Source of the DNA: an uncultured Ruminococcus sp.
GTDB taxonomy: Bacteria > Bacillota > Clostridia > Oscillospirales > Ruminococcaceae
NCBI GenBank assembly: GCA_934435205.1
Contig: CAKSAK010000001.1
Coordinates: forward strand, 542,243-606,242
DNA length: 64,000 nt
Reading direction: 5' to 3'
Shown here: one piece after another, positions 1 to 64,000 of the stretch
Layout: every line of letters begins with the position of its first letter
Position numbering within the stretch: the stretch's first letter is position 1
Notes under the pieces: generated by a model
Told to the model about the DNA's origin: nothing
What the model saw: only the letters and a program-made list of their open reading frames with translations
The model's database searches: none
Translations under genes and position numbers: made by a program

Positions 1-313
1 CGTCAGCCATAACAGAAAGCTTCAGCGGGCTGTCATTCTCCCCAACGATAGCTCTGATATCCTCCTCGTCACAGAACTTCCACTTGCCGAACTCCTTGAC
101 ATCAAAAAGCTCCTTAGAAGCCTTATAGCCGAACTCCATGTATTCAACGCCTGATTTTATGTTAGTTTTATAGAGTTCCTTTACGAACTCGTCTGAAAAT
201 CCAAAATTATTTACAAGTCCTCCGTCACGGATAGTTGCGTCCAAAAGCTTTATATCAGGACGGTATGACATAAGGTCACCTTTCTGATTTATTGTCTTTG
301 CCTGATTTGCCAT
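1..313 (-). CDS. HMGL-like / pyruvate-carboxyltransferase-type aldolase-family protein, N-terminal fragment (gene continues past the window start)
   Basis: Minus-strand ORF runs off the window edge. ATG at 313 follows a GAAAGGAAG RBS. N-terminus MANQAKTINQKGDLMSYRPDIKLLDATIRDGG carries the D-x-T-(I/L)-RDG motif typical of HMGL-like TIM-barrel enzymes. Confidence 0.4.
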   Translation of the reverse strand, partial: MANQAKTINQKGDLMSYRPDIKLLDATIRDGGLVNNFGFSDEFVKELYKTNIKSGVEYMEFGYKASKELFDVKEFGKWKFCDEEDIRAIVGENDSPLKLSVMAD

Positions 314-570
314 TACCATTACTTCCTTTCCAAAAACAGGTCCTTACCATGCCTGCATAAGATTTATTGCTTTAAAGGTTTTATGCTTTTAAGCTTTTAT
401 GTACTAAAGTATAACACTATTTTGCCCCCATGTCAATAGCACACAGGGGCGTTAAACACATTTTTTACATTTTAATAATATTTCTCGTCATTTTACACCC
501 AACTTTTATACACTTCTCCCTATGAAGCTTCTGCCCATTTGTAAAATTCGCCGAAAAATCATCACACGCC

Positions 571-599
571 TTGACAAATGAAGCCTATGGTTGTATACT
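571..599 (+). promoter_or_regulatory. Sigma-A promoter of the GntR-ABC operon
   Basis: TTGACA (571-576), 17-nt spacer, TATACT (594-599). Confidence 0.55.
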
Positions 600-603
600 C
601 TAA

Positions 604-635
604 GTGTACTACAATAGATAATACAGTTAGTACAC
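604..635. promoter_or_regulatory. Candidate GntR operator (inverted repeat)
   Basis: GTGTACTA-N16-TAGTACAC inverted repeat immediately downstream of the -10 element. Confidence 0.35.
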
Positions 636-720
636 ATTCTGTACAGAACAAATGAAACGAAACAACAAGACAATGGGGCATACATAAAAAAAGAAGCCCC
701 AACGAAAGGAGGTTTTCAAG

Positions 721-1098
721 GTGATAACGCTTGATCTCACAGGCAGAGCGCCTATCTACGAACAGATATGCAATCAGTTTTCAAGCCTTATATCAAAGGG
801 CGTGCTGAAAGAGAACGATAAACTCCCAAGCTCGAGAATGCTCGCAAAGGAGCTGGGGCTAAACCCGAACACAGTGGCGAAAGCCTACAGCCGTTTGGAG
901 CATGACGAGATAATATATTCCGTAGCAGGAAAAGGCTGTTTTGTGGCAAAGCAGAAAGGCTCTATAGAAAAAAAGCTGCTTGAAGAATTTAAGCTCCATG
1001 CCGCCGCCGCATTGCAGGCAGGCATAAGCCTTGAAGCACTTTCCTCCGTCCTTGACGAACTTGCGGAGGAACAACAGGAAAGGAGTGACAAAAAATGA
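721..1098 (+). CDS. GntR-family (YtrA-like) winged-HTH transcriptional regulator
   Basis: 125-aa protein; HTH region SSRMLAKELGLNPNTVAKAYSRLE. GTG start after an AAAGGAGG RBS. Its end overlaps the downstream ABC ATPase gene by 4 nt, the classic ytrA-ABC arrangement. Confidence 0.8.
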   Translation: MITLDLTGRAPIYEQICNQFSSLISKGVLKENDKLPSSRMLAKELGLNPNTVAKAYSRLEHDEIIYSVAGKGCFVAKQKGSIEKKLLEEFKLHAAAALQAGISLEALSSVLDELAEEQQERSDKK

Positions 1099-2009
1099 TA
1101 GAGATAAAAGATCTGTCACTTACATTCACAAACGCTGACGAGCGCCACGAAGCCCTGAAAGCCGTGACCCTTGATATCCCAGAGGGCTGTATATACGGCT
1201 TTGTAGGCTCAAACGGCGCAGGTAAATCCACGCTTTTGCGTGTCATAAGCGGAATATACCGCCCCGACAGCGGAAGCGTCACCATTGACGGAACAGCCGT
1301 GTATGATGTGCCGCAGGCAAAAGAGAACATCTTTTTCGTAAGCGACGAAACAGTTCAGTTTTCAAGGCTGTCAGTAAACGAACTCAAAGACTTTTATAAG
1401 CTCACCTATCCAAGCTTTGATGAAGCCGTCTTTGACGAGCTTGTGAAAAGGCTTGACCTGCCACGGAAGAAGCCCCTGTCGCAGTTTTCAAAGGGCATGA
1501 AAAGACAGGCGATAGTCGCCTGCGCCCTTGCAAGCCGAACAAGGTATATCCTTCTTGACGAAGCCTTTGACGGACTTGACCCTGCCATGCGCAAGTTTAT
1601 CCGCACCATGATAGTTGACGATATTTTCGACAGGGGTGCGACCCTTATCGTGTCCTCACACAACGTCACCGAGATAGGCGAGCTTTGCGACAAGGCAATG
1701 CTCCTCCACAAAGGCGAGGTCATTTTTGCCAAGGATATCGACGATGTAAGAGAGAACTTTGAAAAGGTGCAAATAGCCCTCCCTGACGGCGAGCTTGACC
1801 GCACTGTCATAGAGAACGCAGGTGTAGAAGTCCTTAGCTTCAAGACTTTGGGCAGAGTTTCCACAGTGATAACAAAGGGCAACAAGGCGGATATCACCGC
1901 CAAGCTTTCCGCCCTCTCCCCTGCCGTTCTGGAGCTTGTTCCACTCACTCTCGAGGAGATCTTCATATACGAAATGGAGGTGCATGGATATGCAAACAGC
2001 GAAGAATAG
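1095..2009 (+). CDS. ABC transporter ATP-binding protein
   Basis: Walker A GSNGAGKST, signature LSQFSKGMKRQ, Walker B ILLDEAFDGLD, H-loop SSHN. Confidence 0.85.
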   Translation: MIEIKDLSLTFTNADERHEALKAVTLDIPEGCIYGFVGSNGAGKSTLLRVISGIYRPDSGSVTIDGTAVYDVPQAKENIFFVSDETVQFSRLSVNELKDFYKLTYPSFDEAVFDELVKRLDLPRKKPLSQFSKGMKRQAIVACALASRTRYILLDEAFDGLDPAMRKFIRTMIVDDIFDRGATLIVSSHNVTEIGELCDKAMLLHKGEVIFAKDIDDVRENFEKVQIALPDGELDRTVIENAGVEVLSFKTLGRVSTVITKGNKADITAKLSALSPAVLELVPLTLEEIFIYEMEVHGYANSEE

Positions 2010-3432
2010 GATACTTGCCGCATCAAGCCGTGATTTCAAGGTGAATAAGCTACTTTTTGTCATCACAAACCTTGTGCTGTTCATAAATTTCATAATGCAG
2101 ATGTCCATGCGCAGTTTCATAACATACTACAGCGAAAGCGTGACGAACAGTTACACAGGCTATGGTCTTGCCCAGGCAGGCTCTGTGGCGATAGCGTTGT
2201 GTGCAGTATTCACAGTTTTTACCCTTTTCCATGAGCTTTACAGCAAGCCACACGCAGACCTTGTTTACTCTCTCCCAAGCAGTGCAAAAGAACGCTTCTT
2301 CTCGAAGCTTCTCACCCTGCTGAAACTGCATATCCTGCCGGTCATATTCTGGAACATCATTCAGTTTATTGCCATATTCTTCACAACGGATATCACCTTG
2401 TACATGGTGGCAAGATATTCCGCAGTGCTTATGTTCACAGAGCTTTCCACAAGCCTTTTCGTTATACTTGCGGTGCTTTTATGCATGATATGCTGCGGCA
2501 GATTGGCGGAGATGATATACACAGCGGTGATAATAACAGCCTGCGAAATTGCTCTCCCAGGGTGCATATATTATTCCACCATAAGCCCATTTACAGTCCA
2601 GTACACATACGATATTGAAAATTTCGTTACCTATTGTCCTGCATGGAGCGCATTTCCTGCTCACCTTATGGAATTTGGTTATTCCACAAAATTCCTGCTT
2701 CTTCTCATTGGAAGCACAATTTTCTCGGCACTGCTTATCACTCTCCTGTATTTTCTCTACAAAAAGCGTGACGGCAAGGACACAGGCAAGCCATTCGTAT
2801 TCAGTGCCTATCGTGAGATTATCCTTATCATAGCCGTAGTCACTGTTACAACTTACGTCCTCTCAGACACAAGCAACCTGATACTTCTCCCTGCACTTCT
2901 CTTGGGCTATCTCCTTGCGAGAATACTATCCTCAGACAGAAAGCTCACAATAGTGCGCTTTGTAAAATGGGTAGGCATTTTCGCAGTGTATATGGTAGTA
3001 ATATTCGGCATGAACATTCTGGCATACTTATGCAATGGCTTTACAGGTAAGATAAGTGGATCAAGGCTCAGCGACGCTAACCGTGTGTATGCAACGAATT
3101 CAACAAGCGACGGCGCAAGGTTCGACTATCTTTCCGACACACTCTCAAAAGACGAAGCCCTGCAAATAATAGATATATACAATAAAGCACTTGACACCCG
3201 CAAAAAGAGTTTTGCCGACTATATCGACCACTTCAAACCTCACGAGGTTTCGCCAAATTCTGTAAATGTAGCAATAGATGTTTATACCTCAAAAGATGAC
3301 CACACTAACCTTGACTTTATCGACTTCTCTTTCGACGTAACAAATGCCGAAGTGGACAAAGTCACAGAGAAACTTAAATCTCTAAGCTTTGTCGACCCCG
3401 AACAGACGTCATATTACTACTACAATTATTAA
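1990..3432 (+). CDS. ABC-2-type transporter membrane protein with a C-terminal extracytoplasmic domain
   Basis: Overlaps the end of the ATPase gene. Multiple hydrophobic helices across the first ~370 aa, then a hydrophilic tail. Start chosen at the ATG 10 nt after GGAGGTG. Confidence 0.55.
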   Translation: MQTAKNRILAASSRDFKVNKLLFVITNLVLFINFIMQMSMRSFITYYSESVTNSYTGYGLAQAGSVAIALCAVFTVFTLFHELYSKPHADLVYSLPSSAKERFFSKLLTLLKLHILPVIFWNIIQFIAIFFTTDITLYMVARYSAVLMFTELSTSLFVILAVLLCMICCGRLAEMIYTAVIITACEIALPGCIYYSTISPFTVQYTYDIENFVTYCPAWSAFPAHLMEFGYSTKFLLLLIGSTIFSALLITLLYFLYKKRDGKDTGKPFVFSAYREIILIIAVVTVTTYVLSDTSNLILLPALLLGYLLARILSSDRKLTIVRFVKWVGIFAVYMVVIFGMNILAYLCNGFTGKISGSRLSDANRVYATNSTSDGARFDYLSDTLSKDEALQIIDIYNKALDTRKKSFADYIDHFKPHEVSPNSVNVAIDVYTSKDDHTNLDFIDFSFDVTNAEVDKVTEKLKSLSFVDPEQTSYYYYNY

Positions 3433-3468
3433 ATCCACCACGCAAACCGCATAAATACGCCATTTTCG

Positions 3469-3494
3469 TGTAGGGGCGAACAGCGTTCTCCCGT
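3469..3494. repeat. REP-like palindromic repeat copy (degenerate)
   Basis: TGTAGGGGCGAACAGCGTTCTCCCG. Confidence 0.6.
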
Positions 3495-3540
3495 CAACGA
3501 AACAAACCAATTTTCAAAACTATGTGTAAAAGAACAAACA

Positions 3541-3580
3541 AACCCCCTCCGAGCCAAGCTCCGAGGGGGTAACTTTTTTC
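3541..3580. terminator. Rho-independent terminator (bidirectional)
   Basis: CCCCCTCCGAG-CCAAG-CTCCGAGGGGG hairpin followed by a T run, between convergent genes. Confidence 0.7.
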
Positions 3581-3582
3581 TA

Positions 3583-4848
3583 TTAATCCATGACCGCATT
3601 AGCAAGCATAAGCTTGATACGGTTCTCCTGATTGACCTTTGTCGCACCCGGGTCATAGTCGATTGCAACTATGTTTGCGTCCGGATAAGCCTGCTTGATA
3701 GTTCTTGACATACCCTTTGCAACAATATGGTTAGGCAGACAGCCGAACGGCTGAGTGCAGATTATGTTCTTTGTGCCTGTTTCTGCAAGAGCCGCCATTT
3801 CAGCAGTGATAAGCCAGCCCTCGCCCATTTTTACGCCCTGACTGATATACTTGTCAGCGCACTTTCTAAGGTGTTCAAAATCATGGGGCGGCTGGAAAAT
3901 GCCCTGCTCGTTGATGACCTTTATCTGCTGTTTCTGGAACTTGTAAAGCACATCATAACCAATGCCGTACATAAGGGTGCGGCTTGTTTTCTTGTCATAG
4001 AGCTTCTCATCGTTGATAGCGTCAGACGCACAGTAAAGCACGAAGTCCAACAGCCCAGGCACGTTAGGCTCACAGCCCTCAGACAGCAGGAAGTCGTTAA
4101 GGTGATTGTTCGCAAGAGGTGAATACTTAACGTATATCTCTCCCACGATACCCACCTTTGGCTTCTTCTCCTTTGTCCTTGGAAGCGCCGCAAAGTCTTT
4201 GAGCATAGCATTGTAAATGCTCTTTGTGTGCATATATCTGCTCGGGGTAGCAAACAGCTTTCCAAGCCTATGCTGCCACCTTGCCAAAAGCTCGTCCGTA
4301 GAATTTTTCTCTATCTCGTAAGGCTTGCACTGATTGTAAAGAAGCATGAGCATATCGCCGTAAAGCACAGCATAAATAAGCTTCATTGCAATGGCAGGGG
4401 TGATATCTATGGAAGCGTCCTTTTCAAGTCCGCTGAAATTCAGCGACAGAACAGGCACTTCTGGAAACTGCGTTGACAGTGCCTTTCTTATAAGATGAAT
4501 GTAGTTTGAAGCACGACAGCCGCCGCCCGTCTGTGACATAAGCAGAGCCGTATGTTCAAGGTCATACTTGCCGCTTTTGAGAGCGTCCATAAACTGTCCT
4601 ATAACAAGAAGCGCAGGATAGCAAGCGTCATTGTGGGTGTTTTTAAGTCCCTCGTCAATAACGTTTCGTGAGCAGTTTTGCAAAAGCTCCATGTTATAGC
4701 CGTATTTTTTGTATATTGCCATGATAAGCTTGAAATGAATAGGAAGCATATCAGGTATAAGTATTGTGTATTCCTCACGTCTTGACTTATCAAAATAAGA
4801 CCTTTTTACTCTGTCCGAGCCTGCGTGTTTTATCTCCTTTTCAGCCAT
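3583..4848 (-). CDS. 2-hydroxyglutaryl-CoA dehydratase D-component-like protein (YjiM-like)
   Basis: 421 aa. Its start sits exactly at the stop of the upstream activase-fusion gene (shared coordinate 4848). Family-level similarity to HgdB/YjiM-type subunits. Confidence 0.6.
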   Translation of the reverse strand: MAEKEIKHAGSDRVKRSYFDKSRREEYTILIPDMLPIHFKLIMAIYKKYGYNMELLQNCSRNVIDEGLKNTHNDACYPALLVIGQFMDALKSGKYDLEHTALLMSQTGGGCRASNYIHLIRKALSTQFPEVPVLSLNFSGLEKDASIDITPAIAMKLIYAVLYGDMLMLLYNQCKPYEIEKNSTDELLARWQHRLGKLFATPSRYMHTKSIYNAMLKDFAALPRTKEKKPKVGIVGEIYVKYSPLANNHLNDFLLSEGCEPNVPGLLDFVLYCASDAINDEKLYDKKTSRTLMYGIGYDVLYKFQKQQIKVINEQGIFQPPHDFEHLRKCADKYISQGVKMGEGWLITAEMAALAETGTKNIICTQPFGCLPNHIVAKGMSRTIKQAYPDANIVAIDYDPGATKVNQENRIKLMLANAVMD

Positions 4849-7826
4849 TACATTGCCTCCTTTGCCGCATTTTTCTCAGCATTTGCGCTGGCTTCTTTTT
4901 CTTCAAGTGCCGCCGCCAAAGACCTAAGTCTTATCTTAGCCGCACCGAGATTTGTTATCTCGTCTATTTTAAGCTGAGTGTAAAGCTTGCCCTTTTCTTC
5001 AAGGATAGCTCTTACCTCGTCTGTTGTAACAGCGTCGATACCACAGCCGAATGATACAAGCTGGACGAGCTGCATATCATCATTCTCGCATACATACTCT
5101 GCCGCTCTGTAAAGCCTTGAGTGATAAGTCCACTGATTAAGTACGTCAAGTGCAGGTGTATCCACCTTCATTGCAACGCTGTCCTCAGTGATAACAGCAA
5201 AGCCAAGAGAAGCGATAAGCTTGTGTATGCCGTGGTTTATCTCAGGGTCGATGTGGTAAGGCCTGCCTGCCAGAACGATTATTTTCTGACCCTTTGCCCT
5301 TGCCTCAGCGATTATCTCCTGCGCCTTAGCCTCGACATCCCTATGGTATCTCACCTGCTCAGAATAAGCCTTGTTAAGCACTCCAAGCACCTGCTTTGCA
5401 GTGATGTTATACTTTGAAAGCGCTCTTGCCATTGCCTTTGCAACGTGCTTTTTGATGTTTATGTCAAGATAAGGCATGATGAAATTATCATCATTCAGCT
5501 TGTCATTGTTAGCCTTTAGAAGCTCAGGATAATAAGCAACAACAGGACAGTTATAGTGATTGTCCGACTGACCCTCGTCAGCATTGTAGCTCATGCAAGG
5601 ATAGAAGATAAAGTCCACGCCCTTGTCAAGGAGGCTCTCTATATGACCGTGACAAAGCTTTGCAGGATAACATACCGTATCAGACGGAATAGTTTGCTGA
5701 CCCTTGTAATATGTATCTCTCGTTGACTCCTCAGACAGCACCACCTCAAAGCCAAGGCTTGTGAGCAGTGTTGAGAAAAACGGCATAAGGTCATAATAAG
5801 ACAGCGCAAGAGGCAATCCCACTTTGGCGATAGGCTTTGCAGGCTTGTTGTCAGCATAAGAGAGTATCTTGTTATACTTATACTCTATCATGTTTTCCGT
5901 TCTGTCGGTTATCTTTATGCCTGCACCCTTTTCACAGCGGTTTCCGGAAGTAAATCTTCTGCCGTCATTAAATCTTATTATAGTAAGGTTACAGTGCGCA
6001 CCACAGCCACCGCACTGAACGGCTCTTGAATTGTAAGCAAATTCTTCAAGCTGAGCCTTTGTAAGAACGCCTGACTTGCCGTCCCTGCCCTGAGATTTTT
6101 CTTTTGCGAAAAGCGCACAGCCGAACGCACCCATAAGTCCCGCAATGGCAGGTCTTATAACGTTTCTGCCAAGCTCCATTTCAAATGACCTGAGCACAGC
6201 GTCGTTAAGGAACGTTCCGCCCTGAACGACTATATTCTTGCCAAGCTCGTCAATAGACTTGGCTCTTATTACCTTGTAAACTGCGTTCTTGATGATAGAC
6301 GAAGAAAGTCCTGCAGAGATATCCTCAACGGAAGCTCCGTCCTTTTGCGCCTGCTTTACAGATGAGTTCATGAACACTGTACATCTTGAGCCAAGCTCCA
6401 CAGGTGCTTTTGCAAACAGACCGAGCCTTGCAAACTCTGCAATGTCATATCCCATTGCACCTGCAAAAGTCTGAATGAACGAGCCACAGCCTGATGAACA
6501 AGCCTCGTTGAGCATAATGCTGTCGATAGCGTTGTTTTTTATCTTGAAGCACTTGATATCCTGTCCGCCGATGTCGATGATAAAATCAACGTCAGGGCAG
6601 AAATAAGCCGCCGCCTTATAGTGCGCAACAGTTTCAACTATACCATAGTCAACGCCCAGACCTGCCTTTATAAGATCCTCACCGTAGCCTGTTACCGCAG
6701 AAGCCTTTATGTTAAGCTCAGGGGTGGCAAGGCTGTATATCTCCTCAAGCTTTGAAGCGATTATATCAAGGGGCTGACCCTTGTTTGAGCAGTAGTGCTG
6801 ATAAAGCAGCTTTCCGTCAGGGGTGATAAGCACAAGCTTTGTGGTGGTAGAGCCTGCGTCTATACCAAGATAAGCGTCGCCCTTGTAAGTCCTGATATCC
6901 TCATATTTAAGGTCAGACTTCTTGTGTCTTTCCACGAAAGCATTATATTCCTCACGGCTTGCGAACAGCGGCTTGCCTACCACGATATTGTCAGTAGCCT
7001 TTGCGTTCACTATCTTGTCAAGGGCTTCGTCTATAGTCATTTCCTCAGCAAGCGTGTCAGCATGAAGTGCCGCACCAAAAGCCATATAGCAGGAAGAATT
7101 TTCAGGAAGTATAGCGTGTTCCTCGTCAAGGTTCAGGGTAGTTCTGAAAGCCTTTCTCAGTGCGCTGAGATATGTAAGCGGACCGCCAAGGAAAAGCACC
7201 TGACCGCCGATCTTTCTGCCCTGCGCCAGACCTGAAACTGTCTGGTCAACAACAGCCTGAAAAATAGAGGCGGCAATATCCTCTTTTCTTGCGCCCTGAT
7301 TAAGAAGCGGCTGAATATCAGACTTTGCGAAAACACCGCATCTTGATGCGATAGGATAAGTCTTTTCCGCCTTAAGAGCAAGGTCGTTCATCTCGTCAGG
7401 AGTAACGCCCAAAAGTCCTGCCATCTGGTCGATAAAAGCACCCGTTCCGCCTGCGCAGGAGCCGTTCATACGCTGTTCAACGCCCCCTGTGAGGAAGATT
7501 ATCTTAGCGTCCTCGCCGCCAAGCTCAACCACAACGTCAGCCTTTGGATACTTCTTGTTTACAGCAATAAAAGCGGAAAAGACCTCCTGCACGAAAGAAA
7601 TTCCACTCGCCTCAGCGATACCAAGGCCAGCCGAGCCTGTTATGGCTATCTTGAACTTGTCATCAGGATAAAGCTCTCTGATAGTGCGAAGCTGCTCTGC
7701 CACAGTTTCCCTTACCTTTGAAAAGTGTCTTTCATATTTGTTATAAATAAACTCGCCCTCGTCAAGAATTACCGTCTTGACCGTGGTCGAGCCTACGTCT
7801 ATGCCTAAATCATAAATCTTGCTCAT
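4848..7826 (-). CDS. CoA-substrate-specific enzyme activase (two BadF/BadG/BcrA/BcrD-type ATPase modules) fused to a 2-hydroxyacyl-CoA dehydratase-like Cys-rich domain
   Basis: Two actin-fold ATPase N-termini (DLGIDVGSTTVKTVILDE and YLGIDAGSTTTKLVLITPDG). Cys cluster VQCGGCGAHCN...GNRCEKG. 992 aa. Confidence 0.7.
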   Translation of the reverse strand: MSKIYDLGIDVGSTTVKTVILDEGEFIYNKYERHFSKVRETVAEQLRTIRELYPDDKFKIAITGSAGLGIAEASGISFVQEVFSAFIAVNKKYPKADVVVELGGEDAKIIFLTGGVEQRMNGSCAGGTGAFIDQMAGLLGVTPDEMNDLALKAEKTYPIASRCGVFAKSDIQPLLNQGARKEDIAASIFQAVVDQTVSGLAQGRKIGGQVLFLGGPLTYLSALRKAFRTTLNLDEEHAILPENSSCYMAFGAALHADTLAEEMTIDEALDKIVNAKATDNIVVGKPLFASREEYNAFVERHKKSDLKYEDIRTYKGDAYLGIDAGSTTTKLVLITPDGKLLYQHYCSNKGQPLDIIASKLEEIYSLATPELNIKASAVTGYGEDLIKAGLGVDYGIVETVAHYKAAAYFCPDVDFIIDIGGQDIKCFKIKNNAIDSIMLNEACSSGCGSFIQTFAGAMGYDIAEFARLGLFAKAPVELGSRCTVFMNSSVKQAQKDGASVEDISAGLSSSIIKNAVYKVIRAKSIDELGKNIVVQGGTFLNDAVLRSFEMELGRNVIRPAIAGLMGAFGCALFAKEKSQGRDGKSGVLTKAQLEEFAYNSRAVQCGGCGAHCNLTIIRFNDGRRFTSGNRCEKGAGIKITDRTENMIEYKYNKILSYADNKPAKPIAKVGLPLALSYYDLMPFFSTLLTSLGFEVVLSEESTRDTYYKGQQTIPSDTVCYPAKLCHGHIESLLDKGVDFIFYPCMSYNADEGQSDNHYNCPVVAYYPELLKANNDKLNDDNFIMPYLDINIKKHVAKAMARALSKYNITAKQVLGVLNKAYSEQVRYHRDVEAKAQEIIAEARAKGQKIIVLAGRPYHIDPEINHGIHKLIASLGFAVITEDSVAMKVDTPALDVLNQWTYHSRLYRAAEYVCENDDMQLVQLVSFGCGIDAVTTDEVRAILEEKGKLYTQLKIDEITNLGAAKIRLRSLAAALEEKEASANAEKNAAKEAM

Positions 7827-7953
7827 AGTAAAACCTCACTGATTCTCGTTTGTATATTCCTAGTTATTATAGCACACTTTTTCGCAAATTACAAGCTTTT
7901 TATATTAACAAATATGTATGCGCAAAGCAAGATATCACCTACAAAAGCAAAAA

Positions 7954-8016
7954 CGGGCGAACACTGTTCGCCCCTACAATGCAATAATTACAATGTATGG
8001 CAAAAGCGTTCGCCCG
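7954..8016. repeat. REP-like palindromic repeat: one full copy plus a half copy
   Basis: CGGGCGAACACTGTTCGCCCCTACA at 7954-7978 and AGCGTTCGCCCGTA at 8003-8016. Confidence 0.7.
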
Positions 8017-8044
8017 TATGAATATTCGTATAGATTTATGAAGC

Positions 8045-9577
8045 TTATTCCTGCTCTATAAGGCAATCAGTAAGATTAAGGTCATAGAGATTGTTGTAGG
8101 TAGGCTGCTGAACAGGCTCACCTGCAAGTCTGTAGAACTGCTCTGAGCCGTACTTCTTGATGAAGTTCGTGGTGTGGCAGTTTATTTTCAGCTCCTCGAT
8201 AAACTTCTTCATAACATTGCTGTCAGCACCGTAAGCATTCTCAAGGAAGTCAAAAGCGTATTTCAGACCCTTCATAGACTGCTGTGTAACGTTGTTTGCG
8301 CCATGAAGCAGATTATTGAAAGAGTTCTGCAAAATAACAGTACAGCGGTTTTTGTTATCTCTTCCCTCGTTGGTACACTTATCAAGATAAGCTTCGAGAT
8401 TGTGAAGGATCCAGTGCTGGATCTTCTTGTTAGACGGCGAGATGTTTCTTGCTCTTACCGCCTTGTCAAGGCTCTTGTTGCAGTCCATGATGTGTTCACT
8501 GATTATCTGACGGCATGAAAGACCATTGTTTATCTTCACAAGGATATCTTCCATTCTTGGGTGGATAAGTCTTATCATCTTCTCCATTTGGATACAGCTT
8601 CTCATTGTATATGTGATGCCGTCCATAAGCAGATTCATAAGAGCCACAGCTTCCTCAGTGCCTGCCGCTCTTGCGTCAGCAACGTTCTGAGCAGTTATAC
8701 CGCCCTCGAGGATAGCGTCAACGTCATATTTCTCACGATAATAGTTGAATCTGTCATAATATTCCGCAAAACCCTTTGAGAACTCAGGGTTCTGTACATA
8801 CTGAGCAGCCAGAGCGTGGTCAACAAGGATACCGCTCTCCTCATAAAGCTGCATCATTTCAGAAAGGTCCTCCCAACCACGGGCAGTAACAAAGCGGTAG
8901 TTGTTCTTATCGCTTGCGTCTACCATATAATAGTGGTCAGGGTGAAGCTCAAGATAGGATATGATAGCAGGATGAACGCCTGCATAGTAAGCATATTCCT
9001 TCCAAACACCGAAATCAGGCTGACACTCGACCCTCTTAACACGGTCGAGAGTAACGATATCGAACTCAGAAACAGACTTGTTGAACTCAGGCGGGTTTCC
9101 TGCCGTAACGACTACCCAGCCCGCTGGAACCTGATGAAGTCCGAAAACCTTATACTGCAAGAACTGGAGCATTGCAGGGGCAAGGGACTCGGAAACGCAG
9201 TTGATCTCATCGAGGAAGAGAATACCCTCTTTGATGCCTGTGGCTTCGATAGTGTCATAAAGAGTAGCCACGATCTCACTCATCGTGTACTCGGATATCT
9301 GCACATCAGCACCGGTGTAGTTTCTATGTACGATAACAGGCAGACCGAGAGCGGACTCTCTTGTGTGGTGGGACATCGAGTAGGTAACAAGGTTTACGCC
9401 GGTTTCCTGAGCTATCTGCTCCATGATAGCGGTCTTACCGATACCAGGAGCGCCAAGCAGGAACACAGGTCTCTGATGTTCTATGCTAATTCGGTAATCG
9501 CCAAATTCGTCTTTAATGAGATAGGCTTGTATCGCATTAAGTATCTGTTGTTTTGCGTCTTTAATATTCATAATCAC
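8045..9577 (-). CDS. MoxR-like AAA+ ATPase (AAA_5 type) with a long C-terminal domain of unknown function
   Basis: Walker A LLGAPGIGKTA, Walker B ILFLDEIN, sensor VVTAGNP. 510 aa. No VWA partner gene is adjacent. Confidence 0.65.
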   Translation of the reverse strand: MIMNIKDAKQQILNAIQAYLIKDEFGDYRISIEHQRPVFLLGAPGIGKTAIMEQIAQETGVNLVTYSMSHHTRESALGLPVIVHRNYTGADVQISEYTMSEIVATLYDTIEATGIKEGILFLDEINCVSESLAPAMLQFLQYKVFGLHQVPAGWVVVTAGNPPEFNKSVSEFDIVTLDRVKRVECQPDFGVWKEYAYYAGVHPAIISYLELHPDHYYMVDASDKNNYRFVTARGWEDLSEMMQLYEESGILVDHALAAQYVQNPEFSKGFAEYYDRFNYYREKYDVDAILEGGITAQNVADARAAGTEEAVALMNLLMDGITYTMRSCIQMEKMIRLIHPRMEDILVKINNGLSCRQIISEHIMDCNKSLDKAVRARNISPSNKKIQHWILHNLEAYLDKCTNEGRDNKNRCTVILQNSFNNLLHGANNVTQQSMKGLKYAFDFLENAYGADSNVMKKFIEELKINCHTTNFIKKYGSEQFYRLAGEPVQQPTYNNLYDLNLTDCLIEQE

Positions 9578-9860
9578 TTCTCCTCAGTGCAGTCTGAAGC
9601 TGTGAACAAAAAGCACTGCACAATTAAATAATCTCACCATTTTATTATAAACTATCTCCAAATTAAAGTCAATAGTCATCACAAGTTTTGTCAGCTTACA
9701 CAAACAATTGAAAATATTTTAGTTATTCTGTATCAAAGTCATAAAATTTAACTGTTAAAATATTGATATCAGAGCAGAATTTTCAACAGACTTTTAAGCT
9801 TTTTTCAAACGTTTTCGCCTATGCCCAAGCCGACCTCATAGCATCAGTGCTTGCTTGGTT

Positions 9861-9889
9861 TTGACATCTTCCAAACAATGTGCTATAAT
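9861..9889 (+). promoter_or_regulatory. Consensus sigma-A promoter for the aldose epimerase gene
   Basis: TTGACA, 17-nt spacer, TATAAT, about 40 nt upstream of the 9927 start. Confidence 0.55.
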
Positions 9890-9926
9890 AATAAGGTATA
9901 AAATTTATCCCTCGGAGGTCTGATCT

Positions 9927-10769
9927 ATGCTTTATGAAATAAAAAATGATAAACTCTCTATCTCAGCCGACACTTTCGGTGCTGAGCTTCACTCTATCAA
10001 ACTGGACGGCAAAGAATATCTCTGGCAGTGCGGTGACGCTTGGAAACGCTACGCTCCAATCCTCTTCCCGTTCATATGCTCCCCTAAAGACCGCACCTAC
10101 AAGGCTGGCGGTAAAGAATATCACCTTGCCGCAAACCACGGCTTCGCCCGTGACAGCGAATTTGCTTTTGTTGGAAGCACCAAAAATTCCGTAAGCTTTG
10201 TTCTCAAAGACAATGACGTGACACTTGCTCAATATCCATATCATTTCGAGCTTGAAGTAACCTACTCCATAAAAGGCTCAAAGGTAACTGTCACAAACAC
10301 TGTAAAGAACACTGACGAAAAGGCTATGTACTTCTATCTGGGCGGTCACCCTGCTTTTATCTGCGATATCCAAGGCGGTAAATGCACAGTTGAGTACGAG
10401 AAAAATGAGCATATAGTTCAGCCTATCCCAAACGGCGAGAGGACTATCCTTGACGGTGAAAAGACTATCACTCTCACAAGAGAGCTTTTCGACTATGACG
10501 TTATCATGAAAGACCACCCTGCTTCAAAGGCTGTCACCCTGAAAAAGTCTGACGGCGGCTTTGTAAAGCTTTCATTCCCACATTCTGAGTGCATTGCGGT
10601 ATGGACTTCCACAGGCGACCCTGGCGCTCAGTTTATCTGCCTCGAGCCTTGGACTAGCGTACCTGTTTACGAGGACGACGCTTTCGAGGATATCGAAAAC
10701 AAGCCTCATGCTATCAAGCTTGCTCCTGAAGCTGTTTACACCTACAGCTACACCGTGGAGGTGGGCTGA
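9927..10769 (+). CDS. Aldose 1-epimerase family protein (LacX-like mutarotase)
   Basis: 280 aa galactose-mutarotase-like fold signature. GGAGG RBS. Confidence 0.75.
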
Positions 10770-11230
10770 TGAGAGCGGTAATACAGAGGGTCACAGGTGC
10801 AAAAGTTGAGGTCGAGGGCAAGGTCACAGGTGAGATAGAAAAGGGCTTTCTGATACTTTTCGGAGTAGGTCAGGAGGACACTGAAGCTGATTGTGACAAG
10901 CTTGCAGACAAGATATCAAAGCTGAGAATTTTTGCTGACGAGAATGACAAGACCAATCTTTCCATAAACGATGTTGGCGGAGATATTCTTTGTGTTTCGC
11001 AGTTCACACTTTATGCAGATTGTCACCACGGCAACCGCCCGTCATTTATCTATGCAGGCAAGCCTGAAGAAGCCAACAGGCTTTATGAATACTTCTGCAA
11101 GGTCTGCGGTGAGAAAATTTCAGGCAAGGTTGAAAAGGGCGTTTTCGGTGCAGACATGAAAGTCTCACTGCTCAATGACGGCCCTTTCACTATCATTCTT
11201 GAATGCAGAAACGGAGAGATAATCCCATGA
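10769..11230 (+). CDS. dtd: D-aminoacyl-tRNA deacylase
   Basis: SQFTLYAD and GxxxGP motifs; 153 aa. Start overlaps the epimerase stop (TGATG). Confidence 0.9.
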
Positions 11231-11568
11231 ACATACAGATATTCGGCAAGTCAAAATCCTTTGACACCAAAAAGGCTGAACGTTATTTCAAAGAGCGTGG
11301 CATAAAGTTCCAATCTGTTGACCTGCCTACAAAGGGACTTAGCAAGGGCGAGCTTAACTCAGTGCTTGCGGCTGTGGGGGACATCGACAAGCTTATTGAC
11401 CCAAAGGCAAAGGGCGAGCAGGCAATGCTCATAAAATATCTCGGAAGCACAGAGGAAAAGATAGAAAAGCTTCTTGACTATCCCGAGCTTTTTGCCGCAC
11501 CTATCGTCAGAAACGGCAAGAAAGCCACAGTAGGCTTCTGCCCCGAGGTATGGAAAAGCTGGGAATAA
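11227..11568 (+). CDS. ArsC/Spx-family protein (YffB-like)
   Basis: [21 protein letters not shown]... is the thioredoxin-like ArsC/Spx family N-terminus. Start overlaps the dtd stop. Confidence 0.65.
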
Positions 11569-11672
11569 CCCTATATGAAAATACTGTGAAAATTGCCGAT
11601 ATTCGTTGAAAGAAGCTTGAAAGTGTGGTATAATACCATATGGAAAAGTATTTTCAGAAAGAGATGTTTTAA

Positions 11673-12467
11673 ATGGTAATTGATTTTCACGTTCACGCTT
11701 TTAATCCAAAGGTGGCGGAAAAAGCTGTTGAAAAGCTTCAGGCTTGCAGTGGGATAACACCTTTCACAAGAGGCACTGTGGAGGAAACTATACAGCGTTT
11801 TGACGAATGGGGCGTTGACAAGGGCGTGCTGTTATCAGTGGCAACAAAGCCTACTCAGCAGAGAGTTATAAACGATTGGTGTGCTGAGCAGGACGGCGGG
11901 AGATTTATAAGCTTCGGCTGTTTACACCCTGACGCTGAGGACTATGAGCAGGAGATAGCCCACATAAAAGAGCTTGGACTTCACGGCATAAAGCTTCACC
12001 CTGATTATCAGGGCTTTATGATAGATGATGAGCGCATGGACAAGATATATGACGCCATTGAAAGAGCCGACCTGCCTGTTATATTCCATTCTGGCTATGA
12101 CTGCGTTTCCCCTGACCTTATCCACTCCACACCTGAGAGGGCGCTGAACATGATAAAAAAGCACCCTAAGCTCAAGGTCATTCTTGCACATCTTGGTGCA
12201 AACATGATGTGGGAAAAGGTACTTGACGTTCTTGCAGGCGTTGACGGTGAAGTTTATTTTGACACCGCTTTCACAAGTATGTGTCCTGATGAGCTTATGC
12301 AGGCTATCGTTGAAAAGCATGGTGCTGACAGGATACTTTTTGCAAGCGATTGCCCTTGGGACAGCTCCTATCTTATAAAAGAAAAGATACTGCGCTTGAA
12401 CATTTCCGAGGATAACAAAGATAAAATTCTCGGAGGCAACGCAGAAAGGCTTCTTGGCTTAAAATAA
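11673..12467 (+). CDS. Amidohydrolase-family (TIM-barrel metal-dependent hydrolase) protein
   Basis: N-terminal DFHVHAF metal-binding motif; 264 aa. Confidence 0.65.
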   Translation: MVIDFHVHAFNPKVAEKAVEKLQACSGITPFTRGTVEETIQRFDEWGVDKGVLLSVATKPTQQRVINDWCAEQDGGRFISFGCLHPDAEDYEQEIAHIKELGLHGIKLHPDYQGFMIDDERMDKIYDAIERADLPVIFHSGYDCVSPDLIHSTPERALNMIKKHPKLKVILAHLGANMMWEKVLDVLAGVDGEVYFDTAFTSMCPDELMQAIVEKHGADRILFASDCPWDSSYLIKEKILRLNISEDNKDKILGGNAERLLGLK

Positions 12468-12500
12468 AATTGTGTAAATTTTGAAAAGAGGATATAAAAA

Positions 12501-13127
12501 ATGAGATCAAAACTGCTTGCGGCTGTGCTGGCTTGTTCTGCGGTTTTCGGGCTTGCGTCATGTGGGGCAGTGCTTCCTGAAAACTCCTCCGAAACTGAGA
12601 CCACCACGGGTACTGCCGCCCAGAGAGTTATAGAGACCACAAAGACCGCCACCATGGGCGACGATTACGATGAGGACGATGAGGATTACGAGGGCTACAC
12701 CACCACCACTTCCGTGACGGCTGGCACACTTGAAAATCCTGACGTAAGCATTGACGAGGGCTACGATCCTGACATAATCGCAACGGCAACAAAGAGGACG
12801 ACCACCACGACCACCACCACTGCCGCTGAGACCGAGGCGACTAAAAAGACCACCACCACAAAGTTCAAAAAGGACGCGCTTTTCCCTTTGGGTGATGATG
12901 TGAAATACCCTGATTCTATACCATTTCTTGTAAAGTCCGACACCTCTTACCTTAATCTCAGATACGGTCCGTCAAAAAAATATGACGTGATAGAAAAGAT
13001 ACCTGACGGCAAGACCATAAACGGCTATGGCGAGCGGACAGACGGCGACGGAAACATATGGGTATATGTAAAATACAACGATAAAAGCGGCTGGGTAATG
13101 AAAGAGCTTCTCAGCGGCACTGAATAA
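12501..13127 (+). CDS. Lipoprotein with a Thr-rich linker and a C-terminal SH3b-like domain
   Basis: Lipobox LASCG. Poly-Thr low-complexity stretch. C-terminal YLNLRYGPSKKYDVIEKIPDGKTINGY...WVYVKYNDKSGWV resembles a bacterial SH3 domain. Confidence 0.6.
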   Translation: MRSKLLAAVLACSAVFGLASCGAVLPENSSETETTTGTAAQRVIETTKTATMGDDYDEDDEDYEGYTTTTSVTAGTLENPDVSIDEGYDPDIIATATKRTTTTTTTTAAETEATKKTTTTKFKKDALFPLGDDVKYPDSIPFLVKSDTSYLNLRYGPSKKYDVIEKIPDGKTINGYGERTDGDGNIWVYVKYNDKSGWVMKELLSGTE

Positions 13128-13141
13128 ACGGAGGACGAATA

Positions 13142-13648
13142 ATGGACAGCTTCAAGGAACAAATAGTTCGCAAGATTCCCACAAAGAACGATAAGATACA
13201 GAAAATTTTCATCATGATAGCAAGCGTGGCACTTGCCGCACTGTGCTTTATCTTCCCTTTTGGCACGCAGTTTTCTGTAATAGGCATTTTTCTTGCCGCC
13301 GCCGCACTTTATGGCGGTTATTATCTTACAACAAAACTCGATGTGGAGTATGAATACATTTTCACAAACGGAGAAATAGACGTTGACAAGATAACGGCTC
13401 AGCGTTCAAGAAAACGCCTTATCACATTCCGTTGCGGCAGTGCGACAGATTTCGGCATTGCTGACGAGAATTTCACTGTACCTGAGGGTGCAACACAGGT
13501 CCTTGCCTGCGCTTGTGACGATAGCCTTACAGACTACTACATAACATTCAACCACAAAAATCTCGGGCTTACAACTGTTATCTTCACACCTGATGATGAT
13601 ATGCTGGAGCTTATGAAGCCTGCGCTTCCGAGAACACTGAGGAAATAA
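13142..13648 (+). CDS. Hypothetical membrane protein (two TM helices plus a soluble domain)
   Basis: GGAGGA RBS. Hydrophobic segments IFIMIASVALAALCFIFPF and VIGIFLAAAALYGGYYL. Confidence 0.5.
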   Translation: MDSFKEQIVRKIPTKNDKIQKIFIMIASVALAALCFIFPFGTQFSVIGIFLAAAALYGGYYLTTKLDVEYEYIFTNGEIDVDKITAQRSRKRLITFRCGSATDFGIADENFTVPEGATQVLACACDDSLTDYYITFNHKNLGLTTVIFTPDDDMLELMKPALPRTLRK

Positions 13649-13651
13649 AAA

Positions 13652-14035
13652 ATGAAAATATTTGTCGGAACTGATCTTATCGAGATCGAACGCATAAAAA
13701 AAAGCTGTCAGAGCCGACGTTTCTGCGAAAGGGTTTACTCCGAAAAGGAGCTGACCCTTTTTTCGCAGAAGAAAAACCCCTATGAATCTATGGCGGCGAA
13801 CTGGGCGGCAAAGGAAAGCTTCGCAAAGGCTTTAGGCACAGGGGTGGAGGGCTTCGCTTTGAATGAGGTGTCATGCTTGCGTGACGAGCTTGGCTGTCCT
13901 TATCTGGAGCTTACGGGCAATGCGCTTTTGGCGGCTGAAAAAAGGGGGCTGACCTTTGCGGTTTCCCTTTCCCACATCAAGGATATCGCTTCGGCGGTGG
14001 TGGTAGCATACGAAAAGGAGGATAAAAATGGATAG
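13652..14035 (+). CDS. acpS: Holo-[acyl-carrier-protein] synthase
   Basis: GTDLIEIERI motif; 127 aa. Overlaps the downstream nnr gene by 8 nt. Confidence 0.85.
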   Translation: MKIFVGTDLIEIERIKKSCQSRRFCERVYSEKELTLFSQKKNPYESMAANWAAKESFAKALGTGVEGFALNEVSCLRDELGCPYLELTGNALLAAEKRGLTFAVSLSHIKDIASAVVVAYEKEDKNG

Positions 14036-15551
14036 GATATTGACAGTGGAGCAAATGACATTTTGCGAGCATGAGGCTGAAAAATATGGCGTGAGCCTTG
14101 CTCAGCTCATGGACAATGCGGCGGCACAGCTTGCGGAGGTCATTGCGGGCAACTCGTCTGCGTCCTCAAAGATAGCGCTTCTTATTGGCAAGGGCAACAA
14201 TGGCGGTGACGGACTTGTGGCGGCAAATCTGCTTGTGGAGCAGGGCTTCAAGCCTGCGGTGGTCTTATGCTGTGGTGAGCCTGACACTGACCTTTCCTCG
14301 GCGGCGTATGCTAGGCTTGACAAGAGCGTAGAGGTGCTGAAAGCTGAAAATACGCTGTCCGTTATCGAGGGTGCAGATGTGCTTGTGGACTGCATTTTCG
14401 GCACTGGTTTTCACGGAAGCCTGCGTGAAAATATCCTGCCAGTGTTTAGGGCTTGCGAAAAATGTGAAGGCATGAAGATAGCCTGCGACCTGCCGTCGGG
14501 GGTCAATGCACGAAATGGTCAGGCTGACAAGCTGTCGTTCAAGGCTGACCTGACAGTGACCTTTCATCGTAGCAAGCTGGGTCTTTATTTACAGCCTGCG
14601 GTGGACTACTGCGGTGAGATCCTGGTAAAAGATATCGGCATTGATGAGCGCTGTGAGGATACGCTCTCCCCTGTTATAACGGCTTTTGACGTGGCAAAAG
14701 CAAGGGTGACACTACCTTTTCGACCTGCTGACGGACACAAGGGTACGTTTGGAAAAATCGTGAGCGTGGCAGGCTCGGAGAGTTATATCGGTGCGGCAGG
14801 GCTTTCAGCAATGGCGGCAATGCGAACAGGCGTGGGGCTTTTTGAGCTTTGCACTGCAAAAAGCGTGGTCAGCTCACTGTCGGCAAGTATGTATGAATGT
14901 ACATACTCGGCAATGAAAACTGACGAGGACGGCTTTATGGTGGCTGAAAATGCGGAGACGATACTGAAAAAGTGCGAAAAGGCAAGCTGTTTGCTTATAG
15001 GCTGTGGGCTTGGTCACATGGCTGAAACGGAGAAGCTTGTGGCGGAGCTTATGGAAAAGGCGGAGATTCCAATAGTTTTGGACGCTGACGGAATAAATTC
15101 ACTTTGTCCGAATATAGATGTACTGTTGAAGAAGAAAAGTACAGTTATCCTCACCCCTCACCCTGCGGAGCTTGCAAGGCTTTGCGGAGTGAGTGTAGGC
15201 GAGGTCATGTCGGACAGACTTGGGTTTGCATATCGGCTGTCGGAAAAATATGGCGTGACAGTGCTGGCGAAGTCGGCTGACACCTTTGCGGTAAGCGGCG
15301 GCAAGGTCTATCTTTGCACCGAAGGCACAACTGCCCTTGCAAAGGGTGGCTCAGGGGATATGCTTGCAGGCATTGTATCATCCTATGTGGCTCAGGGGTG
15401 CGACGCCCTTGATGCGGCGGCACTTGGGTCGTTCACACTTGGCTCAGCGGCTCTACTTGCAGGATACAAAAGATCTGAGCGTGGAATCATTGCAAGAGAT
15501 GTTATTGACGCTTTGCCAAGATTTTTGTATGACCTTGAAAACGCCGACTAG
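14028..15551 (+). CDS. nnr: Bifunctional NAD(P)H-hydrate repair enzyme (epimerase/dehydratase; YjeF N plus C domains)
   Basis: N-domain GKGNNGGDG and C-domain GGSGD motifs; 507 aa. Canonical acpS-nnr linkage. Confidence 0.85.
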   Translation: MDRILTVEQMTFCEHEAEKYGVSLAQLMDNAAAQLAEVIAGNSSASSKIALLIGKGNNGGDGLVAANLLVEQGFKPAVVLCCGEPDTDLSSAAYARLDKSVEVLKAENTLSVIEGADVLVDCIFGTGFHGSLRENILPVFRACEKCEGMKIACDLPSGVNARNGQADKLSFKADLTVTFHRSKLGLYLQPAVDYCGEILVKDIGIDERCEDTLSPVITAFDVAKARVTLPFRPADGHKGTFGKIVSVAGSESYIGAAGLSAMAAMRTGVGLFELCTAKSVVSSLSASMYECTYSAMKTDEDGFMVAENAETILKKCEKASCLLIGCGLGHMAETEKLVAELMEKAEIPIVLDADGINSLCPNIDVLLKKKSTVILTPHPAELARLCGVSVGEVMSDRLGFAYRLSEKYGVTVLAKSADTFAVSGGKVYLCTEGTTALAKGGSGDMLAGIVSSYVAQGCDALDAAALGSFTLGSAALLAGYKRSERGIIARDVIDALPRFLYDLENAD

Positions 15552-15567
15552 GCTGTACTAAAAACAA

Positions 15568-15597
15568 AGACCTTCTTCTTATGAAGAGGGTCTTTTT
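15568..15597 (+). terminator. Rho-independent terminator after nnr
   Basis: AGACCTTCTTC...GAAGAGGGTCT stem followed by TTTTTT. Confidence 0.65.
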
Positions 15598-15611
15598 TAA
15601 TGGAGGGCAAA

Positions 15612-16106
15612 ATGAAAAGAACAAAGGCATTTTTTATCACGATTTTAGCTGTAATAGGCTTATGCTCATGCGGTGAAAGCACAGAAGTCAAGCCCGTGAA
15701 GCTGGCAGAGGATTACAAGACCCCGGCTGAGTTCACCATTGACGGCACGGAATACACTGCGAACTTCATCCGCGGGAACGCAGATATGTGGGAGTGCGAG
15801 ATAACTGCGCCCGAAACTGTCAGCGGCATGGTGATAACCTGCTCAGGAGAAAGCGCACGACTTGAATACAAGGGTTTGACCTACGAAACTGACCGAGGGA
15901 ACATTCCCGAAAGCTCCGCTGTCACAATGACCGCCGCTGTGCTTGACAAGCTTATTTCGCAGAAAGGCGTGACTTATCTCAAAAATGACAAGGGAGATAT
16001 CACCGCCACGGGACAGATAAAAGGTCAGGATTTTTCAGCTAAAATCAAGGGCGGAAAGGTAAAAAGCCTGGAGATATCAGGGGAGGTAAGCGTAAAATTC
16101 ACATAA
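15612..16106 (+). CDS. Hypothetical lipoprotein
   Basis: MKRTKAFFITILAVIGLCSCG lipobox. GGAGGG RBS 5 nt upstream; the in-frame ATG at 15600 lacks an RBS. Confidence 0.5.
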   Translation: MKRTKAFFITILAVIGLCSCGESTEVKPVKLAEDYKTPAEFTIDGTEYTANFIRGNADMWECEITAPETVSGMVITCSGESARLEYKGLTYETDRGNIPESSAVTMTAAVLDKLISQKGVTYLKNDKGDITATGQIKGQDFSAKIKGGKVKSLEISGEVSVKFT

Positions 16107-16137
16107 AAAAGGTGCAGAGAAAATCTGCACCTTTCTT
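16105..16137. terminator. Bidirectional rho-independent terminator between convergent lipoprotein genes
   Basis: A run, GGTGCAGAG-AAAAT-CTGCACC, T run. Confidence 0.75.
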
Positions 16138-16152
16138 ATGTATGGAAATAAA

Positions 16153-17022
16153 TTATTTACCAAAGTTTGCGCAAGCGATAACGTTACCGTCCTCGTCCTC
16201 AAATCTGAGGTCAGCAATGTAGAAATCAGCCTGGTTTGGAATGCCCCATCTCATGATAGAAACGAACTGTGGGTCAGTTGTGTTTACAAATGTAGCGCCG
16301 TCCTTGATACCAGGTCTCATTGTAAGCTCATAGGAACCCCACTCAGATGTCCACTCAGCTTCGCCGAAGTCATAAAGGTCGTTCCAACTGTTTTCGCCGT
16401 CGCCTGTTGAAGGCTGTGTAACGAATGCGCCCATGAAGTTACCAGGAACAAGTGATGTTGAGCCGTCGTCACCAGTGAACTCGCCAACTGCCTTTGTAAC
16501 TACGTCAGCCTTAACTGTGAAGATCTTCTCAAGATCAGCTTCCTGACCCTCAAAGAACTTCTCCATGTGGAACTTGATCTTAGGGATCTTGTAGTTGCCA
16601 TTATCCTGATCGAGAACCTCGACCTTGAGCATTGGAACACCTGCAAGCTCCTCAATAGAGAGATTTACATGAGACTCATCGTTCTCGTAATCCTTCTCAG
16701 CGAAAGGTTCAACGATAGAAGCAACGTCCATATCCTTCTTGAAATATACAGAAGCCTCCTCATAGTTCTTCAAAGTAGCTGGCATTTCGGAAATATCCTT
16801 TGCAGCTTCACCCTCTGACTCTGTGCCGGAAGCGGCTGTTGAATCAGCTGTTGACTCAGGAGCGGCTGTTGTTGTAGTAGCCTCTGTTGTTGTAGCAGCT
16901 GTAGTAGTTGTTGTAGTTGTTGCAGCCTCAGCCTTTGATGAAGAATCATCAGAGCTGCCGCAAGAAGCGAACATAGCACTTGTAAGTGTAAGTGCAAGAG
17001 CGCAAGCTAAAAACTTTTTCAT
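16153..17022 (-). CDS. Secreted lipoprotein with a Thr-rich linker
   Basis: Lipobox FASCG. ATTTTTTTAATTTEATTTTAAPE linker. 289 aa. Confidence 0.55.
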   Translation of the reverse strand: MKKFLACALALTLTSAMFASCGSSDDSSSKAEAATTTTTTTAATTTEATTTTAAPESTADSTAASGTESEGEAAKDISEMPATLKNYEEASVYFKKDMDVASIVEPFAEKDYENDESHVNLSIEELAGVPMLKVEVLDQDNGNYKIPKIKFHMEKFFEGQEADLEKIFTVKADVVTKAVGEFTGDDGSTSLVPGNFMGAFVTQPSTGDGENSWNDLYDFGEAEWTSEWGSYELTMRPGIKDGATFVNTTDPQFVSIMRWGIPNQADFYIADLRFEDEDGNVIACANFGK

Positions 17023-17196
17023 TTTAATAACCTCCGTTTGATTGTCATGCTATACACATAGCCTGACCTATATTTACTTTTGTATTATAACACAATAGCC
17101 ACATATTTTCAATATACTATTTGCACAATTTAAACACATGATTTCAGATACTTTGCACAGAAATCGTTTACAAATTAGTGCAGGTTACACAAACGA

Positions 17197-17234
17197 ACAA
17201 AAAAACAGAGCTTCCCGAATGACAGAAAGCTCTG
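17197..17234 (-). terminator. Rho-independent terminator for the 17273-18151 gene
   Basis: CAGAGCTTCC...GAAAGCTCTG stem, followed on the minus strand by T7. Confidence 0.65.
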
Positions 17235-17272
17235 TATAAATTCACTTATTCAAGTGTGTTATCTGCGAGAGA

Positions 17273-18151
17273 TTACTTTCTCTTAGAAATAACGATAGCT
17301 GCACCAGCAAGTGCTACGCCTGCGAGTGCAAGACCAGCTGTTGCGCCTGTAGCTGCTGTGTTGTCAGAAGCTGCTGCTGAAGATGTAGCTGTTGTAGTTG
17401 TTGTGCCAGCCTTTGAAGATGTTGTGCCAGCTGCTGTTGAAGATGTAGCTGCTGCAGAAGACTTGTCGTCCTTCTTAGACTCGTCCTTCTTAGAATCTGT
17501 GCCTGATGCTGTAGAATCTGTGCCTGAGCTTGACTCCTCAGCTACTGGCTTCTTCTGAACTTCCTTCTTGTCCTTGTTAGAACCAGCCTCGAAGAGAACG
17601 TTGCCGTCAGCGCCAAGAACCTTCATACCTACAACGTCGATACCCTTAAGGTCTGCTGCCCAGTTGTTGATACCAACTGCTGCGTAATTATCAGCATCGC
17701 CGTCTGTTGTTGCGAAAACAGGAGCGTCGCCGAGGTATTCAAGAACGTATGTGCCTTCCTCTTCTGTTGTGTAGCAGAGAGTATCCTTTGGCTTATCGTC
17801 CTCAACCCATGAGCCGCCAGCCCAGTCCTTAGCGTTCCAGCCACCAGACTTTGAGTTGAAGTTGATTGATCCGCCACCGCCGATCGTGTTCCAATCGTTG
17901 TTGTCAACCTTGATTGTGAATGAAGCACCGTAAACAGCTCCAAGGTCAGAGATAGCATCCTTGTTTACAGCACCCTCTGACTCATCGCCATTGAAGAATA
18001 CAGCAAAAAGGTCATCCTGAGTCTGTCTGCCGATCTTAGCGAGGTCATCGCTTGCGTTGAGCTTTGTGCCTGCTGCTGATGCTGGGATCATTGCCATAGA
18101 AGCTACGATAGCTGCTGCTGACATACCAGCGAGAATCTTAGAAATTTTCAT
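17273..18151 (-). CDS. Cell-surface protein with a signal peptide, Gly/Trp-rich beta domain, Ser/Thr-rich stalk and a C-terminal hydrophobic anchor plus basic tail
   Basis: Start at MKISKIL, preceded by GGAGGAG. C-terminus ATGATAGLALAGVALAGAAIVISKRK. No LPXTG. Confidence 0.55.
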   Translation of the reverse strand: MKISKILAGMSAAAIVASMAMIPASAAGTKLNASDDLAKIGRQTQDDLFAVFFNGDESEGAVNKDAISDLGAVYGASFTIKVDNNDWNTIGGGGSINFNSKSGGWNAKDWAGGSWVEDDKPKDTLCYTTEEEGTYVLEYLGDAPVFATTDGDADNYAAVGINNWAADLKGIDVVGMKVLGADGNVLFEAGSNKDKKEVQKKPVAEESSSGTDSTASGTDSKKDESKKDDKSSAAATSSTAAGTTSSKAGTTTTTATSSAAASDNTAATGATAGLALAGVALAGAAIVISKRK

Positions 18152-18357
18152 CGTTAATCTCCTCCATATGAATATAGTTTTATGAATTGTCATTCAATTC
18201 TAGTCTTATTATAACAGAATTTTTCCCTAAAATCAAGGGGTTTTCACGTTTTTTATCCCAAAAAGTGTTGAAATTTCTAACAATATTGTCACACTTCTTT
18301 TGTGCATTAATCACAGAAAACGTTATCATTTCTTGTATTTTACAACAAATGTCTGTC

Positions 18358-19119
18358 CTATCTGTCGTTGAATCTCTGCAGGAACTGCTTTGTTCTTTCA
18401 TTCTGGGTCTGACCGAAGACTTCCTCCGGAGTACCCTCCTCCACGATATAGCCGTCGTCCATGAAGATAACATGGTTTGCCACGTCACGGGCAAATGCCA
18501 TTTCATGGGTGACTATGACCATGGTCATTTTCTCCTTGGCAAGCTCTTTTATTACCTTTAAAATCTCCCCCGTCAGCTCTGGGTCGAGGGCGGAGGTCGG
18601 CTCGTCAAAGAAAAGTATCTGCGGTTTCAGAGCCAATGCTCTTGCAATAGATACACGCTGCTGCTGACCGCCTGAAAGCTCGCAGGGATAGGACTTGCCT
18701 TTAGTCTCAAGCCCCATTTTCTTCAAAAGCTCTTCGCAGTTGGCTTTTGCCTCGGCTTTTGGCTGTTTAAGGACATGGAGAGGAGCTTCCATTATATTCT
18801 GATTTACTGAGAAATGCGGAAAAAGGTTGAAATTCTGGAATACAAGACCGATTTTCAGGCGGATATCCCTAAGGGTCTTAGAGGGTGCATAGACTGCCTT
18901 GCCATTTTCTGTATGGAACATATTCACACCGTCAACGTTTATCTCTCCGCCGTCTGCTTTTTCAAGCTGGTTTATACAGCGCAGAAGCGTTGATTTACCG
19001 CTTCCTGACGGTCCGATTATTGCGACTACCTCGCCCACCTCAACGTTAAAAGAAATATCTTTGAGTACCTTAAGGCTGTCAAAGCTTTTGGAAATATTTT
19101 TCACTTCAAGAATAGCCAT
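18358..19119 (-). CDS. Polar amino-acid ABC transporter ATP-binding protein (GlnQ/HisP type)
   Basis: GPSGSGKST, LSGGQQQRVSIARAL, FFDEPTSALD. Confidence 0.85.
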   Translation of the reverse strand: MAILEVKNISKSFDSLKVLKDISFNVEVGEVVAIIGPSGSGKSTLLRCINQLEKADGGEINVDGVNMFHTENGKAVYAPSKTLRDIRLKIGLVFQNFNLFPHFSVNQNIMEAPLHVLKQPKAEAKANCEELLKKMGLETKGKSYPCELSGGQQQRVSIARALALKPQILFFDEPTSALDPELTGEILKVIKELAKEKMTMVIVTHEMAFARDVANHVIFMDDGYIVEEGTPEEVFGQTQNERTKQFLQRFNDR

Positions 19120-19130
19120 ATGAGTTCTCC

Positions 19131-19841
19131 TTATTTATAATAGTCGAATTTCTTTTCGATAACGGCAAATGCCACCGTCACGATAGCGTTGAGTACGAAA
19201 TAGAATGCGCCTGCGATAAAAAGCGGTGTTATAGAGCTATACAGATTCATCTGCTGTTTTGCTTTCATTGTTATCTCGGCGAATGCGATAACGTTTGCCA
19301 GAGATGTATCCTTTACAAGGACGATGACCTCATTCGATGTGGCAGGGATAACACGCTTTGTGACCTGTGGCAGGATTATCCTGAAAAATGTCTGCATTTT
19401 CGTCATGCCCAGCATTGAAGCCGCCTCGTACTGTCCCTTTGGGATAGCCTCGATACCGCCTCTGAAAATCTCTGCGAAATACGCCGCATAGTTAAGGACA
19501 AATGCCGTAACAAGGGCGATAAACATATAGTTCTCGTTGTTTTTGATATTGGTAAGCACGTCATATATACCGCCTGTTTTGCCCTGCTTTGCAGCACTTG
19601 CGATGATAAGCGGCACTGCATAGTAGATAGCGATTATTTGAAGCATGAGCGGTGTGCCACGCATAACGAGTATATAAAGATTTGTCAGCCATGAGATAGG
19701 CTTGAAGCGGCATTTTTTCAGCATTGTAACAAGCACTCCCACAGGTATTGAAAGCACGATAGTCCATGCGAAAAGCTTCAGGGTATTAGGCAGGAACTCC
19801 AGCAGGATCTCCGTGACCTTTTTTACTTCCTCAAAAGTCAT
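19131..19841 (-). CDS. Polar amino-acid ABC transporter permease (HisM/GlnP type)
   Basis: EAASMLGMTKMQTFFRIILPQ EAA-loop signature. 236 aa. Confidence 0.85.
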   Translation of the reverse strand: MTFEEVKKVTEILLEFLPNTLKLFAWTIVLSIPVGVLVTMLKKCRFKPISWLTNLYILVMRGTPLMLQIIAIYYAVPLIIASAAKQGKTGGIYDVLTNIKNNENYMFIALVTAFVLNYAAYFAEIFRGGIEAIPKGQYEAASMLGMTKMQTFFRIILPQVTKRVIPATSNEVIVLVKDTSLANVIAFAEITMKAKQQMNLYSSITPLFIAGAFYFVLNAIVTVAFAVIEKKFDYYK

Positions 19842-19937
19842 AAATATTCATTCCTTAACTAAATATTACGATAACACGTCACCGTATCAGCGTATTAATA
19901 CATTATACTACATATTTTGCGACTTGTCAAACGAATT

Positions 19938-20123
19938 GAATTAGGAATTAGGAATTAGGAATGAGGAATTGACACCGCCGTACATTGTGACGTACAAAAA
20001 GTTTGTTTAATGAGAAAGTTTGTGAGATAATCATGCGAACGCAGTTCGCAATGAAAGAAATCATCGCCGCAGGCGATACCTTCATTCCTCATTCCTAATT
20101 CCTCATTTGTCATTCCTCATTAG
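19938..20123. mobile_element. Non-coding MITE-like element A bounded by inverted tandem heptamer repeats
   Basis: Left arm (AGGAATT)3-AGGAATG-AGGAATT at 19943-19970. Right arm is the reverse complement (CATTCCT-type heptamers) at 20081-20123. Internal palindromes GCGAACGCAGTTCGC and ATCGCCGCAGGCGAT. No ORF. Confidence 0.5.
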
Positions 20124-20133
20124 AGCGTTCCGC

Positions 20134-22665
20134 TCAGTTTTCTTCGTTCTTCAAAGCAATGACCGCTTCACGAACTTTCTCCATAAGCTCTTCGGGAGTT
20201 TCGCCGTTTGGATAGATAGGCTCGCCGTAAACAACTTTTACTTTGTATTTGCTAAGACGCTTCCAGTTGAAAAGCCTTGGGAGCTTTCTGTCTGGTGGGA
20301 ATATCTCGTGTCCGCCTTTGATGTAGGCTGGTACTATAGGTACATTGGCTTCGATAGCAAGGACGGCTGCACCGCTTTTGAACTTGCCCATTTCACCAGT
20401 TTTGCTTCTTGTACCCTCCGGGTGAACTAGCACGCCCCACTTCTGTCCAAGCTTTTTACGCAGAGCCACCATTGTTTCGTCTACTCTGCCGCCCCTGTCA
20501 ACAGGCACCATACCGCCTATTCTAACAATAAGTCGGCTGGCTAAACTGCCGTTGAAAAGCTCTTTTTTCGCCATACAGCAGAATTTTGCAAAACGCTCGT
20601 ATCTGAAATTCAGGGTGAGGAAGATAAAATCAAAGTTTGAAACGTGGTTTGCGCAGATTATATAACCGCCCTTATCAGGGAGATTTTCCTCGTTGGTGAC
20701 CTTGACTTCATAGAAGGCTGTCACAAGATTTCTGTAAAAGCGGTAAATACGATAGTCTATCTTTTTCTTGTCCAGCGGATAGAGCATTGACTTGACTGTT
20801 TGGGGCTTTATGCGGTTTGGGTTTTGCACGAGTGTGATAAGCTTGCCCACTGTCATATCCTTATCCATACAGCCGTCAACACGCACACCACTGAACTCCT
20901 CTATCTCAAGGGCAAGCTCGATAGCAGAGAGGGAATCTATGGTGAACTCCTGCAAAAATTTTGTATTGAGCTTGACTTCATTTGGCTGAACGTGTGCTAT
21001 TTTTGCCACGGCATTTCTTACCATTGACGGGATATCCGACGGGTCGATACTCTTTTCAGCCTGCTTTGTAAGGCTGTCAAGGTTATCCTCCATGACCATT
21101 TTCTTTAAAAGATAACGCTTTGGCTTGCCGATAGCTGTTCTTGGTATAGAATCCACAAAATGTATGCCGCTCAGCTTCATTGCCTGACCTGCGGAGGAGC
21201 TTATCTCTTTGAGCTTTTCCTCGGTCTGCTCACGTTTTTCCTCAGGGCAGACCACAAAGGCGTGCACCTCGTCATAGCTTTCCTCTTTTGCAGGCACTCC
21301 GCAGACCACAAGCTCGTCAACGCCCTCGATGCCCCTATAGACCTGCTCGATATCGTCAGGGGCGGCTTTTTTGCCTGTGGAAAGGACGATATTTTCCTTA
21401 CATCTGCCGAGAATGACGATATTTTTATGCTTATCGAACTTTACAAGGTCACCTGACTTAAACCAGCCGTCTGGCGTGAAAGCTTCATCTGTGGACTTTT
21501 TGTCGCCATAGTAGCCTATCATCATATAAGGCGACTTTATGAGAAGCTCACCGCTGCGGTCTATCTTCACTTTGATATCGGGATAAGGCTTTCCGCAGGT
21601 ATCGGCATAGACGTGCTTGCCATATGTGCCGATAGTTGGTATGCTCGTTTCGGTCGCACCATAGTTGTTCACAATATTAAAGCCTGTGCCGTAGAAGAAA
21701 TCGAATGTATCCTTTGACATTGGAGAGCCTGCGGAGCAGAGAAATCTAAGCTCACCGCCAAGGGCTTTGTGTATCTTTGAGAAGATCTTCTTACCGCTGT
21801 TTATGCCGTATATCTTACGCTGATGAAGTGCGATCGGAAACATTTTCTTGAAAAGTGCAGCTGACACCTTGCTTGCGTTGATCTGCTGAGTTATCTGGGT
21901 TTTCAGAAGCTCATATACCTTTGGCACGCCAGGGAAAACTGTAGGCTTGAAGTTTTGGAAGCCTGCGCTCAGACCCTTTGCGGAGAGTGACTCTATAAAG
22001 CACACTGTTCCCCCTGTGAGGAGAGGAGCTAACACCTGTGCGAAAAGTCCGTAGATATGGCTGTTTGGCAGGATACCGAGATAGCGTTCGTTGTCGGTTA
22101 TGCCGTTGCACTGGCAGACCATTTTGCAGGAATTTATCTGAGAATCGTGGGTGTGCATGATGCCTGAGGCTGTTCTTGTCGTACCGCTTGAAAAGATTAT
22201 CACTGCGATATCAGGGTCGCCTACTTCACCTTGACGGAGTATATTTTCCCCTGAACCGTCAAGTCTGTCAAGCTGGTTTTGGATATCGAGGACGGGTATA
22301 TTTTTCACGCTTGTAAGCTTCTTTGCCGACTTTTGAGAAGCGACAACGCACACAGGCTGTGACTTTTTCACCAGTGCGACAAACTCTGCCGCAGGAAGCG
22401 AATAATCCAGAAGGACGGCGGTGGCATTTAGCTTTGCACAGGCGAGAAATGTGATATTCCACTCAGGTCTGCCCTCGGAAGCAATGCAGACCCTATCCCC
22501 TGCCACAACGCCAAGGGCTTTAAGGCGGCTGCAAAAAACATCAGCCTGCTGTAAAGTCTGTCCGAATGTATATTCCTTAGTTTCTCCCTCGTCATTCATC
22601 ATCACGAGAGCGGTCTTGCTATAGCGGTTTATTGCCGTTTTTCTAAATTCGTTATAAATGTTCAT
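20134..22665 (-). CDS. Tri-domain acyl-AMP ligase (AMP-binding) / acyl-carrier-protein domain / 1-acylglycerol-3-phosphate-type acyltransferase (PlsC-like) fusion
   Basis: AMP-binding core FSSGTTRTASG and YGATET. Carrier-domain Ser motif FTIDSLSAIELALEIEEF. Acyltransferase ANHVSNFD (H-x4-D) and HPEGTRS motifs. 843 aa. Confidence 0.75.
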   Translation of the reverse strand: MNIYNEFRKTAINRYSKTALVMMNDEGETKEYTFGQTLQQADVFCSRLKALGVVAGDRVCIASEGRPEWNITFLACAKLNATAVLLDYSLPAAEFVALVKKSQPVCVVASQKSAKKLTSVKNIPVLDIQNQLDRLDGSGENILRQGEVGDPDIAVIIFSSGTTRTASGIMHTHDSQINSCKMVCQCNGITDNERYLGILPNSHIYGLFAQVLAPLLTGGTVCFIESLSAKGLSAGFQNFKPTVFPGVPKVYELLKTQITQQINASKVSAALFKKMFPIALHQRKIYGINSGKKIFSKIHKALGGELRFLCSAGSPMSKDTFDFFYGTGFNIVNNYGATETSIPTIGTYGKHVYADTCGKPYPDIKVKIDRSGELLIKSPYMMIGYYGDKKSTDEAFTPDGWFKSGDLVKFDKHKNIVILGRCKENIVLSTGKKAAPDDIEQVYRGIEGVDELVVCGVPAKEESYDEVHAFVVCPEEKREQTEEKLKEISSSAGQAMKLSGIHFVDSIPRTAIGKPKRYLLKKMVMEDNLDSLTKQAEKSIDPSDIPSMVRNAVAKIAHVQPNEVKLNTKFLQEFTIDSLSAIELALEIEEFSGVRVDGCMDKDMTVGKLITLVQNPNRIKPQTVKSMLYPLDKKKIDYRIYRFYRNLVTAFYEVKVTNEENLPDKGGYIICANHVSNFDFIFLTLNFRYERFAKFCCMAKKELFNGSLASRLIVRIGGMVPVDRGGRVDETMVALRKKLGQKWGVLVHPEGTRSKTGEMGKFKSGAAVLAIEANVPIVPAYIKGGHEIFPPDRKLPRLFNWKRLSKYKVKVVYGEPIYPNGETPEELMEKVREAVIALKNEEN

Positions 22666-22685
22666 AGCAGTTTCCTTTCCGCACC

Positions 22686-23129
22686 TCAGACTTTCTGAGA
22701 GTTGCCTTTCATTGTTTGCTCAAGTGCCTCAACAGCTTTTTCGGAGCTGTCAAGGAGCATATCCAGATTTTCTTCCCCTAATGCGTCAACAAACACGGTG
22801 AAATATTTTTCAAGACGCTGTCGCTTTTCCTCTATAGTTTTTTCCCCATTTGGAAGCAGTTTCACCTGCACACGGCGTTTATCCTCAGGGTCACGCACAA
22901 GGCTAACAAAGCCTTTTTTCTCCATTGCGCTGAGAACTGAGGTCACACGCTGACGTGATATCATAAGGTCACGGCTTATATCCGAGGGGTAGACTATGCC
23001 CTCGGCTGTGCTGAGATAGACTATCACTTTGCTTTCTCCCTGAAAAAGCTCTGCTAAGTCGTCCATATATCCTGTTTCAAAAAATCGTCTGAAAACTTCT
23101 CCGAAACGCTGGGCTGTTTTATCGTTCAT
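22686..23129 (-). CDS. MarR-family transcriptional regulator
   Basis: Winged-HTH ISRDLMISRQRVTSVLSAMEKKGFV. Start at MNDK, preceded by GGAGG. Confidence 0.8.
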   Translation of the reverse strand: MNDKTAQRFGEVFRRFFETGYMDDLAELFQGESKVIVYLSTAEGIVYPSDISRDLMISRQRVTSVLSAMEKKGFVSLVRDPEDKRRVQVKLLPNGEKTIEEKRQRLEKYFTVFVDALGEENLDMLLDSSEKAVEALEQTMKGNSQKV

Positions 23130-23232
23130 TGCTATTCCTCCAAATGTCAAGGCAGTTGATTGTCAACACTGTTGATTATACACCCTGTTGATGATTTTGT
23201 CAAGAGCATGGGGTGATATGGTACAAATGCCC

Positions 23233-23261
23233 TTGACAAAAGCCTCATATCATACTATAAT
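23233..23261 (+). promoter_or_regulatory. Consensus sigma-A promoter for nadA
   Basis: TTGACA, 17-nt spacer, TATAAT, in the divergent MarR/nadA intergenic region. Confidence 0.55.
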
Positions 23262-23298
23262 AATATGGTATAAAGCTGAAAGGGGGATATGCTTTTCA

Positions 23299-24246
23299 AT
23301 GGTCGAAAGGCATGATCTGAATATGATAAAGGACGTACAGGAAAAAATTCTTCAGTTAAAGAAAGAAAACGATATTTGTATACTTGCGCACAGCTATCAG
23401 GCTAAGGAGATAGTGGAGATAGCAGATATTACAGGTGATTCATACAAGCTAAGCGTTGAGGCGCAGAAGGTCTCAAACAAAAACATACTTATGTGCGGAG
23501 TGCATTTTATGGCTGAGGCGGCAAAAATGCTCAACCCTGACAAGAACGTATATCTTGCAAATCCATCGGCAGGCTGTCCAATGGCTGAGCAAATGGAGCC
23601 TGAGATGATAGAAATGATAAAGGCGCAGGAGCCTGACAGAAAGGTAGTATGCTACATAAACACCACAGCCGCACTCAAGAGGGTTTGCGACGTTTGCGTT
23701 ACTTCCTCGTCTGCTGTAAAGATAGTAAAGAACATGGACGCTGACAAGATCCTTTTCATTCCTGACTGCAATCTTGGCGCATTCGTAAAAAAAGCCTGTC
23801 CTGAAAAGGATATAATGCTGTTGCAGGGCGGATGTCCTGTTCATGCGTCGGTAACAAGGGCTGACATGATAGCGGCTAAGGAGGCTCACCCTGATGCCCT
23901 TGTGCTTTGTCACCCTGAGTGTATACCTGCGGTAAGCGAAATGGCAGACTATGTTGGTTCAACCTCAGGCATAATGAATTTTGCGGCTGAGTCTGACGCA
24001 AAGGAGTTCATCATCGGCACTGAGATATCTATTGCGGAGCATTTGCAGTACAGATTCCCAGACAAGGAATTTTACATACTCTCAAAGAAGATACTCTGCC
24101 CTAACATGAAGCTCACCACTCTTATGGACGTTTACAAAACCTGCGAGGGCATCGGCAACGGCGGCGGTTTTGAGATAAAGATGACTGACGAGGAGATAAC
24201 CTCTTCAAGAAGATGTATCGACGAAATGATACGTCTTGGGGGCTGA
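23299..24246 (+). CDS. nadA: Quinolinate synthase
   Basis: Conserved NadA motifs ILAHSYQ, HFMAE and CPxH. AAAGGGGGA RBS 8 nt before the ATG. Confidence 0.85.
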   Translation: MVERHDLNMIKDVQEKILQLKKENDICILAHSYQAKEIVEIADITGDSYKLSVEAQKVSNKNILMCGVHFMAEAAKMLNPDKNVYLANPSAGCPMAEQMEPEMIEMIKAQEPDRKVVCYINTTAALKRVCDVCVTSSSAVKIVKNMDADKILFIPDCNLGAFVKKACPEKDIMLLQGGCPVHASVTRADMIAAKEAHPDALVLCHPECIPAVSEMADYVGSTSGIMNFAAESDAKEFIIGTEISIAEHLQYRFPDKEFYILSKKILCPNMKLTTLMDVYKTCEGIGNGGGFEIKMTDEEITSSRRCIDEMIRLGG

Positions 24247-24250
24247 TAAA

Positions 24251-24685
24251 ATGGATAGCTACACCATTAAGATAGCAAAGGGGCTTGAGAACAATCCTGA
24301 CGCCAGACTTATAAGACAGCAGGTATTCGTTGAGGAGCAGGGCTTTGTGAACGAATTTGATGATATCGACCATGAGGCTTATCATGCTGTTATCTACACA
24401 GGGGGATATCCCATTGCAGCAGGCAGGCTGTTTGACGAAAATGGCAAAGCGCACATTGGGCGTATCTGCGTGAGAAAGGCTTATCGTGGCAGAGATCTTG
24501 GCAGAATGATAGTGGAAGCCCTTGAAAAGCAGGCTGAAAAAGTAGGCTACAAGGAAGTCGGCTTATCGGCACAAACGAGGGTACAGCAGTTTTACGAGAA
24601 GCTTGGCTACAGGGCATATGGTGATGTTTACAAGGACGAATATTGTCCGCACATTGCAATGAAAAAGACCCTTTCTGGGGAATAG
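24251..24685 (+). CDS. GNAT-family N-acetyltransferase
   Basis: Acetyl-CoA binding motif RGRDLGRMIVEALEKQA. Start at MDSYT after a G-rich RBS. Confidence 0.75.
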   Translation: MDSYTIKIAKGLENNPDARLIRQQVFVEEQGFVNEFDDIDHEAYHAVIYTGGYPIAAGRLFDENGKAHIGRICVRKAYRGRDLGRMIVEALEKQAEKVGYKEVGLSAQTRVQQFYEKLGYRAYGDVYKDEYCPHIAMKKTLSGE

Positions 24686-24695
24686 ATAAGAAAAA

Positions 24696-24723
24696 AGGAC
24701 GGCTTGTGGTCGTCCTTTTTTGG
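24696..24723 (+). terminator. Rho-independent terminator after the GNAT gene
   Basis: AGGACGG...CGTCCT stem followed by a T run. Confidence 0.6.
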
Positions 24724-24755
24724 TATTTGATAAACGCAAAAAGTTTGTGAAAGAA

Positions 24756-24857
24756 ACGGGCGAACACTGTTCGCCCCTACAGAAGTGGGGCATAAAATTT
24801 GAGGAAAAAACAGCATACGCATATTTTTTGTAGGGGCGAACAGCGTTCGCCCGTTTA
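24756..24857. repeat. Inverted pair of REP-like palindromic repeats
   Basis: GGGCGAACACTGTTCGCCCCTACA and TGTAGGGGCGAACAGCGTTCGCCCG separated by about 47 bp. Confidence 0.75.
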
Positions 24858-24886
24858 CCGCTCATCGCAGAATTTTTGTCACACAA

Positions 24887-24920
24887 GAAAAGGACGGAAT
24901 TTCTTCCGTCCTTGATTTTT
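24887..24920. terminator. Bidirectional terminator (serves the GH5 gene on the minus strand)
   Basis: AGGACGGAA-TTTC-TTCCGTCCT 9-bp stem, flanked by A and T runs. Confidence 0.7.
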
Positions 24921-26074
24921 TAGCTGTTTACTGTTTCCTTGATAGCGTCAACTATTTCAGGGAAATACCAGCCGCCCTCGGATCTGTTGAGAAGTCCGAA
25001 GTTCTCACCGTTTCCTATTCTTGTGCCGTTATCCCACCAACAGCATGGTACGCCATACTGCTTTGCGGTGCTGAGATAATCCTTTACACACTGAACTCTT
25101 GCTTCTGTATTATCCTTGTTTACAGAGCCGAACTCACCAATTATTACAGGTATTCCCTTGCTCAGAAAGACGCTGTCGATATCGGTGAAAAGCGTTGTGA
25201 TAGAGGAGTCGATGCTTGTATACTGATCTGTGCCTGCGGTATCAAGTGCAAATGAATATGGCAGATAAGCGTGGATAGAAACTATTATCTTATCGTCGCC
25301 CTGCGGAACTTCGAGGGCTTCCATGTTCTGTCTTGATGATGAAGCGGCATATGGCGTTACCATTATACATCTGTTAGGGTTGTTTCCGCCAGAAGCACGG
25401 ACAGTTTCAACGAACGCCTTTGCGTACTGATTTACGACCTCTCTTGACTCAGCGTCGCCGACCCACTCGTTGCCCTCGCCTCTAAGTCTAGGCTCATTCA
25501 CGCCCTCGAAAACGAGGTGCTCGTCATAGCCCTGAAATCTGTCGCATATCTGTTTCCAGAGGGCTTTGAGCTGCTCTATATCCTTATCGGCACGGTCTTT
25601 CTTAGGCATATACCACTCCTCGTGGTGGGTGTTGAGGATAACGAACATTCCGTTGTCGATACCGTAATCGACAATTTCCTGAACTCTGTTCATCCAAGCC
25701 TCGTCAACTGTATAATTCTCGTCCATGTGAGTACCCCATGAAACAGGGAGTCTGAACACGTTGAAGCCTGCGTCCTTGACCTGATCTATCATCAATTTTG
25801 TGGTTTCCACATTTCCCCATGAGGTTTCAGCGTCAACGCCTGAGCCGCCTGTGGAATCCATGGTATTGCCAAGATTCCAGCCCACTTTCATCTGAGCCAC
25901 AAGGTCTTTTGCAGTGGTCACTGTCATAGGGTCATTGGTATGCTTCTGTGTGTTTTCTGTAGCTGAGGAATCGTTCTCAGCCTTTGAGGAGCTGTCCGAA
26001 CTGCCACAGGCTGTCATCATTGATACGCCCATTGCAAGGGAAAGCACTGCCGCAAGTATTCTTTTGATTTTCAT
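24920..26074 (-). CDS. Glycoside hydrolase family 5 endoglucanase (lipoprotein)
   Basis: Lipobox MTACG. GH5 catalytic motifs VFEGVNEP (acid/base Glu) and IGEFG (nucleophile Glu). Start at MKIKRIL. Confidence 0.85.
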   Translation of the reverse strand: MKIKRILAAVLSLAMGVSMMTACGSSDSSSKAENDSSATENTQKHTNDPMTVTTAKDLVAQMKVGWNLGNTMDSTGGSGVDAETSWGNVETTKLMIDQVKDAGFNVFRLPVSWGTHMDENYTVDEAWMNRVQEIVDYGIDNGMFVILNTHHEEWYMPKKDRADKDIEQLKALWKQICDRFQGYDEHLVFEGVNEPRLRGEGNEWVGDAESREVVNQYAKAFVETVRASGGNNPNRCIMVTPYAASSSRQNMEALEVPQGDDKIIVSIHAYLPYSFALDTAGTDQYTSIDSSITTLFTDIDSVFLSKGIPVIIGEFGSVNKDNTEARVQCVKDYLSTAKQYGVPCCWWDNGTRIGNGENFGLLNRSEGGWYFPEIVDAIKETVNS

Positions 26075-26223
26075 ATTTTGGTTTTCCTTTCTCACTATAT
26101 AAAATAATAACACTTATATTCTAGCTCATTAAAGTGGATTTGTCAATAGATTTTGATATTTTAGCATATACAAAGAGTACAAGCAATGCCAGCCTTTTTC
26201 CTATAAATGTCGCAAACGCTTTT

Positions 26224-26300
26224 TGTAGGGGCGACCTTGGGTCGCCCGATGACTACTAGGTTTGTCAGCAAACTGCGGGCGAACACTGTTCGCCCCTACC
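26224..26300. repeat. Inverted pair of REP-like repeats (one a sequence variant)
   Basis: TGTAGGGGCGACCTTGGGTCGCCCG and CGGGCGAACACTGTTCGCCCCTACC. Confidence 0.7.
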
Positions 26301-26362
26301 CATGTGATATGATACCATAAAAAACAGGCAATGCTTATTGGTACTGCCTGTTATCTTTTTAT

Positions 26363-27061
26363 TTATCCCTCCGCAGGCTTTGGCGGCACTATGACCTCCA
26401 ATTTGCCCTCTCTAAGCGAGGTGATATAATCTTCTATGGAATTGATAGGCTCGTCAGTTGCAACACCGCTGATACGGCTGTCCTCTACCCACAGGTGGTG
26501 ATTGTCCGTTCCTCCTGTCTGCTTGAATCCGAACTGCTCGGCATACCATTTCGCACGCTCATTGAAAACTTCTTTGCCGTTGCCGCTGTTATAGACTTCA
26601 ACGCCGTCTATCCATTTGGGCAGCAGCTTTATTTCGTGGATATACCAATCCGCTTCACGAAAAGGGTGGGCATGGACAAGCACGCCCCCTGCTTTATGCA
26701 CTCTGTCGGCAAACTGATAAAAGCTTATGTCGCTAAGGTTATCATTAGCAAGAAGAAAGTCCTTGTCGATACCATAGGTCAAAAGGTCTGCGCCAAAGTA
26801 AGAATACTCCAGACCGAAAAACACTTTCAGACCTATCTCGTCACCCACAGCCTTGGCGTTTTCATAGCCTTTGCAGAACTTGTTTACTCTGTCCTCCCAG
26901 CTGTCAAAGTTGGTGACAGCGCAGTTGCCGTTGAAAAAGTGGTCGCTGACGATGATGCCGTCATAGCCTAGGGCTTTATAGCGCCTTGCCTGCTCTGCTC
27001 CGCTTGCTGAGGCACAGCCGCTTCCCTCGGCGGTATGCAGGTGTGTTTCATACCTGAACAT
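26363..27061 (-). CDS. PHP-domain metal-dependent phosphoesterase
   Basis: ETHLHT...SDH PHP His motifs. Start ATG overlaps the stop of the upstream epimerase gene (TAATG). Confidence 0.7.
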   Translation of the reverse strand: MFRYETHLHTAEGSGCASASGAEQARRYKALGYDGIIVSDHFFNGNCAVTNFDSWEDRVNKFCKGYENAKAVGDEIGLKVFFGLEYSYFGADLLTYGIDKDFLLANDNLSDISFYQFADRVHKAGGVLVHAHPFREADWYIHEIKLLPKWIDGVEVYNSGNGKEVFNERAKWYAEQFGFKQTGGTDNHHLWVEDSRISGVATDEPINSIEDYITSLREGKLEVIVPPKPAEG

Positions 27062-28230
27062 TAGAAGTCTACCCCTCTGTTTATTACCTCCATGCACATT
27101 CTGCCGTTATGATAAGGGCATTTCCATGGACCTACTATCTCTTTCCAATCGTGCGGCTTATGGTCATAAGAAACCTCGGAATACCACTCTGAGCCTTCTC
27201 TCTTGTCGATAATCTCAGCCTTGATGTAATCCCAAACGCTTCTTGCGCTTTCAAGGAACTTCTTATCTCCGCTGTGCTGATAAGCGTTGATGAAGCCAAC
27301 AACAGACTCGGCTTCTACCCACCAAACACGCTTCTTATCTATCTTATCGTTCTCACGCTCGTTGTTCAGTGCGCCGTTATCCAAAGCTATATTCTGGATA
27401 TTATGAGAGATTTTAAGATCCATTTCGGCAAACTGCTTTTTAAGCTCCTCGTCGCCCAAAGTATCGCAGGCAAGATCCATAAGCCATGTTGCTTCGATAT
27501 CGTGACCGAATGAGTGGATATCTCCCACAAGGTCGAACTTTGTGTCAAAGAAAACTTTCAGTGCGTTTGTTTCAGGGGTATAGACGATATCTCTCATCTG
27601 ACCAAGCTGGAATTTAAGCCTTTTAGCAACTTCCTCGTTGTGGTCTGCCTTATAAAGCTCGGTATAAGCTTCAATAAGGTGGAGGATAGCGTTCATTGTC
27701 TTATCAGCCTGCAAGCCGTTTTCTGAAAGTGCGTCATTTGACACCAGATTCCACTGTCTGTCAAAAGCTTCTCTATAGCCGTACTCGTCGAGAGTGTTGT
27801 TCTCGATATCGTGGAAAAGCTTATATGCAAGCTCCAACGCTTCCTTGTCACCGCTTGCGTTATAGTAGCATGACAGCGCATAGATAGCAAATGCAATGTT
27901 GTATGTATGCTTCATAGTGTCGGCAGGCTCGCCCTTATAGTTCATCATCCAATAAACTCCGCCGTACTCATAGTCGATACAGTGATTTTTGATAAACTCG
28001 TAAGCGTGGCGTGCGTTGTCAAGAAGCGTCTTATCACCCAGAGTGATATACGCTTTTGAATAGAACCAAAGTATTCTTGCGTGGAGGATAACGCCCTTAT
28101 CAGCCTGCTTATCAAGCTTAAGGTCATAGCTCATATAGCCGTAAAATCCACCGTTCTCATCATCTCTCAGCTTGTTCCAGAAGGGAATGATATGTCCTGT
28201 AAGTTCCTTTTTGACTTCTTCAATTATCAT
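27061..28230 (-). CDS. AGE-family sugar 2-epimerase, likely a cellobiose 2-epimerase
   Basis: 389 aa (alpha/alpha)6-barrel AGE-family protein. Its N-terminus matches my recollection of Ruminococcus-type cellobiose 2-epimerase. AAGGAG RBS. Confidence 0.75.
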   Translation of the reverse strand: MIIEEVKKELTGHIIPFWNKLRDDENGGFYGYMSYDLKLDKQADKGVILHARILWFYSKAYITLGDKTLLDNARHAYEFIKNHCIDYEYGGVYWMMNYKGEPADTMKHTYNIAFAIYALSCYYNASGDKEALELAYKLFHDIENNTLDEYGYREAFDRQWNLVSNDALSENGLQADKTMNAILHLIEAYTELYKADHNEEVAKRLKFQLGQMRDIVYTPETNALKVFFDTKFDLVGDIHSFGHDIEATWLMDLACDTLGDEELKKQFAEMDLKISHNIQNIALDNGALNNERENDKIDKKRVWWVEAESVVGFINAYQHSGDKKFLESARSVWDYIKAEIIDKREGSEWYSEVSYDHKPHDWKEIVGPWKCPYHNGRMCMEVINRGVDF

Positions 28231-28294
28231 CGTAAAAACTCCTTTTAAAATATATTGTCTACGATTTTTCTATTTCAACATTTCTTTATTTTTT

Positions 28295-29557
28295 CTATTT
28301 CAATATTTTCCTTGCCTCAACATAAAATCTCTTATCCTCGGCATGACCCATGGAGAACGTTTTTCTTGGCAGTGCGCCGTCAACGATAACTGTTGGGAAA
28401 AGCTCTTCCTTGCCCATGTCAGGGAGCATAAAGCCTATGGAATTTTCCTTTGCGGAAAGCTCTCTTATTACCTCTGCACCGTGGATATAGTCCACCTTAC
28501 CGCCTTTTTCCTTTATATAACTGTCAAGGAAATTCTGCAGTGAGCCGACTGTGAGCTTTGAAGTCGGCTTATGGATATAAAGTGTCTTTTCCTCGCCATT
28601 GTCGCAGACAACTATTGCCTGCTCTGCCTTTTCCTCCGAAAGTTCAAGAGCCGCTGTCATTTCGCTCATAAGAGCCTTTGTATCAACGTCTGTAACTATT
28701 CTATGGATAGCCTCAAATTCAAGTGCAGGCGAATGAAGATTTACTATCTCAACAAGGGCATATCTGCAAAGTGCATTGCTCATGTCCTTGTCAGGGTTTT
28801 CTCTCTTCTGCTCCTCGTAAAACTCCTTTGCAGTAGCGAGAGAATGGTTGCCGTCGCCCATTGCGTAAACCAGCGGTGAAGTTTCCTTAAGGCCATACTT
28901 TCCATTGAAGGCGTCGATATCGCCAAGCTTTTCAAGTGCGGCAACTATCTTTTCCTGCATAGCCTTGTCGATAAGATAGCCTGCGATATGACCGCCCTTT
29001 TTCATAAGGTCAAAGTCATAGAGCTTTTTCATTTCTCCCTTGTGAGCTTCAAGCGGCTCAACAACGCTTTTTTCTGTATCGTCAACGAGTATCATGATAT
29101 GCGGCAGCTCAACAGGTGCGCCACGTCTTACCTTTATTCTTGGCGGTATTCTCTCCACAACTGTGGCTTCTGTTGCTCTTACGGCAGACTTTGAACCTTT
29201 GCGGTAGTCATACTCTTCAAGGTCGATAGCACCAACAATGCCTGCTCTTACCTTTCCGTCAGACTGTGTTCTTTCAACGTATATCATGGCGTCCTTATAC
29301 TCTTCAAAAACGCCCTCGCTGATATAGCTGTCCATATTCTTATGTATGTCGGCTATTCTCTCCTCAACGTTATCGTCCTCCAGATAGACCTCAGGCAGGA
29401 TAAGGTTAAGTGCGCTCTTTGCACCCTCTGTTATCTTCTCCACGTCAGCCCAATACTCAGGCTCAGAGGTATACTGGTCGCAGGCAACTACAGCCCATTT
29501 TGACATATCGGCGTTCTTAGGCAGAAGTATATCTGCGCTTTTAAATGCTGTTGACAT
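28295..29557 (-). CDS. DUF1015-family conserved hypothetical protein
   Basis: 420 aa. Family-level resemblance only. Confidence 0.55.
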   Translation of the reverse strand: MSTAFKSADILLPKNADMSKWAVVACDQYTSEPEYWADVEKITEGAKSALNLILPEVYLEDDNVEERIADIHKNMDSYISEGVFEEYKDAMIYVERTQSDGKVRAGIVGAIDLEEYDYRKGSKSAVRATEATVVERIPPRIKVRRGAPVELPHIMILVDDTEKSVVEPLEAHKGEMKKLYDFDLMKKGGHIAGYLIDKAMQEKIVAALEKLGDIDAFNGKYGLKETSPLVYAMGDGNHSLATAKEFYEEQKRENPDKDMSNALCRYALVEIVNLHSPALEFEAIHRIVTDVDTKALMSEMTAALELSEEKAEQAIVVCDNGEEKTLYIHKPTSKLTVGSLQNFLDSYIKEKGGKVDYIHGAEVIRELSAKENSIGFMLPDMGKEELFPTVIVDGALPRKTFSMGHAEDKRFYVEARKILK

Positions 29558-29590
29558 TTCACTACACTCCTATTATTCTTATATCCAAAA

Positions 29591-29615
29591 CAGGACGGCT
29601 GTTTTCACCGTCCTG
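29591..29615 (-). terminator. secA terminator
   Basis: CAGGACGG...CCGTCCTG 8-bp stem just downstream of the secA stop. Confidence 0.6.
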
Positions 29616-29625
29616 CATATTGTTT

Positions 29626-32400
29626 TTATTCCTCAGAGCTGTCAGAGCTATTCTCTGCCTGCTCGGCTTCGTCAGCCTGTACACCGTTTCCGGCGCCACA
29701 GCAATTCTTATACTTCTTGCCGCTTCCGCATGGGCAAAGATCGTTCCTGCCCGGCTTCTTAGCCTTTCTTACTGTCATGTTATGATGCTCGCCCGGCTTG
29801 AGAACGTCCTCTCTCTTTGGAGCGGCGCTGTTCTTTCTTACCTGAATTGTGAACAACATTCTTACAGTATCCTCACGGATAGAAGCTACCATATCATCGA
29901 ACATATCCATACCTTCCATACGATACTCAACAACAGGGTTCTTCTGACCGTATGAACGCAGACCGATACCCTTTTTCAGCTCGTCCATATCGTCGATATG
30001 AGCCATCCACTTTGTATCTACAACCTTAAGAAGAACGACTCTCTCGATCTCATGGAGAAGCTCCTGACCAAGGTCTTCCTCACGCTTTGCATATATCTTC
30101 AAAGCTCTGTCTTCAAGCAGGTCGATTATATCCTGCTTTGTTATCTCGTCAAGCTCCTGTGGGGTATAGTTGAAGTCGTCCTCAACTGTGATTATGCCCA
30201 TAAGTCTTTCTTTAAGGCCCTGCAGGTTCCAGTTATCCTGAACGTCCTCGTCAGTGATATACATATTTACAGAATCCTCAACGAACTCCTTTATCATGCC
30301 GAGGATACTGTCATGGAGATCCTCTCCGTCAAGCACCTGCTGTCTTTGCTTATAGATTATCTCACGCTGTGTGTTCATAACGTCGTCGTAGTTAAGGACA
30401 TTCTTTCTGATGTTGAAGTTTCTGCCCTCGATCTTCTTCTGTGAAGATTCGATAACGCCTGTGAGCATTTTTGACTGGATAGGAGTATTCTCGTCCACTT
30501 TGAGAGTGTCCATCATGGCAGTTATCCTCTCACCGCCGAAAATTCTCATAAGATCGTCTTCAAGAGAAAGGAAGAATGTGCTTTCGCCCGGGTCGCCCTG
30601 ACGTCCTGAACGTCCTCTGAGCTGATTGTCGATACGTCTTGACTCGTGTCTTTCTGTACCGATAATATAAAGTCCGCCTGCTTCTCTAACCTTTTCTGCA
30701 AGCTCCTTTACCTCGTCAGAATACTTTGCATAGAGCTTCTTATACTCTGCTCTTGCAGCCAGAACTTCCTCGTCCTGAGTGTTTGAGAAGCCTGCTGCCT
30801 CGACAGCCACTTCCTCAGAATAGCCCATTTTCTGGAGGTCTGCAAGGGACTTATACTCAGCGTTACCGCCCAGCATGATATCAGTACCACGTCCTGCCAT
30901 GTTGGTAGCGATAGTAACAGCACCGTATTTACCTGCCTGTGCAACTATCATAGCCTCACGGTCATGGTGCTTGGCGTTAAGTACCTCGTGCTTGATGCCC
31001 TTGTTTTTCAGAAGTCTTGAAAGATACTCTGACTTCTCAACAGAAACAGTACCAACAAGAACAGGCTGTCCCTTTTTATGGCACTCTATCACCTGCTCGA
31101 TAACAGCGTTGAACTTGCCCTTTTCTGTTTTGAAAACAACGTCAGGGTGGTCAACTCTGATAACAGGCTTGTTTGTCGGTATCTCGATAACATCGAGCTT
31201 ATATATCTCTCTGAACTCGTCCTCCTCAGTAAGGGCAGTACCTGTCATACCTGACAGCTTGCCATAAAGACGGAAGTAGTTCTGATATGTGATAGTAGCG
31301 ATAGTCTTTGACTCTCTTGCTATCTCAACGCCCTCTTTTGCTTCGATAGCCTGATGCAGACCGTCATTGAAACGTCTGCCCTGCATGATACGGCCTGTGA
31401 ACTCATCCACGATAAGAACTTCTCCGTCCTTAACAACGTAGTCGATATCCTTTTTCATAACACCGTTTGCCTTGATAGCCTGATTGATGTGATGAGCAAG
31501 GGTCATATTGTCAGCGTCCATAAGGTTTATAACGTTGAATGCCTTTTCTGCTTTCTTAACACCGCTCTTTGTAAGAGTTGCGGTCTTAGCCTTTTCATCG
31601 ATGATATAGTCGCCGTCCAGAAGGTCATTATCTGCCTTATCGTCCATTTCAACTACAGTAACAGGCTTCAGGGTCTTTGCAAATCTGTCGGCAAGTGAAT
31701 AAAGCTTTGTTGACTTGTCGCCCTGACCTGAAATGATAAGCGGAGTTCTCGCCTCGTCTATGAGGATAGAGTCCACCTCGTCCACGATAGCAAAAGCGTG
31801 CTCTCTCTGCACCTTATCTTTCTTATAAATTACCATGTTGTCACGAAGGTAATCAAATCCGAACTCGTTATTTGTACCATATGTAATATCGGCATTATAA
31901 GCCTCTCTCTTCTGCTCCTTGTTCATGCCCGTAAGCACAACGCCGATAGAAGTGTTCAGGAAGTGGAACACCTTGCCCATTTCCTCAGACTGGAACTTAG
32001 CAAGATAGTCGTTTACTGTTACAACGTGAACGCCCTTTCCTGTAAGAGAGTTAGCGTAAGCCGCCAGACAGGCAACAAGAGTTTTACCTTCACCTGTTTT
32101 CATTTCGGCGATACGTCCCTGATGAAGAACGATAGCACCGATTATCTGAACAGGATAAGGCTTTTTGCCAAGCACTCTGAACGCAGCTTCACGGCAAACC
32201 GCAAGAGCGTCAGGAAGAACGTCGTCAAGAGTTGAAAGCTCGTCCAGCTTGCCTCTAAGAATGGCAGTCTGTCCGCCCAGCTCTTCGTCAGACATATCGG
32301 CATACTTGCTTTCAAGCTCGAGTACCTTATTCTTTATAGGCTCGATCTTGGCAAGCTCTTTTTTTGAATAGTTGCCGAATATTTTATCAAATAATCCCAT
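29626..32400 (-). CDS. secA: Preprotein translocase subunit SecA
   Basis: DEAD-like motor motifs. C-terminal zinc finger [14 protein letters not shown]. 924 aa. Confidence 0.95.
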
Positions 32401-32540
32401 GTTTCAATCCACCTTTATTTATTCCCCTGTCAGAATTTATGGCAGGAAAAAGTTAAAAAATATACTATGCTATAAATACACTATTATATTATACAATATC
32501 CCCCTTTAAAAGTCAAGCAATTTATGTGACGTTTTACAAA

Positions 32541-32575
32541 CAAAAAACGACGGGCAGTGTTTTCTCACTGCCGCC
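32541..32575 (-). terminator. Terminator for the amidase gene
   Basis: CGGGCAGTG...CACTGCCG stem followed on the minus strand by TTTTTT. Confidence 0.6.
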
Positions 32576-32586
32576 GCACCATTTGA

Positions 32587-33306
32587 CTATTTCTGCATTA
32601 GCCTGTATTCGCTGATACCTGTCAGCACTGTAAACGCCACCTGACGCTGATAGTCCTCATTCTCCAATTTCTGAGCCTCCTCAGGGTTTGAAAGGAATCC
32701 GCACTCTATCATCACCGCAGGGTTCTTTGTATTATTGAGCAGATAAAGCTCGTCGCCCACAGGCTTAGTTTCTCTGGTATTGTCAGGCTGTAAAAGGGAA
32801 ACGAACTGCTTCTGCATCACTCCCGCAAGCTTTTCACCCTCGGCATTGTCTTTAGAATAGAACATCTGCGCACCACTGTATCGGCTGTCGGTAAACTGAT
32901 TTTGGTGTATGGACACTGATATGCCCTCGGAGTATTTCGAGAATATAGCAAGGCGGTTTTTCATATCGGACTTTTTCTGCTCCCCAAGCCCCTCTGTGCC
33001 TTTATCATAGATAGAGATATCGCTCTCACGGGTGCAAACAACGTCATAGCCGAGAAGCTTCAGACCGTCACGGAGACTTTCCGCCACCGCAAGATTTATG
33101 CCCTTTTCAGGCGTGCCGTCAACGGAAACACAGCCGCCGTCCATGCCACCGTGACCTGGGTCGATCACCACCACAGGCTTATCCATGGTCGTTTTCACCG
33201 TCCCGCCTGTCATGACGGCTTCACCGCTGTTTTTCCCATACCAGCACACCGCCGCAAAGCCTGCTATCACCACACAGCACAAAATATTCTGCAATCTTCT
33301 GAACAT
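32587..33306 (-). CDS. cwlD: N-acetylmuramoyl-L-alanine amidase (Amidase_3; CwlD-like)
   Basis: N-terminal TM helix. Amidase_3 motifs VVIDPGHGG and SIHQN. 239 aa, typical of CwlD. Confidence 0.7.
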   Translation of the reverse strand: MFRRLQNILCCVVIAGFAAVCWYGKNSGEAVMTGGTVKTTMDKPVVVIDPGHGGMDGGCVSVDGTPEKGINLAVAESLRDGLKLLGYDVVCTRESDISIYDKGTEGLGEQKKSDMKNRLAIFSKYSEGISVSIHQNQFTDSRYSGAQMFYSKDNAEGEKLAGVMQKQFVSLLQPDNTRETKPVGDELYLLNNTKNPAVMIECGFLSNPEEAQKLENEDYQRQVAFTVLTGISEYRLMQK

Positions 33307-33481
33307 ATATCCGCCCTCCTAGTTTTTGTCCTTTGTACAAGTTATGCGGACAAAGGGCGGCTTATGCAAAAAAATCACCGCACCATTAGAGGGTACGGTG
33401 ATAAAATTTTCAGTTTGGTTTAAATGCGCATTTTTGAGATACGCAAAAAATGTTAAGACATTCACCTAGATGTGTACAGAA

Positions 33482-33507
33482 GCGGGCGAACGCTGTTCGC
33501 CCCTATA
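33482..33507. repeat. REP-like palindromic repeat copy
   Basis: GCGGGCGAACGCTGTTCGCCCCTATA. Confidence 0.7.
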
Positions 33508-33535
33508 TATGGGGGTCGATACTTCGCAAAAAATA

Positions 33536-35098
33536 TTATTTCTTCTTTCTCTTTGCACATACCGCCAAGCCTGCTCCAGCGGCTATTATTGCGGCTGTAA
33601 CGCCTGCTGCCGCACCAGTTGACGGATTTGTTGATGAATCGGTATTATAATTCTTTGAAACCTGAGAACCTGCTGTTTTATCAGGGGCAGAGATATCATT
33701 TGAAGTGTTCTGCTTTTCTTCATATGTAAAGCTTGCTCCGCCCACAACGTCACCAAGCTTATACTCGTCATAGGACAATGAAAGTGTACCTTCATTGTTT
33801 GGGACTTTGTTTTCGCCCATGGTGCTTATTGTTACAGAAAGCTCGTTATAGTCGCTGTTAAGCCTTGCAAGATACGCCTGAAACTCCTCTGCTGTGGCTT
33901 TCTTGCCCTCGATAGTGTATGAAGTCACGCCTTTTTTGCTGTCATATTCTGCGGTGCAGATATCAGCGGTGAGACATTCACCAAGACAGCCAAAAAGCTT
34001 TCTCACTGCGTAATGCTCCTTGCCGTCCTCTGCATAGCTATCCTCTGATAGGTATGTTTTTTCGCCCGTCTGCTTGTTTACATAAGGCTTGAAGCCGAAG
34101 CCTTTCTCACCGTCACCATGGTCGTTCGACACATTGGTATCCGCCAAAACGCCTGAATTGCCCACACCGATAACGTCATAAAACCTTAAAGCAGTGCCTT
34201 CATCCAAGAGGTCTGCAATACCGCCGATAACAAAGTCAGGAACACCGTCAAAGTCTATATCCTCAAACCAACTGTTATAGCTCCAATCAACATCATCAGC
34301 CATTTCAAAAACGGCGTCAGCCATTATCTCATGAAGAAGGTCGTATGCGTCCACAATGCCATATATCATATCGTCCTTGGCATTTTCTGCCGTCATAACA
34401 ACGCAGTTATACTCGTTATACATTTCCAGAAGCTTATCAGCGTCAGCCTTTGCAGTTTCGTCTGATGTCAGCTCTGTATTTTCCACGTCAAGAGGGATAA
34501 ATCTGCTGAAAGTGGACTTATAGTTATAATACTCGCTCTCGCTGACCTCTTTGCCGTCTGTTTTGTAAACAATGCTTTCAGTTTCCGAATCGTATTCTTC
34601 CGAGCAAAGCTCCTTTTCAGTAACGCCTTTTTCAGGGTCAAATGTCATAGTTTTCATCTTATCGTTATTTGAAAAATATGATATCTCCCCTGTATAAAGA
34701 TCTCTGTAAGGCATATAATCAAAGCCCATAAATCCCGGAAAATACTGTCCGTCAGCAACAGTGTCATCTATTTTTATCTCTTTGCCGTCCTTAGTAAGAA
34801 TAGAATAATGTCTGTCACCGTCAGCCATTTCACCGCCTATTATAAACTCAGGCACACCGTCAAGATCCAGATCCATGAACCATGAGCCATAGTCGAAGTA
34901 GGTCTTATCGCCGTCTGCAACACTGTCCATACTCTTTAAAATATCAGGCAGCTTGCTGTCTATGAAATTGACGAAGTCTTCTCCTGCGTCCTTATCAAGA
35001 ACATAGGAAGCGTCTGCCGAAGCTGTAGTGAACATCATGCTCGCTGACATAATCACCGCAAGCGCCGCCGCACTTATCTTTTTTATAATACATATCAC
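33536..35098 (-). CDS. Secreted repeat protein (two FG-GAP/Ca-binding-like repeats) with a C-terminal hydrophobic anchor
   Basis: GTG start with an N-terminal signal peptide. Duplicated WF.DLDLDGVPEFIIGG and WFEDIDFDGVPDFVIGG motifs. C-terminus NPSTGAAAGVTAAIIAAGAGLAVCAKRKKK. Confidence 0.5.
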   Translation of the reverse strand: MICIIKKISAAALAVIMSASMMFTTASADASYVLDKDAGEDFVNFIDSKLPDILKSMDSVADGDKTYFDYGSWFMDLDLDGVPEFIIGGEMADGDRHYSILTKDGKEIKIDDTVADGQYFPGFMGFDYMPYRDLYTGEISYFSNNDKMKTMTFDPEKGVTEKELCSEEYDSETESIVYKTDGKEVSESEYYNYKSTFSRFIPLDVENTELTSDETAKADADKLLEMYNEYNCVVMTAENAKDDMIYGIVDAYDLLHEIMADAVFEMADDVDWSYNSWFEDIDFDGVPDFVIGGIADLLDEGTALRFYDVIGVGNSGVLADTNVSNDHGDGEKGFGFKPYVNKQTGEKTYLSEDSYAEDGKEHYAVRKLFGCLGECLTADICTAEYDSKKGVTSYTIEGKKATAEEFQAYLARLNSDYNELSVTISTMGENKVPNNEGTLSLSYDEYKLGDVVGGASFTYEEKQNTSNDISAPDKTAGSQVSKNYNTDSSTNPSTGAAAGVTAAIIAAGAGLAVCAKRKKK

Positions 35099-35235
35099 CC
35101 CAAAAAATAGTTTTCATACATATACCTATCTAATGTATAACATATATCAAATAAAAAGTCAAGAAAAAAACTGACCAAAGCACACACTTTAGTCAGTTTA
35201 TCACTTTTTAGGAAAGGGTATTTAGCAATATTGTA

Positions 35236-36831
35236 TTATTGCAGGTCACCTCTGTTAAATTCTGAAAGCTGTAAGCCCTCGTTTCTTTCAAGCGCCCAGC
35301 GGATATTCCACTCGCTTGTGAAAAGAAGCAGATAGTTGTCACGGAAGTCCTTGACAAGCTTTGTGTCACTTGAAAGCTTCAATGTCTTAGGGTCGATATC
35401 CTTGTTATCTATCCAACGGATATAAGAATAAGGCAGACCCTCTTTGAAGAGGTCAACGTTGTACTCATTTTTCATTCTGTACTCGAAAACTTCAAGCTGA
35501 AGAACGCCCACAACGCCCACGATAACTTCTTCCATACCGCTGTCAGGCTCATGGAATATCTGTATCGCACCCTCTTGTGCGATCTGTGTTGTACCCTTTA
35601 CGAACTGCTTTCTTTTGAGGGTATCCTTCTGACGGACTCTCATAAAATGCTCAGGTGCAAAGGTCGGGATAGACTCGAACTCGAACTTTTTCTTTGGCGA
35701 GCAAATCGTATCACCGATAGCGAAGATACCTGGGTCAAACACACCGATGATATCTCCTGCATAGGCTTCGTCGATTATCTCTCTTTCCTGAGCCATTATC
35801 TGCTGAGGCTGAGAAAGTCTGAGCTTTTTATTGCCCTGAACGTGGAGGACTTCCATATCCTTATCGAACTTGCCTGAGCAGATACGCAGGAAAGTGATAC
35901 GGTCACGGTGAGCCTTGTTCATATTAGCTTGTATCTTGAATACGAAAGCCGAGAACTCAGGGTCGAACGGATCTATGATACCAGCAGAGGAATTTCTCGG
36001 GGTAGGTGAAGTTGTCATTTCGAGGAAGTTTTCCAAAAATGGCTCGACACCGAAGTTTGTAAGAGCAGAGCCAAAGAACACAGGCGAAAGCTCGCCCTTT
36101 CTGACCTTTTCGATATCGAACTCATAGCTTGCTCCGTCGAGAAGCTCGATATCGTCGCAAAGAGTTGAGTGGAGATCCTCACCGATAAGGCTGTCAAGTG
36201 ACGGGTCAGAGAGGTCAACTTCTGTAGCTGCAACCTGATGCTGTCCACCGCTTGCCTCAAAAGAGATTATATGCTTTTTAACTCTGTCATAAACGCCCTT
36301 GAACTCTTTGCCTGAGCCGATAGGCCAGTTCACAGGATAGGTCTGTATACCAAGCTCAGACTCTATCTGCTCCATAAGATCGAAAGGATTTCTCGACTCA
36401 CGATCCATTTTATTTACGAAAGTAAAGATAGGGATATGGCGCATAACGCAGACCTTGAAAAGCTTTCTGGTCTGATTTTCCACACCCTTTGAAGCGTCTA
36501 TTACCATTACGGCAGAGTCAGCGGCCATAAGAGTACGGTAGGTATCCTCAGAGAAGTCCTGATGTCCAGGAGTATCCAGGATATTTATACAATAATTTTT
36601 ATACTGAAACTGCATAACAGAAGAAGTTACAGAGATACCTCTTTGTTTTTCTATTTCCATCCAGTCTGAAACAGCATGGCGGGAGTTCTTCTTACCTTTT
36701 ACAGCACCTGCCTGAGCTATCGCACCACCATAGAGCAGAAATTTTTCCGTAAGAGTTGTTTTACCTGCGTCAGGGTGGGAGATTATCGCAAAAGTACGGC
36801 GGCGTTTGATCTCATCTTCAAGCTTACCCAA
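35236..36831 (-). CDS. prfC: Peptide chain release factor 3
   Basis: G1 motif AIISHPDAGKTT; translational GTPase. Probable TTG start 8 nt after GGAGGA. The longest ORF extends to 36867 but lacks an RBS. Confidence 0.85.
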   Translation of the reverse strand: MGKLEDEIKRRRTFAIISHPDAGKTTLTEKFLLYGGAIAQAGAVKGKKNSRHAVSDWMEIEKQRGISVTSSVMQFQYKNYCINILDTPGHQDFSEDTYRTLMAADSAVMVIDASKGVENQTRKLFKVCVMRHIPIFTFVNKMDRESRNPFDLMEQIESELGIQTYPVNWPIGSGKEFKGVYDRVKKHIISFEASGGQHQVAATEVDLSDPSLDSLIGEDLHSTLCDDIELLDGASYEFDIEKVRKGELSPVFFGSALTNFGVEPFLENFLEMTTSPTPRNSSAGIIDPFDPEFSAFVFKIQANMNKAHRDRITFLRICSGKFDKDMEVLHVQGNKKLRLSQPQQIMAQEREIIDEAYAGDIIGVFDPGIFAIGDTICSPKKKFEFESIPTFAPEHFMRVRQKDTLKRKQFVKGTTQIAQEGAIQIFHEPDSGMEEVIVGVVGVLQLEVFEYRMKNEYNVDLFKEGLPYSYIRWIDNKDIDPKTLKLSSDTKLVKDFRDNYLLLFTSEWNIRWALERNEGLQLSEFNRGDLQ

Positions 36832-36934
36832 AATTATTCCTCCATATTTCATTGCATTTTTAAACATACCTGATTAGTATAACACAGTATCGCTGAAATT
36901 GCAAGAGATTTTTTATGAAGAAAGCGGTGTTTGT

Positions 36935-37415
36935 GGAATGAGGAATGAGGAGTGAGGAATGAGGAATTATGGTATCGCCTGTCGGCGATGAATTTTTTGT
37001 AGAGGCGACCGCTGTTCGCCCTTTCAATCCTGCTATATCCGCACATTGTTGATGTTCCAACAAACCATGTAGGGGACGCTACTTTGCCGTGCCGCAAAAT
37101 CGCTTCGCTCTTTGCGGATTTTACGTTGTGCAGGAGGATAGTAAAGCGGTGCAGTTTTGTTCTTCGATACTTATTTGTTTGGTGACTTAATTTGTATTTC
37201 TTCTTTCCCTCTCTGCACCGCTTAGTCGGCTGTCGCCGAATGAGGCTCTGCCTCAAACTCCGCTAGGGACTCTGTCCCTAGACCCTGCAATGGGTTTCAC
37301 CCCTTGACCCTGACCAGGGGCGTGCCCCTGGACCTTTTGCTCGCTTCGCTCGGTGTTGGCTACCCCCACTCTGTGCGGCGCTGTCATTCCTCATTCCTCA
37401 TTCCTCATTCCTCAC
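36935..37415. mobile_element. Non-coding MITE-like element B bounded by inverted tandem heptamer repeats (related to element A)
   Basis: Left arm GGAATGA-type heptamers at 36935-36968. Right arm reverse complement (TCATTCC)4 at 37384-37415. Interior rich in short palindromes (ATCGCCTGTCGGCGAT, GGCGACCGCTGTTCGCC, CTAGGGACTCTGTCCCTAG, CAGGGGCGTGCCCCTGG). No credible ORF. Confidence 0.5.
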
Positions 37416-37427
37416 TTAACTTCGCCG

Positions 37428-37456
37428 TTGACATTCTCCCCGAACTATGCTAAAAT
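37428..37456 (+). promoter_or_regulatory. Sigma-A promoter for the nitroreductase gene
   Basis: TTGACA, 17-nt spacer, TAAAAT, immediately downstream of element B. Confidence 0.5.
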
Positions 37457-37502
37457 CAAAGTGTAAGCAAACAACTATCAAACCTACAAAGGAGGCTGTT
37501 TT

Positions 37503-38030
37503 ATGAAAGATCTGCTCGAACTTATGAAAACCAGAAGAAGTGTACGAAAATACAAGTCTGACATGATACCGCAGGACGTTCTCGACCGCATCATAATAGC
37601 AGGAACTTATTCCGCCACAGGAAGAAACTTGCAGTCACCTATTATCATTGCTGTCACCAACAAGGAAATGCGTGACAAAATTTCTGAGATGAACAGAAAG
37701 ATAGGCGGCTGGGCTGAGGGCTTCGACCCGTTCTACGGTGCGCCCGTTATTCTTATCGTACTGGCAGACAAATCCTGTCCTACTTACATTTATGACGGAA
37801 GCCTTGTTATGGGCAATCTTATGCTTGCCGCTCACAACGAGGGCGTTGGAAGCTGCTGGATACATCGTGCAAAGGAAGAATTTGAGTCCGAAGAGGGCAA
37901 GGAGATCCTCCGCAGTCTTGGTATCGAAGGCGAATACGAGGGCATCGGTCACTGCGCACTCGGCTACACTGAGGGTGAATATCCCGAGGGTCACGAGAGA
38001 AAAGACACTTGGGTATACTATATCAAGTAA
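37503..38030 (+). CDS. Nitroreductase-family protein
   Basis: MKTRRSVRKY FMN-binding N-terminus typical of the family. AAGGAGG RBS. Confidence 0.8.
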   Translation: MKDLLELMKTRRSVRKYKSDMIPQDVLDRIIIAGTYSATGRNLQSPIIIAVTNKEMRDKISEMNRKIGGWAEGFDPFYGAPVILIVLADKSCPTYIYDGSLVMGNLMLAAHNEGVGSCWIHRAKEEFESEEGKEILRSLGIEGEYEGIGHCALGYTEGEYPEGHERKDTWVYYIK

Positions 38031-38050
38031 TTGTAGTCACATCATTTTCA

Positions 38051-38077
38051 TGTAGGGGCGAACAGTGTTCGCCCGCT
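38051..38077. repeat. REP-like palindromic repeat copy
   Basis: TGTAGGGGCGAACAGTGTTCGCCCGCT. Confidence 0.7.
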
Positions 38078-38107
38078 TTATAACAACTTTATAACAAAAT
38101 GAAATCA

Positions 38108-38150
38108 ACAAAAAAAACGGAGCGGTCAAAAGCCGTTCCGTTTTTTATTT
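38108..38150. terminator. Bidirectional terminator
   Basis: A8, ACGGAGCGG-TCAAAAG-CCGTTCCGT, T6. Confidence 0.65.
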
Positions 38151-38154
38151 CTTA

Positions 38155-40497
38155 TTAATGAGCTGTCACGTCTGAAAATTCTATGCCGACCTGCTTGCCC
38201 TCGTATGTTGCGGAATACTCGAACGTTGTGCCAACAACTGTCGCCTTGCCATTGCTGTCTATCTTGAGCTTGCACTTAGGAAGCTTCTGGATATAAAGCT
38301 GTTTTGTTTCGCCAGGATAGTTGTTGTCATATATCTGGAGGATATACTTTCTGTGGCAATCGGAATCCTGAATAAGTCCGATAGCGTTCACTGTATGAGT
38401 ATCGTCTATAGTTGTAACGACCGGTATGCCAAGGCTGAGCTGGTCTTCAAGCTTCTCAAAGCCCTTGCTGTCGTTGTTAAGGTTATACTCTGACGAAGAA
38501 TCGTCCCACTGGAGGGCGTTAAGTCTGTAGAGTGCCTTTGCGAACTCTGCGTCATTTGCTGAGTAGCCGCCTCTTATCTTGTCAATGCCGTTTGCTATAT
38601 CCATATCAAGCAGCTCGACCTTTTTCCAACGGAGATTGCCGCCTGATATTTTTGTAACGTTCTTTACCCAACCCTTGTTCTTGCTGTCATACTTATAGTC
38701 GTCATTAAGTGTGAGGATATCCCCTGTGCAGGAATAGTCGAGATACTTTGTAACGTCTGAGTATGTGCCTGCAAAAAGGTCTGAGGTTATCTTGCTAAGC
38801 GGCACTCTTTCGTCATACTGTTTGCCGAAGTCAGTTCCGCTTATGTCATAGCCTGCGGCATTCACCTTTATATCGCTCTTGTCTGACGGAGTGATATCCC
38901 CAAGAGAAGTCTTTACGTTTCCGAGATACCAATCTCTTGCCATAACAGCCATGCCGAAGTCAACGCTTGCGGTAGTTGTTGTTCTGAAATTCTTGAATGA
39001 GAAGCCGTTCACCTTTGGGTCAAAGCCTGTGTTGTATAGCGAATAACCTCTTACGTTATCGTCAGCGTTCGTGTATGTAACGATATCATAGTTCAGTGTA
39101 GTAACTATCTGCTTGTAAACGTCATTAAGAGCGTTTGCGTCGGAAGCTGAGTAATACTTTCCGCCCGTGGAATAAGCAAGCTCCTGAAGCCAGTCTCTGT
39201 CAACATCTCTGCCAAGACCAACTGTGAGAACTATTATGTCCTTATCCTTTGCGGTATTTGCAAGGCTTGAAACGCTTGCAGGGTTCGACTCGTCAGACTC
39301 GCCGTCTGTGAGCATTACTATGATATTTCTGTATTTTCCACCGGAAGTTGCCTTGAACTCGTCCATGCACTTTTTAAGAGCCGTCTGGCTGTGAGTGCCG
39401 TTAAATATCTCTTCCTCAGACTTTATCTTATCCAGAGCTTCCGTAAGCTTCGTCTTATCATCAGTGAAATCTACCATCTTTTTGTAGCTTCCTGTGAACT
39501 TGCAAATGCCGACCTGATAGTGGCTCTCAAACTTGTCGATAAGATTCTTTGCAAATTCAAGACGCTTGAAGTCAACGTCATTCTCAGAAGAAGTTACACA
39601 CTGCTCCTTTGGATACATAGAGCCGGAGTTATCAACAAGGAAGCAGATCCTTGTTGTGGCTTCATCATTTACAGTTTTCTCAACGCCTACCACATAAGTG
39701 CCAAGCTCTGTAAGAGAAGCAGAAACTGTCTTTTTGCTCTTGTCTGCCTTTGAATCCACCTTTGTATAAAGGGTCGAGCGTGAATCAAATCTCAGCACTG
39801 TAAGGTCATCAAATGAATATCCCATTTTACTCAGCTTTGCAGAGTCAATATCAAAAGTTATCTTTGCCGAGTTGAACTTATAGTCGGAATAAGCGTCATA
39901 AGCCTTTGTGACGATACTTGCATTTGAAGAGATACCAAAGAGGTCAAGCTCAACCAGGGTCGCACTGGCAGCGTTTGCGTCGCCCTTTATTTCAAGGCGG
40001 CAGTCCCCTGCATTTTTTTCCACTGTAAGCTCTCTTTGGGCGTCATTGGTTTTTCCGTCAGACTTTGACTCTCTCGGATTTGTACCTGCCATAAGCTCAT
40101 AGCCGTCAAGAAGACCGTCGCCGTCAGTATCGGCTTCAAGAGGGTTGGTGCCGAGCTTTATCTCATCGCCGTCGCTTATTCCGTCATTGTCAGTATCCTC
40201 GCTTTGAAGATTAGTGCCGTGACGTGTTTCATCGGCATTCTTTATGCCGTCGCCGTCCCAGTCCTGATCGTCAGAAAACTCAGACTCCTTGAAGGTGGTG
40301 CTTATATCAAGCTTTGTTATGACCGATTTCGCCATGGCGATACGGTTATTTTCCCTTATTTTCAGACCCACGATAACACAGGCAGCCACAAGGAACGCAA
40401 GCACTATACACAGCACCAGCAGTGCTATCTTCTTTTTGCGCTTTCCTCTGTTCATGCTCTGAACAAAATCATTCGTATCAGAAAAATTCGCTTTCAT
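38155..40497 (-). CDS. Membrane-anchored VWA-domain protein with thrombospondin-type-3-like Ca-binding repeats
   Basis: N-terminal TM helix. Repeated DxDxDG motifs (DTDNDGISDGDE, DTDGDGLLDG). VWA MIDAS motif FLVDNSGSM. 780 aa. Confidence 0.7.
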   Translation of the reverse strand: MKANFSDTNDFVQSMNRGKRKKKIALLVLCIVLAFLVAACVIVGLKIRENNRIAMAKSVITKLDISTTFKESEFSDDQDWDGDGIKNADETRHGTNLQSEDTDNDGISDGDEIKLGTNPLEADTDGDGLLDGYELMAGTNPRESKSDGKTNDAQRELTVEKNAGDCRLEIKGDANAASATLVELDLFGISSNASIVTKAYDAYSDYKFNSAKITFDIDSAKLSKMGYSFDDLTVLRFDSRSTLYTKVDSKADKSKKTVSASLTELGTYVVGVEKTVNDEATTRICFLVDNSGSMYPKEQCVTSSENDVDFKRLEFAKNLIDKFESHYQVGICKFTGSYKKMVDFTDDKTKLTEALDKIKSEEEIFNGTHSQTALKKCMDEFKATSGGKYRNIIVMLTDGESDESNPASVSSLANTAKDKDIIVLTVGLGRDVDRDWLQELAYSTGGKYYSASDANALNDVYKQIVTTLNYDIVTYTNADDNVRGYSLYNTGFDPKVNGFSFKNFRTTTTASVDFGMAVMARDWYLGNVKTSLGDITPSDKSDIKVNAAGYDISGTDFGKQYDERVPLSKITSDLFAGTYSDVTKYLDYSCTGDILTLNDDYKYDSKNKGWVKNVTKISGGNLRWKKVELLDMDIANGIDKIRGGYSANDAEFAKALYRLNALQWDDSSSEYNLNNDSKGFEKLEDQLSLGIPVVTTIDDTHTVNAIGLIQDSDCHRKYILQIYDNNYPGETKQLYIQKLPKCKLKIDSNGKATVVGTTFEYSATYEGKQVGIEFSDVTAH

Positions 40498-40750
40498 AAA
40501 AATTAATTCCCCTTATCAGATCACATATTTCACGATATTAATATTTTAGCATATATGTACCTCTTTTGCAAGTAAAATAGCCTAGAATAATTCACAAAAT
40601 AAACTGTTCTTTTTTGTTTACAAACAGTATATTTTACCAAAATATTAACAAGATAATTCTTTTATTATTAGCTTAAAATAATTTAAAACTTTCTTTTTCC
40701 GCAAAAAAAAGGAACAGCCCCTCTCGGAGCTGCCCTTTGGTATAATACTA

Positions 40751-43372
40751 TCACTCTTCTGTAACAGTATTATAAATAACGTTCACAACGAAGTCCTTGT
40801 CATAATCTACCTGCAAGATAGAATCAGGCTCAAGCTCGTCTGCGATGATCTTCTTTGCGATAAGAGTTTCGATACGTCTCTGGATAAACCTCTTGAGAGG
40901 TCTTGCACCGAAGTTCTGATCGTAGCCCTGATTTACGATAGCTTCCTTAGCGGCGTCTGTTACCTCTATGCTGAGCCTCTTGTCTTCAAGACGCTTGCCA
41001 AGCTCTGCGAGCATAAGGTCAACTATCTTGTATATCTCCGTCTTCATAAGAGGCTTGTAGTAGATTATATCGTCAAGTCTGTTAAGGAACTCAGGTCTGA
41101 ACTGCTGTTTCAGCAGAGCGTCCACCTTGTCTTTAGCTTCCTGAGATATCTCGCCCTCAGGTGTGATACCCTCGAGGATATAAGGCGAACCAAGGTTTGA
41201 AGTAAGGATTATGATAGTGTTCTTGAAGTCAACCGTCCTGCCCTGTGAGTCTGTGATACGTCCGTCGTCAAGCACCTGCAAAAGGATATTGAAAACGTCA
41301 GGGTGAGCCTTTTCGATCTCGTCAAGAAGAACTACTGAATAAGGCTTTCTCCTTACAGCCTCAGTGAGCTGACCGCCCTCCTCATAGCCTACATATCCCG
41401 GAGGCGCTCCGATAAGACGGCTTACGCTGAATTTCTCCATGTATTCCGACATATCTATACGAACGATGTTGTTCTCATCGTCAAACAAAGCCTGCGCAAG
41501 TGTTTTTGCAAGCTCTGTTTTACCAACACCTGTAGGGCCAAGGAACAGGAACGAACCTATCGGCTGATTTGGATTTGCGATACCTGCACGGGATCTCATG
41601 ATAGCCTCAGACACACGCTCCACAGCTTCGTCCTGACCGATAACTCTCTCGTGAAGGATATCAGGCAGGTGAAGAAGCTTCTCACGCTCGCCCTCCATAA
41701 GCTTTGCAACAGGGATACCTGTCCAGCGGCAGATTATCCTTGCGATCTCTTCCTCTGTTACCTTATCTCTTAGCAGAGTGTTCTTTGTCTTTGACTTCTC
41801 TGCCTTTTCTTCTTCCTCGGCAAGCTGCTTCTGCAAGTCAGCCATCCTGCCGTATTTCAGCTCTGCAAGCTTGTTAAGGTCATATTCACGCTCTGCTCTC
41901 TCGATATCCTTTGAGCACTGCTCAATATCCTCACGGAGCTTCTGCACCTTAGAGATAGCAGACTTCTCGTTCTCCCATTTAGCTTTCATCTCATTGAACT
42001 GCTCACGCATTTCTGAAAGCTCTTTCTGCACCTCATGGAGATGCTCAACTGCAAGCTTGTCAGTTTCCTTTTTAAGCACAGTTTCCTCTATCTCGTGCTG
42101 GAGTATCTTACGTCTTATCTCATCAAGCTCGGTAGGCATTGAGTCCATTTCCGTTCTGATGAGGGCGCAAGCCTCGTCCACAAGGTCGATAGCCTTATCA
42201 GGGAGAAATCTGTCTGTGATATATCTGTTTGAAAGAACAGCCGCCGCAATAAGCGCCTGATCCTGAATTTTTACGCCGTGGAAAACTTCATATCTCTCTT
42301 TCAGACCACGGAGTATAGAAATAGTATCCTCAACTGTCGGCTCGTCAACCATAACAGGCTGGAAACGTCTTTCAAGAGCGGCGTCCTTTTCGATATACTG
42401 ACGGTACTCGTTAAGAGTCGTTGCACCGATACAATGGAGTTCGCCCCTTGCAAGCATAGGTTTGAGCAGGTTGCCTGCGTCCATTGCGCCGTCTGACTTG
42501 CCTGCGCCAACAATATTGTGAAGCTCATCTATAAAGAGTATAATCCTGCCCTCAGACTTCTTTATCTCCTCAACGACAGCCTTGAATCTTTCCTCGAACT
42601 CGCCTCTGTATTTTGCGCCTGCGATAAGCGCACCCATATCAAGTGAGAAAACCTGTCTGTCTTTCAGGCTGTCAGGCACATCTCCGCTGACGATACGCTG
42701 AGCAAGACCCTCCGCAATGGCGGTCTTACCAACGCCAGGCTCACCGATAAGGCAAGGATTGTTCTTTGTCTTTCTTGAAAGTATCCTTATAACGTTTCTT
42801 ATCTCGCTGTCTCTGCCGATAACAGGGTCAAGCTTGTTCTGTCTTGCAAGCTCCACAAGATCCTGACCGTATTTTTTCAGCACGTCATAGGTTTCCTCAG
42901 GGTTCTGGCTCGTTACCTGAGCGTTTCCTCTTACAGTCTGGAGAACTTTCAGAAACTTTGTTTTTGTCACGCCAAAGGTCTTGAAGATCTCTTTCACTGC
43001 GCTGTTAGGGCTGTCCATTATGCCCATAACAAGATGTTCAACTGAAACGTATTCGTCCTTCATTCTTGAAGCTTCCGACTCAGCTTCTGCAAAAGCCTTG
43101 TCAAGGTCGCTTGAAATATATACAGAGTCCTGCGCACGTCCGCCTACCTGAACCTTAGGTATATCGTTGACCGCTCTTGTGAGAGCCGCTTCGATATTTT
43201 CAGGGGCGATATCCATTTTTACAAAAAGCTGCGGCACAAGACCGTTTTCCTGTGAAAGCAAAGCCAACAGCAAGTGCTGCTGGTCAACAGCCTGATTTGA
43301 GTTTCTTGAGGCAATGCTCTGCGCTTCCTGCAAAGCTTCCAATGATTTCTGTGTCAATTTCTGAGCGTTCAT
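40751..43372 (-). CDS. clpB: ATP-dependent chaperone ClpB
   Basis: Two AAA+ modules (GEPGVGKT and GPTGVGKT) with a long coiled-coil M-domain between them. 873 aa. Confidence 0.95.
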
Positions 43373-43439
43373 AAAATTACCTCCCTTATCATCTTAAAAA
43401 GATATATGCTCACAGCAGGCGGAATGCTCCGCCCACCGC

Positions 43440-44135
43440 TTAAAGAACGACAACGCCTTTTTTCAGATATCTTTCATACATTTCGGACACCTTTCTTACC
43501 GCCGTTTCAGGCTGTGCGGCGTTGTCAAAGTAAAGCTGAATACAACTGTCCATACAGCTTATATAATCACCGATAGCGTTCGCTATATCCTCGTCGGTCA
43601 GCTCCGACTGAGGCGGTGCGTAAAAATCTCTTGTAAATCTTCCCTCGGCTGTTTCATAAGGCACGCCAGTAGTGAAAAGATATGAAAGATATTTTTCTTC
43701 GAGCCTTGCCCACAGCTTAAAAAAGCTGTCAAGCATTGAAATGAGCTGTGTGCTTTGGGTTCTGAAAGACACTTTCAGCCTGCCCACTTTACCATGAAAA
43801 TCACGGCTCAGCTCTATGCTGTATCGTATAGTCGGCTTATATTTGTATCTCAGAGGACTTTTTATAGACATCATAGCGTCAGAGGGCTGATTAAGGGTCT
43901 GAAACCTGCTGTCCATAAGCTGTTCTATTTTAGCAAATATCTCACGCATTCTTTTTTCAGGGGTCAAAAGCTGGACACGCTCTGCCAAGATCTGATTTAT
44001 CAGATTTGAACGGCTTGTATTCATTGAATACGCCAGCCTGTCGATAGCCTCCACCACATCGTCTGCAAGCACCAGACTATACACGCTCTTGTTCACTTTG
44101 CTCTCAGTCCTTTCTTTAAGGCGTTCCCATATCAT
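43440..44135 (-). CDS. Ribbon-helix-helix (CopG/Arc-like) domain protein with a C-terminal domain of unknown function
   Basis: N-terminal beta-strand plus two helices: SVYSLVLADDVVEAIDRLAYSMNTSRSNLINQILAERV. 231 aa. Confidence 0.5.
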   Translation of the reverse strand: MIWERLKERTESKVNKSVYSLVLADDVVEAIDRLAYSMNTSRSNLINQILAERVQLLTPEKRMREIFAKIEQLMDSRFQTLNQPSDAMMSIKSPLRYKYKPTIRYSIELSRDFHGKVGRLKVSFRTQSTQLISMLDSFFKLWARLEEKYLSYLFTTGVPYETAEGRFTRDFYAPPQSELTDEDIANAIGDYISCMDSCIQLYFDNAAQPETAVRKVSEMYERYLKKGVVVL

Positions 44136-44271
44136 ATGGCGTTGCCTTTTATCACTGTACTTATTATACCACGTTCTAATAACTTGTCAATAGGATTATA
44201 TAATTTTAATTGCGAATTATATAGATGCACAATAGAATGTATGTTCTTCACCTCTAATTTGTGCAGTTTTA

Positions 44272-44300
44272 TTGAAAACTCGTCAAAAGTGTGATATAAT
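44272..44300 (+). promoter_or_regulatory. Consensus sigma-A promoter for the HAD hydrolase gene
   Basis: TTGAAA, 17-nt spacer, TATAAT. Confidence 0.55.
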
Positions 44301-44332
44301 AGCAGATACAAAGTTGGAAAGGCGTGATAAAA

Positions 44333-44986
44333 ATGCTCAAAGGCGTTATATTTGATATGGACGGACTAATGATAGATACGGAAAAGCTGCTCACAAGGTT
44401 TTGGTGCGAGGCAGCGAATTATTACGGCTATCCAATGACAAAGGAACACGTTCTGGGCATACGCTCTCTTGCGGCGAAGTATGCTATTCCACATCTGAAG
44501 GGCATTTTCGGAGAGGATTTTGATTACTACAAAGTCCGTGGAAAGCGTATCGAGCTTATGAACGAGTTTATCAGGCAAAACGGTATCGAAAAGAAAAAAG
44601 GGCTTGATGAGCTTCTTGACTATCTTGACAGCACAGGGCTGAAAAAAGCCGTTGCCACCGCCACCGACCTACAGCGCACCACGCTCTATCTCAGCTCTAT
44701 AAATATCATTGACAGATTTGACAAGCTTATCTGCGGAAACATGATAGAAAACGGCAAGCCTGCCCCTGACATTTATCTCACCGCCGCAAAGGAGCTTGGT
44801 CTTGACCCCAGCGAGTGCATTGCCCTTGAGGACTCACCAAACGGCATACGCTCCGCCCACGCCGCAGGCTGTAAGCCTGTTATGATACCAGACCTTTCAC
44901 AGCCTGACGAGGAAACAAAAAAGCTTCTGTACGCCTGCTGTGATGACCTTTCCAAGGTCATTGGGGTGATACAAAAGCTTGTATAA
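44333..44986 (+). CDS. HAD-IA family hydrolase (beta-phosphoglucomutase-like)
   Basis: Motif I VIFDMDG; motif IV near EDSPNG. Start 10 nt after GGAAAGG. Confidence 0.8.
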   Translation: MLKGVIFDMDGLMIDTEKLLTRFWCEAANYYGYPMTKEHVLGIRSLAAKYAIPHLKGIFGEDFDYYKVRGKRIELMNEFIRQNGIEKKKGLDELLDYLDSTGLKKAVATATDLQRTTLYLSSINIIDRFDKLICGNMIENGKPAPDIYLTAAKELGLDPSECIALEDSPNGIRSAHAAGCKPVMIPDLSQPDEETKKLLYACCDDLSKVIGVIQKLV

Positions 44987-45000
44987 TAAATGCCAATTCA

Positions 45001-45129
45001 TGTAGGGGAGCGGTGCAATTTCTGCTTTGCAGAAATACGACGTCCCGTTCGGAGAGTTTCAACGTTTAGCTTATCACAAATTTGCGTAGACGAACAAAGA
45101 CGGGCGAACACTGTTCGCCCCTATATTTA
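45001..45129. repeat. Composite repeat: second module (TGTAGGGGAGCGG...CAGAAATACGACGTCCCG) plus REP copy
   Basis: REP copy GACGGGCGAACACTGTTCGCCCCTATA at 45100-45126. Module 2 at 45001-45052 is shared with 50310-50355. Confidence 0.65.
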
Positions 45130-45138
45130 CAAACCATA

Positions 45139-45181
45139 AAAAAAATGCGGATACCTCCACGAGATATCCGCATTTATTTTT
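45139..45181. terminator. Bidirectional rho-independent terminator
   Basis: A8, AATGCGGATA...TATCCGCATT 10-bp stem, T7. Lies between convergent HAD and carboxypeptidase genes. Confidence 0.75.
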
Positions 45182-45193
45182 TATCCTATCTAA

Positions 45194-46327
45194 TTAATCC
45201 TCGACCTCAGAAACAGAAGACGTGTCAGTGTCCGTCTTGCTGTCCTTGTCTTTACTATCAGAAGCCTTGCCGCCCAGATACTTTTCGTAAATAGCTATCT
45301 GATCCTCAACAGATTTAAGCTCGTCCTTAGACTTTGTTGTAACACAAATGTATGTGTGTCCGTTATCATCAAGTATAGTTGAAAGGGTGTACTTTGCTTC
45401 GTCAGTGAAGCCTGTCTTTCCGCCCTCGATGCTTATGCCGTCGTCAGCTTTGCCGTCACCGTCACAATCCACATAATAGCCTTCAATTCTCTGTGCAACA
45501 ATGCTTGTAAGCTCGATACCGTCCTTGTGCTGTTTTGTCTTTGAAGTTGTGTACTTTGTTGCTGTGAGCACTTCACGGCAAGTTTCGTTATCCATAGCCG
45601 CCTTTGTGATAACTGCGATATCCTGCGCTGTGGAATAATGATTTTTGTTGTGCAGACCGCTTGCATTCACAAACTTCGTGCCAGTAAGACCAAGCTCCTG
45701 GATCTTAGCGTTCATAAGCTCAACGAACTTCTCCTCTGAGCCTGCAACTGCGTTTGCAAGACCTGTTGTGCCGTCAGCACCGCTCACAAGGATAGCTGAA
45801 TAAAGCAGGTCTTTCATTGTAACAGTTTCCCCGGCTTCAAAGCCTGCTCTTGATGCGTTGTCCTCGATAAGCGGGTCGATATCATCACTTGTGAACTTAT
45901 ATGTAGCGTCCATATCCTGAATGTTCTCTGCGGCTACAAGAAGCGTAAGCATCTTTGTAAGAGAAGCAGGATATACCTTTTTCTCGTAATTATAACCTGC
46001 AACTATCTCATTAGTGTCAGCGTCAACAAGTATAGCTGTGTTTGCTGTCATACCCTTTATATTTATATCCTGATAATTTGCAGACTTCACAGGATAATTG
46101 CTCACAGGCTCTTCCACAACTGATGAAAGGTCGTCAACCTCTGAAACCTCCTCAGAAGAGCTTTCCTCCGGTTTGCTGTCTACCTTGACAACTGCGTCTG
46201 CCACCTTGCTTGCCTGAATGGTATATCTTCCTGTTACCACCAGTGCCGCCGAGCCGACAGCCACAAGCATTATAACTATAAGCACAGCAACTATAGCCGC
46301 GCCGCCCTTTTTGTTTGTCCTCTTCAT
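45194..46327 (-). CDS. dacB: D-alanyl-D-alanine carboxypeptidase (S11 serine peptidase)
   Basis: N-terminal TM/signal segment. SxxK active site ASLTKMLT, SGxD and KTG motifs. Confidence 0.8.
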   Translation of the reverse strand: MKRTNKKGGAAIVAVLIVIMLVAVGSAALVVTGRYTIQASKVADAVVKVDSKPEESSSEEVSEVDDLSSVVEEPVSNYPVKSANYQDINIKGMTANTAILVDADTNEIVAGYNYEKKVYPASLTKMLTLLVAAENIQDMDATYKFTSDDIDPLIEDNASRAGFEAGETVTMKDLLYSAILVSGADGTTGLANAVAGSEEKFVELMNAKIQELGLTGTKFVNASGLHNKNHYSTAQDIAVITKAAMDNETCREVLTATKYTTSKTKQHKDGIELTSIVAQRIEGYYVDCDGDGKADDGISIEGGKTGFTDEAKYTLSTILDDNGHTYICVTTKSKDELKSVEDQIAIYEKYLGGKASDSKDKDSKTDTDTSSVSEVED

Positions 46328-46353
46328 TTTTACAACAATTCCTTTCCTAGTGC

Positions 46354-46809
46354 TTATACTGCACCTATCTCCTCTTTTTCTTCCTTATGACCATATTTCG
46401 CTTCATACTCGTTAAGAGTATCGTGACAATATTTAAGTATATCTCTTCTCGTCACGATACCTATAAAAACTTCCCTGTCATCAATAACAGGCACAAAGTT
46501 CTGATCCATTGAAAGAAGTATCAGATCCTCGATAGTAGAATAAACATAGACGGGTTTCATTCTAACACGCCTTGTTATCTCGCTTATCTTATATTTTTCC
46601 AGCTCACGCATATCCTGAATGCCATTGTTGAGCATAAACCACAGAAAGTCGCCCTCTGCAAGTGTCTTTACATATCTGCCCTCACGGTCGATAACAGGCA
46701 CAGCGGTGAAGCTGTGATTTTTCATTTTTTCAAGAGCCTGCCTTGCTGTGTTGTCATCATAGACAAAATCCACGCAAGCCTTCGGCTTCAAAAACTTTAG
46801 TATATTCAT
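46354..46809 (-). CDS. CBS-domain pair protein
   Basis: Two CBS motifs, ...FTAVPVIDREGRYVKTL and ...NFVPVIDDREVFIGIVTRRDIL. Confidence 0.75.
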   Translation of the reverse strand: MNILKFLKPKACVDFVYDDNTARQALEKMKNHSFTAVPVIDREGRYVKTLAEGDFLWFMLNNGIQDMRELEKYKISEITRRVRMKPVYVYSTIEDLILLSMDQNFVPVIDDREVFIGIVTRRDILKYCHDTLNEYEAKYGHKEEKEEIGAV

Positions 46810-46963
46810 TTTTTATATATCCTCTTGTAAGCATACGTTTTTTTGTGCAGTAAAGACCGCACCTATAATTATACCAAAAAAACGCATACAAGTAAAGCAT
46901 AGAGAGGGCATTTTACGCCCTGCGTTTTCAACAAATCTCCACGCTGAAATTGTGCATTTTGAC

Positions 46964-47863
46964 TTACTGCTGTGCAGGCTTGAAGCCGTATGTGTAAACA
47001 AGGCTCACAAAGCTGTCATAGGATATAGTCTTAAGATCGTCCGTCTGATATCCTCCTGCGCTGAGATCGTCTGTTGTAACGCCTGCTTTGTTGAAGATAC
47101 CCTGACAATAGCCAAGCCTCTGATCCTCGGACATACTGTCAAAATCAACAAGACTTGTCGCCTGAGAAACGTCAAACAGGCTGTCGTCAGCGTCCCCCGA
47201 AAGCTCGTCAACAGTGTATTCTGAAACTTTATCATCTGAGCCTTCAACAGTAAAGGTCTGCGTGTATTTTTTTAAGCTTCCGTCAGATCTATCAAAATAC
47301 AGGTCGATAACAGTAATGTATGTGTCGCCCGTATATGTGTACTCCTCGATATCGAAATCATCAGCCTCATCACCGTTTATATGACCATAAGTTCTCGGCA
47401 GATTCTGCTTTACTATGCTTTCTATAACGCCGTCAAGCTCCGTCACGTCAGACTTGTGATAAACACCGGTCACGTTATCGTAATCATAGCTCACTCCGTC
47501 AACAGAGATAAAACCGCTGGTGCCTATATCCGATGTGACTTTCAGATAGATGTTTCCGCCCTTTTTGGCTCTTACTACCTCCTGCTTTGAGCCGTCGGCT
47601 TCTGTGCAGGTCGTTTTCAGAGTGTAGTCACCGTCAAAGATCGCAGCGGTTTTTGTAATAAGCTCACCTTGCTCGTTCACTACCTTACTATCCGCATCAC
47701 TCTCGTCACCCTTGCTGTCCTCAGACTTTTCGCTGTCGGCTGTTGAAACGTTCGCCTTGCTCTCTGTGGCAGAAGAGCTGTCCTTACTATCCTTTGAACA
47801 GCCCGCCGCACACAAGCATACCACGCAAGCGCAGAGAGCCGCACATATTTTCTTTATATCCAT
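46964..47863 (-). CDS. Hypothetical lipoprotein
   Basis: Lipobox CAAGCS. Acidic low-complexity N-region. AAAGGA RBS. Confidence 0.5.
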   Translation of the reverse strand: MDIKKICAALCACVVCLCAAGCSKDSKDSSSATESKANVSTADSEKSEDSKGDESDADSKVVNEQGELITKTAAIFDGDYTLKTTCTEADGSKQEVVRAKKGGNIYLKVTSDIGTSGFISVDGVSYDYDNVTGVYHKSDVTELDGVIESIVKQNLPRTYGHINGDEADDFDIEEYTYTGDTYITVIDLYFDRSDGSLKKYTQTFTVEGSDDKVSEYTVDELSGDADDSLFDVSQATSLVDFDSMSEDQRLGYCQGIFNKAGVTTDDLSAGGYQTDDLKTISYDSFVSLVYTYGFKPAQQ

Positions 47864-48146
47864 ATGTAAATATCCTTTCAGACTATGTACTATATTTGTT
47901 TTTCAAGGCAATATTGCCCTTAACATTATACACCCCTCAAACTTTTATGTCAAGAGATAAGGCGAAGCGTAATGATCGGTGCATTATTTGCTTTTTTACC
48001 TTATTTACGCACATAAAAGTACAAAAATCTACTATCAATGTATACTGTGAGTTCATGCTTTTTTCACAAAAGTCTGATATACTATTTGGGTATTCTGACG
48101 AAAGAACACCCAAAGAAGTAAAATATATGTGAAAGAGGAAGTAAAA

Positions 48147-49076
48147 ATGGAAGCAGGTCTGATAATCGGAAACCAGATAATAATAATGTTCATTATCCTT
48201 ATTATAGGCGCATTTTGCTATTTAAAAGGGATAATCACAAAGGACGGCACAAAACAGCTGTCCTCATTCGCACTGAATATAATCAATCCTGTGCTTATAT
48301 TCATGTCCTATCAGTCAAAATATGACAAGACCCTTGTGCATGGTCTGCTGTGGTCGTTTCTGCTGTCGGCGATATCCTATGCAGTGACTATTTTGCTCAC
48401 CTATGTTCTCATAAGAAAAAAGACTCCCGACCTTGCGGTGGAGCGTGTTTCGTCAATATATTCAAACTGCGCATTCATGTGCATACCCCTTATAAACGGC
48501 ATTTACGGCTCAGAGGGCGTTTTGTATCTCACAGCCTATCTTACGTTCTTCAACGTCCTTATCTGGACCCACGGACTTATGACAATGAAAGGCGAGCGTG
48601 ACTTTTCTTCTCTTGTGAAAGCCCTTATCTCCCCGTCAGTTATAGCCGTTGTGGTGGGTCTTATTTGCTATCTTACAAATATCAGACTGCCGAAAGTTCC
48701 TGCAACAGCTTTGCAGTACATAGCAGATATGAACACGCCTATCGCCATGGTGATAGCAGGTGCAACAGCCGCACAGACCAACGTTTTGAAAGCCCTTCAA
48801 AACCGCCGTATCTACTACGTTTCACTGTGCAAGCTCATAATACTCCCTGTGGCAGGCTTCCTTGCAACGTGGATACTTGATCCTCCTCCAATAGTTCTTA
48901 TGACAGTTACCATAGCCGCCGCCTGCCCTGCCGCAACCATGTGTACAATGTTCGCTGTAAATCTTGACAAAAACCCTAAGACCGCTTCTGAGATCTTTAC
49001 TGTCACCACTATCCTCAGCGCAGTGACCCTGCCGCTTATAACTATCTTCGCAGACAAACTCACTTATCATCTTTAA
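48147..49076 (+). CDS. AEC-family (auxin efflux carrier / malate permease-like) transporter
   Basis: About 10 TM helices. Start at MEAGLII, 5 nt after AGAGGAAG. Confidence 0.75.
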   Translation: MEAGLIIGNQIIIMFIILIIGAFCYLKGIITKDGTKQLSSFALNIINPVLIFMSYQSKYDKTLVHGLLWSFLLSAISYAVTILLTYVLIRKKTPDLAVERVSSIYSNCAFMCIPLINGIYGSEGVLYLTAYLTFFNVLIWTHGLMTMKGERDFSSLVKALISPSVIAVVVGLICYLTNIRLPKVPATALQYIADMNTPIAMVIAGATAAQTNVLKALQNRRIYYVSLCKLIILPVAGFLATWILDPPPIVLMTVTIAAACPAATMCTMFAVNLDKNPKTASEIFTVTTILSAVTLPLITIFADKLTYHL

Positions 49077-49082
49077 CAGCAA

Positions 49083-49175
49083 AAAGGCCTGTCAGCATTT
49101 CGCTGTACAGGCTGTGAAAAAACAAACAAGCTAGGCTTTCCGTGCTTTCCGAACGTTTCGGAAAGCATTTTTTTA
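49083..49175 (+). terminator. Tandem rho-independent terminators
   Basis: Hairpin 1: GCCTGTCAGC...GCTGTACAGGC. Hairpin 2: perfect palindrome TGCTTTCCGAACGTTTCGGAAAGCA followed by T7. Confidence 0.75.
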
Positions 49176-49485
49176 TATCACTCTTTCTGCCGCACCGCAG
49201 GTAATTCTATAAAAAAGCCTGCCGCACACACTGATCCCCTTCATGACAACACCGTTCAATAAATTTCAAACGTCTTGCCTTTATAATTTTTTATCCACCC
49301 ATAGTATACACCTTACTTCATCGGTGCCTCGGATAATAAAAGTATAACATATAATCAATTCACTGTCAATATTTCTTTGAACAAATAGCATATAAATTGT
49401 ATATTTCAATAAAACAGCCAGAAAATTTATAGCGTTTTACACAAAATTGTCAGAAAGCATTCTCAAACAAGACACAATTTCTCCG

Positions 49486-50172
49486 CTATTTTACTTTTTT
49501 CTGCAAAATATTATCCTCTGCCCTCATAAAAAATCTGTATACATCTCCAAGAGAAGCAAGGTCACTGCATACTGTGTCCAGCAAGTTCACGTTGAAAAGC
49601 AGCTTAGGGTCTTCGCTGTCAAAGCTTACACCGATATCCTTTTTATTGAGCCACAAAGCGTCCTCACGGCTGGCATTGGGAAAATGATCACGCTTATACT
49701 CGTCACCGAACAAAACGAACTTACTGTTGTCTTTCAACGCCCTGCGTGCCTTTTTGTATTCCTGCGCCCCTGCAAGTATCATCGCCCTCATCTCGTCCAT
49801 GCTTTCCCTGTCGGTCTTGTAATATCCGCAGCCATAGCCGAAGCCGTGGGTAGAGATATAGAAATAAAACTCAGGCATGGGGTGATATTCGCTTTTATCA
49901 CGCTGGCATTTCAGCGAACACCACACGCTCTCTCTGAATATCGGTCCGCCCTTGTTGTAGCGTGCGTCTTTGTAAAGTCTTGATATCTTTTTCGGATCAC
50001 ATACTATCCTGCTGTCAATATCGTTCATTATAGGCGTCAGCGCAGTGATAAGCTCCGCAAAAGGCTCTTCTATGAGCCTGTGGTAGTCCGCCTTGTGTTC
50101 CTTGAACCATTCCTTACTGTCCCTTGTATGATTTTCAAACAAAAAGCCGATAGCTTCTTCACTAAATAGCAT
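49486..50172 (-). CDS. DUF2461-family (TIGR02453-like) conserved hypothetical protein
   Basis: N-terminus FLFENHTRDSKEWFKEHKADY matches the family's conserved opening. AAGGAG RBS. Confidence 0.55.
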   Translation of the reverse strand: MLFSEEAIGFLFENHTRDSKEWFKEHKADYHRLIEEPFAELITALTPIMNDIDSRIVCDPKKISRLYKDARYNKGGPIFRESVWCSLKCQRDKSEYHPMPEFYFYISTHGFGYGCGYYKTDRESMDEMRAMILAGAQEYKKARRALKDNSKFVLFGDEYKRDHFPNASREDALWLNKKDIGVSFDSEDPKLLFNVNLLDTVCSDLASLGDVYRFFMRAEDNILQKKVK

Positions 50173-50255
50173 TTTTCTCTCTCCTTGATGTGTTTAACTT
50201 CTTATAGTATATCACAATTTGCATTTTTAATCAAGAAAAAAAAAGTGTCAAATTA

Positions 50256-50355
50256 ACGGGCGAACACTGTTCGCCCCTACATATAAACAGCGTATTTACG
50301 CAGATTATAGAGGAGCGGCTCAATTCCTTTTTCACAGAAATGCGACGTCCCGCAT
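50256..50355. repeat. Composite repeat: REP copy plus second module (AGGAGCGG...CAGAAATGCGACGTCCCG)
   Basis: ACGGGCGAACACTGTTCGCCCCTACA at 50256-50281. Module 2 is similar to the one at 45001-45052. Confidence 0.65.
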
Positions 50356-50374
50356 ATTTATGACAAACTATTTA

Positions 50375-52132
50375 TCAAAGAGTTTTTATAACGTCCTCAG
50401 CTATCTGCTCAGGAGTAAGGTGATTTTCTTTCAGCACCTCGGCAGGGTCATAGCGGTCATAGAACTTCTTTTCAAGTCCGAAGCAAAGGGTCTTTACATG
50501 GCTGTCGCCGTAAAATCTTGCTATCTTTTCGCCAAAGCCGCCCTCAAGAACGCCGTCCTCAAGAGTGATAACTGTCTTGTGGCCAGCCTTAAGGCTTTCA
50601 AGCATTTCATTGTCAATGCCTGTGATATAGTAAGGATTTATAACAGTAGCCTTGACGCCTGTCTTTTCCTCGATAAGCTTTGCGGCTTCAACGCCAATGC
50701 CGTAGAATGAACCCAGAGCGATAACAGCAACCTGACTGCCCTTCTGTGTCATCTCATACTTGTTGAGCTTTGAAAGATCCTTTGTGAAAGGCTTGCCGTC
50801 TGAATCAAGGCTTGCAGGTACTCTTATTGCAACAGGGTGTTCGTTCTGTTCAAGGGACCAATCCAGCATTGCAAGATACTCTTCCTTTGTGACAGGTGCA
50901 AGATAAACAAGCTCAGGGATATTTGATATCATCGGTATATCGTAAATTCCAAGGTGAGTAACGTCATTCATTCCGTAAACCGAAGCCGCAAAAACAGCTA
51001 TTGTAACAGGACTTTTATTTATGCAAACGTCCTGAGAAAGCTGGTCGTAGGTACGCTGTAAGAACGAGCTGTAAACGCCGTAGAAAGGCTTTCCGCCGTT
51101 CTTTGCTATACCTGAGGCAAGTGCCATTGCGTGTTCCTCTGCAATGCCAACGTCCATAAACTGCTTGCCTGCTTTCTTTCTGATGTCAGGTGTAAAGCCG
51201 AAAACTGTCGGGGTAGCGGAGGTTATAGCACAAACGGACTTGTCAGCCTGCATTTTTTCAAGAAGATAATCGCAGGTAACAGAACCGTAATCCTCGCCCT
51301 CAGAATTGTAAAGGGACTTACCGGTTTCAGGGTCGAATGGCATATGCCAGTGCCATGTTTCCTTATCCTTTTCCGCAGGAGCATAGCCCTTGCCCTTTTG
51401 TGTTACGATGTGAACAACAACAGGCTTTTTGCTGTCCTTTACTTCCTCAAAAGCCTCAATAAGCGAAGGGATATCGTTGCCGTCCTTAACGAAAACATAG
51501 TCAAGACCCATTGCCTTGAAAAGGTTACATTCAGCCTTGCCCTCGGTATCACGGAGAAGCTTTAGATTTCTGTACATACCGCCGTGGTTTTCGGCAATAG
51601 ACATATCGTTATCGTTCACAACGATAATAAAGTTTGTATCCATTTCCCCTGCAAAGTCGATACCCTCCAGAGCTTCACCACCGCTGAGAGAACCGTCACC
51701 GATAACAGCAATAACATTGCCCTCCTCGTCCTTGAGATCTCTAGCCTTTGCAAGACCGCTTGCAAGGCTCACAGAAGTGGAAGTATGGCCAACCGTAAAA
51801 AAGTCATGCTCGCTCTCCTCTGGGTTTGTGTAGCCTGAGATATCATCGAACTTGTCAGCGTCAAGGTAGGAATCCTTTCTGCCTGTGAGCATTTTATGTG
51901 GATAGCTCTGATGTGAAACGTCAAAAACTATCTTGTCCTTGGGGGACTCAAAAACATAGTGCATTGCGATAGTGGCTTCCACCATGCCGAAGTTAGGACC
52001 AAAGTGACCGCCATGCTTGCTGAGCCTGAAAAGCAGAGCCTTTCGCATTTCCCCAGCCAGCACAGTCATTTCATCAACAGTGAGCTTTTTAACGTCCGCA
52101 GGTGAGTTTATTTTTTCAAGATACATTTTCAT
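50375..52132 (-). CDS. dxs: 1-deoxy-D-xylulose-5-phosphate synthase
   Basis: TPP-binding GGHFGPNFGMVEATIAMHYVF and DVSHQSYPHKMLTGR motifs. An alternative ATG at 52126 has better RBS spacing. Confidence 0.9.
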   Translation of the reverse strand: MKMYLEKINSPADVKKLTVDEMTVLAGEMRKALLFRLSKHGGHFGPNFGMVEATIAMHYVFESPKDKIVFDVSHQSYPHKMLTGRKDSYLDADKFDDISGYTNPEESEHDFFTVGHTSTSVSLASGLAKARDLKDEEGNVIAVIGDGSLSGGEALEGIDFAGEMDTNFIIVVNDNDMSIAENHGGMYRNLKLLRDTEGKAECNLFKAMGLDYVFVKDGNDIPSLIEAFEEVKDSKKPVVVHIVTQKGKGYAPAEKDKETWHWHMPFDPETGKSLYNSEGEDYGSVTCDYLLEKMQADKSVCAITSATPTVFGFTPDIRKKAGKQFMDVGIAEEHAMALASGIAKNGGKPFYGVYSSFLQRTYDQLSQDVCINKSPVTIAVFAASVYGMNDVTHLGIYDIPMISNIPELVYLAPVTKEEYLAMLDWSLEQNEHPVAIRVPASLDSDGKPFTKDLSKLNKYEMTQKGSQVAVIALGSFYGIGVEAAKLIEEKTGVKATVINPYYITGIDNEMLESLKAGHKTVITLEDGVLEGGFGEKIARFYGDSHVKTLCFGLEKKFYDRYDPAEVLKENHLTPEQIAEDVIKTL

Positions 52133-52292
52133 TTCCTCCTGTTTTGCTTATAATTTTTCTTAGCTTTAGCTTACTTATATTGTACCACCTGGAGTTAGCT
52201 CCAAGTCAACAGGTTGCAGAGATATTTTACATTTTATTAACAATCAGCCTAACAAAAAAGCACGATCATGCGCCGTGCTTAGTATATTTCTC

Positions 52293-52320
52293 TTGAAAAA
52301 AATTAATGCCGTGCTATAAT
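52293..52320 (+). promoter_or_regulatory. Sigma-A promoter for the small ORF
   Basis: TTGAAA, 16-nt spacer, TATAAT; AGGAAAGG RBS downstream. Confidence 0.45.
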
Positions 52321-52360
52321 TATAGTATCACCAATATCACACAGGAAAGGTCTTGAAAGC

Positions 52361-52546
52361 ATGGAATACAAAGTTATAGACATAAGTGAAGAAGATTACG
52401 GCTGCGAGGGCATACCTGAGGGCAGCGAACTCATGTGCAGCGTTTTGCTTGAAAGCTCTGACGGCACACAAAAGTGGGTGAAAATGGCTGACAGATATCT
52501 CAGAGAAAACGACATTGATATAGGCAGTGTCATCACCGCAGACTAG
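52361..52546 (+). CDS. Small acidic hypothetical protein (61 aa)
   Basis: Own promoter and RBS. Its 3' end overlaps the 3' end of the convergent 52543-53229 gene by 4 nt. Confidence 0.35.
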   Translation: MEYKVIDISEEDYGCEGIPEGSELMCSVLLESSDGTQKWVKMADRYLRENDIDIGSVITAD

Positions 52547-53229
52547 CCTGCGTCCCCCGGGATATCACGCATTATCCATGCAAGCTGTTCTTCTGTAGGC
52601 TCTTCTATCTCGTAGCCGTTGACATGATCGCCCTTGAAACATCTTTGATACAGCTCCACCCATGCAAATGTTGACAGTTTGCAATCTGCGAAGTCTTCCT
52701 TTTCACCGTTGTAAGGCAGATCTTCAGGATAACAGGTCTTGATGATAGCATTTCCATAAGGGGTACAGTCATCGAACTTACCCGAAAAAAAGCTTTCACT
52801 GCACACTCCGCTCAATGAGTATCTTGCCACAAGATATTTTTCGCCCTCTTCATAAGGGTGCTTTTTAAACGCTATCTGCGCCAGCTCGACAGTAGCTTCT
52901 GCGGCGTATATAGGACAAGGAATTAAATATCCGTTGTGAAGCTCAAAGATCTTGTCCTTGTAATGAAAAGTCTTTCGCTTTTCGATAGTGCCATATTCTG
53001 CATACTGAAAAATGTTCAGTTCAGGGTCATCGGAGTAATAGTCGGTGACATTTTCCCCTGCCTTACTGCGGAAATAGCGTTCTTTCTGTGCTTCGAGCTT
53101 GCCCCATTCCACATTTTCATCAGAGAAATAATTGCGTTCAAATTCGTCTATATCCTCCGTAAAAAATGAAGCCGTGCCGCTTGTGCATGAGGGGCAGTTT
53201 GCGTCAAATAAGGTTATTTTGTATATCAT
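52543..53229 (-). CDS. Hypothetical Cys-containing cytoplasmic protein
   Basis: GGAAAGGA RBS. 228 aa with no recognisable family motif; CPSC near the N-terminus. Confidence 0.45.
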   Translation of the reverse strand: MIYKITLFDANCPSCTSGTASFFTEDIDEFERNYFSDENVEWGKLEAQKERYFRSKAGENVTDYYSDDPELNIFQYAEYGTIEKRKTFHYKDKIFELHNGYLIPCPIYAAEATVELAQIAFKKHPYEEGEKYLVARYSLSGVCSESFFSGKFDDCTPYGNAIIKTCYPEDLPYNGEKEDFADCKLSTFAWVELYQRCFKGDHVNGYEIEEPTEEQLAWIMRDIPGDAG

Positions 53230-53338
53230 ATGAAATTCCTTTCCTAGAAGCGATAAAAATAAGCCGCAAACGTTTCTATATCATCATTATAGCATTATCC
53301 ATATCACTTTGTCAAACAAAAGAAAAGGATCAAATAGA

Positions 53339-54091
53339 TCATTCCTTCAAAGCACTGCTATCTGGCTGCAAACAGATATCGCAAATGACGACCTCCTCGC
53401 CCTCTGAACATTCTGCAATAACATTGCCCAAGGGGTCTGCGGTAATGCTTCCACCGAAAAGCTTCAGTTCTTCAAACTGACCGAACATATTCACCGAACA
53501 AAGATAAATACCGTTTTCTTTTGCGTGGGAAGTAGTCATTTCCTTGAAAAGAGCCTTGTCCTGCTCTCTCCATGCGCATGGGCAAAGCACCAGCTCTGCA
53601 CCCATTTTGGCACATTCCGACGCAGGCTCGGAGAAATTATTGTCAAAGCATATTATCACGCCCACCTTGCCGAAGTCGGTTTCCACCGTGATATAGCCGC
53701 CATCAGATGTAAAATATTTTCCTTCATCACCGAACATATGCTGTTTGCTGTAAAAATAAGCCTGTCCGTTTTTGTCGGTAAGGACTGCGCCATTGAGCAC
53801 GCCCCCGTTGTTAGCCCGTAGCATTACCCCTGCGCATATGGCAACGCCAAGCTCGCTTGACAGCTCTTTCAGCCTTGTGACAGTTTCACCGTCACGCTCC
53901 TCGCAAAGCTCTTCAAGGTGCTTTCCAAGCACAGGAAGATAATATCCACAGCCAAAAAGCTCGGGCAGACACATTATCTGCGCACCCTGCTCCGCTGCGC
54001 TTCTTATAAGCTTCTCCGCTCTGTCAAGGTTATACTCCTTGTCAAGAAGCCTTGAAGCTGTTTGTATCATTGCAAGTCTGACTTTGCTCAT
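53339..54091 (-). CDS. Carbon-nitrogen hydrolase (nitrilase-superfamily amidase)
   Basis: Glu (CLPELF), Lys and Cys (VIICFDNNF) catalytic-triad contexts. Start at MSKVRL, 8 nt after AGGAG. Confidence 0.8.
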   Translation of the reverse strand: MSKVRLAMIQTASRLLDKEYNLDRAEKLIRSAAEQGAQIMCLPELFGCGYYLPVLGKHLEELCEERDGETVTRLKELSSELGVAICAGVMLRANNGGVLNGAVLTDKNGQAYFYSKQHMFGDEGKYFTSDGGYITVETDFGKVGVIICFDNNFSEPASECAKMGAELVLCPCAWREQDKALFKEMTTSHAKENGIYLCSVNMFGQFEELKLFGGSITADPLGNVIAECSEGEEVVICDICLQPDSSALKE

Positions 54092-54124
54092 TTTTATCAC
54101 TCCTGTCGGATAGTTTTAACGCCC

Positions 54125-55351
54125 CTATAAAAACAGCTTCACTGCATTGTTGCACACAAGTTCAAAGCTTTCTATAGGCGTAAATTCAAGGGGCGAATGG
54201 CTTTTTCCGCCAATGCTTGGCATAAATATCATCGCCGTTGGTATAACATTTGCAAAAGCCTTTGCGTCATGACCTGCCCAGCTGTAAAGCTCCATTGTGT
54301 CAGGCATTTCAAGGGCTTTTATTGCCGATATCATATCCTTGTCAAATAGCTTTACCGGTGTATACGTCTCAGCTGTTATCTCGGTCTTTACGCCGTAGCT
54401 TTCTTCAAGTCTCTTCACAAAGGTTTTGAACTCCGCTGCCGTTGCTTGTGACAGGCTGTCGTCTGCTGAGCGATAATCTATCACAAGCTCAGTTTCACCC
54501 GAGATAACATTGTGTATATTCGGGCTGTTGTGAAGTCTTGCCACTGTGCAAACAAGGTCGCCGCTCTTTTTCTGACCCGTTTCCCAGACGTGAGTTATGA
54601 GTGCCGCCGCTGCCGCAAGAGAGTCCTGCCTGCCTTTCATAAACGTAGGGCCTGCGTGGTCTGAACTGCCTGTGAATTTCACGAATATCCTGCCAATGCC
54701 CACAACTCCGCAAACTATTCCAGCCTGCTTATGCTCGGTCTCAAGGACGTTTCCCTGCTCAACGTGTATCTCTAGCCAGCTTCTGTAACAGTTCTTTGCC
54801 CAGCCGCAATCACTGCCAAATGTGATATCCTTGAACAGTCTGCAATCCCCTTGCAGGTCTGCGATATTTTTGCCCTCGGCATTTCTAAATCCAAGGCATT
54901 GCTCCGCTGTCATATCCCCTGTCATAAACCTTGCGCCGAAATAGCCTTTCTGACAAATTGCGCCCTCCTCATCGGCGGTGGCGATGACTTCGATAGGATG
55001 CTTTGGCGCAATGCCGTTTTCGTGAAGCATCGATACCATTTCCAATCCGCAGACAATGCCCGCAACGCCGTCATACTTGCCTGCGTTTTTCACGCTGTCA
55101 AGGTGTGAGCCCACCGCAAAAGGCTTTTCGCCGCTGTTCAGGGGGTCGTAACGGCCGATAAGATTTCCAAAGCTGTCCATTCGGCAAGTCATTCCTGCAA
55201 GAGCAAATTCCTTTTTGAGATAGTCCACAGCGTCCGCCCAAGCGGCAGAATATGTTCGCCTTGTGATCTCGCTGTCTATCTCCGTGAATGAGCTTATCTC
55301 GTCTATCCTGCGTTGCATTCTGTTTTTATTTGATAAAAGAGCCTTTTTCAT
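54125..55351 (-). CDS. M20-family N-carbamoyl-amino-acid amidohydrolase (allantoate amidohydrolase / beta-ureidopropionase type)
   Basis: AmaB/HyuC-type architecture. Metal-binding His/Asp/Glu contexts (GSHLDSV, ADEEG). 408 aa. Confidence 0.75.
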   Translation of the reverse strand: MKKALLSNKNRMQRRIDEISSFTEIDSEITRRTYSAAWADAVDYLKKEFALAGMTCRMDSFGNLIGRYDPLNSGEKPFAVGSHLDSVKNAGKYDGVAGIVCGLEMVSMLHENGIAPKHPIEVIATADEEGAICQKGYFGARFMTGDMTAEQCLGFRNAEGKNIADLQGDCRLFKDITFGSDCGWAKNCYRSWLEIHVEQGNVLETEHKQAGIVCGVVGIGRIFVKFTGSSDHAGPTFMKGRQDSLAAAAALITHVWETGQKKSGDLVCTVARLHNSPNIHNVISGETELVIDYRSADDSLSQATAAEFKTFVKRLEESYGVKTEITAETYTPVKLFDKDMISAIKALEMPDTMELYSWAGHDAKAFANVIPTAMIFMPSIGGKSHSPLEFTPIESFELVCNNAVKLFL

Positions 55352-55371
55352 AATATTTCCTCTTTTCTAAT

Positions 55372-56721
55372 TCACTTTGTATTTGAATATTCCCAAACCT
55401 TTTCTCCGCCTGCATATAACGCCTCGACCCTGCTGTGAAGCTTTGTGTTGCCGTATATCACCCCATTGTGAGCGACTTTTGTCAGCATATTTTTCTCGTC
55501 CATAACATATGGCTGACAGTTCATATCCAGCACCGCAAGGTCGGCTTTGAAGCCCTCTTTAATAAGCCCTTTGTCCATTATGCCGAAGCGCTTGCAGGCA
55601 TTATATGAACTAAGCTCCGCCGATTTTTCTATGGTCAGCCTGCCCATTTTGACAAGCTCAAAAAGCAGCCGAAGTGACATTTCTATTCCCGGCAACCCGT
55701 CCGCCGAAGCCCATACAGAGCCATGGGGGGCTTTTTCATCAGGGGTGAAAGGTGCGTGGTCACTGCCAAGATAAAAGAAGTCGCTGTGCGCCACGATATC
55801 AAGAAGCTCGTCACGATCTTCTCGGCTTCTGAACGGTGGCTTCATTCGGGCATATCCTCCTTGACACGCCATATCTTCATCGCAGTAAAAAAGATAATGC
55901 AGAGTAGTTTCGCCGCAGATATCTACTCCACGCTGCCTTGCGGCTATAATAAGCCTTGCAGCCTTTGCGGTGCTGACGTGGGCAACATTGACCTTGCAGC
56001 CTGTTTTCTCTGCACACCTTATGGCTGTTTCCACCGCCTTTATCTCGGAGATATCAGGGTGTGAGCTGAAATATGCTCCTGCGCCGTCAGCGCCCTGTGC
56101 TTTGAGCCTTGCGGTCTCACGATTGATGATGTCATAGTCCTCACAATGGATAGTAAGTGAAAGACCGGTCTGCTTCACCGCCGCCATTATCTTTTCAAGC
56201 GCCTGCTCGTCAGGAGCGCAAAGCCCCACAAATTCACATTCTCGACCTTTCAGCGGTGGGTTCATAAAAGTCTTGAAGCCCACCGCTCCGCACTCCGCAA
56301 GCTCTGGGAGTCTATCAAGGTTATCAAAGCCTGCTCCAGCATACATTCTGAAATCTGTTATGCTGTCACGGAGCATTTCCGCCCTGCGCTTTTCAAAAGA
56401 AGCCTTATCCACCACAGGGGTCTTGCCGCCCGGCATTTCAAAGAACGTTCCCACGCCACCAGACGCCGCAGCGGTCGAGCCCGAGCGAAAGTCCTCACGA
56501 TAGGCAAATCCGCCGCCCCTGATGTGGGTGTGGGTGTCGATCATTGCAGGGATAACAAGCCGTCCTGAAAGATCTGCGCTGCGCTTTGCGTCCTCAAGCT
56601 TTGCACCATTCTCAGCGACTTGCGTTATGATACCGTCCTTTATGCCGATATCAGCGCTTCTTATGCCGTTTTTGTCGCAAAGCTTTGCATTTAAAATATT
56701 CAGGTCATTAAAAGCTTTCAT
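55372..56721 (-). CDS. Dihydropyrimidinase/hydantoinase-type cyclic amidohydrolase
   Basis: DTHTHI metal-binding HxH. Carbamylated-Lys context GFKTFM. Start ATG overlaps the preA stop (ATGA). Confidence 0.8.
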   Translation of the reverse strand: MKAFNDLNILNAKLCDKNGIRSADIGIKDGIITQVAENGAKLEDAKRSADLSGRLVIPAMIDTHTHIRGGGFAYREDFRSGSTAAASGGVGTFFEMPGGKTPVVDKASFEKRRAEMLRDSITDFRMYAGAGFDNLDRLPELAECGAVGFKTFMNPPLKGRECEFVGLCAPDEQALEKIMAAVKQTGLSLTIHCEDYDIINRETARLKAQGADGAGAYFSSHPDISEIKAVETAIRCAEKTGCKVNVAHVSTAKAARLIIAARQRGVDICGETTLHYLFYCDEDMACQGGYARMKPPFRSREDRDELLDIVAHSDFFYLGSDHAPFTPDEKAPHGSVWASADGLPGIEMSLRLLFELVKMGRLTIEKSAELSSYNACKRFGIMDKGLIKEGFKADLAVLDMNCQPYVMDEKNMLTKVAHNGVIYGNTKLHSRVEALYAGGEKVWEYSNTK

Positions 56722-57914
56722 TTTCTCACCATTCTTATTGCGCCAACAGGACATATCTGAGAGCAAAGTCCGCAGCCGTCACATTTTTCCTTGCTGCAAA
56801 AAGCTTTCTTGTCTGTGATATCTATTGCGCTGTAACCATTGTCTTCACAGCTTATCTTGCACTTACCACAGCCTATGCACTTTTCTGTGTCAATGCAAGC
56901 ACACATTTTATATGCCCTGTTGAGCTGGTTGTGCTTTACGATATTTTCAAGAGCCTTTCCGCAGAAGTCTGAAATAGTTTCATATCCCGACTTTTCCATA
57001 TACTCCACAAGCCCTTTGGACATATTTTTCACAATGCCATAACCGCTTTCCATTACTGCCGAACACACCTGCAAGGTGCTTGCACCGACGGCAATGAACT
57101 CTGCGCAATCGTGCCAATCGTATATGCCTCCCGTTGCCGATATAGGCAGACCCGTTGCCATTGAAAGCTGTGCAACGCTTCGCAAAGCTATGGGCTTTAG
57201 CGGTCGGCCGCTCAGACCTTGAAATGCGCTTTTTCCGTCAACGCTGTTGAAAGGCACCATTGTTTCAAGGTCAATGCCAGGCAGAGAGCTTATGGTGTTT
57301 ATCGCTGTCAGTGCTCTCGCTCCCCCACGTTTTGCCGCAAGACCCTTTGAAGGCAGGTCAGCGGTGAGTGCTGTAAGCTTTGGCATAACAGGCTTTGAAG
57401 TGGTGGAAGTTACCCAGCCCACCACCTTTTCTATCATAACGTCATTTGCGCCGATAGCAGCTCCGCCGCCGCTCTCAGCCTGTCCGTGAGAGCAGGATAG
57501 ATTCAGCTCAAAAGCGTCCGCACCTGCTTGATCAAATGCTTTGGTCAGCTCTTTCCACTCGCTTTCATGAAGCTCGTCAGAATGGATAAGGCTGGATATC
57601 ACCGTCTTTTCAGGAAATCTTTCTTTCAGCCAGCGTATACCCTTGACAAATTCTTCGATAGTTTTTGGGCTTCCGATCTCGAAATTCGTGAAAGCTTCTA
57701 TCTTTCCGTTTCTTTTCACCGCCCTTATCCTCGGGTTGACGTTTCGCTTTATGAACCTAGGGGAATACTGTGCGGTCTTTAAAACTGCACCGCCCCAGCC
57801 TGCTTCAAAGGCTCTTGCGATCTGATCGAAATTTGTTGTTGGCGGCGCAGAAGCAAGAATGAATGGGCTGTCCATTTCTATCCCTGCGAAATTTGTTCTG
57901 AGTGTTGCTGACAT
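56718..57914 (-). CDS. preA: PreA-type dihydropyrimidine dehydrogenase catalytic subunit (DHOD-like TIM barrel plus C-terminal 2x[4Fe-4S] ferredoxin)
   Basis: FMN-barrel motifs. C-terminal CIGCGKCKISC...CDGCGLCSQICP. ATG at 57914 is 9 nt after GGAG; the longer ORF begins with TTG. Confidence 0.75.
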   Translation of the reverse strand: MSATLRTNFAGIEMDSPFILASAPPTTNFDQIARAFEAGWGGAVLKTAQYSPRFIKRNVNPRIRAVKRNGKIEAFTNFEIGSPKTIEEFVKGIRWLKERFPEKTVISSLIHSDELHESEWKELTKAFDQAGADAFELNLSCSHGQAESGGGAAIGANDVMIEKVVGWVTSTTSKPVMPKLTALTADLPSKGLAAKRGGARALTAINTISSLPGIDLETMVPFNSVDGKSAFQGLSGRPLKPIALRSVAQLSMATGLPISATGGIYDWHDCAEFIAVGASTLQVCSAVMESGYGIVKNMSKGLVEYMEKSGYETISDFCGKALENIVKHNQLNRAYKMCACIDTEKCIGCGKCKISCEDNGYSAIDITDKKAFCSKEKCDGCGLCSQICPVGAIRMVRK

Positions 57915-57939
57915 ATATCTCAACTCCAAATACTATATC

Positions 57940-58563
57940 TTATTTTTTTGCATTGGTCTGTGTTTTGCCGAAAGCTTCTATTCGGTGGCTGATGTAATCG
58001 TCAAATTCCTGCAAGATCTCTTCGGTGGACTTTTCTCTGTCGTCCATCATAAGACCGTATACATGGGGTGCTTCAAGACCTCTGTCCGCAAGCTCTCCCA
58101 GCAGTTCTTCCATAAAAATCCCCGGCTTGTCAACAAGCACTCTGGGAACTTCTTTCGGTCTGCCGCCCCAATCCTCGCAGAAACTCGACTTTGTTATGCC
58201 GCAGCTTGGCGAGCCGTCGCAAGTGAGAATGGCGGTGACTTCATAGCCGACCTTGTAGTAATTTGCAATGTAATCTGCCGTTTGTGCTGCAAGCTGTCTG
58301 CAAAGACGGCGGTAGCCTGCGTTGTCGTAAAGATTTCGGCTTGTCCACCAGCGCTGGTTGCCCATATGCAAAACCTCTGGACAGGGCATTTGCATAACGC
58401 CGAAGCCATATTTATCAAGTATCTTCACTACATCGGAGAACATTCCGCTGTATCTTGCAAATTCAAACACCTTGTTATTGGCGTTCAGCAGGCAGTTTGA
58501 AACAAAAACGATCCTTTTACTGCGTTTGTCCTGCTTGTGCAAAGTCTTTTTAGTCTCTGCCAT
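57940..58563 (-). CDS. DUF523-like protein, a putative [4Fe-4S] protein related to the thiouracil desulfidase TudS family
   Basis: Three conserved-context Cys: VSNCLL, MPCPEV and DGSPSCG, matching my recollection of DUF523 signatures. 207 aa. Confidence 0.45.
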   Translation of the reverse strand: MAETKKTLHKQDKRSKRIVFVSNCLLNANNKVFEFARYSGMFSDVVKILDKYGFGVMQMPCPEVLHMGNQRWWTSRNLYDNAGYRRLCRQLAAQTADYIANYYKVGYEVTAILTCDGSPSCGITKSSFCEDWGGRPKEVPRVLVDKPGIFMEELLGELADRGLEAPHVYGLMMDDREKSTEEILQEFDDYISHRIEAFGKTQTNAKK

Positions 58564-58697
58564 AAATCATTCTTCTTTCCTGCTTATTTGTTATCCAGCC
58601 CCTTTTGTGAGCCGTCTATTCCCATAGGCAAGAATGGAAGAGACAGCTCGGGCTGTATATATCACGGAGGAATTTAGCTTAATAGCTTGCTATTTTT

Positions 58698-59756
58698 TTA
58701 CTTCAGACCTTCAACGGCAGCCTTCCAATAGCTGTCATCATAAACCTTTGCAGGCTTTTCCTTGATGATATCGAACTTAAGGCAAGCGTCAACAGTTGAA
58801 CCGATCTTGTCGTCGCCAAGTCTGAGCATTTTCTCTGCTTCGGTTCCGTCAGGCGCTGCAAGTGAAGCAACCTCCTTGGCGGAAGCTTTCTGATGTTCAA
58901 GTGTTGTACTGCTCTGATCTACATAGTTCCATACGATCTCGGCAGCCGCCTCAGGGTCTGTGCAGGCGTCTGACCAGCCCTTCATGGAGGCTCTCATAAA
59001 GCCTTCCATAAGCTTGTCGCTGCCGTCCTGTGCAGCCCAGTCTGTATTTGCAATGATAGCGTCCTCGAGCATTCCGCAATCATAATCTTCAAAGTTTATC
59101 ACGTTGATATCGTCCTTTGAAAGTCCCGACTCCTGCAATACGATATACTCGTTATATATATTTGCGCTGGCAACGTCGATCTCATCATTGAGAAGTGCGT
59201 CCATTGTGTAATCCTGGCTAACGATAGTGCAATCCTTATCCTTGTCGATACCGTACTTATCCAGCAACGAATAGATAGGATAATCTGCTGTGCCGACCCA
59301 AGCGCCGATCTTCTTGCCCTTCAAGTCCTCAGGTGTCTTGATACCCGATGACGCCTTTGAGCAAAGCATGAGCGAGCCCTCTTGGAACACCTGTCCTATT
59401 TCAACGATAGGATATCCCTGTTCCTCATATGGCAGCAGACCGTAGAGGTTTGCGATACCGATATCGGCAGCACCGATAGATACCTGCTGTGCAGAAACGA
59501 TATCGCTTCCGCCTGAGATGATGTTAAGATCAATGCCCTCGTCCTCATAATAGCCCTTTTCATAAGCCACATAAAAGCCCATAAACTGAACGCTCGGCAG
59601 CCACTTGAGCTGGAAATCCACTGTTGTAAGGGCCTTGCCGTTCTTTGTCACTGTGGCATTGCTTGAACCCTCGGAACTGCCACAGGAAGTAAGACCTGCT
59701 GAAAGAAGGATACCTGCTGTCAGGGCGGATAATGTTTTCATCAATACTTTTTTCAT
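58698..59756 (-). CDS. ABC transporter substrate-binding lipoprotein, NMT1/THI5-like (NitT/TauT family)
   Basis: Lipobox LTSCG. NMT1-like LKWLPSVQFMGFYVAYEKGYYEDEGIDL. Confidence 0.75.
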   Translation of the reverse strand: MKKVLMKTLSALTAGILLSAGLTSCGSSEGSSNATVTKNGKALTTVDFQLKWLPSVQFMGFYVAYEKGYYEDEGIDLNIISGGSDIVSAQQVSIGAADIGIANLYGLLPYEEQGYPIVEIGQVFQEGSLMLCSKASSGIKTPEDLKGKKIGAWVGTADYPIYSLLDKYGIDKDKDCTIVSQDYTMDALLNDEIDVASANIYNEYIVLQESGLSKDDINVINFEDYDCGMLEDAIIANTDWAAQDGSDKLMEGFMRASMKGWSDACTDPEAAAEIVWNYVDQSSTTLEHQKASAKEVASLAAPDGTEAEKMLRLGDDKIGSTVDACLKFDIIKEKPAKVYDDSYWKAAVEGLK

Positions 59757-59830
59757 AATTAACTCTCCTTATAAATTGAAAATTGGTTGTTTGCTTTTTA
59801 TTACTATCACTATAACTATCAGTTACAGCT

Positions 59831-60616
59831 TTAAGACCTTTGTGAAGCGTGCCATTTAAGAGCGACACGCTCGATTATGGAAATGATCGCATACATAAGC
59901 ACACCGCAAAGGGTAGCGACCAAGATGTATGCCCAAGCAACGGACATCTGCGAAAGCTTTATCGAAGCTGTGAGCTGATAGCCTATGCCCTTGTAGGAAG
60001 TGAAAAATTCGCTGCATATTGCAGACATAAGTCCTGTTGTTGTGCTGACCTTCAAGGCTGTGAGCATATACGGCAGACAGTTAGGAAGCTGGAGCTTGAA
60101 AAAAGTCTCGATCTTCCTTGCTGCACATATCTGCATAAGATCCTTTGAGAACGGAGGAAGCTCCGTCATACCTCTGTAAGCATTCAGCGTCATTGAAGCC
60201 ATGCTGAATACTGCAACGACCGCCACCTTTGAAGCCATTTCCATTCCGAACCAGTTGTTCATTATGGAAGCCATTGCTATCATAGGGATAGCGTTCACGG
60301 CAGTAACAATGCTTATTCCGCCCACGCCAAGCTTCGGGAACGCTGCTGCAAATACTGCGATAACAAAGCCGATAAGCGAACCAACTAATATTCCCACAAC
60401 GGCTTCTTTGAGCGTCCACACTGTGTTTGACATTATTACCGAGAAATCGTCGTTAAGTGTACGGATTATATCAGAGGGGTAGGAAAGCTGATAAGGCTTC
60501 AAGCCAAGGAGATAATGAAGTCCTCCCTGCTGCCAGGCGAAAATTATTATCACGCCCAGCACAAGCGAAAGTATCATATCCTGCGTCTTTTTCCAAAGGC
60601 GTTTAGCTTTGCTCAT
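59831..60616 (-). CDS. ABC transporter permease (NitT/TauT family)
   Basis: Six TM helices with the EAA loop. ATG at 60616 follows AGGAAGAGAGG and overlaps the upstream permease gene by 14 nt. Confidence 0.8.
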   Translation of the reverse strand: MSKAKRLWKKTQDMILSLVLGVIIIFAWQQGGLHYLLGLKPYQLSYPSDIIRTLNDDFSVIMSNTVWTLKEAVVGILVGSLIGFVIAVFAAAFPKLGVGGISIVTAVNAIPMIAMASIMNNWFGMEMASKVAVVAVFSMASMTLNAYRGMTELPPFSKDLMQICAARKIETFFKLQLPNCLPYMLTALKVSTTTGLMSAICSEFFTSYKGIGYQLTASIKLSQMSVAWAYILVATLCGVLMYAIISIIERVALKWHASQRS

Positions 60617-61436
60617 TTTCCGCACCTCTCTTCCTTTTGAATGTTTTAAGTGTTATAACTCCCGGTGTCGTGAGCTTTTCTATAAGCACCACCAACAGAT
60701 ATGTTGAAATACCCATAAGTGAAGCCATTACCACTGAAGCCCAGAAGTTTATCGCACCTGTTGCGCCATAGTAAAGCGAACTGAGTATCTTGAAACCTAT
60801 GCCCTCGCTTGAACCCATCATCTCAACCAGCACCGCTGCCGTTACTGCGCTTGGAGCGGCAAGCTTCAAGCCTGTGAAAAGATACTGTCTTGAAAATGGG
60901 AACATAAGCTTTGTGTAAACTGTTATACGCCTTGCGGCAAGTATCCTCATAAGGTCTTTCTTGTCGTTGTCAACGCTTCTCAGACCTTGATACATATTCA
61001 CTGCGACCGGAAAGAACGTTATGAACGCCGCAAGCACCGTTCTAGACATTCCCGAGTCCCTTACCACCGTGTAAACGATCGGCGCAAGAGCAAGTATAGG
61101 TATCATCTGCAAGACGATCATATAAGGAAGTATCATCTTTTCAAGAGACTTGTGAAAGCTCATAAATATAGCAATGCAAATGCCTATTACCGAACCGATC
61201 ACGAAGCCTTGGAGTGCCTTTGTGAATGTGAACATCACTGCTGAAAAAAGGCTGTCAAAGTCGGTGAATATCTTTGCTATCACCGAATGGAGATATGGCA
61301 GCTTCTTCACCGCCATAGGGTCTTTGAGCATCTTGTCAAGATAGAATGCGATAAACTCCCATAATCCCATAAGAAGTGCAAGACAGACGATGATAGAGAT
61401 AGTCTTGTTGGTTTTCTTTTCTTTCACATTTGTCAC
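60603..61436 (-). CDS. ABC transporter permease (NitT/TauT family)
   Basis: BPD-transport inner-membrane component. Start overlaps the ATPase stop (ATGA). Confidence 0.8.
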   Translation of the reverse strand: MTNVKEKKTNKTISIIVCLALLMGLWEFIAFYLDKMLKDPMAVKKLPYLHSVIAKIFTDFDSLFSAVMFTFTKALQGFVIGSVIGICIAIFMSFHKSLEKMILPYMIVLQMIPILALAPIVYTVVRDSGMSRTVLAAFITFFPVAVNMYQGLRSVDNDKKDLMRILAARRITVYTKLMFPFSRQYLFTGLKLAAPSAVTAAVLVEMMGSSEGIGFKILSSLYYGATGAINFWASVVMASLMGISTYLLVVLIEKLTTPGVITLKTFKRKRGAENEQS

Positions 61437-62200
61437 ACTCCTTCAAAACAGCCTCTGATATGCTCCACAAGTGCGTTACATTCAGGGGTATATCGCATTT
61501 CCTTTCTTCTCGGTCTCGGAAGAGTTATATCCACCATTGCGGAAAGTCTGCCTGGGTGAGGTGAGAACACTGCCACCTTATCAGAAAGATAGACAGCTTC
61601 CTGAATGTTATGTGTAATGAAAATAACTGTTTTGTGGGTCTGTCTCCAGATCTTTAAGATATCATCGTTGAGCTTCTCTCTTGTGAACTCGTCAAGAGCT
61701 GAGAAAGGCTCGTCCATTAAAAGTATAGGCGGGTCGAGCGCTAACGCTCTTGCGATACCCACACGCTGCTGCATACCGCCGCTTAGCTGATACGGATAAT
61801 GGTCGGCATAGTCGGTAAGACCCACAAGCTCAAGCACCTCGTCTGAACGCCTTTTCTGCTCCTTCTTGCTCATCTTTTGCAGCTCAAGCGGCAGGCAGAT
61901 ATTTTTTCTGACCGTCCGCCAATCGAACAATACTGCGCTCTGGAACACCATTCCGAAAGAGTGGCTGAGACGTTCCTCTCTCGGTGTGTATCCGCTTATG
62001 ATGACCTCGCCCTTTGTGGGCTGCAAAAGGTCGCAGATTATTCTGAGCATTGTGCTCTTGCCGCAGCCCGACGGACCGACCAGTGAGATAAAATCGCCTT
62101 TATCAATGTTAAAGCTGACATTTTTTAGCGCCTCGGTAGGTTCGCCCTTGGCGTTGAGATAGGTCATACTGACGTCCTTGATAAGTATTTGCGTCTTCAA
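61433..62200 (-). CDS. ABC transporter ATP-binding protein (NitT/TauT family)
   Basis: GPSGCGKST, LSGGMQQRVGIARAL, LLMDEPFSALD. Probable TTG start 9 nt after AAGGAG. Confidence 0.85.
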   Translation of the reverse strand: MKTQILIKDVSMTYLNAKGEPTEALKNVSFNIDKGDFISLVGPSGCGKSTMLRIICDLLQPTKGEVIISGYTPREERLSHSFGMVFQSAVLFDWRTVRKNICLPLELQKMSKKEQKRRSDEVLELVGLTDYADHYPYQLSGGMQQRVGIARALALDPPILLMDEPFSALDEFTREKLNDDILKIWRQTHKTVIFITHNIQEAVYLSDKVAVFSPHPGRLSAMVDITLPRPRRKEMRYTPECNALVEHIRGCFEGV

Positions 62201-62294
62201 ACAAAACAACTCCTTCTAAATAAAAAGGGCGCAGAGGAAAGCTGCTTTTCTGCATTTTCCTTCTGCGCTCCATTGCGTAGTCTCTTTTTTATGT

Positions 62295-63701
62295 TTAGCC
62301 TGCGTCGTTTACAAGCTTCATAAGCTCTGACATATCCTTCTGAGCTTCCAAATCCTCAACGAATGAGATTATCTTTTCAGTTCTCTCAGGGTCGGTGTAA
62401 ACTCTGTTTGCAAGAGTTCTGAACTTGTTCTTTACGTCCTCGAATGTAACAGGGTTTCTCCAGTCGCCCTTTGGGTCATCGATAACTGATTCATACTCAG
62501 TGCCGTCTTTCATTGTGACTTTTACTGCGCTTGAATAATGCTCAGGGTATCTTGCCTCGAATTCTGGGTCTTCAACGACCGTTGTTGAAGCAATGAGCTT
62601 CTTTACCAGCGGATCGTCAATGTACTTGACGTCAAATTCATCAACTGTTACCTTGCCGTTCACAAAGGCGATAGCTGCCTGGAATGGCATACTGAACTGG
62701 AGATCAACGATATTCTTAGGGTGCCACTTGCGTTCTTCTGCAAGCAGTCTCATTGTATATTTCGATGAACGTATCTCTATCTTTTCAATGTCCTCTGCCT
62801 TTGGGTGGTACTTTGCAACGATATCCAGACAAGCGTCAAGATGTCCGCCTGAATAACGGCAGCAAGGATATACCTTGATACTTGATGAAGCAAATTCCCA
62901 CTTGTCGCCAAGGCCCTCTGTAATAAACTTTGTGTCGAAATGATCGTAATATGAATAAGCGTGGAGAATACCGTCCTTGCCCTCATAGATATCCGACGGA
63001 CCATTGAAGCCCTTGTCGGCAAGATATGCGGCGATGATAGAGTTCATTGCTGGGTGGCCTGCCTGAAAACGCTTTGTAAAAGAACCCTCAGAGTTCCAAG
63101 CCATAAGACCTGCAACGGTGCTTCCTGCAATGCCCTGAACATAAACCGTCTTCTGCTTGTCAAAGCCCATGAGCTTTGCTGCGCTCACAGCCGCACCCAT
63201 TGAACCGCAGGTGCTTGTAGGGTGGAAGCCCTGATAGTACATATCGCCAAGATATGCACTGCCAAGTCGGCAAACAACTTCATTTCCTAAGCATACGGCC
63301 TCAATGAACTCCTTGCCGCTCTTTTTGAGCTTCTCAGCAAGTGCAAAGCTTGCAGGATATGTAGCAGGCGACGGGTGAGCGTTCGACTCATTGTGATCGT
63401 CAACGAAATCGTAACCGTAGCACTGGATAGCGTTTGCGAAAGCCGCATTCGGAGCAGAGACTTTCTTTGACGAGCCCACGATAGTACATTCAGCAGGACC
63501 CTCAAGCTCCTCAGCAGTCTCTCTTGCGATCTTGCTTGTGATGATATTTCGTGTGCCAACCATTGAAGCAAGCACGTCAAGTGTCAGCGTCTTTGCGTGA
63601 GCCACCGCATAGTCGGGCAGATCCTCGAACTTAAGTCCCGTGGAAAGCTCTGCGATAATTTCAGCGATCTTTTTCTCATTTGTTTTTGCAGTTGTAGTCA
63701 T
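62295..63701 (-). CDS. MmgE/PrpD-family protein (2-methylcitrate dehydratase / cis-aconitate decarboxylase family)
   Basis: Family-typical length and N-terminus; about 468 aa from the ATG at 63701. Confidence 0.75.
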   Translation of the reverse strand: MTTTAKTNEKKIAEIIAELSTGLKFEDLPDYAVAHAKTLTLDVLASMVGTRNIITSKIARETAEELEGPAECTIVGSSKKVSAPNAAFANAIQCYGYDFVDDHNESNAHPSPATYPASFALAEKLKKSGKEFIEAVCLGNEVVCRLGSAYLGDMYYQGFHPTSTCGSMGAAVSAAKLMGFDKQKTVYVQGIAGSTVAGLMAWNSEGSFTKRFQAGHPAMNSIIAAYLADKGFNGPSDIYEGKDGILHAYSYYDHFDTKFITEGLGDKWEFASSSIKVYPCCRYSGGHLDACLDIVAKYHPKAEDIEKIEIRSSKYTMRLLAEERKWHPKNIVDLQFSMPFQAAIAFVNGKVTVDEFDVKYIDDPLVKKLIASTTVVEDPEFEARYPEHYSSAVKVTMKDGTEYESVIDDPKGDWRNPVTFEDVKNKFRTLANRVYTDPERTEKIISFVEDLEAQKDMSELMKLVNDAG

Positions 63702-63778
63702 AATAAACAGCGTCCTTTCATTGAATTGTAGCAAATCGTATTATTGAAATGTTGATATGGTGTATTGTATATATTGTT

Positions 63779-64000
63779 CTAAGCTTTGGCTTGCAAAGCC
63801 TGTGATGAATGTTTTGACCTGAATGGTATGATATTTATTGCCGAGCCGCATATTACAAGCACCGCACCTGCGATCATATGCGGGGTAACATCTTCGTGGA
63901 GGAATATATAAGCCGCTGCCATTGCAATAACAGGCTTAATAAAGAACGATACCGAAGCCGCCGAAGGACCGCCTGCGGCGATCGCCTTGAGAAATGCGAT
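63779..64000 (-). CDS. EamA/DMT-family transporter, C-terminal fragment (gene continues past the window end)
   Basis: Minus-strand ORF ending at TAG (63779-63781). Hydrophobic C-terminal helices typical of EamA transporters. Confidence 0.5.
   Translation of the reverse strand: MAFLKAIAAGGPSAASVSFFIKPVIAMAAAYIFLHEDVTPHMIAGAVLVICGSAINIIPFRSKHSSQALQAKA

Follow-up and report, generated by a model that had tools for sequence, protein, structure and literature searches.

Element B, a 480-bp element at positions 36935-37415 of the window (the whole 64-kb stretch of DNA analysed here), is a member of a multi-copy, dispersed family of heptamer-armed repeats present in Oscillospiraceae and in some of their phages. 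Its ORF-less, hairpin-rich interior lies between two inverted heptamer arrays, and the element is probably an interspersed DNA repeat of the MITE/REPIN kind, non-coding and non-autonomous, represented here by an old, long and mosaic copy. It is most likely selfish or structural DNA and not a gene, with RNA-level roles, such as those of a processing stem or a terminator, and an inversion switch as minority possibilities.

The arrays at the two ends of element B were identified by reading the sequence and by Tandem Repeats Finder, which agree on ~4.7 GGAATGA units at the left (36935-36967/9) and 4.4 TCATTCC units at the right (37384-37414). A repeat search returned the same structures as inverted arms of 31 nt (36932-36962 and 37384-37414) that are 94% complementary and separated by 421 nt. 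These data confirm the inverted GGAATGA/TCATTCC arrays described in the sequence-only reading, and show that the element has terminal inverted repeats, as MITEs do. The heptamer dimer GGAATGAGGAATGA, allowing up to two mismatches, occurs 15 times in the window compared with 0.70 expected, a number reached by none of 100 shuffles, and all of its strong matches fall within element B or within a shorter sister, element A (19938-20123). Element B is flanked on one side by prfC, which contains RF3_C and GTP_EFTU domains and is read from the minus strand (ATG at 36867), and on the other by a divergent nitroreductase gene (PF00881; ATG at 37503). Promoter-like sites for both genes lie outside the arms: that of prfC, on the minus strand at 36876-36904, is just beyond the left arm, while that of the nitroreductase (TTGACA-17-TAAAAT, 11/12 matches) occupies the plus strand at 37428-37456, 12 nt beyond the right arm. 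The domains and promoter-like sites bear out the placement of the element between prfC and the nitroreductase promoter.

The left arm (36932-36969, plus strand) comprises about five GGAATGA heptamers, one of which reads GGAGTGA, and is the inverted partner of the right arm (37384-37416, plus strand), a (TCATTCC)x4.4 array in which the unit count and the variant TCACTCC differ among strains. Adjoining the left arm are the family-defining junction and hairpin 1 (36970-36998, plus strand), consisting of TGGT, ATCGCC-TGTC-GGCGAT (36974-36989), GA and a T-run; hairpin 1 is a terminator-like site on the plus strand (36973-36990), into which no gene at the locus reads. The interior continues with a nested GTAG-headed REP-like palindrome, GTAGAGGCGACCGCTGTTCGCCC (36999-37021, plus strand), a mosaic filler (37022-37085, no strand assigned) and module X (37086-37356, plus strand), and ends in a right subterminal segment (..TGTGCGGCGCTGTC; 37357-37383, plus strand), which is homologous to that of element A and, at 73% identity between strains, is the most divergent part of B. 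All four palindromes named at the outset are present: ATCGCCTGTCGGCGAT at 36974-36989, GGCGACCGCTGTTCGCC at 37004-37020 (with one C.T mismatch), CTAGGGACTCTGTCCCTAG at 37263-37281 and CCAGGGGCGTGCCCCTGG at 37314-37331, the last of which corresponds to a second terminator-like hairpin. Two of these types also occur in element A.

Element A is a short family member that lies on the minus strand, its minus-strand reading having the polarity of B. It contains the palindromes ATCGCC..GGCGAT (20063-20077) and GCGAAC..GTTCGC (20035-20049). In a pairwise alignment, as proposed in the sequence-only reading, the minus strand of A and the plus strand of B matched at both subterminal ends, sharing the arms, hairpin 1 and the right subterminal segment. 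The common left end consists of the arm, GGTATCGCCTG(T)CGGCGATGA and a T-rich run, while the common right end reads TGT(R)CGGCG(S)TGTC and then the arm. Between these shared ends B has ~300 nt more than A.

The extra length of B is explained by nested repeat modules, which give the element a mosaic content. The GTAG-headed REP at 36999-37021 (TGTAGGGGCGAAC..GTTCGCCC) is present in ~11 copies in the 64-kb window, and orthologous loci in sister species (L137/L151 and L198/L200) differ in clusters of this repeat that one locus has gained or the other has lost. The filler contains a AATCCTGC..ATCCGCACATTGTT module common to two other B-like copies (L123 and L152), together with GTAGGGGACGC (37069-37079), a remnant of a second GTAG REP type. 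Module X, a separate repeat of ~270 nt that occurs also outside heptamer elements, carries two plus-strand copies of an 11-nt direct repeat, TCGCTTCGCTC, at 37100-37110 and 37341-37351. Its 5' portion comprises the hairpin CCGCAAA..TTTGCGG and then a long-range stem (37144-37154 with 37213-37223) around a variable loop, while its 3' portion is a series of tandem palindromes (37226-37239, 37242-37254, 37263-37281, 37288-37306 and 37314-37331) with 8-bp stems, each followed by ACCC or ACTCC, with a T-run at the end. Further copies of X are found in H. aceti (L147), where the right heptamer array follows as it does in B, at a locus that lacks arrays, after a terminator (L140), and in two fecal virome contigs (L221 and L222). 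The tandem-palindrome design, with a conserved linker, ACCCTGCAA, is also found in unrelated higher-GC gut contigs and recurs in phage contigs, where it flanks a portal gene on either side, for instance; the 5' motif of X is absent from IMG/VR. The palindromes of X and its relatives display compensatory changes (CTAGGGAC..GTCCCTAG, CAAGGGGC..GCCCCTTG and GCAGGGAC..GTCCCTGC), and this hairpin-array family has no Rfam match in B or in phage locus L232, the two sequences scanned.

The distribution of the family was explored with a scan of GTDB species genomes for the junction and hairpin 1 (GAATNNNGGTATCGCCN{3,4}GGCGATGA), which gave 81 stretches; ~76 appear to be genuine, while four represent chance matches in coding sequence. 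Individual genomes hold many copies, with 19 matches in one Ruminococcus MAG and 11 in Hominimerdicola aceti, and the hosts comprise Ruminococcus spp., H. aceti, R. flavefaciens, Faecousia and other gut or rumen Oscillospiraceae or Clostridia. An independent scan of IMG/VR for the heptamer array yielded 115 stretches, and several of these are inverted pairs that are complete but have different hairpin sequences; two such pairs belong to a phage structural module, where they lie beside the scaffold and portal genes and in the gap that separates these. The suggestion that B is a larger member of a family is thus upheld, both by the ends that it shares with A and by the ~76 further genomic copies and those in IMG/VR contigs. 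The searched literature contained no description of such a heptamer-armed family.

Members of the family follow a common plan. A heptamer array is followed by 3 nt, GGT, hairpin 1 (ATCGCC, a 3-4 nt loop, GGCGAT) and GA; next come an A/T-rich core of 10-150 nt, hairpin 2, ACC, 3 nt and the inverted array. Hairpin 2 is exemplified by GTCCGC-GGA-GCGGAC and by GCGAAGC-type mini-hairpins. The arms, 20-40 bp long, are built of tandem heptamers, and the heptamer varies by lineage (GGAATGA, GGAATTC, GAAGAAT, GTGGAAT, GAGAATT or GCAGAAT) while the two arms always agree. In an alignment of 10 minimal members 81.7% of the cells were paired, compared with 73.1% in shuffles, none of 500 of which reached the observed value, and sliding the partner by 1-3 columns reduced pairing to 38-53%. 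Both sides change in 12 of the 20 pairs of the arm helix. The compensatory analysis suggested in the sequence-only reading therefore reveals arms that co-vary across lineages, so that the outcome named there as a refutation, a lack of other copies and of covariation, did not arise. The invariance of hairpin 1 is uninformative because the search pattern fixed its sequence. Of 83 genomic copies 26 are two-armed, with an arm alignment span of 19-78 nt, and 57 are one-armed. Members range from 110 to 480 bp, typically 110-200 bp, with B at ~480 bp, and two of them (L156 and L162) are near-perfect palindromes over the whole element. A covariance model built from the minimal members matched the IMG/VR copies only weakly and added little. 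It was also considered whether the heptamers are Shine-Dalgarno, CsrA or HutP-type RNA sites, or a universal stop signal; these readings were rejected, by reasoning alone, because the heptamer sequence is not kept across lineages.

Comparison of strains shows a fast turnover of B through array slippage, gain and loss of modules, and deletion between the 11-nt direct repeats. B is present in every sampled contig of the species that extends to this locus, many assemblies breaking inside it, and the ~12 contigs that span the element all have it in one orientation. In a strain with a full copy (L284) the interior modules are 87-93% identical to those of the window, with indels, whereas the flanking prfC and nitroreductase genes are 97.2% and 95.6% identical, respectively, at the DNA level. 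The B interior thus diverges faster than the genes on either side, and is therefore not under strong constraint. In a second strain (L236) a single TCGCTTCGCTC copy is left, precisely the 241 nt that separate the two repeats are missing, and the filler segment 37022-37085 is swapped or absent, a different filler module being found there. As all other copies of X keep both TCGCTTCGCTC repeats, this loss was attributed to a direct-repeat deletion rather than to an empty insertion site. In relatives, extra CCTCACTTAA(A)C duplications are present at the right junction. The search for empty sites comprised exact-protein look-ups with the nitroreductase, prfC, permease and ABC ATPase proteins, three nitroreductase homologues, and a prfC-based metagenome scan of 80 loci. 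All sampled strains were filled at both loci, no empty site being found for either A or B, and relatives whose prfC is ≤82% identical were of no use for this purpose, their synteny being different. Polymorphism for gain or loss was seen in nested REP clusters and in the X core, not in whole elements. Nitroreductase homologues that appeared to be N-terminally extended, and were considered as a sign of a different upstream region, proved to be C-terminal frameshift variants.

Thousands of human-gut assemblies contain identical copies of window proteins, and Hominimerdicola aceti Sanger_31 (Oscillospiraceae) matches the flank of element A at 95.7% identity. Among 21 scorable strains with identical neighbouring proteins two orientation alleles of A were found: three strains share the arrangement of the window, with hairpin 1 pointing in the same direction as the upstream gene, while the other 18 have an inverted core. 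The length of the arms at this locus ranges from 3 to 11 heptamer units across strains. In the two cores the proximal 46 nt are mutually reverse complementary while the distal ~35 nt are unrelated; overall identity between the alleles is 80%, compared with 96-100% in the flanks, and each orientation has its own consistent sequence. The alleles are thus viewed as stable haplotypes or cassette replacements and not as the states of a fast switch, since each orientation has its own sequence. As judged from these sequences, they resemble the outcome of inversion and cassette replacement via the arms.

The mobility of the family is inferred from its dispersal and from the conservation of the ends within genomes, as no empty site, target duplication, autonomous partner or transposase was found. 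Inspection of 8-10 aligned copies of one lineage with the termini AATKAGG...CCTMATT (among them L124, L125, L164, L168, L170, L187 and L193) revealed no target-site duplication, although the repetitive ends blur the boundary. In ~600 kb of related loci no inverted partner arm was present 0.9-7 kb away, and Pfam searches identified no transposase, recombinase or RAYT among ten window proteins, namely the ORF overlapping B and nine others of 220-352 aa. A 2.4-kb difference between L139 and L188 was considered as possible cargo of an element, and proved to be an EF-G paralogue between two direct solo modules. Orthologous positions of family members are kept across species upstream of glmM and upstream of tsaD, which fits old, largely vertical inheritance and might also point to a function.

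The main competitor to a DNA repeat is the view that B is a cis-acting RNA element, in which the ~35-bp arm stem serves as an RNase III substrate, a 3'-end protector or a bidirectional terminator or insulator, or that a small structured RNA is formed by module X. This view gains support from the fold of B, which on either strand is far more stable than that of shuffled sequences (z = -8.5 and -8.35, or about -8.4), and the terminator-like hairpins at 36973-36990 and 37314-37331 and the compensatory changes in the palindromes of X and its relatives point in the same direction. Complete elements are also found within phage late operons, between scaffold and portal genes, where transcription is unavoidable, while solo half-elements occur 1-50 nt past co-directional stop codons and have T-runs. 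In 36 of 53 one-armed copies the upstream gene is co-directional, its stop codon often within 1-50 nt, and a T-run follows hairpin 1 in 44 of 57 one-armed copies compared with 12 of 26 complete copies. The co-directional bias and the T-runs indicate that part of the family acts at the RNA level, and the one-armed copies in the clade of the window look like half-elements kept or co-opted as intrinsic terminators. B, however, is situated upstream of the two neighbouring promoters and is hence entered by no known transcript; a convincing promoter was not found inside B; and no Rfam family was detected at gathering score in the window, by an E-value scan of B, where there were only sub-threshold chance matches, or in 18 related loci and phage locus L232. 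Complete elements display no orientation bias relative to their neighbouring genes, with six in (+,+), nine in (-,-), four in divergent (-,+) and one in convergent (+,-) contexts, such that only one of 20 lies between convergent genes. Mismatches in the arms are G:T in 32 cases and A:C in 24, and hence G:U wobble is favoured on neither strand; one member (L025) scores 31.2 and 30.3 bits on its two strands against the covariance model. The stems, moreover, are perfect palindromes with 3-nt centres, equally typical of DNA palindromes and of RNA hairpins, and the B interior is both less conserved than neighbouring coding DNA and tolerant of a 241-nt loss. The orientation, mismatch and symmetry results favour a palindrome that operates at the DNA level, or is indifferent to strand, over a strand-specific RNA. 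The rapid divergence and module turnover of the interior, the range of 3 to 11 units in the arrays and the two orientation alleles of A likewise speak for a DNA repeat. The structured ncRNA mooted in the sequence-only reading, in the sense of a strand-specific RNA, therefore finds no support in the Rfam scans, in the context of complete elements, in the arm mismatches or in the divergence between strains, and we consider an RNA element unlikely as the explanation of B, although incidental RNA-level effects of its long stem and terminator-like hairpin 1 may occur.

It is very unlikely that B is an inverton, in which a recombinase flips the inter-array segment and so changes the direction, relative to prfC and the nitroreductase gene, of an internal promoter or of hairpin 1 and its T-run. 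Long inverted repeats do surround a 420-bp segment adjoining two promoters, element A occurs both ways round between identical flanks, and in just one of the two arrangements does the terminator-like hairpin 1 have the sense of the upstream gene. The single orientation of B in all ~12 contigs covering it argues against such a switch, as do the A alleles, which are not exact reverse complements (distal ~35 nt unrelated; 80% identity vs 96% in the flanks). The nine window proteins tested besides the ORF overlapping B include no recombinase, and dozens of copies per genome, many of them one-armed, are a poor fit to a dedicated switch. Highly improbable, too, is the earlier suggestion that B is the remnant of an autonomous mobile element, decayed through erosion of its transposase gene. 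B is admittedly long (~480 bp, compared with a typical 110-200 bp) and B-like long copies exist elsewhere (L123, L152 and L147), but the identifiable nested repeats fully account for the additional length. The sole long ORF across B (135 aa, 36849-37256, minus strand) overlaps the prfC start and has no Pfam match, and no arm pairs enclose 0.9-7 kb in related loci; the remnant reading accordingly finds no support, and the description of B as non-coding holds, as no ORF in it has a Pfam match. The probability that B is simply a locally expanded simple-sequence region with chance palindromes is negligible: the arrays do lengthen and shorten by slippage, but this view is refuted by the inverted relationship between the arrays, the presence of the hairpin 1 motif at at least 76 loci and a heptamer count far above chance.

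The preferred explanation, that of an interspersed DNA repeat, envisages the family unit as a quasi-symmetric palindrome in which an A/T-rich core is bordered on the left by a heptamer arm, GGT and a 6-bp hairpin and on the right by a second hairpin, ACC and the inverted arm. Element B would have lodged in the dead space between two divergent promoters, where insertions are presumably harmless, and its core would have accumulated further small palindromic repeats, much as a BIME does, namely one GTAG-type REP, the remnant of a REP and module X. The arms may provide a mobilising or recombining activity with terminal inverted repeats or with a fold-back stem, and may also supply the homology for inversion or cassette replacement, as seems to have happened at locus A. 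B itself would have no dedicated cellular function. A bolder proposal, which we regard as speculative and on balance doubtful, is that the heptamer-armed elements constitute a new class of recombination or mobility module, in which lineage-specific heptamer arrays, as self-complementary, expandable arms, let cores invert, swap between loci and be captured. The A alleles and the strain-specific interiors of B would then be traces of core inversion or exchange, and the putative enzyme would be one that leaves no target duplication, for example a hairpin-recognising HUH/Y1-type enzyme or another that acts on single-stranded DNA.

The family has features of several known systems. In common with MITEs such as the Correia/NEMIS elements of Neisseria, the pneumococcal RUP and the enterobacterial ERIC, its members are small (~100-500 bp), ORF-less, multi-copy and intergenic, have terminal inverted repeats that fold a transcript or single strand into a long hairpin, adjoin promoters or terminators, and are present in phage genomes too. 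In contrast to MITEs, the arms are 7-nt tandem arrays in which the number of units varies between strains and the sequence is lineage-specific; no target-site duplication, parent IS or empty site was found, and the ends are conserved while the core is very variable. The family also resembles the REP/REPIN/BIME repeats that are mobilised by RAYTs in proteobacteria, where inverted doublets form a long hairpin and one-armed singlets are abundant (26 two-armed vs 57 one-armed copies here). The mosaic palindrome clusters of BIMEs are reminiscent of the B interior, and singlets are located just after genes, as in REP systems. Unlike REPs, however, the heptamer-armed unit lacks a GTAG head, which is confined to the separate REP family (GTAGGGGCGAAC..) nested at 36999-37021, and the searched literature contained no report of REPINs or RAYTs in Clostridia. 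B is set apart from these named families because neither the target duplication, parent IS and empty site expected of a strict MITE nor, on the unit itself, the GTAG head expected of a REP was found. In invertons, such as the cwpV switch of Clostridioides difficile, inverted repeats flank a few hundred intergenic base pairs. The orientation-dependent terminator-like hairpin and the two orientations at locus A are points of likeness, while the lack of a recombinase among the tested window proteins, the absence of inverted copies of B, the differences between the A alleles and the dozens of copies per genome distinguish the family from these switches. Intergenic heptamer arrays have been described as TAACTGA repeats in Beggiatoaceae, Cyanobacteria and Bacteroidetes, where the arrays are reported to be direct with a single indirect example among 169 (PMC4679880). 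These repeats and the cyanobacterial STRR share with the present family tandem 7-nt units in 2 to tens of intergenic copies, high numbers per genome, an unexplained origin and a patchy phylogenetic distribution. They differ in being direct arrays located mostly just upstream of start codons, whereas the B-family arrays are inverted pairs around a hairpin-bearing core.

The family fragments metagenome assemblies of an abundant human-gut species, as evidenced by the contigs that end inside B and A. Its hypervariable 7-nt arrays lie directly upstream of promoters, and the elements mark sites of inversion or cassette exchange. They therefore matter for assembly, for strain typing and for how variation between genes is read. 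Should there be an enzyme that mobilises or recombines them, a repeat system would be added to Clostridia, for which we found no comparable REPIN or MITE description, and, if the elements are indeed recombination modules, gut Oscillospiraceae and the phages of these bacteria would have their terminators and promoter-upstream regions rewired by them. Half-elements co-opted as terminators, and the occurrence of both repeat families in phage structural operons as well, provide leads on the exchange of non-coding DNA between phage and host. An outward-facing promoter was also considered as a component of the element and discarded; a TTGACA box abuts both copies in the window, yet it accompanies ~5 of the 26 complete copies overall.

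In the close strain L236, element B, the mosaic repeat between prfC and the nitroreductase gene (36935-37415), is present minus exactly 241 nt lying between two 11-nt direct repeats, TCGCTTCGCTC, which in the window occupy 37100-37110 and 37341-37351. The absence is most simply explained as a deletion between these repeats. Where the right arm of the element meets the nitroreductase promoter (the site equivalent to 37411-37427), relatives carry 1-3 additional copies of CCTCACTTAA(A)C(N5-6) (L204 1-70, L205 1-50 and the B-containing strains L236 and L284). These copies are a second local duplication, of longer period, adjoining the heptamer array. In a Hadza contig of 2x coverage (L219 880-1000), the far end of a B-like element has another subterminal segment and leads into another gene. 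The contig either holds a further B-like copy or was assembled as a chimera across the common module X, the hairpin-array repeat inside B (37086-37356).

Within module X, 37226-37340 belongs to a second repeat family, in which perfect palindromes with 8-bp stems and 3-nt centres are arranged in tandem, each followed by ACCC. The linker ACCCTGCAA is conserved, the end consists of a T-run and ..CGGCTTGAGCGC or ..TTTCGCGCGATTGAGTTGG, and compensatory changes are clear; comparison of the family with Rfam gave no match. Further members occur at L223 600-720, L224 175-270 and L225 575-670, and in the IMG/VR contigs L226, L228, L230-L232, L234 and L235. The tandem palindromes are contained in a hairpin-rich unit of ∼450 nt, present in 2-3 copies per phage contig; in L232, for example, it flanks a portal gene on both sides.

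Element A, the short sister copy (19938-20123; related loci L208-L217, L316-L325 and L129), is dimorphic within the species, its core being inverted relative to the window in 18 of the 21 strains, and the two alleles differ in the distal 35 nt. Its arms range from 3 to 11 heptamers, include the unit variants TCATTCC and TCACTCC, and immediately precede the -35 box in an ABC-permease promoter.

In a Ruminococcus MAG (L135 5135-5330), a one-armed copy of the heptamer-armed family (a solo half-element) is followed immediately by ∼4 tandem repeats of a ∼34-nt unit, GCTTTGACCTCTCGGTCGCTTTGAACTCTCGTTT. A 2.4-kb segment with a 712-aa EF-G paralogue distinguishes two sister genomes (L188 2526-5005 versus L139 5878-6141); in L188 the paralogue and its neighbour gene are each followed by a solo half-element, in direct orientation, while L139 has a single complete two-armed element at the equivalent position.

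On their GGAATGA strand, the arrays (36935-36969 and 19938-19970) present TGA in all three reading frames within three consecutive units, and in relatives an array TGA terminates several neighbouring genes, at a distance of about 1-8 nt. The TCATTCC strand is free of stop codons in every frame, and gene callers therefore prolong ORFs into the arrays on that strand.

A REP-like palindrome family with a GTAG head, of pattern TGTAGGGGCGAAC-NNN-GTTCGCCC, contributes ∼11 copies to the 64-kb window, one of them nested in B (36999-37021). The others lie at 3470-3479, 7956-7977, 24759-24780, 24830-24851, 26225-26246, 26278-26299, 33485-33506, 38052-38073, 45103-45124 and 50259-50280, and intergenic copies in the window frequently form inverted pairs. 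A literature search found no report of REP palindromes or their RAYT transposase for this lineage. Clusters of these palindromes have been gained or lost between sister species at the orthologous loci L137/L151 and L198/L200.

Follow-up and report, generated by a model that had tools for sequence, protein, structure and literature searches.

A PreA-type operon encoding PrpD-like and TudS-related proteins in an uncultured Ruminococcus suggests a variant reductive pyrimidine pathway

Results

Gene content and extent of the operon

The window analysed here, a stretch of 64,000 nucleotides, contains ten consecutive minus-strand open reading frames at 53339-63734 (Table 1), as a sequence-only reading had described, and Pfam and NCBIfam match all ten of its family calls in the order given: CN_hydrolase, M20 hydantoinase/carbamoylase family, cyclic amidohydrolase, PreA and a DUF523/TudS-related protein, followed by an NMT1 binding protein, two BPD_transp_1 permeases, an ABC ATPase and MmgE/PrpD. 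The same reading had placed a 14-nt overlap between the permease genes, which is correct (60603-60616), and ATGA overlaps at two junctions. That at 56718-56721 is genuine, the amidohydrolase ATG overlapping the preA stop, but the letters at 61433-61436 are GTGA; for permease 1 a GTG start is better supported, with GAAGGAG 9 nt before it and a 5-nt gap to the ATPase gene. The starts tabulated for the PrpD-like, ATPase, PreA, amidohydrolase and CN-hydrolase genes are inner starts, which are used in gene calls on identical metagenome contigs.

Table 1. Features of the operon and its 3' boundary within the window
Feature	Position	Strand	Length	Family, score or remark
Sigma-70-like promoter of next gene	53286..53315	-		Perfect: TTGACA-18-TATAAT with TG
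CN-hydrolase, small nitrilase/aliphatic-amidase type	53339..54091	-	250 aa	PF00795, 1.8e-45
M20 hydantoinase/carbamoylase-family amidase	54125..55351	-	408 aa	TIGR01879, 277.5 bits (cutoff 204)
Cyclic amidohydrolase, allantoinase/L-hydantoinase/type-I DHOase group	55372..56721	-	449 aa	PF01979
PreA-type dihydropyrimidine dehydrogenase (DPD) catalytic subunit	56718..57914	-	398 aa	FMN barrel and C-terminal 2x[4Fe-4S] domain; NF006183
TudS-related [4Fe-4S] protein, CD3072 family	57940..58563	-	207 aa	NF045597, 137.7 bits (cutoff 130)
NMT1/THI5-type lipoprotein substrate-binding protein	58698..59756	-	352 aa	PF09084, 3.5e-46; lipobox LTSC
ABC permease 2	59831..60616	-	261 aa	PF00528; 14-nt overlap with permease 1
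ABC permease 1	60603..61427	-	274 aa	PF00528; GTG start at 61427
ABC transporter ATPase	61433..62167	-	244 aa	PF00005
MmgE/PrpD-family protein, IDS-epimerase/cis-aconitate-decarboxylase (CAD) branch	62295..63701	-	468 aa	PF03972 and PF19305
EamA/DMT transporter gene, 3' end	63782..64000	-	304 aa in full	Cut by window end

The operon is longer than first reported and is cut by the window end. The EamA fragment is 100% identical over 73 aa to the EamA protein of locus L001 (tblastn), and the gene order of L001 and L173 shows that the operon continues upstream past the window end, with genes for a uridine phosphorylase homologue and a Crp-family regulator. The operon of a 99%-identical strain begins with the phosphorylase homologue, the Crp-type regulator and the EamA transporter, and full operons that include both the phosphorylase homologue and the regulator are found at L173, L007, L087 and L100/L101. 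The NCBIfam uridine phosphorylase model TIGR01718 (cutoff 280) gives 255 bits for the 99%-identical strain and 282 bits for the Dendrosporobacter orthologue. At the other end, the promoter of the next gene marks the 3' boundary; that gene (52543-53229) is missing at the same position in strain L173. The window genes would then be the distal ten of a 13-gene catabolic operon of a gut Ruminococcus/Oscillospiraceae-type anaerobe, a reading that goes together with the pathway proposed below and to which, jointly, we give about an even chance.

Conservation of the gene set

The arrangement is not due to chance, since the same gene set is found again in other Oscillospiraceae, Clostridium sp. CAG:632, Dendrosporobacter and many metagenome contigs. 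Among 31 loci that span 12 kb or more and encode a PrpD-like protein of at least 70% identity, many of them near-duplicate metagenome contigs, the PreA-like protein and the amidohydrolase are each present in 27, an M20 or OTC-like enzyme in 28 and the TudS-like protein in 26, and at least 19 contig-length matches join the PreA and PrpD match lists. Every complete locus of this PreA clade also encodes the PrpD-like protein, and usually the TudS-like protein as well. When 77 canonical PreA loci were inspected, PrpD-like, TudS-like, PrpF and LeuC proteins were found in none, and PreT was present in 65. Compared with this canonical Pyd set, the window cluster adds the PrpD-like and TudS-like proteins and lacks PreT. 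The earlier view that it is unlike described Pyd, Rut or Hyu operons is supported.

The traits that set it apart are nevertheless not those first emphasised. Though PreT is indeed missing from the window (tblastn, E<=1e-5), a ferredoxin-dependent DPD without PreT, PydAc, has already been published (PMC7332683). Paenibacillus, Actinomycetota and Chloroflexia have homologues of the NMT1-type importer in their canonical Pyd loci, with ATPases 50-59% identical to that of the window, and several importer-bearing canonical Pyd loci hold homologues of both the M20 amidase and the CN-hydrolase. The system is defined by its PrpD-like and TudS-like proteins, not by the absence of PreT. We found no paper describing the pathway of an operon with PreA, PrpD-like and TudS-like proteins; the operon type is conserved but undescribed in the literature found.

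Enzymes of the ring pathway

The PreA-type protein scores 420 bits with NF006183 (cutoff 335), and a PyrD-type identity for this barrel-plus-ferredoxin protein was rejected, as dihydroorotate dehydrogenase (DHOD) models reach at most 154 bits, all far below their cutoffs. All uracil-binding residues of pig DPD are kept, including the catalytic-loop Cys (N77, N138, S140, C141, N206 and T207 align to the substrate-site motifs of 1GT8), and the eight Cys are invariant. It falls in a separate clade, with 58-84% identity inside (48-84% at its widest) and 39-45% to canonical PreA, and this clade has substitutions of its own in the substrate-site motifs (I->G81, V->H111, P->S142, R->S148).

The cyclic amidohydrolase had been labelled dihydropyrimidinase-like, but it is closer to allantoinase and L-hydantoinase. 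Its profile scores, none reaching cutoff, are 309 and 281 bits for allantoinase, 249 for DHOase, 228 for ErtD and 202 for D-hydantoinase, and the nearest PDB entries are the allantoinases 3HM7 and 3E74 and the L-hydantoinase 1GKR. It is the predicted ring-opening enzyme. The M20 amidase, nearest to the N-carbamoyl-L-amino-acid hydrolase 3N5F (2.8e-54), is the predicted decarbamoylating enzyme. The CN-hydrolase is nearest to Pyrococcus PH0642/nitrilase and the Nesterenkonia amidase, and type B relatives, as well as the closest relative of type A, encode homologues of 40-47% identity together with an M20 or OTC-like enzyme; it probably performs a separate amide hydrolysis step and is not a second decarbamoylase.

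The allantoinase-like character of the amidohydrolase could indicate a purine-derived or hydantoin-type pathway related to reductive uric-acid degradation, in which the PreA-like protein would stand in for UacX of C. difficile and two ureido or amide groups would be cleaved off by the two amidases. A PydA homologue that has no FAD domain is indeed encoded in the uricolytic cluster of C. difficile (PMC12507026), and genes for a molybdenum hydroxylase and an SsnA-like hydrolase are present in type C, the remotest relatives. We consider this very unlikely, however: types A and B have no equivalents of XdhD, SsnA, HyuA, YgeW or YgeX, the cluster has just one ring-opening enzyme, the linked phosphorylase homologue is of the uridine and not the purine kind, and the type C PreA-like proteins are probably not orthologous, being just 25-38% identical. 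Nor is there at the cluster the synteny of a standard purine-degradation operon, which the sequence-only reading had named as the contrary case.

TudS-related and PrpD-like proteins

The TudS-related protein scores under the cutoff of Pfam PF04463, but its motifs C24, C61-P-E63 and S118-P-S120-C121 correspond to TudS Cys10, Cys43, Glu45, Ser101, Ser103 and Cys104. The best PDB fold match of its AF2 model (pLDDT 83) is TudS 6Z96, a weak match (probability 0.98 but E 0.015, TM 0.41/0.53). We regard it as a putative thio-pyrimidine desulfidase.

These motifs would also suit ordinary reductive catabolism of uracil or thymine combined with detoxification of 2- or 4-thiouracil, with a ferredoxin-dependent PreA as in PydAc and with the PrpD-like protein and CN-hydrolase either accessory or playing no part in the ring pathway. 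The equivalog-level PreA score, the intact uracil-binding residues, the uridine phosphorylase homologue and the importer shared with canonical Pyd loci are all consistent with it. It appears unlikely, however, as the PrpD-like protein is the best-conserved of the cluster (77-85% identity to relatives) and is tied to this PreA clade, the ring-opening enzyme lies outside the dihydropyrimidinase clade, and the clade substitutions of PreA fall within its substrate-site motifs. Furthermore, relatives have PrpF, LeuCD and lyase genes intermixed with the core genes, and neither beta-alanine nor beta-aminoisobutyrate would supply the products of these genes with a substrate.

The PrpD-like protein itself is no typical PrpD: PrpD equivalog models, whose cutoffs lie at 458-950 bits, give only 37-53 bits, and in the PDB its closest matches are IDS epimerase (2HP0/2HP3, 1.6e-33) and CAD (about 1e-31), with PrpD 1SZQ at just 8.5e-6. 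It keeps the residues aligned to the proposed bases His99 and Tyr145 of IDS epimerase as well as those aligned to CAD His103, His159 and Lys207. We propose that it is an acid-base enzyme acting on an amino-dicarboxylate product. To our knowledge C-N lyase activity is undescribed in the MmgE/PrpD family, and an epimerase or decarboxylase role would suit the conserved residues just as well.

Additional genes in relatives

The clusters of relatives in other anaerobes additionally encode PreT, an OTC-like carbamoyltransferase and carbamate kinase, together with a PrpF isomerase, a LeuCD-type hydratase and a citramalyl-CoA-type or isocitrate-lyase-type lyase, though PrpF, LeuCD and lyase genes are absent from the cluster of the window organism. 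For instance, the L009 cluster contains PrpF, LeuC/LeuD, a class III CoA-transferase and an HMGL-like lyase, and those of L090 and L091 contain an ICL/PEP-mutase-family lyase. Type B clusters are headed by an NCS1 nucleobase permease, and carboxylate-type transporters (SSF, TctC) also occur.

As PrpD, PrpF, aconitase-family subunits and ICL/PEP-mutase-family lyases are 2-methylcitrate cycle families, and an aldehyde dehydrogenase gene flanks L091, thymine catabolism might be followed by a methylcitrate-type cycle handling propionyl-CoA derived from beta-aminoisobutyrate. This seems remote given the poor PrpD scores; moreover, no cluster inspected has a methylcitrate synthase gene, types A and B lack an aminotransferase, the hydratase is LeuCD/DmdAB-type and not AcnB/AcnD, and the window cluster holds the PrpD-like protein alone.

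Fermentation of orotate (or dihydroorotate or carboxymethylhydantoin) was also considered. Here orotate would be reduced by the PreA-like protein and dihydroorotate opened by the DHOase/allantoinase-like enzyme, the M20 amidase would yield aspartate, and the PrpD-like protein would be an N-carbamoyl-aspartate/dihydroorotate epimerase, by analogy with IDS epimerase, both of whose proposed bases are kept and whose substrate is an N-substituted aspartate. In its favour, allantoinase and DHOase are closer to the amidohydrolase than dihydropyrimidinase is, and the relatives' carboxylate-type transporters would fit. We nevertheless find this scheme quite unlikely, since the reductase scores as PreA and not DHOD, aspartate would leave PrpF, LeuCD and a citramalyl-CoA-type lyase without a substrate, and a uridine phosphorylase homologue is not needed. 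The relatives' carbamoyltransferase scores as ornithine/putrescine-type and not aspartate-type, reaching 134-137 bits with the ATCase model (cutoffs 237-263), as would suit a ureido group attached to a -CH2-NH- carbon, that is, an unsubstituted C6.

Proposed pathway

The evidence supports the earlier proposal that the cluster imports a pyrimidine-type heterocycle and degrades it reductively; the hydantoin-like option of that proposal is less favoured, as the uridine phosphorylase homologue in the operon favours a nucleoside-derived uracil. With about as much confidence as doubt, we propose a variant reductive pyrimidine pathway acting on a uridine-derived uracil-type base that would bear a carboxylated side chain. 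The two extra enzymes, PrpD-like and TudS-like, suggest a carboxylated, possibly thiolated, modified uracil, for which a 5-carboxymethyl-type uracil would be the best fit to the conserved gene neighbourhoods. This assignment is drawn from neighbourhood logic alone, and plain uracil, thymine or thiouracil may be the substrate instead. The main known occurrence of 5-carboxymethyl-type uracils is as tRNA wobble modifications of low abundance, which sits oddly with a pathway coupled to carbamate kinase in relatives, and we found no paper on their catabolism.

By homology, the NMT1-type ABC system, whose binding protein is nearest to 4NMY and the FAMP-binding ThiY (3IX1), would bring in the nucleoside or base, and the phosphorylase homologue would release the base. 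The PreA-type flavo-iron-sulfur enzyme would reduce the C5=C6 bond, its electrons, as PreT is absent, presumably coming from a low-potential donor such as ferredoxin; the allantoinase/L-hydantoinase-like amidohydrolase would open the reduced ring, and the M20 carbamoylase would free CO2, NH3 and an amino acid. Judging from the gene neighbourhoods, the TudS-related protein may remove sulfur from thiolated forms and the CN-hydrolase may cleave a side-chain amide. Decarbamoylation would then yield an amino-dicarboxylate, such as 2-(aminomethyl)succinate, from which the PrpD-like protein might strip the remaining nitrogen, or which it might otherwise rearrange, to give an itaconate-type unsaturated branched dicarboxylate. 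This endpoint is taken over from clusters of relatives with 58-77% identity, because the window cluster lacks PrpF, LeuCD and the lyase; in those relatives PrpF, the LeuCD-type hydratase and the lyase would convert the acid to pyruvate and acetyl-CoA or acetate, and the window organism, lacking these genes, may export it through EamA.

Gene content and extent of the operon

Ten ORFs follow one another on the minus strand at 53339-63734, and for all ten the families and gene order proposed in the sequence-only reading agree with Pfam and NCBIfam (table below). Two of the tight junctions that it pointed out, the ATGA overlap at 56718-56721 and the 14-nt overlap of the two permease genes, are real, but the third, at 61433-61436, has the sequence GTGA rather than ATGA. 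The permease start is better placed at GTG 61427, after a GAAGGAG ribosome-binding site, and the gap is then 5 nt. Inner start codons are used for several genes in the gene calls on identical contigs from human-gut metagenomes.

Features of the cluster and its surroundings
Feature	Position	Strand	Basis or remark
CN-hydrolase		minus	Pfam/NCBIfam
M20 hydantoinase/carbamoylase-family amidase		minus	TIGR01879 277.5 bits, cutoff 204
Cyclic amidohydrolase		minus	Pfam/NCBIfam
PreA		minus	NF006183 420 bits, cutoff 335
DUF523/TudS-related (TudS-like) protein	57940-58563	minus	NF045597 (TudS-related CD3072 family) 137.7 bits, cutoff 130
NMT1-type lipoprotein binding protein		minus	Pfam/NCBIfam
Two permeases and ABC ATPase		minus	Pfam/NCBIfam
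MmgE/PrpD (PrpD-like) protein, two-domain	62295-63701	minus	Pfam/NCBIfam
Perfect promoter TTGACA-18-TATAAT with TG extension	53315-53286	minus	3' of last cluster gene, 5' of 228-aa gene
228-aa ORF	52543-53229	minus	no Pfam family match
DXP-synthase/transketolase-like gene, 585 aa	50375-52132	minus	directly 3' of the operon in all strains of the species
ABC ATPase homologue	18469-19071		40% identical to cluster ATPase (tblastn)
ABC ATPase homologue	1119-1739		32% identical to cluster ATPase (tblastn)

The operon runs past the edge of the window, with the end of an EamA transporter gene at 63782-64000. Strain L173, which is 99% identical, has a uridine phosphorylase homologue first, then a Crp-family regulator, EamA and the PrpD-like gene, next the four ABC genes, and last TudS-like, PreA, amidohydrolase, M20 and CN-hydrolase. 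Rfam finds no riboswitch or other RNA family in 52000-64000, and a scan for promoters and terminators gave counts near the shuffled-sequence level, its only useful result being the perfect promoter after the last gene. The 228-aa gene might have been an eleventh member, but it has this promoter as its own, is lacking in the related locus L007 and is missing at the same position in L173, and we therefore place it outside the cluster. It is present in four of the contigs compared (L001-L004), and its absence from L173 therefore makes it a strain-variable insertion between the operon and the DXP-synthase/transketolase-like gene. The latter gene is not found at the corresponding position in L007 and other relatives. 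The two further ABC ATPase homologues in the window were side matches of the tblastn searches.

A conserved association and two architectures

In species-representative genomes we located 80 PreA loci, of which 3 encode a close relative of the window protein and 77 a canonical PreA. The close PreA proteins are 58-66% identical to that of the window and all three loci hold a PrpD-like protein at 77-82% identity. No other protein of the cluster is conserved as well, and the amidohydrolase, at 39-44%, comes last. The canonical PreA proteins are 39-45% identical to the window clade, and homologues of the PrpD-like protein, the TudS-like protein, PrpF or LeuC occur in none of their 77 loci. We also scanned metagenomes with the PrpD-like alignment and then with a tblastn panel. 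Among the 31 loci of at least 12 kb with a PrpD-like protein at 70% identity or more, 27 hold a PreA-like protein, 27 the amidohydrolase, 28 an M20 or OTC-like protein and 26 a TudS-like protein, counts that do not represent independent events because many of the contigs are near-duplicates. The PreA clade and the PrpD-like clade both occur in Oscillospiraceae, other Clostridia, Negativicutes, Synergistaceae, Thermoanaerobacteraceae, Tepidanaerobacteraceae, Deltaproteobacteria, Spirochaetales and Anaerolineae, and at least 19 contig sizes are common to the two hit lists. The defining signature of the cluster is this PreA clade, always with the PrpD-like protein and usually with the TudS-like one.

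Loci resembling the window (type A: the window, L007, L008, Dendrosporobacter L087 and L094-L101) have a uridine phosphorylase homologue and Crp nearby, followed by PrpD-like, the ABC importer, usually TudS-like, PreA, the amidohydrolase and M20, with the CN-hydrolase 3' of M20 in the window and L007. A second architecture (type B), found in Allofournierella (L009) and about 25 metagenome loci, runs LacI, NCS1 nucleobase permease, CN-hydrolase, carbamate kinase, PrpF, PrpD-like, TudS-like, LeuC, LeuD, PreA, PreT, amidohydrolase, OTC-like carbamoyltransferase, SSF transporter and class III CoA-transferase. The Allofournierella locus has an HMG-CoA-lyase-like protein besides. In the relatives L090 and L091 the lyase is of the ICL/PEP-mutase family; genes for an enoyl-CoA hydratase and an ADP-forming acyl-CoA synthetase are further found in L091 and L092, the latter with TctCBA as well.

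The reductase and its missing partner

Aligned with pig DPD, the PreA-like protein has N77, N138, S140, C141, N206 and T207 in the substrate-site motifs, the catalytic-loop Cys included, and it combines an FMN barrel with a C-terminal 2x[4Fe-4S] domain whose eight Cys are invariant. Both this motif alignment and the NF006183 score characterise it as a DPD catalytic subunit, and it is clearly predicted to be of the DPD and not the PyrD type. A biosynthetic PyrD was considered and rejected, since DHOD models reach at most 154 bits on the protein, far under their cutoffs. Clostridial orotate fermentation, with its DHOD-type orotate reductase and aspartate-type product, differs in the same respect, and also in that the carbamoyltransferase of the relatives is OTC/PTC-like and not ATCase-like. 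The closest named homologue, at 99% identity, is from 'Ruminococcus sp.'. Within the substrate-site motifs the clade carries four fixed substitutions relative to canonical PreA: I to G81, V to H111, P to S142 and R to S148.

The NAD(P)H-oxidising subunit PreT (Fer4_20 and Pyr_redox_2), present in 65 of the 77 canonical loci and in type B relatives, is without a tblastn match in the window (E<=1e-5) and likewise absent from type A relatives. Neither the PreA-like protein nor the adjacent ORFs have an FAD/NAD(P)H domain, and the PreA-like protein has no Fer4_20 domain, only a C-terminal Fer4_21 with the eight Cys. The TudS-like protein was considered as an electron-transfer substitute for PreT and rejected, because the two co-occur in type B clusters.

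The sequence-only reading was thus right that the window encodes no PreT, but this is not distinctive, as a PreT-less, ferredoxin-dependent DPD is already known in Clostridium chromiireducens (PydAc; PMC7332683), and the uric-acid cluster of C. difficile uses a PydA homologue without the FAD domain (PMC12507026). PydAc resembles the window protein in being a DPD homologue without the FAD/NAD(P)H module, from a strict anaerobe and with a low-potential donor; however, compared by description, it is reported to keep both ferredoxin domains with four [4Fe-4S] clusters (PMC7332683), whereas the window protein has the C-terminal eight-Cys domain only. Type B relatives of the window clade do have PreT.

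The remaining enzymes

Though the PrpD-like protein belongs to the same fold family as IDS epimerase and cis-aconitate decarboxylase (CAD), its nearest solved relatives, the similarity is remote (phmmer E 1.6e-33 and about 1e-31, respectively), and a pyrimidine-catabolism context has been reported for neither enzyme. In a residue-by-residue alignment it keeps the proposed bases His99 and Tyr145 of IDS epimerase and His103, His159 and Lys207 of CAD (residue roles from PMC7347537), while manual realignment of the KxxP motif suggests that the position of CAD His277 is Cys, as in IDS epimerase. By these residues the protein is a member of the IDS epimerase/CAD branch of MmgE/PrpD, its activity being predicted. 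A methylcitrate-cycle role was rejected: PrpD equivalog models score 37-53 bits against cutoffs of 458-950, and no methylcitrate synthase occurs in any cluster inspected. True PrpD (PDB 1SZQ) matches at only 8.5e-6, and the cluster lacks the linkage to prpB/prpC.

The motifs C24, C61-P-E63 and S118-P-S120-C121 of the TudS-like protein match Cys10, Cys43, Glu45, Ser101, Ser103 and Cys104 of TudS, a thiouracil/4-thio-UMP desulfidase, so that by motif the three Cys ligands of the cluster and the catalytic Glu and Ser residues are kept (PMC10611767). C24, C61, P62, E63, S118 and P119 never vary over 35 sequences, and C121 hardly does; S120 is found in the window sequence and the family consensus and lies outside the columns conserved at 90% or more. 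As phmmer against the PDB gave no match, we used a predicted structure (pLDDT 83) with Foldseek, whose best PDB match is TudS itself (6Z96; probability 0.98), a weak one given its E of 0.015 and TM of 0.41/0.53. The protein is only about 19% identical to TudS and scores under the Pfam cutoff (PF04463, 20.3 against 34.7 bits), forming a separate small family of CD3072 type (PF27735) with about 100 homologues, many on contigs matching in size those that bear PrpD-like or PreA-like genes.

Remoter members of PF27735 (36-41% identity) lie in other contexts, nucleoside-related clusters among them: one contig (L176, 144-6005) has an inosine-uridine nucleoside hydrolase, an aminotransferase, an alpha/beta-hydrolase and an M20 amidase beside it, another (L174, 72-3419) a 2OG-Fe(II) oxygenase, a glyoxalase-fold protein and an EamA transporter. 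On a contig otherwise identical to the window (L002, 6772-7412) the TudS-like gene is split into calls of 128 and 57 aa, possibly through a frameshift, a pseudogene or an assembly error.

In PDB searches the amidohydrolase is closest to allantoinases and an L-hydantoinase, then to DHOases and then to dihydropyrimidinases. It falls outside the D-hydantoinase clade (TIGR02033 202 bits, cutoff 393; 309 and 281 bits with allantoinase models) and is 24-30% identical to the amidohydrolases of canonical loci. A standard allantoin operon was rejected, as were the PyrD and methylcitrate-cycle readings; the first two were among the possible disproofs that the sequence-only reading had itself named, and neither holds. 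The M20 protein is nearest to L-carbamoylase, with PDB matches that include 3N5F and the beta-alanine synthase 1R3N, and its TIGR01879 score marks it as a predicted decarbamoylating enzyme. The CN-hydrolase resembles most closely an aliphatic amidase and small nitrilases from archaea.

Comparison with described pathways

The order of reactions predicted for the cluster, C5=C6 reduction, ring hydrolysis and decarbamoylation, is that of the Pyd/PreTA pathway, whose further enzymes are the dihydropyrimidinase PydB and the beta-ureidopropionase PydC, and the two share the DPD substrate-site motifs and an M20 carbamoylase-family enzyme. Some canonical Pyd loci, in Paenibacillus, Actinomycetota and Chloroflexia, also have homologues of the NMT1-type importer (ATPase 50-59%, binding protein 33-42% identity), and several of these hold both M20 and CN-hydrolase. 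The general interpretation of the sequence-only reading was therefore sound, but its emphasis on the absence of PreT and the duplicated amidases was misplaced, since these features, like the importer, are published or present in canonical Pyd loci.

What does separate the cluster from Pyd/PreTA is, besides the divergent PreA clade and the lack of PreT in type A, a ring opener from the allantoinase/L-hydantoinase and not the dihydropyrimidinase group, and the pairing with PrpD-like and usually TudS-like proteins, seen in none of the 77 canonical loci. Judged from its proteins, the cluster is predicted to work like a reductive pyrimidine pathway, yet it lacks two of the defining features, PreT and a ring opener of the dihydropyrimidinase clade, and adds two conserved proteins. 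Hyu operons differ in that the ten proteins include no racemase-family member and do include a PreA reductase, so the proposed distinction from described Pyd and Hyu operons stands. Of the substrates suggested, pyrimidine or hydantoin, a nucleoside-derived uracil is favoured and hydantoin is less likely. The reductive uric-acid pathway, built from XdhD, YgfK/UacX, SsnA, HyuA, YgeW/YqeA, YgeY and YgeX, is set apart by genes for a molybdenum hydroxylase, SsnA and a diaminopropionate ammonia-lyase, none of which occurs in the window cluster or in types A and B; molybdenum hydroxylase and SsnA-like genes occur only in distant loci of a third architecture (type C).

Proposed pathway and substrate

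Homology supports a predicted course that starts with phosphorolysis of a uridine-type nucleoside and goes on through reduction of the base at C5=C6 and opening of the ring to loss of the ureido group. For what follows, the relatives offer a guide. PrpF-type isomerases are known for moving exo-methylene double bonds and LeuCD/DmdAB-type enzymes for adding water to substituted maleates, and citramalate-type acids are cleaved by a class III CoA-transferase with an HMGL-like lyase or by an ICL-family lyase, functions with precedents in nicotinate fermentation and citramalate metabolism. PrpF, LeuCD and CoA-transferase/lyase genes are interleaved with the core genes in the relatives, so that the core would be expected to deliver its carbon as a dicarboxylate of the itaconate, citraconate or mesaconate type.

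A similar picture is found in the lower half of nicotinate fermentation in Eubacterium barkeri, which consists of methylitaconate isomerase (Mii), dimethylmaleate hydratase (DmdAB) and dimethylmalate lyase (Dml); the cluster relatives have a PrpF-type isomerase, a LeuCD/DmdAB-type hydratase and an ICL/PEP-mutase-type lyase. The logic is also alike, an N-heterocycle being reduced and hydrolytically opened and an exo-methylene dicarboxylate then processed. Here, however, the ring would be a diazine whose ureido group is taken off by M20 or the OTC-like protein, there is no B12 mutase and no enamidase, and the window organism lacks the lower half.

We hypothesise, as a further layer of the mechanism, that a 5-carboxymethyl-type uracil would yield 2-(aminomethyl)succinate, and this in turn itaconate by beta-elimination of ammonia, a step for which the PrpD-like protein is the only candidate in types A and B. 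An OTC/PTC-like rather than ATCase-like carbamoyltransferase in the relatives would fit a ureido group on a -CH2- carbon, and the TudS-like protein and CN-hydrolase might handle thio and amide variants of the base. The PrpD-like protein may instead be an epimerase or decarboxylase, and the substrate may be plain uracil, thymine or thiouracil.

A further reading of the whole operon, to which we give only an outside chance, is that of an undescribed anaerobic route for the eukaryote-type wobble-modified 5-carboxymethyl uridines (cm5U, ncm5U, mcm5s2U) with itaconate as product. The uridine phosphorylase homologue would free the base, the TudS-like Fe-S enzyme would take off the 2-thio group and the carbamoylmethyl side chain would become carboxymethyl through the CN-hydrolase. 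With PreA, the amidohydrolase and M20 acting next, the ring would end as 2-(aminomethyl)succinate, from which the PrpD-like protein, as a new C-N lyase, would make itaconate. This might be exported in type A, and in type B pass via citraconate and citramalate to pyruvate and acetyl-CoA.

Among open-access papers and preprints we found none describing the pathway, also when PydA was searched for together with itaconate, no literature on CD3072, and nothing relevant on the catabolism of 5-carboxymethyluracil or aminomethylsuccinate. The gene set is widely distributed in gut and environmental anaerobes, and two families are here tied to reductive breakdown of the pyrimidine ring, a tightly conserved MmgE/PrpD clade and the CD3072-type relatives of TudS. 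Working out the cluster, which supplies concrete enzyme and substrate candidates, would add a new reaction to the MmgE/PrpD fold, to which the immunometabolic enzyme ACOD1/IRG1 also belongs, and reveal the natural substrate of a nucleobase-type gut pathway and possibly a bacterial source or sink of itaconate-type acids.

Distant and minimal loci

In type C loci the PrpD-like protein is 55-62% and the PreA-like protein 25-38% identical to those of the window, and the additional genes encode a molybdenum hydroxylase, an SsnA-like hydrolase, an isochorismatase-family amidase and an aminotransferase; these loci probably serve another heterocycle. For instance, in L163 (1390-20314), and also in L146, L157 and L169, the PrpD-like protein occurs with OTC-like, LeuCD, PrpF, a SucCD-like ligase and an HMGL-like lyase, together with a fused FAD/2Fe-2S/molybdopterin hydroxylase, an SsnA-like aminohydrolase, a double isochorismatase-family amidase, a class III aminotransferase and a divergent PreA/PreT pair. 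A distinct N-heterocycle pathway, likewise undescribed, seems to be encoded here.

At the other extreme, a 4.5-Mb genome (L089, 2154-6600) has a minimal core of five genes, TudS-like, PreA, amidohydrolase, PrpD-like and M20. To the 5' side of this core lie genes for a YjjI-like glycyl-radical-type protein, a radical SAM activase, an esterase and a LarA-like protein.

What the first reader, a model, noticed from the sequence alone, without database searches (positions are those of the whole stretch)
57940..58563. DUF523/TudS-like putative Fe-S protein embedded in the pyrimidine-catabolic cluster
Seen: a 207-aa protein with three Cys in contexts VSNCLL, MPCPEV and DGSPSCG. Established (from memory, not searched): the DUF523 family contains the [4Fe-4S]-dependent 2-thiouracil/4-thiouracil desulfidase TudS, whose ligands sit in similar SACLLG, CPE and SPSCG contexts. 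Inference: the enzyme could convert thiolated pyrimidines such as s2U or s4U bases into substrates for the downstream reductive pathway. That would be an undescribed coupling of thiouracil desulfuration with reductive ring cleavage.
Basis: partly seen in the sequence, partly recalled or inferred. Interest (0 to 1): 0.55.

Follow-up and report, generated by a model that had tools for sequence, protein, structure and literature searches.

The report
TudS-like Fe-S enzyme in pyrimidine operon
This gut Ruminococcus gene encodes a distant, uncharacterised relative of the iron-sulfur enzyme that strips sulfur from thiouracil, and it sits as an optional add-on inside an anaerobic pyrimidine-breakdown operon, which suggests (untested) that it detoxifies and feeds in sulfur-bearing pyrimidines.

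Summary
A 207-aa ORF lies at 57940-58563 on the minus strand, with Cys in VSNCLL, MPCPEV and DGSPSCG. It misses Pfam DUF523's cutoff (20.3 vs 34.7 bits) but passes NCBIfam NF045597, "CD3072 family TudS-related putative desulfidase" (137.7 vs 130). Foldseek's top five PDB hits are all TudS. hhalign against canonical DUF523 gives 96% probability, with all three Cys ligands and Glu/Ser/Ser in register. TudS's substrate-stacking tyrosines are replaced, and an extra conserved Cys (C88) appears.

The gene is 10 bp upstream of a PreT-less PreA (PydAc type), followed by a cyclic amidohydrolase, an M20 carbamoylase and a CN-hydrolase. Upstream lie a ThiY-like ABC importer and an IDS-epimerase/CAD-like PrpD homolog. 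The linkage holds in 23/31 species-level loci across several phyla. It is clade-specific: 0/37 loci of the wider family show it. It is also facultative: five PrpD/PreA clusters elsewhere lack the gene.

The characterised C. difficile TudS is the canonical paralog, not CD3072. The most likely role is an accessory hydrolytic desulfidase for thiolated pyrimidines entering catabolism (about 0.45). The substrate is unproven and probably differs from TudS's. The family is already curated; the operon coupling appears undescribed.

The parts
57940..58563 (-). CD3072-family TudS-related putative [4Fe-4S] desulfidase (207 aa). Predicted ligands are C24, C61 and C121. Catalytic E63, S118 and S120 are present, plus a family-specific C88.
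   Evidence: ORF and motifs. NF045597 137.7 bits > 130. PF04463 20.3 bits < 34.7. Foldseek top 5 hits are TudS. hhalign 96% probability. Conservation.
56718..57929 (-). PreA/PydAc-type dihydropyrimidine dehydrogenase subunit (FMN domain plus 2x[4Fe-4S]). No PreT partner occurs anywhere in the window.
   Evidence: NF006183 420 bits > 335. DHO_dh plus Fer4_21. DPD residues N609/E611/N668/S670/C671/N736/T737 are conserved. No PreT hit in the window. PreT-less, ferredoxin-dependent PydAc is known (PMC7332683).
55372..56766 (-). Cyclic amidohydrolase (allantoinase/dihydroorotase/dihydropyrimidinase superfamily), the presumed ring-opening enzyme.
   Evidence: Best hits are allantoinase (309 bits), DHOase (249) and D-hydantoinase (202), all below equivalog cutoffs. 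Amidohydro_1.
54125..55351 (-). M20 hydantoinase/carbamoylase-family amidase (presumed decarbamoylase).
   Evidence: TIGR01879 277.5 bits > 204.
53339..54100 (-). CN-hydrolase (nitrilase superfamily), the last gene of the operon.
   Evidence: PF00795 155.7 bits. A perfect promoter for the next gene lies at 53315-53286.
58698..59756 (-). NMT1/THI5-type lipoprotein solute-binding protein of the ABC importer.
   Evidence: PF09084. Nearest structures are 4nmy and ThiY (FAMP-binding, 3ix1).
59831..61436 (-). Two ABC permease genes (59831-60625 and 60603-61436).
   Evidence: BPD_transp_1.
61433..62209 (-). ABC transporter ATPase.
   Evidence: ABC_tran.
62295..63734 (-). MmgE/PrpD-family protein of the IDS-epimerase/cis-aconitate-decarboxylase branch. 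It is the most conserved operon partner.
   Evidence: Pfam. PDB: IDS epimerase 1.7e-33, CAD 3.6e-31, true PrpD only 8.7e-6. It is 67-99% identical across 22/31 loci.
63782..64000 (-). C-terminal 73 residues of an EamA-family transporter gene. The operon start lies beyond the window edge.
   Evidence: tblastn 96% identity to L001 EamA residues 232-304. EamA domain.

Best explanation
The gene encodes an oxygen-sensitive [4Fe-4S] hydrolase of the CD3072/PF27735 family, a sister family of the thiouracil desulfidase TudS. By analogy, three cysteines (C24, C61, C121) hold the cluster and leave one iron free. The thiocarbonyl sulfur of the substrate binds that iron. Glu63 activates water to attack the thiocarbonyl carbon, and Ser118 and Ser120 relay protons. 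Sulfur leaves as sulfide, giving the oxo compound.

In this Ruminococcus clade the gene is an accessory module plugged into an anaerobic pyrimidine-catabolic operon. That operon comprises an importer, a ferredoxin-type PreA/PydAc, a cyclic amidohydrolase and decarbamoylases. The enzyme's most likely job is to convert thiolated pyrimidines that enter with ordinary pyrimidines into oxo forms. Candidates are 2- or 4-thiouracil, or thio-analogues of the dihydro or ureido intermediates. Conversion makes them non-toxic and lets them pass down the pathway.

Shown: homology, conservation of catalytic residues, operon embedding, and clade-specific, facultative distribution. Inferred: cluster binding, desulfidase chemistry, the identity of the substrate, and the physiological role.
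For: - Family membership: NF045597 scores above its cutoff. Homologs carry PF27735 '2-thiour_desulf_put'.
- Fold: the AF2 model has pLDDT 80.6, and TudS entries 6z96/6z92/6z93/6zw9 are the five best PDB matches at prob 0.99-1.0.
- Profile-profile comparison with canonical DUF523: 96.1% probability, E 3.5e-9. Register is C24~C10, C61/E63~C43/E45, S118/S120/C121~S101/S103/C104, K31~R17. The roles of these residues in TudS come from PMC10611767.
- These positions are conserved 58-65/65 across the family.
- Operon context: the gene is 10 bp upstream of PreA, whose DPD pyrimidine-site residues are conserved.
- Co-location with PreA in 23/31 species-level loci from Oscillospiraceae, Negativicutes, Marispirochaeta, Caldisericota and Tepidanaerobacteraceae.
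- The remaining loci place it beside a uridine-phosphorylase-like gene, a CN-hydrolase, a beta-alanine-type aminotransferase and an Fe-ADH.
- Facultative presence: five homologous PrpD/PreA clusters lack it, and it persists where PreT is present or PreA is absent. That pattern fits a feeder or detoxifier.
- 4-Thiouracil is toxic through Upp-dependent salvage, and a C. difficile TudS both detoxifies it and makes it usable (PMC12210855).
Against: - No biochemical data exist for any member of this family.
- TudS's uracil- and ribose-stacking Tyr18 and Tyr110 align to invariant Val32 and to Ser127, so the binding mode or substrate differs.
- C88 is conserved 59/65, and some members have only C24, C61 and C88. 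If C88 ligates the fourth iron, there would be no open site for sulfur.
- C. difficile appears to have both a canonical TudS (primer encodes MILVSAC) and CD3072. That implies non-redundant functions.
- Thiolated pyrimidines are scarce nutrients, yet the protein is as conserved as PreA (58-75% vs 57-66% identity).
- No sulfur-handling gene is linked.
- The operon's most conserved member, the PrpD-like protein, has no role in this model.
Confidence: 0.45

Rival explanations
1. The protein has the same fold and the same Fe-S Lewis-acid machinery, but a non-sulfur substrate. It would catalyse a hydrolytic or hydro-lyase step on a carboxylated or otherwise modified pyrimidine, or on a ring-opened intermediate. 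Examples are deamination, dehydration or another C-X cleavage. This step would belong to an undescribed pathway variant that also uses the PrpD-like enzyme.
For: - The stacking tyrosines of TudS are lost. Conserved basic residues (R71 65/65, R85 56/65, K/R76) and the extra C88 suggest a different, anionic ligand.
- The protein is strongly conserved and adjacent to the PrpD-like gene in most loci.
- Related clusters contain aconitase-type, PrpF, ICL and HMGL-type enzymes that imply polycarboxylate chemistry not explained by uracil or thymine.
- A canonical TudS coexists with CD3072 in C. difficile (inference).
Against: - The full TudS catalytic set (Glu, Ser, Ser and three Cys) is retained, which is most simply read as retained chemistry.
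- Five homologous PrpD/PreA clusters work without this gene, so it is not an obligatory step.
- It also occurs without PrpD or PreA in the type C loci.
- No candidate reaction is defined.
Confidence: 0.3
2. It is a general thiouridine or thio-UMP salvage enzyme, like stand-alone TudS. It would recycle s4U from the cell's own tRNA turnover, and its operon position would be incidental or merely co-regulated with pyrimidine uptake.
For: - The catalytic residues are identical to TudS, and K31 aligns with the phosphate-binding Arg17.
- TudS enzymes prefer 4-thio-UMP (PMC10611767).
Against: - Synteny with catabolic genes is conserved across phyla.
- The ribose-stacking Tyr110 and base-stacking Tyr18 are not conserved.
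- The protein belongs to a family distinct from canonical TudS, which coexists with it in C. difficile.
- Other clades of the family sit next to importers and hydantoin-utilisation genes, which points to exogenous substrates.
Confidence: 0.1
3. It is a redox or electron-transfer partner. As an Fe-S protein it would deliver electrons to the PreT-less PreA, replacing PreT or ferredoxin.
For: - It lies immediately upstream of PreA (10 bp) in an operon lacking PreT.
- It has four or five conserved Cys in the close clade.
Against: - It is retained in clusters that do have PreT (L021-L025, L026, L031) and in type C loci with no PreA.
- It is absent from PreA clusters lacking PreT (L126, absence confirmed).
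- Conserved Glu/Ser/Ser catalytic residues are not expected of a ferredoxin.
- PydAc is known to use ordinary ferredoxin (PMC7332683).
Confidence: 0.05

Closest known systems
TudS (DUF523, PF04463): [4Fe-4S] thiouracil / 4-thio-UMP desulfidase, PDB 6Z96
   Same: - The fold matches: TudS gives the top five Foldseek hits.
- hhalign gives 96% probability.
- Three Cys ligands, Glu45, Ser101, Ser103 and Pro102 are all in register.
- Both have the SPSCG and CPE motifs.
   Different: - Only 17-18% identity, and below Pfam's gathering score.
- About 50 residues longer, with a C-terminal helix.
- Tyr18 becomes Val, Tyr110 becomes Ser and Arg17 becomes Lys.
- The invariant Thr of TudS's 'DVT' motif is replaced by conserved Cys88.
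- Different genomic context: catabolic operons and importers.
C. difficile TudS (Munneke et al. 2025, Cell Host Microbe; known here only via PMC12210855)
   Same: It is a gut Firmicute enzyme of the same superfamily, and it links thiouracil detoxification to pyrimidine nutrition.
   Different: The characterised enzyme starts MILVSAC, so it is the canonical DUF523 type. CD3072, the namesake of this protein's family, is a different and uncharacterised paralog.
RudS (TudS-DUF1722 fusion), a tRNA s4U de-modifying desulfidase (PMC11417400)
   Same: It has the same catalytic domain superfamily.
   Different: The protein here has no DUF1722 domain. RudS acts on tRNA, whereas the context here is small-molecule catabolism.
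Clostridial Pyd cluster with ferredoxin-dependent PydAc (PMC7332683)
   Same: A PreT-less PreA/PydA is followed by a cyclic amidohydrolase and a decarbamoylase in strict anaerobes.
   Different: The described cluster has no TudS-like or PrpD-like gene. Here the amidohydrolase is closer to allantoinase or DHOase than to dihydropyrimidinase. Sister clusters add carbamoyltransferase with carbamate kinase, aconitase-type and PrpF genes.

Membership tests
TudS / DUF523 (Pfam PF04463) | Score at or above Pfam's gathering threshold | tested here: not met
   20.3 bits vs 34.7; E 5.8e-4; covers 129 of 141 profile positions.
TudS / DUF523 (Pfam PF04463) | Common ancestry and fold with crystallised TudS | tested here: met
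   Foldseek: 6z96/6z92/6z93/6zw9 are ranks 1-5, prob 0.99-1.0, TM (target) 0.53-0.58. hhalign A2 vs canonical DUF523: 96.1% probability, E 3.5e-9, 128 columns.
TudS / DUF523 (Pfam PF04463) | Three Cys ligands of the [4Fe-4S] cluster (Cys10, Cys43, Cys104) | tested here: met
   C24, C61 and C121 are in register and conserved 64/65, 65/65 and 58/65.
TudS / DUF523 (Pfam PF04463) | Catalytic Glu45, Ser101, Ser103 | tested here: met
   E63 64/65, S118 65/65, S/T120 61/65. Residue roles come from PMC10611767.
TudS / DUF523 (Pfam PF04463) | Substrate pocket: uracil stacked between Tyr18 and Pro102, ribose on Tyr110, phosphate on Arg17 | tested here: not met
   Pro102 is kept (P119), but Tyr18 becomes Val32 (invariant in the clade), Tyr110 becomes Ser127 and Arg17 becomes Lys31. 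The mapping rests on the hhalign register.
TudS / DUF523 (Pfam PF04463) | Only three Cys at the cluster, leaving a free iron site | tested here: inconclusive
   An extra C88 is conserved 59/65 and aligns to TudS's invariant Thr. Some members have only C24, C61 and C88.
TudS / DUF523 (Pfam PF04463) | Desulfidase activity on 2- or 4-thiouracil derivatives; [4Fe-4S] content | not testable with these tools
   This needs anaerobic biochemistry.
CD3072 family TudS-related putative desulfidase (NCBIfam NF045597) | Score at or above the curated equivalog cutoff | tested here: met
   137.7 bits vs 130; residues 15-166 cover 140 of 148 profile positions.
Pfam PF27735 (2-thiour_desulf_put) | Match to the family model | not testable with these tools
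   The model is absent from the local Pfam copy. Many homologs at 63-74% identity carry a precomputed PF27735 hit, and the family name is seen.
Reductive pyrimidine degradation (Pyd) cluster, PydAc type | PydA/PreA with conserved pyrimidine site and no PreT | tested here: met
   NF006183 420 bits > 335. DPD active-site residues are conserved. There is no PreT in the window.
Reductive pyrimidine degradation (Pyd) cluster, PydAc type | Dihydropyrimidinase (PydB) | tested here: inconclusive
   A cyclic amidohydrolase is present but falls below every equivalog cutoff. It is closer to allantoinase (309 bits) and DHOase (249) than to D-hydantoinase/dihydropyrimidinase (202 vs cutoff 393).
Reductive pyrimidine degradation (Pyd) cluster, PydAc type | Beta-ureidopropionase (PydC) | tested here: inconclusive
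   Two candidates are present: an M20 amidase (TIGR01879 277.5 bits > 204, subfamily level only) and a CN-hydrolase. Specificity is unknown.

The most novel reading that the evidence does not exclude
The operon may be one version of a widespread, undescribed anaerobic fermentation pathway for a pyrimidine-type ring, possibly a substituted uracil. In sister clusters this pathway conserves energy by phosphorolytic ureide cleavage (carbamoyltransferase plus carbamate kinase). It would process the carbon skeleton through an IDS-epimerase/CAD-like PrpD enzyme, a PrpF isomerase, a LeuCD-type hydratase and ICL or HMGL-type lyases. Within it, the CD3072-family protein would catalyse a new [4Fe-4S]-dependent reaction that differs from thiouracil desulfuration, either acting on a different thio-compound or not involving sulfur at all.
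Probability: 0.25. Interest if true: 0.75.

Novelty: new variant of a known kind. Interest (0 to 1): 0.45.

Why it matters
4-Thiouracil was recently reported to be toxic to gut bacteria, and its detoxification by canonical TudS gives C. difficile a competitive advantage. A second, uncharacterised TudS-like family is wired into pyrimidine-catabolic operons of gut commensals and environmental anaerobes. That would extend this biology from salvage to catabolism, and it could mark a new substrate class for catalytic (non-redox) Fe-S clusters.

The surrounding cluster is arguably more important. It combines a PrpD-like enzyme, PreA and a cyclic amidohydrolase with either a carbamoyltransferase plus carbamate kinase or an M20 amidase, and often aconitase-type and PrpF genes. 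It recurs across many anaerobic phyla and matches no pathway found in the literature searched. The TudS-like gene is therefore a marker for an unexplored part of anaerobic nucleobase metabolism. The practical caveat is that the TudS-related annotation already exists in NCBIfam and Pfam, and nothing here demonstrates activity.

Tried and rejected
- phmmer and family-profile searches against PDB sequences found no significant TudS match. With the broader profile, TudS appeared only at E=0.46, although the motifs were in register. Homology was settled by Foldseek and hhalign instead.
- I tried to measure Cys-Cys geometry in the AF2 model, but the coordinates are not exposed.
- C88 and C121 are never both missing. 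That looked like evidence for alternative ligands, but only 0.65 double losses are expected by chance among 65 sequences. I therefore do not count it as evidence.
- Rfam scan of the window and four loci for a ligand-revealing riboswitch: no hits.
- Literature searches for CD3072, for TudS combined with pyrimidine degradation, for PrpD combined with dihydropyrimidine dehydrogenase, for orotate fermentation and for ErtC or thiohydantoin found no description of this cluster. The reductive uric-acid pathway (PMC12507026) uses a different enzyme set.
- The primary C. difficile TudS paper (PMC11985272) is not held. The gene's identity was inferred from a cloning primer.
- Orotate as the pathway substrate was considered and not favoured. 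The carbamoyltransferase of sister clusters is OTC- or putrescine-type (293 bits) rather than ATCase-type (138 bits), and PreA matches the PreA model far better than the DHODH models.
- A role as a PreT substitute or electron carrier was rejected on distribution.
- The first metagenome scan attempt, with the very diverse alignment A2, failed for lack of conserved stretches. It was repeated with A4.
- Naive longest-ORF clustering was confounded by antisense ORFs in high-GC loci and was replaced by a tblastn panel.

Full report
**Observation.** The minus strand of 57940-58563 carries an ATG-initiated ORF of 207 codons plus a stop. It contains VSNCLL (C24), MPCPEV (C61) and DGSPSCG (C121), as reported. 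It is a real, conserved gene. About 100 homologs of 38-96% identity were found by the indexed search. An exhaustive profile search found 1122 clusters at 50% identity with E<=1e-3, and 641 with E<=1e-10. The closest genomes are uncultured Ruminococcus sp. MAGs (97% and 94% identity).

**Family assignment.** Pfam's DUF523/TudS model (PF04463) matches nearly end to end, but at 20.3 bits it is below the 34.7-bit gathering score. NCBIfam has a dedicated equivalog model, NF045597 "CD3072 family TudS-related putative desulfidase", which the protein passes (137.7 vs 130 bits). Many homologs carry a precomputed hit to PF27735, whose name is "2-thiour_desulf_put". The "TudS-like" reading is therefore already curated in two databases. 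No paper on CD3072 was found.

**Homology to TudS.**
- Sequence searches against the PDB fail or are marginal.
- An AlphaFold2 model (pLDDT 80.6, pTM 0.80) retrieves the TudS crystal structures as its five best PDB matches. Probabilities are 0.99-1.0, target-normalised TM is 0.53-0.58, and identity is 17-18%. Everything below them is unrelated.
- I fetched six canonical DUF523 genes from plasmid records, one about 90% identical to crystallised TudS over the 42-residue query fragment.
- A profile-profile comparison of these with 65 diverse CD3072-family members gave 96.1% probability (E 3.5e-9, 128 columns).
- The register pairs C24 with Cys10, C61/E63 with Cys43/Glu45, and S118/S120/C121 with Ser101/Ser103/Cys104. 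These are the ligands and catalytic residues defined for TudS (PMC10611767).
- Family-wide conservation is C24 64/65, C61 65/65, E63 64/65, S118 65/65, S/T120 61/65 and C121 58/65.

**Differences from TudS.**
- TudS stacks the uracil ring between Tyr18 and Pro102, stacks the ribose on Tyr110, and binds phosphate with Arg17.
- Here Pro is kept (P119), but Tyr18 aligns to an invariant Val32, Tyr110 to Ser127, and Arg17 to Lys31.
- A further Cys, C88, is conserved in 59/65 sequences. It aligns to the invariant Thr of TudS's "DVT" motif.
- Five members have Ser in place of C121, and three of them have only three Cys in total: C24, C61 and C88.
- No sequence lacks both C88 and C121, but this is not statistically meaningful (0.65 expected by chance).

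**The operon in the window.** All genes lie on the minus strand, in this order:
- EamA transporter, of which only the C-terminus is in the window
- PrpD-family protein
- ABC ATPase
- two permeases
- NMT1/ThiY-like binding protein
- the TudS-related gene
- PreA
- cyclic amidohydrolase
- M20 carbamoylase-family amidase
- CN-hydrolase

A perfect sigma-70 promoter for the next, unrelated gene marks the operon's end. Flanking genes are housekeeping functions.

PreA passes its NCBIfam equivalog model (420 bits > 335). It conserves the pyrimidine-site residues of pig DPD, as I recall them from the DPD structures: Asn609, Glu611, Asn668, Ser670, Cys671, Asn736 and Thr737. There is no PreT in the window. 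That corresponds to the ferredoxin-dependent PydAc type already characterised in Clostridium (PMC7332683).

The binding protein's nearest structures belong to the ThiY/THI5 pyrimidine-binding lineage. The PrpD-family protein is far closer to iminodisuccinate epimerase and cis-aconitate decarboxylase (E about 1e-33 and 1e-31) than to true 2-methylcitrate dehydratase (E about 1e-5).

**Conservation of the context.** Among 31 species-level genome loci encoding 58-97% identical proteins, a tblastn panel finds PreA in 23, the PrpD-like gene in 22 and the amidohydrolase in 21. Three architectures recur:
- **Type A (the window):** EamA-PrpD-ABC-TudSrel-PreA-amidohydrolase-M20-CN-hydrolase. It is often preceded by a uridine-phosphorylase-like gene and a Crp-family regulator.
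- **Type B:** NCS1 permease-CN-hydrolase-carbamate kinase-PrpF-PrpD-TudSrel-LeuCD-type hydratase-PreA(-PreT)-amidohydrolase-OTC-type carbamoyltransferase-SSF.
- **Type C (six loci):** Ldh2-LarA-EamA-TudSrel, with a convergent CN-hydrolase, a beta-alanine/GABA-type aminotransferase and an Fe-ADH. It has no PreA or PrpD.

The taxa include Oscillospiraceae, Negativicutes, Marispirochaeta, Synergistaceae, Caldisericota and Tepidanaerobacteraceae.

**Limits of the association.** Two controls matter.
- First, in 37 metagenomic loci of at least 6 kb from the wider family (35-45% identity), none has PreA or PrpD nearby. These clades sit by amino-acid-type or nucleoside/sugar-type ABC importers. In one clade they sit by a hydantoin racemase, a cyclic amidohydrolase and an M20 amidase. 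The pyrimidine-operon link is therefore clade-specific, within a family-wide theme of imported small molecules, in some clades cyclic ureides or nucleosides.
- Second, I examined seven contexts of PrpD-like orthologs at 60-69% identity. Their sources include a deltaproteobacterial and an Anaerolineae assembly. Five carry the PrpD/PreA/carbamoyltransferase cluster, four of them with a recognisable cyclic amidohydrolase, and with or without aconitase-type, PrpF, ICL, HMGL and CoA-ligase genes. None contains a TudS-related sequence.

The TudS-related gene is thus a facultative module. It is neither an obligate step of the PrpD/PreA pathway nor a PreT substitute: it is present alongside PreT and also where PreA is absent.

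**Interpretation.** Three facts together point to an accessory enzyme that broadens or protects pyrimidine catabolism:
- the TudS catalytic apparatus is fully retained;
- the gene is embedded among pyrimidine import and ring-degrading genes;
- its distribution is facultative.

Published work shows that 4-thiouracil is toxic via Upp-dependent incorporation into RNA. It also shows that a C. difficile TudS detoxifies it and makes it usable (PMC12210855, citing Munneke et al. 2025).

The cloning primer for that C. difficile tudS encodes MILVSAC, the canonical DUF523 N-terminus. The characterised enzyme is therefore not CD3072. The family name indicates that C. difficile 630 has a CD3072-type paralog as well, which argues for a distinct substrate.

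Given the altered pocket, I favour a thio-compound other than TudS's preferred 4-thio-UMP. Candidates are free 2- or 4-thiouracil, or thio-analogues of the dihydro or ureido intermediates. A sulfur-free substrate cannot be excluded.

**Unexplained.** The role of the PrpD-like protein and of the polycarboxylate-type enzymes in sister clusters is unknown, as is the true substrate of the pathway. The OTC- or putrescine-type carbamoyltransferase plus a genuine carbamate kinase suggest ATP-yielding phosphorolysis of a primary-carbon ureide such as ureidopropionate.

**Verdict.** The TudS-like assignment is already in databases. The operon coupling appears undescribed in the literature I could search, and it is real but clade-specific and facultative. 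Function remains a prediction.

Noticed in passing
window 53339-64000; loci L021-L031, L122-L124, L126, L127: A recurrent anaerobic gene cluster is found across many phyla. It combines an IDS-epimerase/CAD-like PrpD-family gene with PreA(+/-PreT), a cyclic amidohydrolase and either an M20 amidase or an OTC-type carbamoyltransferase plus carbamate kinase. It often also has a LeuCD-type hydratase, PrpF, ICL/PEP-mutase, HMGL-like lyase, ECH and ADP-forming CoA ligases. No matching pathway was found in the literature searched. It may be more novel than the TudS-like gene itself.
   Followed up: partly
L025:16531-17523 and L025:6371-7297 (also L021-L031, L124, L127): An OTC- or putrescine-type carbamoyltransferase (293 bits, above the OTC cutoff; ATCase only 138 bits) sits with a genuine carbamate kinase next to PreA and the amidohydrolase. 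This suggests phosphorolytic, ATP-yielding cleavage of the ureido intermediate, in place of the hydrolytic M20 step used in the window.
   Followed up: partly
window 53286-53315 (-) and 52543-53229 (-): A perfect sigma-70 consensus promoter (TTGACA-18-TATAAT with TG extension) precedes a 228-aa ORF that has no hit in Pfam or NCBIfam. A terminator-like hairpin follows at 52258-52280.
   Followed up: no
window 56718-57929 (-), residue aligned to pig DPD Ile613: The PreA-like enzyme keeps all recalled DPD pyrimidine-site residues except Ile613, which is Gly (motif FTNFEIGS). This might enlarge the pocket for a substituted pyrimidine.
   Followed up: no
L101, L105, L107, L112: A different clade of the CD3072 family sits beside an Asp/Glu/hydantoin racemase and a Zn-dependent dehydrogenase. 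In L101 and L105 a cyclic amidohydrolase and an M20 amidase are also nearby; in L112 only the amidohydrolase was detected. This is a hydantoin-utilisation set, and it raises the possibility of 2-thiohydantoin-type substrates for that clade.
   Followed up: partly
L012:6636-7148 and 7207-7740: The Ldh2-family gene, which is intact in L011, is split into two ORFs in Clostridium sp. CAG:632. This is a possible frameshift, pseudogene or assembly error.
   Followed up: no
L036 (NZ_AP026896.1): A 4.9-Mb Aeromonas caviae record is filed as a 'plasmid' in the plasmid collection, with only 18 annotated features. It is almost certainly a chromosome. It carries an unannotated TudS ortholog about 90% identical to crystallised TudS.
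   Followed up: no
window 58765-58792 (-): A promoter-like site (TTGACG-16-TATCAT, 10/12) lies inside the 3' end of the binding-protein gene, upstream of the 134-bp gap before the TudS-related ORF. It could be an internal promoter for the TudSrel-PreA-amidohydrolase part of the operon. The number of such sites in the region is not above the shuffled expectation.
   Followed up: no
window 50375-52132 (-): A 585-aa DXP-synthase/transketolase-like gene lies just beyond the operon, with DUF2461, CBS-domain, D-Ala-D-Ala carboxypeptidase and HAD hydrolase genes further on. None is related to the finding.
   Followed up: no
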